From assembly GCA_000934665.2 (NCBI GenBank), contig JYFJ02003820.1, positions 1 through 37,194 of the forward strand: a stretch of DNA of 37,194 bases, written 5' to 3'. Position 1 is the first letter of the stretch; each line of letters starts with the position of its first letter. Source of the DNA: Catajapyx aquilonaris (lineage: Eukaryota). Position numbers and translations under genes: made by a program. Of the stretch, positions 1 through 37,194 are shown piece after piece. The notes beneath the pieces were generated by a model. It saw only the letters and a list, made by a program, of their open reading frames with translations, was not told where the DNA came from and did not search any database.

Positions 1-835
1 AATGAAGGGGAGGGTCCATATTGTCATTCAGCAAAGCGGCATGCTTTAATACCAAAATGCAAGGTGGGGTCGATTTTTGTGGCTTAACATCCGGACTAGG
101 AAAGAGCCTCACAGGGCTTTTAGCGCCACGAATAATTTTGTGAATTTCACTATAAGTAGTTTAATGATGCCTACTTACAGTATTAAGGTAGCTTCTCTTA
201 CAATCCACTCAATTTTTTGCATATTCATAAGTGTAATTGACTGCGGGGGTTGAAGGGGTTCCATTCATAGTGAGCCACAAGTAATTGCAAAAAAAAATCG
301 ACCTTCATGCAGCATTGCTGGAAACATTAAAATAAAAGTTGCAAAAAGTTTATGACGTGGAAGATTTTAGTGGATAAATATTAGATAATATCAAAATTTC
401 TGACATATTTTTCAGATAACAGCTAAGTACCGTAGATCAAAAATTATATTTTCCTAATCATGTGACATTAGTAGGAGAAACCAATTATAATGATAATTAT
501 TGTTGTCTGTTTAATTCATTGCCTTTCTTTACTTTCAAGTTTGCTTTAAAAAATATTTTGTATGGGACCCCAACATTATTTAATCAACACAGTTCAGATC
601 ACCATGTCACAATAAATAGCAAAAAAAACGTATCATTTTCTCATGCCTTTATTATGGTAGTTGACTACAAAGTAGCACAAATACTTTGACCCATAATTAT
701 GGAGAGGTTTCAACATAACGTAGTTCAGATAATAATATCGCACACACTTGCATGGTATACAGTACATATCAATTGATATTTCACATCTTTTGTATAGTAA
801 TAATAATTGAAGAAAATGTTACATAAGTATGTATC

Positions 836-1682
836 TTACCCGAAGTTAGTCATTGCCTTAAACATTTTCTTGCCCGCGCTCATCAAATCATCATTCTTTT
901 TTCCCTTCTTGGAATCTTTACTTTCATCACTAATTGAAATGCTGATGCTGAAGGATTCTGATGAGTCACTGGACTTATGTTTCTTTGAGCCTTTCTTGCC
1001 CGAGCCAGATTTGTCATCTGAAGACTTGTCCTGACCTCCAGGAAACAAATTATTCTTACCACCTTCCTTTGAAATGCTCATTGAGAAACTCTCATCACTA
1101 CTTGGAAATCCAGCAGTAAAATCATCTTTCTTTGGAAACTTGGCTGTAAAATCATCTTTCTTTGGAAAGCTGGCTGAAAAACTATCATCTGACATGCTCA
1201 TTGACATGCTACCATCATCCTTTCCATTTCCGGACATTTCCTTACTGAACGAAATACTTAGTGACTCTGACTCTTTGGACTTGCTGGAATCATCATGTTT
1301 GGGGAAGTGATCCTTAACAAAGTCGTGCATCGTGTCCGAAATGTTGTGCGTTACTTGATTAAATTTGCTGGCAGCGTCCTTTGCTTCTTCCGAGCTGAAG
1401 CTGGGCTTGCTGATGTCCATGCTGATTGATTCAGAAGAAGAGGATGAGCTGCTTGCATGATTCTGCGATGCTGAAGAGTCGCCTTTTGACTCGGAAGAAG
1501 ATGACGGCCTTTCAGTTGTCGGCTGGACCCTGAACCCTGTAATGATAAAAGGTGGCTCATTTTATCACAGGCAGAGAAGACAGGTTGGATCGAAAAACAA
1601 CAACAAAATAAGGCTTACCCATGTTGCCATGAGCCAATCCTGCGATGAAGAGTCCGGCCAAGATGAACGAGAGAGGAGCCAT
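836..1682 (-). CDS. Secreted Ser/Asp/Lys-rich low-complexity protein, copy 1 (exons 1682-1619, 1536-836)
   Basis: ATG at 1682 opens a signal-peptide-like exon MAPLSFILAGLFIAGLAHGNM. A GTAAGC donor and phase-1 CAG acceptor join it in frame to ORF 836..1420 (MDISKP...KAMTNFG*). Internal FPKKDDFTA repeat. TATA-like element about 80 nt upstream. Confidence 0.75.
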
Positions 1683-1754
1683 GTTCTGCTTGGTTTGGTA
1701 GGGATCTACTCGTCTGATCTGATTCCAAGTGTGAGTCTATCCAATGGAGGACCC

Positions 1755-1790
1755 TTCCTTATATCTCCAAAATTGGGGACGTCACAGGGT
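1755..1790 (-). promoter_or_regulatory. TATA-like box plus CRE-like TGACGTC element upstream of Ser-rich gene copy 1
   Basis: Minus strand reads GTGACGTC...GAGATATAAG. The same motifs and spacing are conserved upstream of copy 2 (~17530-17560). Confidence 0.5.
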
Positions 1791-2164
1791 GCTGAACACT
1801 TGCGAGGAGAAACATTGGGTGATATATAGTAGCAGAATGTGTCTGGCTGTGTTGACGAATGGCTGTTGGGCTAGGTGGGAACAATGGCTGGGTTGACTCC
1901 AGATGAAATTATGGGCGGAATTGATGTGACTCTGCGGTCATGGGCAGTCGCATGTCATCCTGGATGGGTTTATTTTGTCAAGGGCACATTTTGCGCCATA
2001 CTACTCCAACAGATGGGATTGACGAGCGGATTTTGAAGCACATTGATGCGAAGGATGGTACCAAGTAAGTATGTATGCCTTGTTAGCTTTGGCGTTTGCA
2101 TAGTGATTACTATATATAGTGCAGTGTTTTTCGATACCGGTATTTTGACTGCAGACTATCTAGC

Positions 2165-2770
2165 GAAGGTTTCAAGTTCTACAAGCCAATTTTGGTCACT
2201 CACAGTCATACTGTAATTATCCAGAGAGAGACACAGTAATGAACGAGATCCGATTCACTGGTTTTTGATCATCTGATTTAGTGTCAACGAGGATTTTGAC
2301 ACCTCAAAACAAACGGGCGCAAGAGTATTAATTGAATTTCGAATTTTTTACACGATGATTGACCATTTTAGTGCCTGATTGCAACCAAATTATTGATCTG
2401 ATGGTCCGGAACTGGTTCGGTTACAGCCCCTTTTTTTGGTAAACGGAGCCAGAGTAGCCTATTGCTATTTGCATGGTTGTGATGGGGTGCCAAGTGGTCT
2501 TTGTGGTGGAGGAGGGCATGCTGTTTGTCATCAATTGTCATTATTGTTGTGGTGACCTCGAAGCAGCCTTTCTTCTTCAGCTGACCTTGCAGGGGTTTCG
2601 GGTCTTCTTTGTCTCCTTCACATATAGAGAAGCGAAAAAATGAATGGATCAGTCTCCAGACAGCCGTTCAGCCATATCTCTGTCCTTGTTGTTATCGCAG
2701 TGTACCTTCAATTACATGCTGTTGTGACACTAAGCTTCTTATTATAACTCAAGCTGTTATTTACAGTTGG
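2165..2770. repeat. Diverged duplicate of ~4105-4730 (partly also 22480-22750): 3' end region of the ankyrin-kinase genes
   Basis: Shared collinear blocks such as ttttggtcactcaca, ttttagtgcctgattgcaac and cagcctttcttcttcagct. Confidence 0.8.
2577..2615 (-). other. Orphan or alternative terminal CaaX exon (ETKKTRNPCKVS*)
   Basis: AG acceptor, then GAG ACA AAG AAG ACC CGA AAC CCC TGC AAG GTC AGC TGA. Homologous to the exons at 4537-4566 and 22523-22564. Confidence 0.55.
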
Positions 2771-3494
2771 CCTCATACTGCGAATGACAGCTTGAATTTG
2801 ATGCCCCCTTTAGCAACGGAGTTTGTGCGTTGAAATACAATTGATTTAATTCCCCTCTCTGCATACCGCATATGAGGTGCAACATGAGGTATCTCCTGAG
2901 AGGTGGCTCAGTGACAGAACTTTTAGATACCCACAGGTGAAATAGGCAGGAAGAATAATTCGACTTAGAACTGACTGGTGAGAGATTCTTCAGTCTCCTT
3001 TTGAATTTGCTTAACTGGTTCGCGATTATTATTTACTTCTTGCCTTTGCTCGAGGTTGAAATGATCAGATATATCAGACCAAATTAAACTTTGCACCTAC
3101 AGTAGATTTTGGCTCTCCTCGAATATTATTCTCTTGCAGCAGGGACTATCACTCGGACTATCATTGCGATGGTTTCTCATGATTATCATTCTATTATGTC
3201 ATGTTTATAGGTGTTGTGGAAATGATCTGTATGAAACCACATCTCATCTTAGCAATACCAAGTTGCAAAACTTTTACTTGTGCACATTAAACATTAAACC
3301 GATTAAACTTAAATTAAGAAGCGACGCCTAATAAAATGTTGCAAATCTCCTCATAATAATCAGACAATTTGTGCTCATAATAATACAAATAGGATCACTT
3401 CATATTAATCCTTATCTTATTTGCCGTGATTCATTGGGCAAAATCAGTGCAAAAATCTACCTCAGAAATACTGCCATACTCTCGTCAGGTGGAG

Positions 3495-4028
3495 CTGTCG
3501 TCTCACACTTGGAACAAAATGAAACGCAAACAGAGAAGGATAATATATTATGTGCCCTTGACAAATAAATCAAGCCACCAGGAGGGCAAACACCTGCCCA
3601 TGACCACAGACTACCATCAATAATTCTGCCCATAATTTCATCCGGAATCAACCAGGCATTCAGACCAAATGGATCAAATGGCATGAAACATTTCGGACAA
3701 GATGAACAACGCTGTCAAAAATCACTCCTCCAAACATGATGATTCCAGCCAATCTAAAAGGACAGACTCGAGCAGCCCATTCGACCAAAAATTCTCCACC
3801 AGTTTTTCAGTTTCAAGCGAAGGTAAATATTATTCCAATCTGGGATGTGCAAACTGCATTCTGAACTTTGACATATTGTTTTCTACAGAGCTCTCAGGAT
3901 CATCTGAAAAGAAATCGGGCTCTGGCAAAGGTCACTCAGCCATAAGGAAGTCCAAAGTGTCAGACTCCTGCTTTTCAGACAGATCAGAAGAAAACAGCGG
4001 TGAGAAGGCAGGCCCTATATATTGCTGA
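3495..4028 (+). pseudogene. Inverted, internally deleted relic of the Ser-rich secreted protein gene
   Basis: 3495-3660 is the reverse complement of the copy-2 upstream region (~17655-17830). It is fused directly to mid-gene sequence (VKNHSSKHDDSSQS; intron 3823-3888; SGSGKG). The TATA region and signal-peptide exon are missing. Confidence 0.7.
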
Positions 4029-4536
4029 GATTGAAAATACGTAGTACACACGGTGTTTACTACGTACAGTATTTTCAATTTTTTGATCATAGCTCATGTT
4101 CGGAAGTTTCATGTTCTGCAAGTCACTTTTGGTCACTCACATCCATAAGGACACACATACACACACAGTAAGGAAGGAGATTCGACTCACAGGTTTTTGG
4201 CCCTTTGATTTCAGGTAAACAATGATGGATTTTGCTGCCTCAAAACTTAACGAACAAGAGCAATAATTGCATTAATTTTTGACAGGTGATTGACTATTTT
4301 AGTGCCTGATTGCAACAAAATAGTTGATTTGACCAGAACTGATTTGGTTACTTCATCATTTTTTTTGTGTTTTTTTTTTGTTTTTTTGTTTTTTGTTTTT
4401 TGTTTTTTTGGTAAAGGGAGCTGATTTGAATGGTTGTGCTGTGAATCCAGCGGTCATTCTTAGTGGAGGAGGTTGGCATGCTGTTGGTCACTAGTGGTCA
4501 TCATTGTTGTGGTGGCCTCGAAACAGCCTTTCTTCT

Positions 4537-7500
4537 TCAGCTCAGGAGGCAAAAGTTTTGGTTCTTCTTTCACATACAGAGAAGGAAAAAAATTGAATGT
4601 ATCATTCAGACATGTAAGGTGTCTGTTCCTTTAATCGTTACACTGTACCATTCAATTAGGTACTGTTATTTTGACACTTTTCTGCTCATTTATCATCCTA
4701 TTTATTAAAGGGCACGAAGCTCAAGCTGTGATTTTGATTATGAGGCCTCGCACCAGGGAGCATATACTACATGTATAGTATATGCTCCCTGCTCGCACTA
4801 ACTAGGAAATTTGTTGACTCTTTGGTTACATAAATCCAATGTGCCCCCATGCAACACAACTCCCTGTAACATCTGATGAGTTTGTACTAACTGAGGTTTC
4901 GTAAAGTTAGCCCAGCTTTAACTCGCGTTCATGCAACTGGCCATAGAACCTTACATTGATGATGACAATAATATTAGTACTGATAAATCCTAGAAAAGAA
5001 CAGCAATCCTGCAAAATCTTATGACTCTTCACATGTTAGTCAGTATAGGCTCCCTGTGTTCTGTTCATTTCATGCAAAATGGGAATTTTAAAGTTATTTA
5101 AACAACTCTTGTCTTCTAGCTAATTCATTCCCTTCATCCCCGTAACCCGTGAGCATCTGACTTATTACTTACTACATGGGTTACAGCCTCCCTAAATAAA
5201 TCACCTCGCATCTCTTGACATAATGTACCTTCTCGAAAGGTGTCCTCCCACCCTTGTCTCTGGCCTCCTTGTCCGCTCCCTTGGAGAGAAGGAAGCGAAC
5301 CAGTTCATGATGGTTGTACCATGCCGCATAGTGGAGTGGGGTCCAGTCATCCTTTCCCTTGTCCTCCAGCCCTGACCCTTCCTCCAGGAGTAACTCCACA
5401 ACAGGGGCGTGGCCTCTATAAGAAGTAGAGTGGATGGGCTGGTTACCATCCAGGTCCTTTGCCCCCACCTGAGCCCCTCCCATGATCAGGATCTTGGAGG
5501 TGGACAGGTGTCCTTCCCATGCTGCCAGGTGGAGGGCTGTTCTGCCATAATAGATTCTCTGGTCGACAGGCCACCCTTCACCCAGTAGGTAAGCCACGAG
5601 CTCTTCCCTTCCTCCCCATGCAGCCCAGTGGAGGCCACTCAGTCGATCTTTCCTCTCCTTCACCCACTCCTCCAACCAGCCCCTTCCCACTTCCACCATT
5701 CCCTTCACCTCTTCCAGCCTCCCTCCCTTGCAGGCCTCCAGGAACAATGATGTCATGAATGATGGCGTCTGAAAGGAAACAAAGAGACCCGCGTGATGGC
5801 ATCACTAATCTTGATCACTCTCTAGAAGTCTAGAACTACTGCAGGGAGAGTTGCACCATCTGACAGTGAGACGTACTGTATGAACACGAATGTTGCGATG
5901 AATTTTCATGGGGGGAAAAAAAACCAAATTTTGTTGCGTGGGTTTTATGCAGTACCGCATATTCATACCGAATAGTTCACATCAGAGCAAAATAATTGCA
6001 AACTTCTCTGATATTTTATGTACTCACTTATAATAGTGCACGATCAGTATTGTGCTAGACACTATGTTGGTTAATGTGCATTTAACTAACCCATGATTTT
6101 TTTTTGTTGCCGTTAAATCAGTCATGTAGGCTACAGATCTCAAGCTTTTTCCATAATTTGTATTTCATAGTAGGCTGCTATTGGATGAATACCCACATTG
6201 GAAAATGTCACGCTTATACTTTGCTGCATCGGATTAAAATTGATGGTACTCTGCTGTCAGGTGAAAGGCAATGCCGTGCCATCCCCCTTAAATATTAACT
6301 TTCAATGTACCGTACTGTCAGGTTGATTTTTCTAATTAGTCAGCATCTGCCAAACATAAATATTATCTACACCTTAATCTCTTTTGAATGAAAGTTATGT
6401 GGCAGCTAACTCTGCTATTCACGTGCATAGACTAATAATATACTGCGTACGAGAGCTAACTCTTATTATTATTATTGGTGCTTTGGCTATGAAGGATATT
6501 CATAACAACACGAGGAAATCAGTTAATTTACCAGAGGAAATGAATACTGCATCCTGTCCAGCAACTCCTGGACTTGTTTCTCCACGTAAGATGATGGCAC
6601 TCTTGTGGACGGATCGAGTCTCAGCATCTGCTGAATCAGCTCATGTACCCCGTCATATGTGAAGCCCTGCACGAGATTGTCCCCACTCCTGAGGGAAGTG
6701 TACGAGCGTGTCCTCGCATCCTTGTTTTCTCCGAATGGGAACAGCATCTCGTGGAGGACCAGGCCCATCGAAAAGACGTCACTCTTCTGATCGTACTGTC
6801 TCCCGCTGATTTGTTCGGGTGAGCCGTACAATCGTGTTCCAACACCCGAAGTCATCTCTGCTGGTGGCTGAGGAAGAGGCGGGATTCCTGATTGGGATGG
6901 TTGGACGGGATGGGAGTGGTCACCAGCATGGACTGGATGGTGGGATGGGGAAGGAGAATGGGCCATGAGAGAGGTGGAGAGGCCAAGGTCCCCAATCTTA
7001 GCACTTTTTCCATCCAGGGAAAACAGGATGTTGTGTGGTTTCAGATCCCGATGGATCAGTCCCTGGGAGTGGAGATAGGACACTGCCGACATTGCCTGAC
7101 GGAAGTAGGTCAGGCTGACAAACGTGCCTAACCTTTGACCCTTGTCGAGCTTGTGTCCCAGCGTCTCATTCCGACAAAGTTCAAGCTGCATGAAGAGGAA
7201 GTCTGTGGTTGGTCCTGACACCGTCATGGGAGCGGAGAAGTACTCGGATGCTGCCTCTGAGGCCTCCCTTGCCTCTGGACCAGACCTGTTGGAGCATGTG
7301 GCCGCCATGGAGTCCCACTCCTTGTGCACCCAACACGGTGTCCTCTCCGTCCAGGCGTGCTGGAACCTCACAATGTGATCGTGGTTCAGTCGAGCCAGAG
7401 TCTGGACTTCCCTCAGGATGACCTCCTTCAGCTGATCGTCTTGAGGCAGAGGAACCCTCTTCACAGCGTAACGTGCCTTCGCCAGCTTCAGTTCAGCCTC

Positions 7501-9249
7501 GGTCACGACCCCGAAGGACCCCTCACCCAAGATGGACTCCTGCTTGTAGTCCAACATGTACCTGGATGTCGTTTCCTTCGTAGCGTTCGGCTCGTTGACA
7601 TCGGCCCTGAGGAATGGATTTTAATGAGTTCGTATATCTGACGAAACGATGCTGTAATTTTTAAAAAATTAATGCACAGGGAATTAAAAATTACAATTGA
7701 AAGATACAAGACTATGCATACATTAACCAACTTATGCGCCAAGGTCTACCAGAGTGCATCGCAAAGGTAGGACCTTCCTAATATGTTGAACTGAAAGGGT
7801 TTACTGCAAGATTTTTCTTGAGTGATTCGGTGGAAGAAACGCCTGAGCCAACCGGACACAACATTTCAGCAATTAAAAATTCCTGACTTGGAGTCTCTTA
7901 CTCCCCCAATGCTGTCCTAGCAAAAGTACGTCTTGTTGGTTTCTTCATGTTATTGGCAAAAAAATGAGTGTCTGAAGCAGCTATATGTCATAAAACCTTC
8001 ATGTAATAATCTTATATGGCATCGCCAATGTTTCAAGTGCAAAACTTGAGTTATGAAGGCATGCTTATAGATCTCGATTCATATGACCAACTCAATATTA
8101 TCGTGATACACATCAAAAGAGATCCTTGATGGAAGTGTATTATAAATGAGGCATTTGCAATGGAGAAAGTTTTGCACAAATTTTCCTGTCATATGTACTA
8201 CAAGGAAATGTGCGAAGTGAACGGATTTCATGCACTTACCTGGCCTGTGGGGCATGAACTGACTTCAAGTGATCCATGATGAATCGATGCACCTGTACAT
8301 GATTTTTGAGAAGGGCCAGAGAGGCGGGTGTGGCCCCATCCTTGTCCGTGGCCTGGGGGTCACTCTTTCCCTCCACCAAAAGGATGCTGGCCACTTCCAG
8401 ATGGCCGAACATGCAGGCCAAGTGCAGTGGGGTGTGGCCAGTGTGGGTGGTTCGAGTGTCCGAGGAGCCTCCTCTGTCCAGGAGGAGTCTGCATGTCTGG
8501 ACCAGACCACTCCTGGCAGACCAGTGGAGGGCTGTCCTTCCCTCCAAGTCCCTCGCGTCCACCGCTTCCTGTCCAGTCAAGCCCAGAAGGGATCGACAGA
8601 CGCCCACCTTCCTGGCCCGACACGCCACCATCAGGGGGGTCTCCCCATGTCCGTTCCTCTTATTCTTCACCTCTTCTTCTCCCAACAACTTCCGGACGTC
8701 CTTTTCTCTTCCCATGGCTGCCATTATATGGATGGCTTCTACAATGTCCACAAGGAACTTGACCATCTCAGTTCGATCCTTGATGACTGCCACCCCTTGG
8801 GGCGTCTTCCTGTCCCCATTCTTGTCTCCAGGATCTGCCCCCCACTCCAGGAGAAGCCTCCCCACTTGGACGTTCCCGGCCTCCGCCGCCGTGTGCAGAG
8901 GGGTGTCCCCCACCTTGGTCTTGGCCATTGGGTGTGCCCCTTCCTCCAGCAGAAGGCGGCAGACCTGCAGGTGGTTGAACTCTGATGCCTCGTGCAGGGC
9001 AGTCCTGTCCTGGTGAGTGGAGGCCAGGTTGACCCTTGCCCCCCTCTTGACCAGTTCCTCGCACACTGGAATCCAACCACGTCTGGAGGCCACCATCAGT
9101 GGGATCACTCCATTCCTGCTTCTGCAGTCCACGTCCGCTCCTCTGCCCAGCAACGTCTTTACAGTGGTCAAGGAGCCATTTTCGGCCGCGTAGTGCAAGT
9201 CTGCCAGGCTCTTGTCCTCCGACCCCACGGTTGTTGCTGCTGCTGCCAT
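4537..9249 (-). CDS. Ankyrin repeat - eIF2alpha-kinase-like domain - ankyrin repeat - CaaX protein, copy 1 (exons 9249-8240, 7606-6532, 5768-5205, 4566-4537; ~892 aa)
   Basis: Phase-compatible GT-AG junctions (2,0,0) join ORFs 8236..9249 (ANK), 6523..7557 (kinase: LGEGSFG, YAVK, LFMQLELC, IHRDLKPHN, DLG, GVGTRLYGSPEQ) and 5181..5756 (ANK). The last exon KNQNFCLLS* is joined through a weaker GTGATT donor. An upstream exon is possible. Confidence 0.8.
4754..4791. mobile_element. 38-bp TIR-only derivative of the CAGGGAGCAT MITE family
   Basis: cagggagcatatacta...tagtatatgctccctg, flanked by the exact 7-bp direct repeat ctcgcac (4747-4753, 4792-4798). Confidence 0.8.
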
Positions 9250-9854
9250 GACTATATATTCTCTCCAAAGTGGAGAAATAAGTCGCTAATAAATGTTAGA
9301 TGTTAGACATTGCATTTTTCAGCCTGCTATCACGCGTAGGTAAGCCTCTCTTATCAGTTATCACGTTGTCATGGCTATTATCTCGCCGGTTCGTCGTCTT
9401 TCTTCGGGATGCAGAAAAGGACTGTAAAAATATTTCTTTGCAATAGGGTTGACCTGTCAATTATTGTTGGCAATCCCCAGTCAACTTATATCACCTGATC
9501 TTCTTTCTGCTTACTCCATCAGTCAAATTGACATAATATTATTATCCAAACAAGAAAAATAACGAATAATGACTAATTGTCTAATAAAATTATACATGAT
9601 AGCTTAATAATTTTTATCATTGTTGTCCCTGAGAAATATTTTGTTATCACCAGTGGGCCTTGAGCTCATGCTCCGATGCACGCAACGTCCTTCACAACAA
9701 TTACTTGGACAGTAAAACACTTCCGAGACACCAACAATAAGCTGTTACTACCCAACAAAATAAACGTTTTATTCGATCAAAATTTCTGGTGTGAAGTATA
9801 GATAGCTTTATTTTGGACTTCAAATTCCAAATTTCATTTGCTGAATCGTTTTGT

Positions 9855-11351
9855 ATGAGCAACATGGACATCGTCCCCGACCCCCCTGAGCCATTCGTGG
9901 AGGCTGCGAAGCTATGGGAGGTAAAAATGTGAATATTTTGTTCGATAAATGTCAACCGTGTCATTTGAGCACAAGATAAGTATAATTGCATCACGATTTC
10001 ACACAGTCACAAAGGCCCAACTTGAACAGCGTCCTGGACAGTTGGACCGACGAGGATGCAAGCCGCGACCTGGACATGTGCAGGAAGACCTTGACCGCAC
10101 TGAAGGTCGTTAGCAGCATCTGCCTGGCACTGACCACTGGAGCCAACAAAGCCCTCGCCCAGATGGATGCCCTGGGACCCACTGAGGCCCAGGATGGAAG
10201 CAGCGTCTGTCCGTTCCCCGTCACTTCCAATTCAGCAATTCAGACTAGAATGAATCACACTCAGGTAAATTATATGCGGACACGTGATGTCGCGCAGGAT
10301 TATGTCGTGTCCTCCTGCAGGTGATGTATGTGGATGTGGCCAATGAAGTCCGACGGATGACCAGAGGACTCCATCATATGTTGTCCTGCATGACGGGCAT
10401 GAGCAGTCGTCTCTACCCACTGATATCCGGGCTGCAAAACATCCAGGTCGATGCTCAGTCCGGATTCAGACGCAACATGAGCAGCCGGGTGAAGAAGAAG
10501 GTGACGGATGAGCTGGACCGATACTACAGTGCGATCAAGGCCAGAAAAGATGAGGATGAGGATGGCAAGTCTCCTCTCCACAACCACCTGAAACAATGGA
10601 TGGGGAAGCTGCATAACTCGTTTCTAGAGGTGCTTCTTTTGTGTGGTATCCAGAAAACTGGCTGCTGTCACTTGTTGGGTGCCCGTTGTGTTCTGTCATA
10701 TAGCTTTGGGGTGACCGCACCAGTACTGTCCGTCTTGTGGCCCTGCCAGGCACGGTCCGTCGCATTGCGTGATGATTTTAGTTGGTCGCTTATTGTGGGT
10801 TTGTATCCGCAACTGTCCGTCTTCCAACGAACGTTATTTGCGCATAGGCAACGGGTTTTCCAAAAACTAGTTTGACCGCAGCTAATTGACCTGCAGGAAA
10901 AAAGTCGTAGATTGGTTGTTACAGCTAATTGTTGCAGGCCACTGCCCAGCTGAGTCAGGGTAAGAAGAGTATGAGCGAGGAGGATTGGAGCAGGGCCGTG
11001 GACGATATGATGTCCAACAAGATGATGATCACCGTTCCTCAGAGTGTCCCGGACTCTCTGGAGGCCTCATCTTCCACCATGATTGAGACTCACGTGTCTC
11101 ACGTGATGCGCAACAGTGGAAGGGTGTGGGTCGGGTACAACGACATGAAGATCAGCTACGGTCAGAGGATCACCAGAGAGCTGAAGAGGCTGGTTGGACA
11201 AGTCCGGGAGTTTGTAGAGTTCTACAGGTCCACGCAGGACATGGATGCTGTCCAGATCGCCCAATGGACCGTGGTGCGCAATCAGGATGGACATGTACTT
11301 CATGTAATTAGTAATGGTTTCTACTTTGCCAGATGGCCACGCGAGATTTGA
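9855..11351 (+). CDS. Uncharacterised protein, ~348 aa (exons 9855-9920, 10007-10264, 10321-10629, 10938-11351)
   Basis: Three phase-0 GT-AG introns join GC-rich ORF segments in frame. AATAAA at ~11517. No family confidently recognised. Confidence 0.65.
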
Positions 11352-12519
11352 GCTTGGCACCTTGCTTGTCCGAGATGGACGGCGTGTGCCAGACGGCCAA
11401 GATCGAAAGGGAGTTTAGACAGCACATGACGGAAGGCAAGCAGGTCAGCGTCTTGTACGAAAGCTGTGGAGCTGGACAGAGCAAGCCTAATGAATGGGGT
11501 CAACAGTAGGCTCGAAAATAAAATTAAAGTGAACCATCTGTACTGTTTTTCTGTCATATTGTGCTATGTCGGTACACCGACCCATGTATTTTCCTGACAC
11601 TAATATGCAAAAATTATTTTAAAACAATTTAGTGCCTAAGTGACTTCTATTTAATTTAAAGATCAGAAGCCAATACTTACTTATTTAGCGGCATGAGAAA
11701 CACAAGTGTTGCGAGCATGTGTTCACCACCTGGTTACTCCCAGTAACCGGAAGTAACTGGAAGTAACTGTTGGTGCTTTAGGTACGCTGGTACGGCGTGA
11801 CCTCAGTATATGCACAAGCTGGGCATTTCAACATTACATTTTCCACTCGATTTGGAAAACAACTTGCAATTGGCTCGTTGTGAGTCAAGAAGAAGCCTCA
11901 TCTCTGCGATCCCTGCAAAACACTAAATAGTCATAAGGAATCGAGCTGAATGGCATAGGGTACTTTCGCAAGGAGCATAACCCGGTGTGAACCCTTGTTT
12001 TTTTTCTACAGCAGCATATGGCTCATTAGAATAAGTGCCTGTCGCTTGTTTATCCATCCGATGTGCGAAATTCTGCATTTGAAAACAGGCAGGTGTGATT
12101 TGATGTGGGTACAAAAGGAGGTGCCCGGGACATTGTGGGTCATGCTCTGTGCTCGCTCCGTACTTGCAGGACGAACCCATACACCGTAAGTAACCTAAAA
12201 ATCATCAATGTATTTTTCTGATACAACCAGTCGATATCAGTAGGGTGAAACTATTTCAATTGATTGCACCTTTATTGAAAGACATTGTAGCCCATTTTAA
12301 TTCAGTGGTATTCATGTGATGAAGGAGAAATACTGTTCTTTGTGGTAATAACAATGTACGACAATGGCAGTGAGTGATTGATACACGAGGCCTATTATTG
12401 CTCTTTGATTATTTCAATTGAAAAATATTAATTGTAATATTTAACCTTAATGGTGACCCAATATTGTATAAGCACTATATAAGGTATAACAGTTTAAAAA
12501 GAAACAGAGTCTCGATAAA

Positions 12520-12520
<1 letters not shown>

Positions 12521-12583
<63 letters not shown>
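12521..12583 (+). repeat. (CTA)n microsatellite
   Basis: Pure trinucleotide run between the TATATAAG at ~12476 and the ATG at 12623. Confidence 0.95.
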
Positions 12584-12622
12584 ACATATTTGTAGAGGTC
12601 AGAACTCCAAGCTGTTGACACA

Positions 12623-14210
12623 ATGCGTGGTGTACCAGTGAGCAGAGCAATGCTGGTTGCTCTTGTGATTGTGACCCAGATGTGCACGGTGACCTCAGGG
12701 GCAGGAGGGCTACTTTCCAACCTACTGGGGAAGGAAAAAGGCCTGGGTGACCAGCTGACGGATGTGGACGTGGCCGCCTTGAACCAAGGAGAAGAGACAG
12801 GGGCAGAGGCCGACGGTGGGGAGGCGAACGTAGCGGTGGCAGTGGGCAACGAAGGAGACGAACCAGGGGCAAAGGCTGGAGGAGAAGAGGGAGGATTAGT
12901 CGATGTGGCGATAGCAGCTCTCAACCAGGAGTCCTCTGGAGGTGGAGAAATAGGCGTGGTACAGCAGGTGATCCAGACATTGACTGGTGCACTCGGAGTT
13001 GGCAGTGGAGGAACCACAGGAGGAAACCAAAAGTTAAACGGTGAGAGCACTTACATTAGTTATCACACGGGGGGGTTATACATAAGTACACTTAAAAATC
13101 GGTTGATATTTTTCAACTCATTATGTAAAAATTATAAATTCATATGTGAATCATAACTATAAAACTTAATCCTGTCTGATAGACTTACGTATAATATATT
13201 TTTACTTGACACGTAGGAGTGGATTTGGCGTGTATCTTGGACATACTGAAGGAAAAGAGATGTATTAAGAGGAGCAGCACATATCCATGGACAACGAAGA
13301 AGACAACAAGAGTCACATCGACTACCACTGAACCGACTACTGCTGCTTGCTCTGAAGAAGAGACAACGCAAAAAACAACAAACTCCAAGAGAACTACCAC
13401 TGGAAAATCTACTAGAAGACCAAGCACTACCAGGGAGCCAATGACTTCCACCAAACGTCCAGCGACAACCAGGACCACACCAAAGAAGCCAACAACTCCG
13501 ACTGTAACAACAAAGCAGCCAACGACTACGACTAAATCAACACAGAAGCCTACGACTACGACTACGACAACTATGAAGCCCATCACTACGACTAGGACAA
13601 CAAAGAAGCCCACAACAACAACTACTACCACCACAACAATGAAGCCCATCACTACGACTAGGACAACAAAGAAGCCCACAACAACTACTACCACCACAAC
13701 AATGACGCCCATCACTACGACTAGGACAACAAAGAAGCCCACAACTACTACTATCACCACAACAATGAAGCCCATCACTACGACTAGNCCATCACTACGA
13801 CTAAGACAACCACTCTAACGACCAAGAAAGCGACCACTCCCACAACCACTGTAACGACCAAGAAGCCGACAACACCCACAACCACTGTAACGACCAAGAA
13901 AGCGACCACTCCCACAACCACTGTAACGACCAAGAAGCCGACAACACCCACAACCACTGTAACGACCAAGAAAGCTACCACTCCCACAACCACTGTAACG
14001 ACCAAGAAAGCGACCCCTCCCACAACCACTGTAACCACCAAGAAGCCGACAACACCCACAACGACTCTAACCACAACGACAACAACTGCTGTGCCTAAAA
14101 CATCCCCATGCGCAGGGGAGGCGACTGAAGCAACAACTACAGCAACCACCAAAAGCAAAGGGCTTCTTGGGAATATTCTCTCGACTGCCACCAATTTTCT
14201 AGGATTTTAG
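12623..14210 (+). CDS. Secreted Thr/Lys/Pro-repeat mucin- or glue-like protein (exons 12623-13040, 13217-14210; assembly N at 13788)
   Basis: Signal peptide, Gly/Glu-rich region, phase-1 intron, then MKPITTTRTTKKPTTTTT and 36-bp TTKK(P/A)TTPTTTV tandem repeats, ending GLLGNILSTATNFLGF*. The frame changes at the N. Confidence 0.75.
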
Positions 14211-14858
14211 AATGATTAGGAGTTTAAAAATTTAAAGTTAATCACTGCAACATTATCTTTTTAATTGGAGTGTTAAAATTTGCAAGTCACTGTTGAAAGC
14301 AACACATCTAAATGATACTTTACATTCAATGAAATAATTAAAATCTAGTGATTACCGTAATTAAATTGTTATTTTATTATGTGTATAGTGTAAACTAGAC
14401 AATGATAATAATTTATTATGCCAAGGCAAGTGTTATCATTTGAACGCGTGACCTTCCCTTTGTATCACCATAGGCATATCGACACCTGCGTGAATGTGGT
14501 ACTGAGCTAGAGCAAGAGCTACTATTATACCATTATGTAGGAAAGTAATACATACAACCACTATTATTGGCACACAAGTAATTATTTTCCTAATCAATAT
14601 CAATATCCTTACTCGTTTTATTCATAACACTTTGGAGTACTTTCCATCATAAGCAATGTATAATTAAATAATGTATAAAAAAATTGTTTCAGTATTCATA
14701 TAATCAAAGATTAACCAGTAAATGCGAATTAAAATAATCAGTTCTAACGGTTTGAAAAGTTTTAACTGTAACCTGCAAGGTATTAATTATCTCATATTTA
14801 TATCACCAAGAGTAAGCTGTATGTTTGTAAATTGCTATTTTTTAATTTTTTATTTACT

Positions 14859-15146
14859 GGGCGACACGCTGGTTTTATTGGCTAGCGCCACAGCTTTCCT
14901 TCCACATCTAAGGTCCCGTGTTTGATCCCCGGCTCGGACAGAGGATGCTTGTATGGACGGAGTTTCGATAGGTTCTCTCCGTGTTCGCATGGGTTTTCTC
15001 CGGCTTCTCACGTTTCCTTCCACTATCAAAATCCATCGCAGCAAAGTCGGTCAATTAAAATATGATCCCCTAACAAGCCAAAGGAGGCTTATCACGAAGT
15101 ATCCATTATCATTATTATTATGATTATGATTATTATTATTATTATT

Positions 15147-15193
<47 letters not shown>
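14859..15193 (+). mobile_element. tRNA-derived SINE with V-domain-like core and (ATT)n/(GTT)n tail
   Basis: Degenerate A box (tggttttattgg) and B box (gtttgatccc). Core ggagtttc...ttctctccgtgttcgcatgggttttctccgg...tttccttccac resembles the V-SINE domain as recalled. Simple-repeat tail. Confidence 0.7.
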
Positions 15194-15194
<1 letters not shown>

Positions 15195-16606
15195 AAATAT
15201 TGTTAATTTTTGAGAAGTCATGTACTGTACAATAATCTGGGAAATAAACTATTGGATGAAAATAATGCCGAGTTTATCACTCTTCCCGTATTTGAGCAGG
15301 AAATGATATCATTTAATTTTGCTTTTATTTCTCACATACTGTCTATTCAATCCTCCATGAACGCAGTGCTGAATTCTAAATATATTTCAGATATATCAGT
15401 AACATATCCAGGCATCTATGCCGCGATATATTTATTTGTTACTTATAGTTTTGCAATCAAAGAGGTTATCAAATTATCTATTGCAGGTGGGTAACATTAA
15501 TTAGCTGGAACAATCACTGATTCCGAGAAGAATTAATTAATTAATTCTTGTTTAATTATTTGGCTGTTAATAAATACAAGACTCAAATATAAGGTATAAT
15601 ATTCCCTGTTGTGTTTTGAATTCAAATGAACACCTACACAAATGGATCCTTTCACTGCCAAATCACATGCAATTTTGACGCGCTTTAAAGTTATTTAAAG
15701 TGAAATATTTCAATTTCCATATTAAATGCAAGATTCGTGTCAATCAGTCCGGAGAAAAAGTAAGTGCTTTTCAAAAATTATTTGCATGCATTCAATGCAA
15801 TCATAACTGCAGTTTGATGCTTTTGGCAACGACTTCTAGTGATCTCGAATTTGGCATTTTTAAGAAGAGGTGACTGTCTGTAATAGATGCATGCCCTATA
15901 CATGTGAAAATATATTAGCACGAGTGATGGACAGAAAAATGCAAAACGATGCCTGGCAATGAGAAGCAATTGCACAGTGATAGCTTGGTCTACATATTCA
16001 TTAGCACTACCAAAAAATAATTTATTGGAGAGTTTCAGAGACATTGTGGAGATAATCAACCATTAATTAATTCTGTAGGAAATTACTGTATCCTATTCGT
16101 ATTATTTCTTCGCCTTTTTTTCTTAATCCGCATGCTAATTGCTTCCTCCGAGTTTATAACAAATTCGGAGCGGATAGCGTACTTTCTCTTACATTAGATT
16201 TTTAAGCATAAAGTGGCAAAAATGTTTGTTCGTATTAGGATGAAAATGCTGGACATATAGTTCCTACTTACCACATTCGCTAATCCTATTAGAAGCGACT
16301 AGATGATGGAAACGGGAAAATGATGGAAGGTCCGTCTTGTATGATCTCCAATAGTATGAACAGGTATTCACAATGCATTAATCAACATTATGGGATAATT
16401 TTCCCCTTACTGAATTTGTGTTTATACACCTGGCCTCGAGGGTACACGACACATACTTTTTCCCCTTCTCACATCTACGAGCCAATTGGAATCAGACAAA
16501 AAAGTAACCCAACAGGCCTCTTTGTTTCGAAGTCAATGAAATCGTAATCGTATGATTTCACTTCCGTTTATTACCGCTCATTGATACAGTAGTTGCAGTT
16601 GACGTT

Positions 16607-17451
16607 TTACCCGTTCATGAATCCACTGCCTGCCTTAACCATCTTTTTGCCAATCTTAGCAAAAGGATTGCTTTCTCCCTTATTCTTCGTGCCGCGTTCT
16701 TCGTCTGAGATGCCACCAGCAGAAAAGCTAAAACTGAATGAATCGCTTGAATCCGACTCTTTGGACTTCTTTGTGGCTGCGTAACCTTTGCCAGAGCCAG
16801 ACTTATCCTCAGATGACCCTCCTGGCAGCTCTATATGTAAGAAACAATTGAAGTGTCATTTATACAGCCCAGCTTGGAGTAATAATTTACCTTTTCTCGG
16901 AAAACTTGCTGGAAAACTGGAGTTCACATTGGAGATTTCCTGATTGAATGACCCTTCAGATTGGCTGGAATCGTCATGTTTGGAGGAGTGATTTTTGACA
17001 AAGTCGGGCATCTTGTCCGAAATGTTTCGAGCCGTTTCATTCATTTTGTCTGAAGCTTTCCTTTCTTCCGAGCTGGAGTCCATGGAATTTTCGAATTCCG
17101 TGCTGAGTGATTCTGAAGAGGAGTCTTGGGATGAGCTGCTTGGATGCTGCTCAGAAGATGACGATTCGCCAGACGAGGCTTGGGGTCTGTCGGTTGTCGA
17201 GGTCTGGACACACCCTTGGAGGCGACATGGTATTGCTGTGGAGCCAACAGATGTTGACTGGGAAGATGGTGTCTATCCTTCACTTGTCTGCTGAATCACT
17301 GGCCCTGCAGCAGTGAGAAAAGTGGCGGATTGTATCACTTTTCCTAATAATCAAGAGAGGACATCAGATCCAAAAACCGTTTTCAAAAATGCTTACCCTG
17401 AGCGAATCCAGCAGTGACGAGTCCAGCCAAGATGAAGAAGAGAGGCGACAT
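16607..17451 (-). CDS. Secreted Ser/Asp/Lys-rich protein, copy 2 (exons 17451-17397, 17304 or 17235-16891, 16830-16607); possibly pseudogenised
   Basis: Signal exon MSPLFFILAGLVTAGFAQ, 60-nt intron 16831-16890, ends GKKMVKAGSGFMNG*, AATAAA ~35 nt downstream. There is an in-frame TAG at ~17273-17275 if the acceptor homologous to copy 1 is used. Confidence 0.65.
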
Positions 17452-19821
17452 GGTTGGTTTAGTCCGGATCTACTCGTCTGATCTGATTCAGTGGCAGGCC
17501 GAGTGTGAATCTATCCATGGGAGGACCCCTCTTTATATCTCCAAAACTGGAGACGTCACTTGCGAGCAGAAAAATAGCTACATTTTATTCGCATGACGGA
17601 TTGTGGCAGATATGTCTGGCTGTGTTGACGAATGACTGTTGAGCTAGGTGAGAACAATGCCTGGGTTGTCTACGGGTGAAATTATGCCCATTATTGATGG
17701 TATAGACTCGCTAGTCTGTGGTCATGGACAAGTGTTTGCCCTTCTGACGGCTTGATTTATTTTTGTCAAGGGCACAGTGACGTATGTCCTTCTCTATTTG
17801 CGTTTCATTCTGTGTAAAGAGTGGAGACGAACTTTTCCACCGAGCGTATCTTGCTAGTGGCCAGCATATACTCTAGTTATGCATTACCGCAATTAGGATA
17901 ATTATGCTGCAGTCACATCCTGGATCCTAGTTCACCCGCTGGATGATTGGTCCGGACTCTTAGGATATACTTGTTTATTTTGGACTTGTCTATTATTTGT
18001 TTGAAATTAATTATTGCAATTTCTCATTTGGATACCGGTATTTGCTCTACTATTATTATTTTGATTGCTCTAACATGGGCTGCTTTTTGAGCAGTTTTGT
18101 GCCAAACTAAAATGGACATCTCTATATAGGAAAGGTGTATTATTTATTACGCACAATATGCAAACTTTTAATGGTAATGTCAGATAAACATGCAACATAT
18201 CTATTATTTTTGTCCCGTAACAGCTGCTAAAATGCTCAGTACGTATAGCTGTACAGTGTGCAGTGCATTTCATTCACCCCTCGTGATTCAAGGTCAGCAG
18301 ACGTATTCCACCTGTGTAAGTGCATGAACAACAAACATACAAGGCAAAAAAAAAAAGCTTGCGGAAAACTATCAAGAAAATATATCTCGACCGATATAGC
18401 TTTATAAAGGTTATGTCAGATAAACCTAAGAAAGAATAGTAGACTCTAGGAAGAAACCGGTTTTAATTATGCCAACTGTCTATATTTTACACAATGTTAA
18501 TGAGCCGACAGGCCGAGTAATAAAGGTGTTTGGGAGACGTATCAAGTGCGTATGAGTTTATTGAATGTATAACATGACTAATTTCTATTTCAAGGACAAC
18601 GCAGTTTTTTTCTGCAAGGTAAGCAAGCTGCATTCAGTCCTTTTTTTCCCCAAAGTTATCAACCTGATTTTTCCCCCTTCCTTCTCCGTCGAGTCAGGGC
18701 TGATCTAATTAACCCCCCGCTGGAATTAAAATATTAGTACAAAAAACCACATGTATTACTCATTTCATGTAGGCCAACTTGTACATTGTAGCAAAACACA
18801 GACTTGTCGTAACAAAATGACATCTGTTCGCATCGACATGCTTTGGACCAATGTTATTAGTAGTCGGAGATTGTTTATTTTTTTTTGCCGCTGATGAAAA
18901 CGCATCACAATAATTACGCACAATTACTGATCTAGTGCACTGGTCGACTTCAAGGCCAACTGACTTGTCAGTTAGGTCAGTTATTCTAGATCCAAGGATA
19001 TCTTGTTTATTATTTGTGGACAAGTGCGCAAAATGCTCTGCATGTAATTAGGGGGATATAATTATGTAGACAAATGATTGTCTCAAACACATGCACCTAT
19101 TGGCATGCAACTTAATTTTTATTCCTCAAAATAATATTGTATATTTTTTCTAATCATTTTTAGACAAACTAGGAAGAAGAGAGAGTAATGCGCACAGGGC
19201 AGTGACACAACCAGTATAAGAAACAATGTAGTTAAATTGAAAATAGCGTCCTGTGATAAATAATTAATAGTTGCGCCATCCTGATACTATATAGGAAATT
19301 GTACCGAAAAATACCGGTAAATGTTATTGCAAGGAAGATGCCCAGAAAAAATAGCCGAAAAATGCATGCATTTGCACCAATAAGGCCACCGTTTTTTTGT
19401 GTAAAGTTATTTTACCCTGTGCAGGCTACTCAACTTGCCAGACGACTTAATTACCATATTTTTCACATCAACTGAATTACGCTTCAGTTGTAATAATGAA
19501 TGGAATACTGATACATAGACTGGACTTGCAAGGCAGGAAATCTAACCAAGGCAAAAATAAGCTTGGCCAAAAAATTCACCAATGAGGACTGGTGCTTGTT
19601 GCAATATTAACGATTGTTACATTTACAATAGCAAACAATATATTATTAAAGTGTGCACCCACATAATATTTGATTCTACGCGTACATAATTTATTAATCA
19701 TGATTGCAGAAGGAGATCGAGAGTGTATTAATTTTTACAACAAACATTACATTAAATATTATCGAGATTATTTCTAGCCATGTACACATTCACTTTGCAC
19801 AAAATTAAGCGCCACTGCTCA

Positions 19822-19878
19822 ATGATGATGATGGTGATGGTGATGATGATGATGATTATGATGATGATGATTATGATG
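19822..19878 (+). repeat. Imperfect (GAT)n microsatellite
   Basis: Directly visible. Confidence 0.9.
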
Positions 19879-20270
19879 CTCACAAAGTAATAACTGGGAT
19901 GGGAGAAGGTGTGAAAGGAAGTCGGATGGCTTGAATGAAGGCTTACATAGGATCTAATAATATGAAAAACACAATAAATTATTATTTTTGGAAAAGTAAC
20001 CTCGACTTGATAATAATAGGCGGTTTGGAGACGAACATTTTTTGTGTCTATATACTTAGGAACAAGTAAGTCTCATCCCAATTTTGCAAAGAACTCTCTG
20101 TGGTCACCATTTTGGTATTTACCAAGTTATTGGCAGCAGCAATGGACACGCACTTTCGCAAAAATCGGAGTGCGGACAAAACTGGTATTTGGAGGGCAGC
20201 AGGATTTGCGGAGAGGTCATAAAAAGAGGCAGTGCAAGTGGTGCATGATCGCATTTGCAAGTCCAGCACG

Positions 20271-22086
20271 ATGAAGGTCGCACTCTTCGCAGCCCTGCTC
20301 TGTCTCCTGCCCATCTTCACACAGGGGCAACAGACCAACTTCACTCTTGGTAATACTCGTTTTAATATCAATTATTATAGCATTTAAAACAGAACTGCTG
20401 GATTGCAGATGATGCATTCGCCAAATGCAGAAACGCAAAGAAGCATGATGTGGGTACGTGCATCGTGAATCTGATCAACGAGGACTTGCAGCCTCTCATT
20501 GCTCAAGGTACAGTGGACGGGCATTGTTGGGGGTGGACTGCCATAACTGATGGACCATTCTTGCCGGTTCAGATTGGGAGAGGATTTGTTGTATCTTTAA
20601 AAGTGCAAAGGAGGTGACTTACTACATTCAGATTGATGTGAAAGGAGTGGGTGTGAAGAGGAATATCCTCAACAATGGTTTGACAATAATAATCGAGTGT
20701 CTTTTTTCGGAGCGCAGGGATACCCGAGCTGGGATTGGACGGAGAGAGGCTAGATAACTATAACTTCACTTTTGACGATGCCCAAGCAAGCAACTTCCTC
20801 AAGGCTGGCTACACTAACGGATACTTCAGGGGATTCAACTTGGACTTCAGGCTGCAGCATCTCAAGTGAGATCCTATCTATCTTATTCCACGTTTGGTGT
20901 TAGTTTGCAATATATTCGGGCATAAAAATTAGCGATAAAATATATTAATCACAGTGCATTGTAAGCATCTCACATCACACGAATGCTGCCTCGTGTTTGC
21001 ATTATTTAAAACCAGTTTTCCGACTGGTTCCTCTCCACAGGATAGATTACGACAAGAAGCTGGCAGCCTGGTCAGCATTTGCGCCTAGCTTCACCTTCTA
21101 CGCCAACTGCTTCGTAAACGCCTCCTTACTGTTGGTCAACCTGCAAGGAGAGGGACCATGCTGGTGGAACATCCGTAAGTGATTGATCAGAAAATAATAA
21201 TAATCACCTTGGGTGGAATTGGGCAGTATATAGTCGTGGGACGAAAATTCGACCCCCTGACAGGGAGCATATACGTACTATACATAAGAGGCGCAACCTT
21301 CGGTCAGCGCCATTGATTTCCGCGTCTCTCTATTTGGGGTCGTTGCCAAGGCTGGCGGCCATTTTGAAGTGGGGGCAACGCCAACGAGGTATAAGTAGGG
21401 TACAGGCAAAAATAGGGCCCGCCATCTTTGATGGTTTTGGCGGCCATGGCAACTACACGGCAAGAACAGGCGCGAATCAAAGATGGCGGACCCTATTTTT
21501 GCCTGTATCTATTTATACCTCGTTGTGGCTTTGCCCCCACTTCAAAATGGCCGCCTGCCTTGGCAACGGCCCAAAGCAGAGAGACGCGGAATTCGAATGT
21601 TTCTGCCTCTTATGTAGTATATGCTGCTCCCTGCCCCTGACACCATTTTTAATGGCGATATTATTATTTTTCCAGATAACGCGACCTACACTGGGATCAC
21701 CAAACTGGCTGTGGAGGAAATAGACGGTGACCTCCGTCTTCAGGAAGAATCGACTGACTTCGGTTTCAACATTAAAAACCCAACCTTCAGGATGAAGAAC
21801 CTCTTCCAAGGAAACGAACTTGTCGGTAAGGTCAATATTATTAAAGTCTCATTCTGATGACAAATTGGCAACTTTCATACATCTCTTCTCTCGTATTGTT
21901 GCAGAGGGGGTGGCCTGGCTTTTCCTCGACGAGAATATTGACGCTATGCTTGCTCTGATGAGAGACGATACCAGGAGATTCTTCCGAGAACTCACAGGGA
22001 ACATTGTCAACAGGGTTCTGGCCAAGATCCCCATCAAGAAACTGGCCGGATACCAGTACTTGAAGGAGGCCTTCAACATACACTAA
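20271..22086 (+). CDS. Takeout / haemolymph juvenile hormone-binding protein (JHBP) family protein (exons 20271-20349, 20409-20507, 20718-20865, 21041-21174, 21676-21825, 21905-22086)
   Basis: Signal peptide MKVALFAALLCLLPIFTQG, N-terminal Cys pair, GIPELGL motif, LLLVNLQGEG, MKNLFQGNELV, FLDEN...NRVLAKIP. All junctions are phase-compatible. Confidence 0.85.
21261..21633. mobile_element. Palindromic MITE in JHBP intron 4
   Basis: CAGGGAGCA...TGCTCCCTG termini, long imperfect inverted arms, 7-bp direct repeat cccctga on both sides. Second full copy at 28045-28420. Confidence 0.9.
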
Positions 22087-22522
22087 TTGCTTTGTGTGGC
22101 TGTCTCGTGACTAAATTGAAATTTCATTTAACAGAGACGGGAGAAAGAGGCGACCTTGATGACCAAATTATTTGTGCATTTTTCGCCAACTTTTTGTGAG
22201 CGTCTGCCATGTAAACAATCACTTTTGCTTTACTTTTCAGCGCTATTTTTCGCGACAGTAATATTTTCCTTGCAAGTGTGCCTAGACGTGCTCCAATTTG
22301 CAATCCCGCCTTTACATTAGTATAGATGTTACTTTTTTGCAAAGAGATTGGCAACGTGCAAAATTACTGCATACGTGTTTTGTTACTGTTGATATGCAGT
22401 CAAACATGTGGAGACAATAGACCGAAGCTAGATCCGGATCAGGCTTGTATCTTTTTGTTGCGGAGGAAGTCACGAGGTTGATCATCAGTGGTCATTGTTG
22501 TGGTGGAACAAATCTTCCTCCT

Positions 22523-25500
22523 TCAGCTGAGTGTGCAGGGGTTTCGGGACCTCTTCTTTGTCTCCTTCAAAGCAAATACAGTAAATAGAAAAGGGGACAA
22601 CAAATATTAACAAACCATTCTCTCCAAACATGTCTGTTCAGCCAACAATCGCAAACCATGTTCCTTCAATAATCAATCCCGTTATTTTGACACAATGCTG
22701 GTTATATAAAGCTGCTTCTTTAAAACGTTATCAAGCTGCTTTACTTATACAGAAAGTGTGTTAGGCAACTGTCAATGCCTCCCTATAAATAAATACCTTC
22801 AGAAGCTCTACGACATGAACGTGTCCTCTTTCCTCTGCCAGATCAAGAGATGTCCTCCCGTATTTGTCCCTGGCCGACTTGTCAGCTCCCTTGGACAGAA
22901 GGAAGCAAACCAGTTCTGGTCGGTTGTACCATGCTCCATAGTGAAGCGGGGTCCCGTTCCCTATTCCCTTGTCCTCCAGTCCTGCCCCTTCCCTCAGGAG
23001 TAAGTCCACAATCTGGACATGGTCTTCTCGAGATGCGAGGTGGATTGATTGGTTCCCAAATCTATCCTTTTCCATAACATCTGCCCCTTCTCCGATCAGC
23101 ATCTGGCAGGTGGGCAGATGTCCTCTTCGTGCTGCCAGATGAAGAGGTGTTCTGTCCCAACCATCTCTCTGATTAACAGGCCATCCTCGTCCGACGAGAA
23201 AGGCAATCACCTCGTCTCTTCCTTCCATTGCAGCCAGGTGGAGTCCACTCCGTCCCAAATCATCCCTCACCCTCATCCACCCTTCAACTCCATCCTGAAC
23301 CATCATCTTCACCTCCTCCAGACTACCACCTTCGCATGCCTCCAGGAACGTTGCCTTTTTCTGGGAACCAACATTTGCTTTGCCATCTGCTCTGGAATGA
23401 TTATTATCAGAGATCCTTCCAGATTCCTTCCCGCCCTCCAGGTTCCTTTCCAGAAGTTGGGAGGTCGAATGGTGTCCCATAATAGTCGCCCACTCATGAG
23501 GTGCTTTTCCATTCTTGTCCTTCTTCCCTGGATCCGCTCCGTTTTCCAGGAGGAGGAGGACTGTTGACTTATGACCACTCCTTGCAGCAAGATGCAGAGG
23601 TGTCATATCGTAACGATACGCTGAGTCCACCTCCACACCTCTGTCCAGGAGGAAGTGGATGACATGGGAGTGACCATACGAAGCAGCCAGATGGACGCCG
23701 CTTCTTCCGTACATCTGATCCACTGCCCCAACCACGTCCACTCCCATTACGTCTACCCACTTCTCAACTTCGGACAGGACACCCTCTCTGCAGGCTTCAA
23801 AGTATCTCCCGAAGTCCAACTAAGGGGGAAAGGAAGAACACCATCTGTGAATTTTCAGACACCAATTATGCTCACCTTTCCCATCCTGTCCAGGGACATC
23901 TGGACTTGTTTCTCCACGTAAGAAGACGAAACTCTTGATGACGGATCGGGTGTCAGCATCTTCTGAATCAGCCCTGCTTCCTCTACATTCTTGCTCGTAA
24001 AGTCATTTGGAAATGCGTTTCCACTCCTGAGGGAAAGGAAGGTCCGTGTCCTTCCTTCCTTGTCCCCTCCAAATGGGAACAACAGCTCAAACAGGACAAG
24101 GCCCATGGAATAAACGTCTGTCTTGGGCCCGTACTCTCTCCCGCTCATCTGCTCAGGGGAGCAGTAGAGTCTGGTTCCAACACCCGCTGTCATGTCCGGT
24201 ATTGAAGGAAGAGGATTAGGGGAGATGACCTCTGGTTCAGATGGGTCACCATGACCTGGATGGTGGGAAGGAGAGGCCAGAAGGGAGGTGGACAGACCGA
24301 AGTCTGCAATCTTCACACCCTTTCCATCCAGGGCAAACAGGATGTTGTGTGGTTTCAGGTCTCGGTGGATCAGGCTCTTGGAATGGAGATAACAGACTGC
24401 AGATGCTATTTGTCCGAAGAGGGTGAGTTTTGCGAACTTGCACAGATTCAATCCTCCTCCGTCCATCCTGTGTCCTAGTGTCTCCTTCTTACAAAGTTCG
24501 AGCTGCATGAAGAGGAAATCCGTGGTTGGGCCTGTCACCGTCATGGGAGCTGAGAAATAGGCGGATGCTGCCTCTGAGGCCTCTTTTGCCTCTGGACCAG
24601 GCCTGTTGGAGCATGTGGCCGTCATGGCGTCCCACTCCTTGTGGACCCAACAAGGTGTCCTCTCCGTCCAGGCGTGGTAGAACTTCACAACGTGATCGTG
24701 GTCCAGTCGAGCCAGAGTCTGCACTTCCCTCAGAATGACCTCCTTCAGGTGCAGGTCTTGAGGCAGAGGAACCCTCTTCACAGCGTAACGTGCCTTCGCC
24801 AGCTTCAGTTCAGCCTCGGCCACGACTCCAAAGGACCCCGCACCCAAGATGGACACCTGGTTGTAGTCCCACATGTATCTGGACACGACTGTCGTTTCCT
24901 TCGCACTGTTCTGATCGTTGACTTCGACCCTGAGTAATGGAATAATTAATGAGTTGTTACAGTATAATCTGTGAAGTGGCCACCATAATGTTATTTCATG
25001 CACTCACCTGGCTTGCATGTGATAGGTCCACTTCAAATGATCCATGACGAATCTGTGTACTTGGACATGACCCTTGAGAAGGGCCAGAGAGGTGGGTGTG
25101 GCCCCATCCTTGTCCTTGGCCTGGGGGTCACTCTTTCCCTCCAACAAGAGGAGGCTGGCCACATCCAGATGGCCGAACATGCAGGCCAAGTGCAGTGGGG
25201 TGTGGCCAGTGTGGGTGGTTCGGGTGTCCGCGAAGGCCCCTCTGTCCAGGAGGAGTCTGCACGTCTGGAGCAGATCACTCCTGGCAGACCAGTGGAGGGC
25301 AGTCCTTCCCTCCAAGTCCCTCTCGTCCACCTCTTCCTGGCCAGTCCAGTCCAGAATGGTGCGACAGACGCCAACCTTCCTGGCCCGACACGCCACCATC
25401 AGGGGAGTCTCCCCATGTCCATTCCTCTTGTTCACCTCTTCTTCTCCCAACAACTTCCGGACGTCCTCTTCCCCTCCCATGGCTGCCATTATATGGATGT

Positions 25501-25999
25501 CTTTTGGAATATTCACGAGGAACTTGACCATCTCAGTTCGATCCTTGATGACTGCCACCCCTTGAGGCGTCTTCCTGTCCCCATTCTTGTCTCCAGGATC
25601 TGCCCCCCACTCCAGGAGAAGCCTCCCCACTTGGACGTTCCCGGCCTCCGCCGCCGTGTGCAGAGGGGTGTCCCCCACCTTGGTCTTGGCCATTGGGTGT
25701 GCCCCTTCCTCCAGCAGAAGGCGGCAGACCTGCAGGTGGTTGAACTCTGATGCCTCGTGCAGGGCAGTCCTGTCCTGGTGAGTGGAGGCCAGGTTGACCC
25801 TTGCCCCCCTCTTGACCAGTTCCTCGCACACTGGAATCCAACCACGTCTGGAGGCCACCATCAGTGGGGTCACTCCGTTCCTGCTTCTGCAGTCCACGTC
25901 AGCTCCTTTGTCCAGCAATATCTTGACCAGTGTCAGAGACCCATTTTCTGCAGCGTTGTGTAGGTCTGTCAGGCTCTTGTCTTCTGTTGCTGCTGCCAT
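22523..25999 (-). CDS. Ankyrin repeat - eIF2alpha-kinase-like domain - ankyrin repeat - CaaX protein, copy 2 (exons 25999-25008, 24929-23876, 23819-22797, 22564-22523; ~1036 aa)
   Basis: 78-nt and 56-nt GT-AG introns join the ANK, kinase (LGAGSFG, YAVK, HRDLKPHN, DFG, GVGTRLYCSPEQ) and ANK ORFs in frame. A phase-0 intron 22565-22796 leads to ETKKRSRNPCTLS*. Confidence 0.85.
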
Positions 26000-27610
26000 G
26001 ATTATTCCCTAGTGAAGGCAACATATCCGACTCTTTATGGGCGGCAATTTGCAGTATTGTTGGGCTTCGAAAATATTACTACAGGTGCTATAATGAGAGT
26101 TAGATGTTCGTAAATGTAATTGCTTAAAATAAGCAGGTAGGGTGCCGGAAAATAGCTAACCAACTAGTCGTACATAATGTACATTTCAACCGCGAGTAAA
26201 TGCATCGCACTCCGACATGATGTGTTGGGCACGCATTGTGACATAAGTTGTATTAATACTCACGTTTTAAATGTGAATAATCGGATGGGAAGAATACTGT
26301 TCAGTCTGCTCGAAACCAGGTACATAAGACTTTCTAACACTTCCAGGTAGAAATAAATGCACATAACTCTACGCCACTTCCATATGCTATATCAACAGCA
26401 TTTTATATCGTTACCTTTTTGAGAACCACAAATCGGTACAGGAAATGGCCTTAGCGGAAGGTTGCGGTAGAAGTTTCTCCTGAAGTTAAGCTATGACCTT
26501 GAGTGGTACAAAAAGTAAATAAATAATGCTTACAATGCACAACGCCAGATGTGATGTGCAGACTCAATGTGTTTTGTCCTGATGATTTGTTACTACAGAT
26601 ACAAGCAGCCTGGATGTCAGTTATGTACATTGGACATTTTTGGAACAAAACAAGAATACTCCAATTAACATCTGACATTTTATTCTTCAGTTGTTCTTAC
26701 AACACAATGATGACAATTATTTTAAAGCCGTCTATTGTTTGCGCACTTATGGATCGCGATTTTTTTCCGTTTACATCACGGCATAATCAAGATAAAATGG
26801 TAAAATAAAATTCTTGATCGCAACAATAATATTCAATCACAGGAACTGACAATGCGGAATAATTGAAACTATCGGAGGAAAATTTAGAAAAATTATTTGG
26901 CGTACGCGTCACGGCAACATGATTCGCATTATTACTGCTGATAGATTTTGGTCCTTTCATCAGGAGCACAAAAAATACTCCGCCAAAAAAACCATAAGTA
27001 TACCTCTGAAGAAATAGGCTTTAAAAGTCCCGAAATTGCTTCAAAAAGTTCAAAAACTATCCCAAGAAAGGCTATAAATAGGCATGAAAAGTCGCAAAAG
27101 CCAGAATATAGGCAAATATAGTTATCAAAATCGCGAAATAGGCCAATTTAGACACCGCATTTTCCACATCCTTCATTGTGGCATAAGCAGAAACACATCA
27201 CCTTGCAATTAATACGTCATTTTCATAACTACAACGTCTAAATGTCATTATGTATCTTTAGAGATATACAGTATTTGAGCCTGTGAGTGAGAGTATAAAT
27301 ATAGTCGTATTTGTCTTATACATTCGCATTTATATCTTACTTGCCCCTCTGGGTTTAACAATAAAGTACACAAAAATGCTGCTTACAATGCATTGATGAA
27401 ATAAATGCTGTTACCGTAGTGTTAATTTTAAGAATTGTAGCCCTGCACATTCTCATGCAGGCCTTTCATTTAAATGTTTTCATGAAATAACATGTAATAA
27501 GAGAGATTACTTTTTTTTGTTTCTGTCCTAAAAATCCAAAATTCTTCTCATTATAATATAATTAGAAAGCAATGAGGACAATTAAGTGTCGTGTGTGTAA
27601 GGCACGATAG

Positions 27611-27612
<2 letters not shown>

Positions 27613-27655
<43 letters not shown>
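27613..27655 (+). repeat. (AT)n microsatellite
   Basis: Directly visible. Confidence 0.95.
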
Positions 27656-27656
<1 letters not shown>

Positions 27657-28044
27657 TTTTATGTTATATTCATTTTACATTTGACTAGACGGTATATCTT
27701 TATTTTATTTACATTTTTTGGCATTTTTATTTAAGTACGTAGCCTATTCATTATATTATTTTATGTACTACAGCTTATTATTGTATATGTACAGTACATT
27801 TTATTCCTCGGCATACTGTACGTTTTATTCTGTGTACATTTTATTTTATGTAGGCTACATGTTATTTTGCGGACATTTTATATTTTATATGCATTTTAAT
27901 TTTTTGATCTTATATTCTACGCACATTTGATATTTTATTTACATTTTTTTGTATATGCCTACTTATCAAAAGCATTTTGCATAATTATATGCACGAAATG
28001 TACCACATTCTAACCGCTTCTAACCGCCATTTTCATAACTGCAA

Positions 28045-28420
28045 CAGGGAGCATAATTATCCCTATTAATATAATACTACATAAGAGGCGCAAACTTCTG
28101 TCGGCGCCTTTGATGTTCGCGTCTCTCTGTTTGGGGCCGTTGCCAAGGCTGGCGGCCATTTTGAAGTGTGGGGAACGCCAACGAGGTATAAATAGGGTAC
28201 AGGCAAAAATAGGGTCCGCCATCTTTGATGCGGTTTTGGCGGCCATGGCAACTACACGGCAAGAACACGCGCGAATCAAAGATGGCGGACCCCTATTTTT
28301 GCCTGTACTCTATACCTCGTTGGCGTTGCCCACACTTCAAAATGGCCGCCAGCCGTGGCAGCGCCCGAAACAGAGAGACGCGGAAATCGAATGTTTGCGC
28401 CTCTTATGTTATGCTCCCTG
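28045..28420. mobile_element. Palindromic MITE, second full-length copy
   Basis: Same TIRs and internal sequence as 21261-21633. Left flank actgcaa, right flank acg+actgcaa. Confidence 0.9.
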
Positions 28421-29024
28421 ACGACTGCAACGTCTAAATGTCATTACGTGGCAACGTATTTTAACGGATATTTTTGAATCCGTAAAATCAGCCTATAAAT
28501 AGTCATATTTAGCCTTATATTATTGCTTTTTATCATTCATGCCCCTGCTCTCAGCGCCTCTAGTGTCGACGTCCCACATCGCAACAGACTTTTCAAGACG
28601 TTCGATGCAATAAAAAGAAGTGTGCCTTAATCAAACATGGCCGCTTAGTGACTCGAAAATCTTCGCATCTCCAGTCGTATTTTGGTGATTTCCGGCTCTT
28701 TCGTGCATCTCTGAGGCTTCAGGTGAGTCTGCGCCGATTCCTAGGATGCTGAAGGATATTAAACACGCTGTTCTCAATAGGTTGGTAGGCGGATAGCAGC
28801 ATAGGAGGCGGAAGAAGACGGGGCTTGTTTGGTGGTTCTAGGCTGGGCTTGGTTGTTGGCCCTCAAAACTGGTTCGTACACGTCTGTGAAGAGCTTCAGG
28901 TTGTGCACAGGATGTACTGGTAGACGCTGGCACAACGTACTGACAGGAGGACACTACACGGCAAGTTCTCAATACGCTGCACTGTACGCATAATAGTTAC
29001 ATAATATTTTTCCTTTCAAAGATC

Positions 29025-30488
29025 ATGCCACGGAAAAAGCAGCCGCAGACTCTCCGCCAGATCAGCCTCAGTGCACTGGCCAGCACCGTACTTGAAGCAT
29101 GTACCAGCGACGAACACGACCAGATCAGCCAGTACGTCCGTGACATACCGAAGATGTTTGCAAATGAGTACGTCAACGAGCTGCTGCGGTTGTGCACATT
29201 GCGGACTGATCACTTCAGCATCACCTGCGCTTTCCATCCCGAGTGCACGGAGATAAACAAAAGCCGTATAACGTCATCGCGGCATTGGTATCACCAGTTG
29301 TTGGTCGGTCTTCACGTAATGAGCGAACTGACTGTTCTGAAACCGAATGTCGAAGCATTAAAATTCAAGTGCGATGTTATGCAAGAACTTCCCTTTCCGC
29401 GTCTCAGTAAACTGCGATCGCTTAAACTGGCGCTCAGATCGTACCCGGAGCTCTTACTGCAAGTGGTTGAAAACTGTCCGCGGTTGGAAGAAATACGAGT
29501 CGTTACACGCATGCAGTTTGAGTGGACGCCTCTAGCGCAATGTGTGCATCTGAAAAGAATTTTTGTACGTCCAATACATCCGTTTGATGCCGTGTACTTG
29601 CTGGATCAGCTTCCAAGCCTTGAAATTTTGGAAGTCGATGACATGGCGAAAGTACTGCCACTGTGCGAACATGCATATCCGTTAAAGAGTTTCGTTCGAT
29701 GCCTGAGAGTAAGCAAGTCAGCTTCGGTGCAAAAGCTTGTAAGTCATTTTCCGCATCTACAAGAACTAGACTTGGAGCTATCCGGCGACATTAATCTAAG
29801 CCCGATTAACGAACTGGCTAACCTCAAAGGCTTAACAGTACGACATGGTAATTGCGCGAACCTCGCTTGCCTGATGGACCCCTGCGTACGCCGTCTTTCA
29901 AAATTAGCGTTAACCTATGTTTTTCACATTGATTCACTGTTTAACGAAGACGTCGTGCCGACTCCGCTCGAGACCCTAGGTATTTTGGGATGTACCGGAA
30001 TTAATTTGGCGGCTATAGGCAAGATATTTCCTAAGCTAAAGTCGTTTAATGCACGGGGCGATGAATTCATTGCGCTTCCCCCGTATCAAATGCTTGGTTT
30101 TCATGAAGTTGAGAGCTTGTTCGTAACTAGCAAGCTGCCGAGATGTCATTTGAAAAGCCTGTTGTCGTCCATCAGGAAGCTTAAGTACTTGGACATACTA
30201 AACATATCCGGTGACATGTTCGTCAGCCAATATCTGGCCGAATCGAGACTGAAGTACTTGTGCGAACTGTGCCTACATGACGACAACATGACGAAGGATG
30301 TGATTCCGATTATTCTGGAATCAACCGGCGATGACTTACATAAAGTGCTGTTGTTCGGCAACAACATGGTGTTGTCCCGTAGCGAAATGGATGCGTTATC
30401 CAGCCTCTTGCAGGTTTACGACATACATTTTTTCGTCAGCTGCGGAGAAATGCAGTTCATGCACGATTCACGTCTGGGATTTTACTGA
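29025..30488 (+). CDS. Intronless leucine-rich-repeat protein (487 aa) with a BC-box-like N-terminus; putative Cullin-RING substrate receptor
   Basis: Long ORF with repeated LxxLxL units (LSKLRSLKL, CPRLEEIRV, LPSLEILEV, FPHLQELDL, LANLKGLTV). N-terminal PQTLRQISLSAL. Confidence 0.75.
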   Translation: MPRKKQPQTLRQISLSALASTVLEACTSDEHDQISQYVRDIPKMFANEYVNELLRLCTLRTDHFSITCAFHPECTEINKSRITSSRHWYHQLLVGLHVMSELTVLKPNVEALKFKCDVMQELPFPRLSKLRSLKLALRSYPELLLQVVENCPRLEEIRVVTRMQFEWTPLAQCVHLKRIFVRPIHPFDAVYLLDQLPSLEILEVDDMAKVLPLCEHAYPLKSFVRCLRVSKSASVQKLVSHFPHLQELDLELSGDINLSPINELANLKGLTVRHGNCANLACLMDPCVRRLSKLALTYVFHIDSLFNEDVVPTPLETLGILGCTGINLAAIGKIFPKLKSFNARGDEFIALPPYQMLGFHEVESLFVTSKLPRCHLKSLLSSIRKLKYLDILNISGDMFVSQYLAESRLKYLCELCLHDDNMTKDVIPIILESTGDDLHKVLLFGNNMVLSRSEMDALSSLLQVYDIHFFVSCGEMQFMHDSRLGFY

Positions 30489-31844
30489 GGCCTGTAGATG
30501 CACAACGAACAATTGTATGAAACCACGTGCGGTAAGAATAAAATGCGGCTGCGCTTTGAGTGTATGCTTTTTATTCGGATTAGTTGCTTGGATTACACAA
30601 TCAATTTTCTATCTAGATAGGTCATTACTGGTCCACATCGTTACTATCGCCATGGAAATAGCTGTGTAGTCATTCTTGACTCGCAGGTGGTGGGCTGCTG
30701 TCGGCAGCAGGTTCCTGGCTTGGCTTGGGCCCCATTGGCTTTCCCGGCATCGAAGGCATGCCTGAAGAGCAGCAATTATACGTTGTGGTTAACAAGTAAT
30801 GATTTCAACAAGTCGGTAAAACAAGCCTACAAAATTGAACTAATTAAAACGAAATACCTGGGAATTGTGGTGCTGCGTATGCTGTTGCGACCAGCATCAT
30901 CACCAGCATCATGATGGTCAAAATGGTCAGAGGTGAAGACATTATGTTCGATGTAAGCTGCTTCTGTCAGACGATTGCGGCAGGAAGAACAAGTACCGTG
31001 CATGTCAAGTGCAGGCCTATTTATTTGGCCGTTCAAACTCCTCTGCACTGCGATTGGACCAGGTTGGCACGGATAATTATTCGCCATACTTTATGATCAA
31101 GTGTGCAGCTTTCATATTAATCATATTGCGCTTGATTTTTGTTGTCGCCACTGTCGCATAATTCAGCAACTGTACTGATTTATTAGCTTACGTTACAATC
31201 AAACCTAGAAAAACAAGTACTGTGCAAACATTGCTTGTCAGCTATTAAACGACCTGGTTAGTGATTGATGAACGACTGGCACACTCATTATTTTTAATTA
31301 CATTGGAAATTTAACGTTTAAGTGCCAGCTGGACATGTCGCATGGTGCTGAAATATGAATTTTCGACCTAATTTCATGTAATTTACTGCATGTCGTGCAG
31401 CATTTGCTCTGCAATTAACACAGTAATATTAATAGTTAAAATCTGATTCATTTGTACTAATAGTGATCTTGTTGCCTGACAAAAGTTGAAGCATTTAATA
31501 TATTTCTATGAATATAATATTTTACTGCTAGTTGAGGCTAGGACATCTTATGCGGTGCAATTAACGCAGTAATATTAATTAAGTTAAATTGTAGGTCTAA
31601 AATTCGGGCTAATAAATTCGTATTCCCGCCTTGCCCTAAGTCACGTGATCCCCCCCATTGGAGATGTTGGGCCCACTTTTGAGAGGGAGTGTCTAAGGTA
31701 TTATTATTAATATTATTATTACTATAATAAAACCACTATGAAGGAGCTGATGACCATGATGATTAACCAGTGATTAATTAAAAAAATTAAACCGCCTAAA
31801 AGGTTGCCAGATGGTCCGCCATATTGCAGATCTTCAATTTCAAC

Positions 31845-31950
31845 CCGGCCAATCAGCATCGAGCGGCTTGTGGTAAGTGGAGGCCGCCATCTTGCAGCTC
31901 TGGACCAATCAGAGGCGACACCGGTTTTTCACATTCGAACATGGCGACTT
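31845..31950 (+). promoter_or_regulatory. Probable promoter of the RNF14-like gene (two CCAAT boxes, YY1-like motifs)
   Basis: ggccaatcag and gaccaatcag; gccgccatctt and aacatggcg; GC-rich patch ~160-260 nt upstream of the ATG at 32109. Confidence 0.45.
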
Positions 31951-32108
31951 TTGCAGATTTGGGAAGACTTCCAGGGTAAAGTTTGAGGCCTGGTTTTCAT
32001 CTCGCAGACACGCTGTACTGGCTGGGACACGGGTACATTTTGTGCGGTGCAGTCCGTAGGTACCCAAGAAAGGACCGGCTGAAGCCTCACTGCTGTGGAA
32101 CGCAGACA

Positions 32109-35100
32109 ATGGACCAAGAACCTGCTGATGTGGTAACGGTCGTCATTTGGAGCACCCAAAAAAAATATGAAGCTCTATTTTATTGTGTTTTACATGATAA
32201 TTATTGTAGGATAAAGATCAGCAACTTGCGGAAAATTTGAAGCGGAATAAATACATGTCAAAATGTCTGATCCATGAACTGCTCGTTCTAATCAGATTTT
32301 TTTGGTGAAATTGGTGCTGGATTGGGGGTTATTAAAAATTTAAATTCATTCCAAAACAGAGCTTAACTTATTGATAAATTATTTCTCTTATTATAATAGT
32401 ATTATTATTTTGGTAAGATACTATAAAAATTGAAAGCTGTACAACAGTGCTGATCTGAGAGAGAAATGTTGGAATGTAATGAATTTGCAATTATTTGGTT
32501 CCCAACTTTCAAGCAATACACTAAGAACCTGTAGTTATTTATTTTAATATTATTATGGTTTTGGTAAAATTTTGGTACGTACCGTAAGTTACTAAAAATT
32601 GAAAGCTATAATATATAGCAAAACGGTGCTGAACTGGGAGGTAAATGTCTGAAAATCATGAATTTTGCCAATTTGTTTTCCTAACTCACTTAATGGCGCT
32701 AAGAGCCTGTAGTTATCCGTTATTTATCCCAATTATGATTTTGGTAAGTTACTAAAAAGTTTAAAGCTATAACACATAGCAAAACAGAGCTGATCTGAGA
32801 GAGAGAGAGAGAGAGATGTTGGAATGTCATGAATTTGCAATATTTTTTCTAACGTTGACGAAATGTGTTAAGTACATGTAGTTATTTATCTGCTTCACCG
32901 GCCAGGGTCGGGGGGTAAAACTCAAGCTCCGTAAAACTGGCATTTACGGAGGGATTGGAAAGTACGGAGGGTGGAACTCCGCGATTTTCTGTTTTACGGC
33001 GGCTCCCCCCGTAAATTCGTGCTTTTACCGGGGTAAAAATTTCTACCGCGACTGGTGCACCCGGCCCTCATTATGGTTTTGGTAAATTAACATCCATAAA
33101 CATGGCAATGCCCATGCTAAACAAGTCGCGGACGCCATCACATAACGTATGGTGCGACATTACTTTTGCGGTTAATAGTACAATGATTAAAAAATTGCAA
33201 ATGTGGATTTTTTCACCATATTTTTTTAAAAATGTCAACAAATTTAATTCCTGCCCATTCCCATTTTCTCCAGTTGAAATATTGAAAATTTACACCAACA
33301 AATTGCAGATGCAACCAAATGAGCTTTGTGTTTCTAATAATTGTTATCTGCAATGTCTGCTAAACAATTATTGTACATTGCAACAAACTCGATCCTGTAG
33401 CAGATCCTTATCGTGTGACAAGGGGAAATCGTTGACCGGATCTTTTGCACTTTTCAGATCGATGATCCAACTTGGATTGCCAACAAGGAGGTACAGGCTG
33501 GTGAAATCCTGGCCTTGGAAAGCACGTGTGACCAAGACGAGATCAAGGTGCAGCGGGACTCATTTAGAGTCTGGTTTGTCGGTGATATCCATGCGAAACC
33601 CCAGCTGGACGGTGCTACGATTGAGTTGAAGTGGAGGAAAACCAGAGCGAGAGGTACTTTATTCCGTCATTTACGGATTACATCACGTGCTTTTTAGACA
33701 ATCTGGATTTGCTGTGTTTGGTGCTCCCTGCTATAAGTCGTAAATGCCTCATTAACTAACCGATGTAACTTCCAGGTGAATATGAAGCGGCGAACATCTC
33801 CCACCTGCCTGCGATAACGCTCCACTTCCTGCTGCCTTGCACTTACCCTTCGCACAGCCCACCAGAGTTTCAACTGCGGTGTTGCTGGCTCAGCGAGGTC
33901 CAGGTGAGTATATAAAGAGTCCTGCCATGCGTTCATCCTGAAACTTGCTCTCTAATTTCTCCACGACTAGCTCTCCAAACTGTGCAGACGCATGGATGAG
34001 ATCTGGGCTGAGGATGAGGGTTGCGAAGTCCTGTACAAATGGATGGCATTCTTACGCGAGAAGAGCCTTGAATTCCTCGGGTGCAAGAGTGTCCTGAACC
34101 TGACCGCAATTGTGTTCAGACAATGGCAGAAGAAGTCACATCCTCAGCCGAAACGGACCCAGAAGAAGTCAAATCCACAGTCAAAAAGGACGCAGAATAA
34201 GTCGAAGAAACGTGCTGATCCGAATGTTGATGATCTTGCGAAGATAATCTTCATGCCCCGTCCTCGCAACACTGAACCTGAAGGAGTGCCTTATCTGGAC
34301 AGACGCACCAAGGTGATCCTTCCTCCGTCCGTCGCTGTAGTGGAAAAGCCCTCTCTGTTGCCATACTACCTGATCCACTTCTCCCAGCAAGAAATGCAAT
34401 CCCAGTACGACGCTGCTTTCCAAACGTGCAAAATTTGCATGGACACGAAAAGAGGACGCGAATTCACTGGCATACTGGGATGCGGACATGTTTTTTGCAC
34501 CGAGTGCGTCAGGGAGTACTTAACTGCTCAAATTAGAAGCGGATGTGGACGGGACCTGCTGTGTATGGAGGTAGCCTGCGACTGTGCGGTATCAATTACA
34601 CAGGTACTGTGCGCTTGAACCGCCACAATTTTGTATTCCTAATTTATGGCTATCCAACAGATAAAGGCCTTGGTTGATCCCGAGGTGTTCCAGATGTACG
34701 ACCAGGCTCTTCTGGAGTCATCGCTGGCCTCGATGAGCGATGTGGTCAAGTGTCCGCGGCCGTCTTGCCAGTGCGATACCATCATGGACTCTGACAACAT
34801 GGCTGTATGCAGCAAATGCGGGTTCGCATTTTGTGTGGAGTGCCGTGCAGCCTACCATGGTGTCCAGCCCTGTGCGATGTCAACTCATGAACTACGTAAG
34901 CTGGCCAAGAAGTACGAATCGGCTAGCCCCGATCTGAAGCGAGAGATGGAACGCGAGTACGGACGCAGGCATCTAACCACACTGCTGAGCCAATACCTGT
35001 CGGACGTATGGATGCAGGACAATGCCAAGACCTGCCCCAAGTGCAGGGTCTTCATCGAGAAGTCAGACGGATGCAACATGATGACATGTCACAAGTGTGC

Positions 35101-35353
35101 CGAGCCTTTCTGCTGGTTGTGCGGAATGAGCCTGGACAAGACCAATCCGTACAGTCACTTCTGGCGGAACGATTCCAGCTGCTTTGAAAAGCTGATGCAA
35201 GGCATGGACGTGGGTGGCGATGAAGTGGATCCGGAGCTGGCAGCGGCTCAAGCTGAAGAATGGATGGATGCAGAAGATGAGGAAGTGGATGAAGTGGTAT
35301 GGATGCTGGAGAACCAGATCGGGGCGCTTATCACACTGGAGCGTGAAGGTTAA
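32109..35353 (+). CDS. RNF14: RNF14/ARA54-like RBR E3 ubiquitin ligase, RWD-RING1-IBR-RING2 (exons 32109-32132, 33458-33653, 33776-33903, 33971-34603, 34661-35353; ~557 aa)
   Basis: RWD motifs NKEVQAGEILALES and HLPAITLHFLLPCTYPSHSPPEF; RING1 CKIC...CGHVFCTEC; IBR CPRPSC...CSKC..FCVEC...HGVQPC; RING2 CPKC..IEKSDGCNMMTC..C..FCWLC, NPYSHF. The first micro-exon is less certain. Confidence 0.88.
32395..32890 (+). repeat. Diverged tandem repeat, ~3 units of 150-185 bp, in RNF14 intron 1
   Basis: Recurring ttttggtaag..actaaaaattgaaagcta..gtgctgatctgagag..atgttggaatg..atgaattt..cctgtagttat. Confidence 0.75.
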
Positions 35354-35369
35354 TTTATTAAGTGCGCCA

Positions 35370-35690
35370 TCTTCATTTTCTTTATGGTTTTGTTTAATAT
35401 CCGGACTAGTCATTTCTGGACATTTTTTTTATTTTTCTAAAAGCGGATGAGTCCAGAAGTTATATGTCGAGTATTGTTTAATATCCAGACTAGTCATGTC
35501 TGGACATTTTATTTACGGAAAGTTGATGAGTCCAGAAGCTATGGTTTATTCAGACAAGTCATTATTTTCACATTTCTGATTAGCATTTTTTTTTTTTTAC
35601 AGGAAGTCGATGAGCCCATAAGTTACGTCCGGTATTGTTTATTATTCATACTAGTGATTAATTTACACATATCTGGACATTTTTTTTACA
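35370..35690 (+). repeat. Degenerate tandem repeat downstream of RNF14
   Basis: Recurring gatgagtccagaag and tttaatatcc(a/g)gactagtcat..ctggacatttt units. Confidence 0.6.
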
Positions 35691-37194
35691 GTTCATTTAT
35701 GCCCCCTTTTAATTTTATACAGTTCAGTTTTCACCACCTTTTCATATTTTGCAGTTAATTTTTTTTGCGAGGTTTTTATTTTGTCCAGTTGATAAGGGTT
35801 TTTTTCCCCTCGCAATCTGCTGTTTTTGTAATATGACCTGGATTTTTGTCGCCAGTATTTTTATCTTAGTTAAGAGGAAGAAGTCTGATTTTATGCTGCT
35901 TTCTTGTGATGTGGTTAATTTAATGTGTTCACTTTTTATGTTGGGCATACTGCGGGGCATACTAGAGAAATCCAGGTCCGCAGCATTGCCGATATGAGCA
36001 TGGCAGTTTAAAGAGATTCCCCAACATGTAAACAAGCGTAAACATAAACAAGTTCTTCGGATTTTCTCTTCCGAAGCGTTTGTTTACGTGCTATAGTTAA
36101 TGCATTAAATCCTGTCTTGTTGGCTCGTTATGATCCTTCAGGACTACATGTGGACTTGATGAGATGATAGATTGGAAATTAATATTGCATAAATTATTCG
36201 AAGGCCAACAAAATTGGACCTGGTTGATTTCTCATGTACGCTCCCCCACCGATGTGATGTTATGAAACGAAGGTTGTGTACTGATTGCGAGTAAGTAACA
36301 AGTGTACTTGATAATATTGGCAGCTTGTATTGTTCAGGCAGCTGTCAAAAAGACTGTTATGTTCCTTGTGCCAAAATAAACTGTATGCGGTTTACCTGCA
36401 TATCAAACGCCTGTTTTGAATTTTCATGTTTATGCGCGCCGCAAGAGTAAAATCGAAGAATATGATTGTGTAATTTGTATCAGTGCCGTAATAAAAGTTG
36501 ATATAGTAATTCTCAAAACGATGATGGTGACTTCTGCACCCACTGTTTAGTTGGAAAAAAAAGTAATAATTTCAGCGCAAGTTCTGAATGAGCAATTTAA
36601 CGTATAGCAAGTGAAAGCAGCGATCGCAGTTGCTATTCGGAAAGTAGCAGCTACAGGCTGTCGTCTCCTGAGCAGCTCCGTTTGATTCGACCCTCCCTGT
36701 TCCATTTCCAAGATGGCCGATTTTCTGTTGTGATCAAATTTTTCAAGTCGTCTCTCTCTGGAGTCTCTGGGGCTCTTTGTTGGATGAGCTTTGGACATCG
36801 TTGGAGGGGACTGGTGGGAAGGCCGCTGGACCCGTGTTTGCAGTACTCTCCGTCCTTCTGAGGGTGTATGACACAGGTATAAATGACTGCGGGGGTGTGT
36901 GTCTGCCGCCAACTGGAATTGATGACTTTCCAGTTGCACGCCCCTAGCGGCCAAATTTGGCCTGCCATCAAAATGGCGGCGTTAGTTATGCAGAGGCGGG
37001 ATTTTCCTATCCCTGCCCATGTTAAATGGCCTCTGCTTGCTCGCGTCTGGGGGTCTGGCCCCGGGGCAGATCTTCGTGACATATTTTTTTCTGGAGTGAG
37101 GAGGTGCCTGGACTGCCCTCACCAGGTTCCAAAAGTTAATTGGACCCCGGGCGGACTGCCCCCGGAGTGATTTCGTGAATGGTGATCGCGCTTT

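Follow-up and report, generated by a model that had tools for sequence, protein, structure and literature searches.

A PERK-like protein kinase domain set between ankyrin arrays at a tandemly duplicated locus of Catajapyx aquilonaris

The four canonical eIF2-alpha kinases have a common catalytic module, to which each adds a sensor of its own, and sensor-kinase combinations such as PKZ show that the integrated stress response can be rewired. A 37,194-nucleotide stretch of Catajapyx aquilonaris DNA (contig JYFJ02003820.1; hereafter the window) raises the question of whether a kinase of this family has been joined to ankyrin arrays, and whether such a protein would still act on eIF2-alpha. An earlier note on this DNA had described three adjacent open reading frames (ORFs), reading ankyrin, kinase and ankyrin, as one spliced protein of ~1036 aa with a paralogue nearby, and had proposed a role in translational shut-off. 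Here, we evaluate the gene models, the family membership of the kinase and its likely substrate.

Results

The three ORFs are present on the minus strand, adjoining one another at 25004-26008 (334 aa), 23855-25003 (382 aa) and 22761-23819 (352 aa), and Pfam assigns them to Ank_2 (2.4e-57), Pkinase (6.9e-43) and Ank_2 (1.3e-63), values far beyond chance. Joining four exons with GT-AG borders (25999-25008, 24929-23876, 23819-22797 and 22564-22523, minus strand) gives a modelled coding sequence of 3111 nt, here called gene B, which encodes 1036 aa and a stop, in agreement with the predicted protein length. From the N- to the C-terminus, the layout is ~10 ankyrin repeats, the kinase domain, two further ankyrin blocks (4+6 repeats) and a short, basic tail with a CTLS end:

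Gene B exon 1, 25008..25999, minus strand: ATG at 25999-25997; N-terminal array of ~10 ankyrin repeats, residues 1-330
Gene B intron 1, 24930..25007, minus strand: 78 nt, GT..AG, phase 2
Gene B exon 2, 23876..24929, minus strand: complete PERK-like catalytic domain of the eIF2-alpha kinase family, residues 332-682; Pfam Pkinase 6.9e-43
Gene B intron 2, 23820..23875, minus strand: 56 nt, GT..AG, phase 0
Gene B exon 3, 22797..23819, minus strand: C-terminal ankyrin region, a 4-repeat block, low-complexity linker and 6-repeat block; Ank_2 1.3e-63
Gene B intron 3, 22565..22796, minus strand: 232 nt, GT..AG, phase 0
Gene B exon 4, 22523..22564, minus strand: 13-residue basic tail with a CaaX-like CTLS end; TGA at 22525-22523

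An in-frame stop lies four codons 5' of the ATG. Exon 1, with repeats spaced 33-34 residues apart (Pfam Ank_2 2.4e-57, Ank 1.3e-54), ends with two bases of codon 331 at the donor CAG|GTGAGT, and the in-frame TGA dividing the first two ORFs sits within intron 1. The two ankyrin blocks of exon 3 are 41% identical to one another, an internal duplication detected by tblastn. The exon joins are models based on comparison between the paralogues and on splice signals, which suggest that the exons are spliced into one mRNA; database and structure searches were run exon by exon, on single exons. An Rfam search of the whole window gave no matches.

The paralogue, gene A, lies in tandem at 9249-4537 on the minus strand and has the same layout as gene B, with a CLLS C-terminal end. 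Its 884-aa product is identical to that of gene B at 655 of 867 aligned residues (75.5%):

Gene A exon 1, 8240..9249, minus strand: N-terminal ankyrin array (Pfam); nucleotide sequence 91.7% identical to that of gene B exon 1
Gene A exon 2, 6532..7606, minus strand: kinase domain, Pfam Pkinase 4.3e-44; DLG instead of DFG
Gene A exon 3, 5229..5768, minus strand: single C-terminal ankyrin block (Pfam), the counterpart of the second block of gene B
Gene A candidate last exon, 4537..4566, minus strand: short tail with a CaaX-like CLLS end and stop

The two copies had been said to share intron positions and phases, which applies fully to intron 1 (AG|G in each gene); for introns 2 and 3, the two genes share the phase (phase 0) and not the position. 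Gene A exon 2 is four codons longer than its gene B counterpart, and exon 3 lacks the entire first C-terminal ankyrin block (~157 aa) as well as the last repeat, with no remnant of that block found by tblastn in gene A intron 2. The introns measure 78/56/232 nt in gene B versus 633/763/662 nt in gene A, a 3- to 14-fold difference, and conservation between the copies is confined to exons (blastn blocks 5238-5745, 6550-7630 and 8225-9219). Ka/Ks between the genes is 0.39 overall (N-terminal ankyrin 0.32, kinase 0.35, C-terminal ankyrin 0.40), showing that purifying selection acts between the copies; values of 0.3-0.4 show only moderate constraint.

A feature that the earlier note did not mention is the CaaX-like C-terminus, which is found three times, in terminal mini-exons that end in CTLS (gene B), CLLS (gene A) and CKVS before the stop. 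The third copy lies downstream of gene A:

Third terminal mini-exon and 3' flank, 2577..2615, minus strand: 12 residues ending in CKVS, stop

By blastn, the region around this copy (2500-2620) is 75% identical to the corresponding region of gene B (22454-22569), and gene A may use this copy as an alternative last exon. All three copies keep the acceptor, the reading frame, Cys at -4, Ser at -1 and the stop, the codons for Cys, Ser and stop being invariant; CKVS carries Lys at the first 'a' position. CaaX motifs in which X is Ser direct farnesylation, and the motif suggests a farnesyl membrane anchor.

Sequence ranking, fold and family-specific residues agree in making the kinase a member of the eIF2-alpha kinase (PEK) family, as had been read from its hallmark motifs (SRY..DY, YAVKRV, LREV..LA.L.H..VV.F.HAW.E, an insert before LFMQLELC, and T.GVGT.LY.SPEQ), all of which are found as written. 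In a phmmer search of the PDB with the kinase exon, the 19 best distinct sequences were all EIF2AK1-4 (PERK 4.8e-56, GCN2 2.7e-42, PKR 9.1e-37, HRI 5.3e-32), and the first sequence from outside this group was SIK3 at 7.4e-22. Among 1.84 billion representatives, the top single-domain match was P0017 (209 bits, 45% identity), a true PERK with a luminal domain. Foldseek with an AF2 model of the gene B kinase exon (pLDDT 87.1, pTM 0.84) placed PERK at ranks 1-13, followed by PKR and GCN2. The catalytic domain is most like that of PERK.

Of the 71 alignment columns with conservation of 80% or more among family matches, gene B carries the majority residue in 57. Both copies keep the catalytic residues K51, E68, H188-R189-D190, N195 and D209 (exon-2 numbering), together with R17 and D21, which we take to be the N-lobe dimer pair of the PKR R262/D266 type (position 17 is Arg in 148/165 family matches). 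The activation-loop threonines T247 and T252, presumably the equivalents of PKR T446 and T451, are also present in both copies and are Thr in 154/168 and 163/174 family matches. Position 44 is Asp in 147/174 family matches and Ala here. The insert between beta4 and beta5 that marks the family is kept; here it measures ~45 residues (exon-2 ~90-137), is conserved between the paralogues and is without counterpart in the matches. AF2 models this insert as a confident helical hairpin of two helices (residues 93-126, pLDDT ~87); that of PERK is long and disordered.

The comparison with EIF2AK members that the earlier note had proposed as a check did not nest the kinase within PERK, GCN2 or PKR; HRI was represented by the PDB ranking alone. 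Instead, the kinase forms an orphan branch with a long stem of 0.96 substitutions per column, whose placement shifts with the model: LG+G4 puts it on the PERK side, and LG+C20 makes it sister to PKR+GCN2 (support 85/81). Grouping with PERK was not rejected by the AU test (delta lnL 1.97, p = 0.146), and in a quick tree neither the PKR-like clade (SH-aLRT 95) nor that of GCN2 (SH-aLRT 98) included the kinase. A sister grouping with Pristionchus kinases under a simple model (SH-aLRT 83) was set aside as probable long-branch attraction, the mixture model parting the two. An HRI label for the group containing P0129 was likewise dropped, the best match of P0129 being PERK.

No orthologue was found among the 1.84 billion representatives, in which identity reached a maximum of 45%, and none of the pattern matches on metagenome contigs (51) or viral contigs (26) was confirmed as a relative. 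Ankyrin repeats occur in 0 of the 160 related proteins examined; a PERK luminal probe, run on these relatives only, matched 73 of them. When longer relatives of the kinase exon were sought by a word-indexed search, only 10 distant proteins came back, all of them lacking ankyrin Pfam families, and several top matches of the kinase are multi-kinase concatenations. We found no description of an ankyrin-eIF2-alpha kinase-ankyrin architecture in the literature, and the word 'ankyrin' is absent from the main text of a 2024 phylogenomic survey of EIF2AK. The flanking of the kinase by ankyrin arrays, previously suspected to be undescribed, varies the architecture of a known kinase family in a way that none of the closest relatives in the databases shows.

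The ankyrin arrays themselves look like generic consensus repeats, with ankyrin-1/2, NOMPC and designed DARPins as their best solved matches. A specific likeness to a known sensor was not found among the solved-structure matches, and RNase L, to whose ligand sensing the arrays had been loosely compared, is absent from the best 60 solved matches of either array, leaving that comparison without specific similarity. Any sensing role of the arrays is purely conjectural.

The residue that bears most directly on substrate choice is the helix-alphaG threonine at the position of PKR Thr487, mapped at +7 from an invariant Glu via PERK and human PKR alignments (helix 290-301 in the AF2 model), in place of which gene B has Gly and gene A has Glu. 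This Thr is present in 141/163 family matches, including 68/70 labelled PERK, 22/22 labelled GCN2 and 13/19 PKR-like domains; the other 6 of these PKR-like fish domains lack it. Published work places Thr487 among the few highly constrained sites of PKR and links it to eIF2-alpha phosphorylation (PMC11556786). Other residues of the alphaG region are kept, with E281 invariant, position 291 Glu or Asp, and R293 retained. Because the alphaG Thr is missing, docking to eIF2-alpha must differ from the canonical mode, and eIF2-alpha is not safe to assume as the substrate. The proposed eIF2-alpha kinase function is therefore weakened; eIF2-alpha is still the single most likely substrate, with a likelihood a little short of even.

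Dimer prediction with two copies of the kinase exon gave a score of 0.55, versus 0.00 for the best of three controls, which shows likeness only and may stem from structures that the predictor had already learnt, since back-to-back dimers of the relatives PKR, PERK and GCN2 are solved and their kinase structures are in the PDB (Foldseek matches). The 0.55 mark was reached by 20/30 proteins solved as same-chain pairs versus 1/23 solved as single chains, and, for eukaryotes, by 17/29 versus 0/30. Runs agreed in at least 88% of contacts with a partner pLDDT of at least 76, and the predicted interface lies in the N-lobe (residues 17, 21, 41-46, 66-74 and 83-88). The model is consistent with back-to-back dimerisation of the kinase.

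Discussion

As the best explanation, which taken whole we consider about evenly balanced between right and wrong, we propose that gene B is a genuine animal gene with a tandem duplicate and encodes a cytosolic PEK-family kinase, in which ankyrin arrays on both sides of the catalytic domain, together with a C-terminal basic patch and CaaX-like motif, replace the luminal and transmembrane parts of PERK. We infer that the CaaX cysteine would be farnesylated, bringing the protein to the cytosolic face of a membrane, where the ankyrin arrays could engage a ligand or another protein, an interaction that would govern clustering. The kinase domains would then pair back-to-back via their N-lobes and, like those of PERK and PKR, phosphorylate their own activation-loop threonines, and the activated kinase would phosphorylate its substrate.

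PERK (EIF2AK3) is the best match of this kinase in sequence (4.8e-56) and structure (Foldseek ranks 1-13), and the two share SRY..D before the G-loop, a beta4-beta5 insert, T.GVGT.LY.SPEQ and a predicted back-to-back N-lobe dimer. They would also share a membrane tether with a cytosolic kinase, if the CaaX motif of the gene B protein is used. However, the gene B protein has neither a luminal domain nor a transmembrane segment, exon 1 being ankyrin from residue 1, and the proposed anchor is a C-terminal lipid where PERK has an N-terminal transmembrane helix. It further differs from PERK in the ankyrin arrays on either side of the kinase, the lost alphaG Thr, the short insert with predicted helices, an entire kinase domain in one exon, and a tree position that does not nest among PERKs (PERK-side placement, AU p = 0.146).

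With PKR/PKZ and GCN2, the protein has in common the kinase family, the fold and the design of one catalytic module plus a lineage-specific sensor, and the more careful tree makes the kinase sister to PKR and GCN2 (85/81); unlike them, it lacks dsRBD, Z-alpha, RWD and HisRS-like domains in Pfam. RNase L, a homologue of IRE1, resembles it in design, with the output module of an ER-stress sensor and a cytosolic ankyrin array in place of the luminal domain. The 2-5A site of RNase L is in its ankyrin domain, and 2-5A binding drives its dimerisation (PMC11672174). RNase L combines an IRE1-like pseudokinase with an RNase, whereas gene B encodes a PERK-like kinase that is predicted to be active, is flanked by arrays and carries a CaaX tail. 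ILK, TNNI3K, ANKK1/RIPK4 and DAPK1 combine ankyrin repeats with protein kinase domains of other groups, and none of them is among the 60 best PDB matches of this kinase. The PEK-like orphan expansion of Pristionchus is also a lineage-specific, fast-evolving PERK offshoot with the alphaG Thr in 0/6 domains, but without ankyrin repeats, and under the mixture model its kinases join the nematode PERKs (SH-aLRT 95, quick tree).

The Pristionchus case bears on a tentative alternative, which we rate clearly below the proposal above, that the protein is a neo-functionalised PEK-derived kinase, active and membrane-associated, which no longer acts on eIF2-alpha and has a different, lineage-specific substrate or serves as a signalling scaffold. 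Replacement of the alphaG Thr in both copies and its absence from all six domains of a PERK offshoot that clusters with nematode PERKs favour this reading, as do the long stem branch, Ala in place of the family Asp at position 44, and the helical hairpin where the insert of PERK is disordered. However, E281, E291 (Glu/Asp) and R293 of the alphaG region are kept, the fish PKR-like domains without the Thr show that this residue is not absolute in the family, and all solved relatives above the E-value gap are eIF2-alpha kinases.

That the ankyrin and kinase ORFs are separate genes or unexpressed relics of a decaying locus, so that the 1036-aa fusion is never made, appears improbable. The lack of an annotated orthologue with this architecture among the 160 relatives, and the frequency of mispredicted fusions in the family, of which the multi-kinase concatenations among the top matches are examples, would fit such an artefact. 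Against it, the kinase ORF begins right after a stop with its first Met inside the conserved SRY..D motif, and neither C-terminal ORF starts with Met. Moreover, splicing at canonical sites yields a single frame in each paralogue despite the divergent intron lengths, no ORF is disrupted in either copy (Ka/Ks 0.32-0.40), and conservation ends at exon borders. Barely credible is a foreign origin, from a contaminant, giant virus or symbiont rich in ankyrin proteins. Some giant viruses and endosymbionts typically have proteomes rich in ankyrin repeats, and the G+C content of the coding region (0.51-0.59) is higher than that of the flanks (0.29-0.44), but the GT-AG introns of either copy are spliceosomal, with polypyrimidine tracts, the closest relatives are animal PERKs, the viral and metagenome searches yielded no confirmed relative, and the neighbouring genes, such as an RNF14-like gene, are animal-like.

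Should the anchored PEK-family kinase that we propose still phosphorylate eIF2-alpha, it would represent a new input to translational control and a second case, after RNase L and IRE1, in which the output module of an ER-stress sensor has been turned into an ankyrin-gated device of the cytosol. Otherwise, this locus and Pristionchus together would be repeated losses of the alphaG Thr in PERK offshoots, which would point to substrate switching. A more far-reaching version, which we think unlikely, would see here an undescribed class of animal eIF2-alpha kinase: a PERK module freed from the ER lumen, equipped with two cytosolic ankyrin arrays for sensing or clustering and re-anchored by a farnesyl group, as PERK's counterpart to RNase L/IRE1. 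Such a kinase would provide a lineage-specific stress or innate-immune translation shut-off in response to a host or pathogen ligand, with tandem duplication and gene conversion reflecting ongoing diversification.

As a minor observation on the neighbourhood of the locus, the best match of the RNF14-like gene is a sponge protein with 47% identity, and its matches in insects and nematodes are 38-46% identical.

A probable spliced ankyrin–kinase–ankyrin gene and its tandem paralogue

The ankyrin–kinase–ankyrin arrangement observed in the window is confirmed, in one animal genome, without orthologues found and with one hallmark of the kinase family missing. Gene B, one of two such genes in the window, spans three consecutive long minus-strand ORFs (25004-26008, 23855-25003 and 22761-23819), which match the Pfam families Ank_2 (2.4e-57), Pkinase (6.9e-43) and Ank_2 (1.3e-63), respectively. 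Splicing its four exons in silico across GT..AG introns of 78, 56 and 232 nt yields 3111 nt, or 1036 codons and a stop, which reproduces the single protein of ~1036 aa modelled in the earlier note. Its tandem paralogue is here called gene A.

Features of the kinase genes
25999-25997, minus strand: gene B start ATG, with an in-frame stop 4 codons upstream
25008/25007 and 24930/24929, minus strand: gene B intron 1, donor (CAG/GTGAGT) and acceptor
23876/23875 and 23820/23819, minus strand: gene B intron 2, donor (AAG/GTGAGC) and acceptor
22797/22796 and 22565/22564, minus strand: gene B intron 3, donor (AAG/GTATTT) and acceptor
22564-22523, minus strand: gene B last exon, 42 nt, TGA at 22525-22523
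9249-8240, 7606-6532, 5768-5229 and 4566-4537, minus strand: gene A exons
2615-2577, minus strand: third copy of the last mini-exon with its 3′ flank, ending CKVS, a possible alternative last exon of gene A

Gene A encodes 884 aa and shares with gene B 655 of the 867 residues that align (75.5%); its introns, of 633, 763 and 662 nt, are 3- to 14-fold different in length from those of gene B. Comparison of the window halves by blastn found conservation confined to exons (8225-9219 at 91.7%, 6550-7630 at 77.8% and 5238-5745 at 71.3%). The paralogue had been credited with the same intron positions and phases; this holds in both respects for intron 1 and for the phase (0) of introns 2 and 3, but not for the exact positions of the latter two. 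Gene A is without the first C-terminal ankyrin block of gene B, no remnant of which was detected by tblastn. Over their whole length the two copies show a Ka/Ks of 0.39, with values of 0.32 in the N-terminal ankyrin array, 0.35 in the kinase and 0.40 in the C-terminal ankyrin region, and purifying selection, though not strong, has thus acted on both. The kinase ORF begins directly after a stop, with its first Met inside a conserved motif, and neither C-terminal ORF has a Met start. Because of these ORF starts, the exon-only conservation, the intron phases and Ka/Ks, one spliced gene is the best reading of the sequence.

Ks is uneven along the genes, lower in the N-terminal ankyrin exon (0.19) and the kinase N-lobe (0.10) than in the C-lobe (0.89) and the C-terminal ankyrin region (0.70), which suggests gene conversion of the 5′ halves (25999-24650 versus 9249-7350); the N-lobe Ka/Ks of 1.14 has few changes behind it. 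The duplication is segmental: each unit also carries, downstream of its kinase gene, a copy of a Ser-rich gene without a Pfam family (1268-1988 versus 16949-17776, 71-72% nucleotide identity). An inverted partial copy of the Ser-rich gene lies at 3498-3967, within duplication unit 1.

A divergent member of the eIF2-alpha kinase family

The assignment of the kinase to the EIF2AK type is borne out by structure and sequence searches. In a phmmer search of all PDB chains, the first 19 distinct sequences are without exception eIF2-alpha kinases (best scores: PERK 4.8e-56, GCN2 2.7e-42, PKR 9.1e-37, HRI 5.3e-32), and the first match outside them, SIK3 (7.4e-22), is weaker by ten orders of magnitude. 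With an AlphaFold2 model of the kinase-exon product, made from an alignment of 46 rows (pLDDT 87.1, pTM 0.84), Foldseek retrieves PERK structures at ranks 1-13 (best E = 8.4e-21), then PKR and GCN2. Among 1.84 billion representative proteins, searched exhaustively with HMMER, 591 matched at E ≤ 1e-30, with identity to the kinase reaching 45% among the best 150. Mispredicted multi-kinase proteins carrying dsRBD or Z-alpha domains have the top total scores, and the highest score for a single kinase domain (209 bits) is that of the database protein P0017, a genuine PERK complete with luminal domain.

Of 71 alignment positions with conservation of 80% or more across the family matches, 57 carry the majority residue in gene B. 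Both copies keep the catalytic Lys (K51 of exon 2 and K382 of the protein in gene B), the alphaC Glu, HRD, the Asn, the DFG Asp, the Arg/Asp pair N-terminal to the G-loop and both activation-loop threonines; gene A has DLG instead of DFG. Family membership rests on these rankings and signature residues and not on a rooted tree, the trees below having been built without outgroups. Both copies also carry a beta4-beta5 insert of ~45 residues (window 24650-24520; residues 93-126 of the gene B kinase-exon product, the exon-2 numbering used here), similar in the two and predicted to form two helices or a helical hairpin at a pLDDT of ~87, which may be overstated because two window sequences alone cover the alignment there.

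For phylogenetic inference, kinase domains were cut from the matches by profile columns, both insert regions were excluded, and a minimum of 220 filled columns per chain was required, which, from 190 chains, left 159 match domains, or 161 rows with the two from the window. Probes for the PERK luminal domain, RWD/HisRS and dsRBD served to label the domains. In a quick LG+G4 tree (115 rows, including 24 of the 70 PERK-labelled domains), the window kinases form a long branch beside a group of unlabelled kinases (SH-aLRT 83), a Pristionchus expansion by its protein names. Under the LG+C20 mixture model (62 rows), this expansion groups with nematode PERKs (SH-aLRT 95, quick tree), and the window clade, on a stem of 0.96, is sister to PKR, GCN2 and others with support of 85/81. 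A PERK-side placement of the window clade was not rejected by the AU test (delta lnL 1.97, p = 0.146). Given this shift between models and the AU result, the kinase is an orphan long branch inside the eIF2-alpha kinase family, most PERK-like pairwise and insecurely placed. In Pristionchus nematodes, orphan kinases derived from PERK are themselves greatly expanded, many of them with tandem kinase domains (database proteins P0139, P0070, P0090, P0049, P0147 and relatives), and in most of the six domains examined DLG replaces DFG.

Ankyrin arrays and apparent novelty of the architecture

The N-terminal exon of gene B encodes ~10 ankyrin repeats with a TPLH-type motif every 33-34 residues, and the C-terminal exon four repeats, a low-complexity linker and six repeats, the two blocks being 41% identical. 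Both arrays resemble generic consensus repeats (ankyrin-1/2, NOMPC, DARPins), and RNase L is absent from the best 60 matches of either. Among 160 proteins related to the kinase (10 from one search and the best 150 of the 591 exhaustive-search matches), phmmer found no match to either ankyrin exon at E ≤ 1e-3, nor did Pfam report an Ank family in any of 35 of them. The architecture, for which no earlier description had been known, appears undescribed: full-text literature searches recovered no account of an ankyrin-bearing eIF2-alpha kinase, and a phylogenomic survey of EIF2AK proteins from 2024 (PMC11305385) nowhere uses the word ankyrin in its main text. Its modules and its kinase family are known, and what is new is how the modules are combined.

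Proposed substrate, membrane tether and mechanism

Exon-2 position 288 is Thr in 141 of 163 family matches (68/70 PERK-labelled, 22/22 GCN2-labelled and 13/19 PKR-like domains), and Gly in gene B and Glu in gene A. It immediately precedes the modelled alphaG helix (290-301) and, lying +7 from the invariant Glu in alignments with PERK and human PKR, maps to human PKR Thr487. A deep mutational scan of PKR reports Thr487 as one of few highly constrained sites, a stabiliser of helix alphaG that induces the change in eIF2-alpha needed for its phosphorylation (PMC11556786). The threonine is likewise found in none of six Pristionchus orphan PEK domains, and gene B departs non-conservatively from the family at two further positions, 44 (Asp to Ala) and 333 (Pro to Val). 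We give eIF2-alpha as the substrate a little less than an even chance, and a switch of the kinase to another substrate a somewhat lower one.

The last mini-exon of gene B encodes a basic stretch followed by a C-terminal CTLS, and its gene A counterpart ends CLLS; across these and the third copy, the codons for the Cys and the final Ser do not vary, nor does the stop, whereas the surrounding residues do. By its sequence the tail has the form of a CaaX box, in which Ser at X directs farnesylation, and we infer a lipid anchor on the cytosolic membrane face. Whereas PERK is tethered by a transmembrane helix, such a C-terminal lipid would give back its membrane tether by different means.

Two copies of the kinase exon are predicted to pair through the N-lobe (residues 17, 21, 41-46, 66-74 and 83-88), with a score of 0.55 versus 0.00 for the best of three controls, contact agreement across runs of at least 88% and partner pLDDT of at least 76. 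Of proteins with solved structures, 20 of 30 that are one-chain pairs and 1 of 23 that are single chains attained the pair-score mark (17 of 29 and 0 of 30 among eukaryotes). Structures of PKR, PERK and GCN2, including their back-to-back dimers, have been solved, so the prediction may reproduce these and shows likeness only. In the most likely mechanism, the kinase would be membrane-tethered and its clustering governed by the partners or ligands that the ankyrin arrays bind; on clustering, the N-lobes would meet, the activation-loop threonines be phosphorylated in trans, and the active kinase phosphorylate its substrate. The output module of RNase L is homologous to IRE1. RNase L offers a parallel, in that its ankyrin array binds 2-5A and thereby drives dimerisation of this IRE1-like module (PMC11672174).

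Other features of the window

A Thr/Lys/Pro-rich, mucin-like coding tandem-repeat array (13477-14071, plus strand; periods of 30, 36 and 63 nt) contains an assembly gap character, N, at ~13788. An RNF14-like RBR E3 ligase gene with RING and IBR domains (33971-35353, plus strand) has as its best database match a sponge RNF14-like protein (47% identical), and an uninterrupted ORF of 514 aa without a Pfam family occupies 28944-30488 (plus strand). The ORFs at 21187-21723 and 28014-28421 (both plus strand) have a long similar peptide stretch in common, suggesting that a mobile element or dispersed repeat borders the gene B region.

Follow-up and report, generated by a model that had tools for sequence, protein, structure and literature searches.

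A candidate 3′-terminal micro-exon with a CaaX-like ending in an ankyrin-flanked, PERK-like kinase gene of Catajapyx aquilonaris

The eIF2α kinases are defined by their stress sensor and by their location in the cell. A tandem pair of kinase genes from Catajapyx aquilonaris, found in a stretch of 37,194 nucleotides (the whole of which we call the window), raises the question of whether a kinase of this type could be anchored to a membrane by a lipid. A preliminary description of this DNA claimed that a hidden exon at 22523..22564 adds a polybasic CaaX anchor to an ankyrin-containing kinase. Does the gene simply end at the stop codon of its last long exon, or is this exon spliced to a few further codons that end in a prenylation signal?

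The gene in question, which we call gene A (25999..22523, minus strand), is a four-exon model that includes the candidate terminal exon. Its exon 1 (25008..25999) contains the start codon and an N-terminal ankyrin-repeat block and ends at a CAG/GTGAGT donor; its translated open reading frame matches Pfam Ank_2 at 2.4e-57, above the gathering threshold, and only generic ankyrin structures were found to match this block. Exon 2 (23876..24929) encodes a PERK-like kinase domain of the eIF2α-kinase type, including a kinase insert (Pfam Pkinase, 6.9e-43), and is bounded by introns of 78 and 56 nt, both GT..AG. Exon 3 (22797..23819) encodes the C-terminal ankyrin-repeat blocks (Ank_2, 1.3e-63, above the gathering threshold) and ends with ...VELLK at a phase-0 AAG/GT donor. 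With the candidate exon added, the spliced gene model stays open for 1036 aa.

Judging from its sequence, the kinase domain clearly belongs to the PERK-like, eIF2α-kinase type. The assignment had been made before, and it is borne out by the structural matches, the best of which are PERK (2.5e-56), GCN2 (3.6e-42), PKR (7.8e-37), and HRI (8e-32), while the best match outside this family is SIK3 (1.1e-21); the eIF2α kinases thus beat the other kinases in the PDB by more than 10 orders of magnitude. The alignment with PERK runs from end to end of the kinase, including the motif that precedes the glycine loop, the interlobe insert, HRDLKP, DFG, and SPEQ, and the catalytic motifs GAGSFG, YAVKR, HRDLKP, and DFG are intact and all aligned to PERK. 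An insert between the N-lobe strands is a feature of the eIF2α kinase family, and that of gene A, with about 40 residues (query 119-162), is unaligned in loop-deleted PERK constructs and aligns to the loop in 3qd2_B. After SPEQ, PERK reads pfstqmer, compared with pfggdkegr in gene A and FGENKDAR in gene B, so Thr and Met are replaced and Glu is kept; we take this segment to be the conserved substrate-docking segment that contacts eIF2α. There are also differences with the known enzymes. The known eIF2α kinases have luminal, dsRNA-binding, haem-binding, or HisRS-like sensors, whereas in gene A ankyrin repeats flank the kinase. PERK is likewise membrane-tethered, but the candidate tether in gene A would be a lipid and not a transmembrane helix.

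We found no close relatives of this arrangement. In an exhaustive representative search, the closest relative of the gene A kinase exon among the matches listed has 35% identity, and in the best 44 of 150 listed kinase-domain relatives, the ankyrin Pfam family is present in none and dsRNA-binding motifs are present in 8. Word-index protein searches, using the C-terminal ankyrin exon or the kinase exon (each against longer proteins) or residues 150-352 of the ankyrin exon (against proteins of near length), returned only generic ankyrin proteins and distant kinases, with best identities of 28-42%. A metagenome scan with the alignment of the two kinases gave 51 pattern matches, none of them a relative by tblastn. 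An exact look-up of two open reading frames of the window in a protein collection found neither, and only generic kinase clusters were found in the protein atlas. Protein and metagenome searches therefore provided no homologue from another organism in which the conservation of the tail could be followed. Among the papers listed in full-text literature searches, there was none on an eIF2α kinase that contains ankyrin repeats or is prenylated, which is not proof of absence, nor any on an eIF2α-type kinase with a CaaX box.

Turning to the 3′ end of gene A, exon 3 finishes with ...CTG AAG at 22797, immediately followed by the GT donor at 22796-22795. Candidate intron 3 (22565..22796, minus strand, 232 nt) would extend from there to an acceptor AG at 22566-22565, 232 nt past the donor, and its removal would expose a candidate terminal micro-exon (22523..22564, minus strand, 42 nt) composed of ETKKRSRNPCTLS and a TGA stop codon. 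If the intron is kept, the frame reads ...VELLKVFIYREALTVA up to a TAA stop at 22763-22761, and the protein ends in VFIYREALTVA, 11 residues past VELLK. Two readings start from these facts. According to the one that we favour, the micro-exon is used. According to the other, which deserves serious attention although we consider it rather unlikely, there is no such splicing: genes A and B end at 22761 and 5181, and the downstream block is part of a duplicated 3′UTR in which a CaaX frame arose by chance and was kept by descent.

The splice sites themselves provide arguments on both sides. Genes A and B have the phase-0 GT at homologous positions, precisely where the last ankyrin repeat ends. The read-through peptides (VFIYREALTVA in A and VIYLGRL in B), by contrast, are translations of homologous DNA in frames that differ, since a 1-nt length difference puts the peptide of A out of frame in gene B. 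That the GT has been kept and the read-through frame has not argues against genes that end unspliced. We estimated splice-site strength through a crude pyrimidine count of the upstream tract together with judgement by eye. By this count, the proposed acceptor ranks 1/41 among the downstream AGs for tail A, 1/71 for tail B, and 3/194 for tail C (the two further tail copies are described below), and a score at least as high as that of acceptor A is seen in just 7.5% of the AGs of the whole window. The fact that the proposed AG has the best polypyrimidine tract downstream of each donor also speaks against the absence of splicing. On the other hand, the last-intron donors appear weak by eye (GTATTT in gene A and GTGATT in gene B, the other introns of the two genes having GTGAGT, GTGAGC, and GTAAGT), which favours the absence of splicing, and each of the proposed tail acceptors is an AAG, not a CAG or TAG. 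Poly(A) signals are uninformative for gene A: a scan 3′ of the exon to 22087 found no canonical AATAAA or ATTAAA, only variant hexamers. A convergent plus-strand open reading frame ends at 22086, downstream of gene A. We also looked within the window for a retrocopy containing the spliced junction, and the closest match to the 30-mer computed for it differs at 6 positions.

Gene B, on the same strand, offers a second view of this design. It comprises exon 1 (8240..9249, minus strand), an N-terminal ankyrin block with 92% nucleotide identity to gene A; exon 2 (6532..7606, minus strand), a paralogous kinase domain in which DLG replaces DFG and whose amino acid identity to that of gene A is 71% in a MAFFT alignment and 67% by tblastn; and exon 3 (5205..5768, minus strand), a C-terminal ankyrin block that lacks the first ~155 aa of exon 3 of gene A. 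Both ankyrin blocks match Pfam Ank_2 above the gathering threshold (5e-56 and 1.2e-27). The last base of exon 3, at the homologous phase-0 GAG/GT donor, is 5205, the unspliced stop is at 5183-5181, and a second phase-0 donor, AAG/GT, is found after 5229. Downstream, there are two tail copies. Copy B (4537..4566, minus strand, acceptor AG 4568-4567) is proximal to the gene and reads KNQNFCLLS followed by a stop codon. Copy C (2577..2615, minus strand, acceptor AG 2617-2616) reads ETKKTRNPCKVS followed by a stop codon; it is not preceded by a separate kinase gene, a point absent from the preliminary description, and is located 2.6 kb downstream of the donor of gene B, beyond copy B, with part of a neighbouring gene, in inverted orientation, between gene B and it. 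The spliced models of gene B are open frames of 892 or 895 aa, the latter when joined to tail C. The positions and peptides that the preliminary description gave for the three tails proved accurate to the base, and its reasoning from a phase-0 donor to an exon behind a downstream AG also holds, considering the homologous donors, the top-ranked acceptors, and the open spliced frames.

Which of the two tails gene B might use is less clear. The B and C blocks are ~75-80% alike across ~500 nt and are therefore younger duplicates, yet the exon of C matches that of A at 36/39 positions and that of B at only 20/30. A deletion of 8 nt has removed the ancestral acceptor from copy B, basic residues have been lost as well, and AATAAA (4706) and ATTAAA (4635) are found just upstream of this copy, within the putative intron of gene B. 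These observations, and the fact that gene B joined to tail C has an open frame, suggest a variant in which the exon is real in A and C, while copy B is a decaying pseudo-exon and gene B either splices 2.6 kb to C or ends unspliced. We propose this variant only tentatively, as copy B ranks first among 71 AGs for its acceptor tract and still has an in-frame Cys-Leu-Leu-Ser with its stop codon, the splice to C would have to span the inverted fragment of another gene within the 2.6-kb interval, and 20/30 is not significantly low against a background of 78% (p = 0.10). It refines the proposal of a terminal micro-exon and does not oppose it. The poly(A) signals upstream of copy B would also agree with a gene B that ends without splicing.

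Further information on the exon comes from the comparison of the copies. In a self-BLAST of the A unit against the B/C unit, the alignments cover the three coding exons and a single block of 120 nt, which begins 5 nt upstream of micro-exon A, and the remaining matches correspond only to copies of a neighbouring gene. The three tail copies are homologous and not independent, so the information that they add is their pattern of conservation. Between A and C, the exon has 36/39 identical positions and one 3-nt in-frame gap, compared with 56/77 and 67/99 ungapped columns in the 100 nt upstream and the 100 nt downstream, respectively. This excess has a binomial p of 8e-4 against a 70% background and 6e-3 against 75%, and Fisher's p is 0.002. 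Among the 40 listed windows of 40 nt from the whole 3′ region, 8 of which overlap the exon, the best was the exon (34/40), and those that do not overlap it reached at most 29/40. The peak thus corresponds, within +/- 5 nt, to the interval from the AG to the stop codon, which argues against a block that is no more than duplicated 3′UTR. The indels point in the same direction: the one within the exon is 3 nt long, whereas the next one in A, directly after the stop, is 8 nt long relative to both B and C, so that neither strand has a conserved frame past the exon. A plus-strand gene running through the tail block was also considered; the frame is open there, but we rejected this gene because splice sites are not conserved and because of the 8-nt indel.

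Other aspects of the same comparison fit better with a block that is not translated. The conserved run, AGCTGAAG, does not end with the stop codon but continues for 3 nt, and the following 70 nt are conserved too, forming the start of the presumed 3′UTR of gene A (22454..22522, minus strand, a self-BLAST match to 2500-2620 with 75% identity). The A-C substitutions within the exon are 0 synonymous and 4 nonsynonymous, and the conservation is therefore at the nucleotide level. Instead of coding, the cause could be an element of the UTR, splicing enhancers, or gene conversion over a short tract; the last is plausible, as A and B have 92% identity in their N-terminal exons, compared with 71-78% in the other exons. 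In addition, the exon of copy B is at background level, as its identity with C (20/30) is not above that of the downstream flank (79/101). Thus, the selection on the tail that had been proposed earlier can be recognized for the A-C pair only, at the nucleotide level, and not for B-C. Likewise, it is literally true that Cys, Ser, and the stop codon are kept while neighbouring codons vary, but the conserved run does not respect the stop as its boundary.

It could also be argued that the block does not belong to the kinase mRNA at all, being instead a mobile or repeated element, or regulatory DNA belonging to the neighbouring gene for a Ser/Asp-rich protein, copied along with the segmental duplication. 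In this regard, copy C is ~180 nt from the point where homology to a copy of this acidic-protein gene (836-1989) starts, and the B and C blocks have an A-rich run and sit amid rearranged fragments of that gene. Nevertheless, copy A is 4.6 kb from the acidic-protein gene copy and only 232 nt from the kinase gene donor, copy B is on the 3′ side of the inverted fragment, and all three tail copies are on the kinase strand. Moreover, the intron of A aligns, although only patchily, to the regions upstream of tails B and C, which indicates that the tail and the gene were duplicated together, and the 8-nt indel leaves no frame that another gene could have conserved beyond the exon. We therefore find this explanation improbable.

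If the micro-exon is translated, what would it encode? The tails end in CTLS (A), CLLS (B), and CKVS (C), so that a Cys at -4, an aliphatic a2 residue (L, L, and V, respectively), a Ser at X, and the stop codon are kept in all three copies. The a2 residue is aliphatic even though its codon changed in every copy, which argues against an untranslated block. A Cys at the fourth-from-last position is only obtained in the spliced models, as the unspliced frame of gene A ends in ...REALTVA. According to PMC11254824, farnesyltransferase accepts Ser, Met, Ala, or Gln at X together with an aliphatic a2, Ser at X thus being a farnesyltransferase-type residue, as in H-Ras, which ends in CVLS. By the rule as given there, tails A, B, and C all fit for X and a2, and the earlier view of Caa-Ser as a farnesyltransferase-type ending stands, a C-x-aliphatic-Ser sequence being within it. 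The tails share with H-Ras the Cys four residues from the end, the aliphatic a2, and the Ser at X, and the tail of gene A also shares the hydrophilic linker before the Cys; in contrast to H-Ras, it requires the removal of a predicted intron, has no second Cys for palmitoylation, and has a Pro adjoining the Cys. The same paper describes GRK1 (rhodopsin kinase) as prenylated, which provides a precedent for a soluble kinase fold bound to the membrane through a C-terminal prenyl group, as proposed for gene A, albeit in another kinase family and with another domain architecture.

Short motifs of this kind also appear by chance. The pattern Cys-x-[VILMT]-[SMAQC]-stop is found 10 times in the window, counting both strands, and 3 of these are the tail copies; a given 3′ region could thus contain such a word by chance in a few percent of cases, and the 7 further occurrences favour a fortuitous CaaX frame. 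These unrelated words, for their part, have at most 2 Lys or Arg in the 10 residues upstream, compared with 5 in tail A and 4 in tail C. Farnesyl plus a polybasic cluster constitutes the plasma-membrane signal of the K-Ras4B type, and copies A and C likewise have a cluster of Lys and Arg adjoining the candidate farnesyl Cys, although it is shorter, and a Glu, a Ser, an Asn, and a Pro interrupt or adjoin it. Copy B departs from K-Ras4B further, with only 2 Lys or Arg in the 6 residues before its Cys. The description of the tail as polybasic may suit A and C, although their cluster is weaker and more interrupted than that of K-Ras4B, but it does not suit B, in which one or two basic residues do not merit the term.

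Considering all of the above, we are somewhat inclined to believe, from comparisons of the DNA itself, that 22564..22523 is a real 3′-terminal coding micro-exon of gene A and a plausible farnesyl anchor. Removal of the 232-nt intron would join ...VELLK to a short, basic, hydrophilic linker ending in Cys-Thr-Leu-Ser. If the tail then follows the known CaaX pathway, its Cys would receive a farnesyl group from farnesyltransferase, the three residues behind it would be removed, and the C-terminus thus exposed would be methylated, after which the farnesyl group and the nearby Lys and Arg residues could keep the kinase at the cytosolic face of a membrane. Gene B would share this design, with two downstream candidates for the last exon: the distal C, which retains the ancestral sequence, and the proximal B, which has drifted while still ending in Cys-Leu-Leu-Ser. 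Intron retention would produce an unanchored isoform, and both forms may be made.

What this would mean depends on whether the exon is used. If it is not, the finding is only a conserved 3′UTR piece of a duplicated gene pair. If it is, there would be consequences for annotation, as models based on open reading frames or homology would stop at the read-through stop codon and miss the anchor, and the use of a 42-nt terminal exon would toggle membrane anchoring. It is conceivable, although we put it forward as a speculative possibility, that these genes encode a lineage-restricted fifth eIF2α-type stress kinase with ankyrin arms and a farnesyl-plus-basic tail, in which splicing decides between an anchored and a soluble form, and that the tandem paralogues, with their diverging tails (CTLS, CKVS, and CLLS), make up a small family of membrane-proximal sensors for translational control or immunity. 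If true, the combination of ankyrin arms and a lipid anchor would bring to the integrated stress response both a sensor architecture and a cellular location that are new to it.

The window is eukaryotic in character, with short GT..AG introns, and carries two tandem minus-strand paralogues. In gene A, an N-terminal ankyrin block (25999..25008), a protein kinase domain (24929..23876) and a C-terminal ankyrin region (23819..22797) each occupy one large exon on the minus strand, and the introns between them are 78 and 56 nt long, with GTGAGT and GTGAGC donors and pyrimidine-rich acceptors ending in CAG and TAG. Gene B (9249..5205, minus) follows the same plan with an open frame and introns of 633 and 763 nt. 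Compared with gene A, it is about 155 residues short in the C-terminal ankyrin region, where the first block is missing, has lost 18 nt in frame from its last repeat (5205-5768), and reads DLG in place of DFG in its kinase (6532-7606). Amino-acid identity between the two genes by tblastn is 87% for the N-terminal ankyrin block, 67% for the kinase (71% in a MAFFT alignment) and 55% for the C-terminal ankyrin region. The corresponding DNA identities are 92% (8225-9219 vs 24993-25984), 78% and 71%, which suggests gene conversion, or else much stronger constraint, in the N-terminal arm.

Judged from its sequence relatives, the kinase domain of gene A is of the eIF2α-kinase type. Among solved structures the closest are PERK (2.5e-56), GCN2 (3.6e-42), PKR (7.8e-37) and HRI (8e-32), and the next kinase family stands at 1.1e-21. 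The alignment with PERK covers the pre-glycine-loop motif, the insert, HRDLKP, DFG and SPEQ. The PERK segment pfstqmer, which participates in eIF2α docking, aligns to pfggdkegr. In the protein library, the kinase exon has 582 matches at 1e-30 or better, the best match being 35% identical, and a Pfam scan of the 44 best of these relatives found ankyrin families in none and dsRNA-binding motifs in 8. The catalytic domain groups with the eIF2α kinases, and the overall architecture is unlike that of any eIF2α kinase retrieved.

The preliminary description proposed that gene A ends in a micro-exon encoding a CaaX tail (22564..22523), and its coordinates and peptides all agree with the sequence. Directly after ...VELLK lies an AAG|GT donor (22797/22796), and an AG at 22566-22565, 232 nt downstream of the donor, opens ETKKRSRNPCTLS followed by TGA. 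Two homologous stretches, tail B (4566..4537) and tail C (2615..2577), read KNQNFCLLS* and ETKKTRNPCKVS*, and gene B has a GAG|GT donor (final exon base 5205) at the position homologous to that of gene A. Scripted joining of gene A to the micro-exon leaves a frame open for 1036 residues, as does joining gene B to tail B (892 residues) or to tail C (895). In favour of the micro-exon, a plain pyrimidine count ranks the acceptors of A, B and C 1/41, 1/71 and 3/194 among the AGs downstream of the donors, and the score of A's acceptor is matched or exceeded by just 7.5% of the AGs across the window. Against it, the tail-intron donors (GTATTT and GTGATT) seem weaker by comparison with the remaining introns, and the proposed acceptors are AAG. 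We treat the micro-exon junction of gene A as a prediction. The strict pattern Cys-x-[VILMT]-[SMAQC]-stop occurs 10 times on both strands of the window, copies A, B and C being three of these, so a lone CaaX-like word downstream of a gene would be unremarkable. In its favour, the residue just before the Ser is always Leu or Val, although both codons separating Cys from Ser vary among the three copies.

Further weight comes from self-BLAST of the A unit against the B/C unit, which recovered the three coding exons and one more block (22454-22569 vs 2500-2620, 75%) whose start precedes the micro-exon by 5 nt; the remaining matches were between copies of a neighbouring gene only. Identity between A and C within the micro-exon (36/39 aligned bases) is the peak of the global alignment, the flanks giving, in ungapped columns, 56/77 in the 100 nt upstream and 67/99 in the 100 nt downstream. 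Among the 40 windows printed in a 40-nt scan, 8 of them overlapping the micro-exon, the best (34/40) sits on it, and those without overlap reach at most 29/40. The excess has a binomial p of 8e-4 against a 70% background and 6e-3 against 75%, with a Fisher's p of 0.002. The sole indel inside the micro-exon is 3 nt long, and the next, just past the stop, is 8 nt. Read-through past the donors would yield VFIYREALTVA* in A and VIYLGRL* in B from homologous DNA whose lengths differ by 1 nt, so no frame is kept, as would be expected for an intron.

Counting against the micro-exon, the four A-C substitutions that it contains all alter the amino acid (S/T, T/K with two changes, L/V), with no synonymous change among them; thus, the excess conservation lies at the nucleotide level, and a conserved run, AGCTGAAG, extends across the stop codon. 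Splicing enhancers in the purine-rich micro-exon would fit this pattern, but so, equally, would a UTR element or a brief tract of gene conversion; conversion between the loci is plausible because the N-terminal exons are 92% identical and the others 71-78%. The main rival to the micro-exon, that the gene is left unspliced and the conserved block is 3′UTR, seems to us rather unlikely.

Downstream of exon A, no canonical poly(A) hexamer was found in a scan to 22087, before the stop codon (22086) of a convergent gene on the opposite strand (21796-22086, +), whose end limits the 3′UTR of gene A to about 435 nt. The last exon of this convergent gene shows a weak, sub-threshold resemblance to the JHBP family (E = 0.0014). 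Elsewhere, a repeat of about 335 nt (21281-21615 and 28078-28409) matches itself at 90% directly and 81% inverted; it is therefore internally palindromic and may be a small mobile element. Low-complexity tandem repeats with strong AT and GC skew and long Val-rich or Ser/Pro-rich frames fill 13185-14210. Two adjacent ORFs at 33971-35350 (+) encode a RING finger and two IBR domains, and thus an RBR-type E3 ubiquitin ligase gene, and an intron-less ORF of 487 codons (29025-30485, +) has no Pfam match, its exact sequence being absent from the protein collection.

The preliminary description took the three copies as equivalent, passing over the fact that copy C lacks a kinase gene of its own. Blocks B and C are about 75-80% alike across about 500 nt and are younger duplicates of each other, and the exon of C is nonetheless nearly identical to that of A. 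Between B and C, exon identity is 20/30 vs 79/101 just downstream. Copy B has lost 8 nt, the old acceptor among them; its in-frame state is almost automatic, since AAG codons supply the new AG, and the putative intron upstream of it contains AATAAA (4706) and ATTAAA (4635). Copy B does not act like a constrained exon. On the simplest reading, A and C are maintained exons and B is a drifting spare, in which case gene B would be left with two candidate terminal exons, lying 638 and 2589 nt beyond its donor. Block B also carries an A-rich run some 50 nt long (~4330-4385), about 170 nt past the stop, where block C shows just 7 A's; because homology continues on both sides, the run does not mark a retroposition boundary. 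Along the window, a Ser/Asp-rich protein gene (836-1989) comes first, followed by the tail C block (2169-2654), an inverted fragment of the Ser/Asp-rich gene (3498-3967), the tail B block (4106-4607) and gene B, and then a second Ser/Asp-rich gene (16749-17830), tail A and gene A. The kinase and Ser/Asp-rich genes were duplicated together as one segment. The acidic Ser/Asp-rich protein, with two gene copies and an inverted partial third, has no Pfam match.

As for the proposed polybasic CaaX anchor on an eIF2α-type kinase, the spliced frame is open and the motif canonical in form; copy B keeps only 2 basic residues. From one window and three non-independent copies, we lean modestly towards use of the micro-exon in gene A and, given that use, consider farnesylation of the tail likely. 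The intron preceding the micro-exon would be removed, and farnesyltransferase would modify the tail Cys. The candidate tails share Ser at X with H-Ras, which ends in CVLS, Ser being a farnesyltransferase-type residue (PMC11254824). The final three residues would then be cleaved and the Cys methylated (PMC11254824), and the farnesyl group and Lys/Arg residues would hold the kinase at a membrane. The ankyrin arms would bind partners or ligands. Prenylated kinases exist, for instance GRK1 (PMC11254824), and among the entries listed by full-text literature searches, neither a prenylated nor an ankyrin-containing eIF2α-type kinase surfaced. If real, this would be at once a CaaX-anchored kinase and a kinase of the eIF2α type whose sensor and tether are both new.
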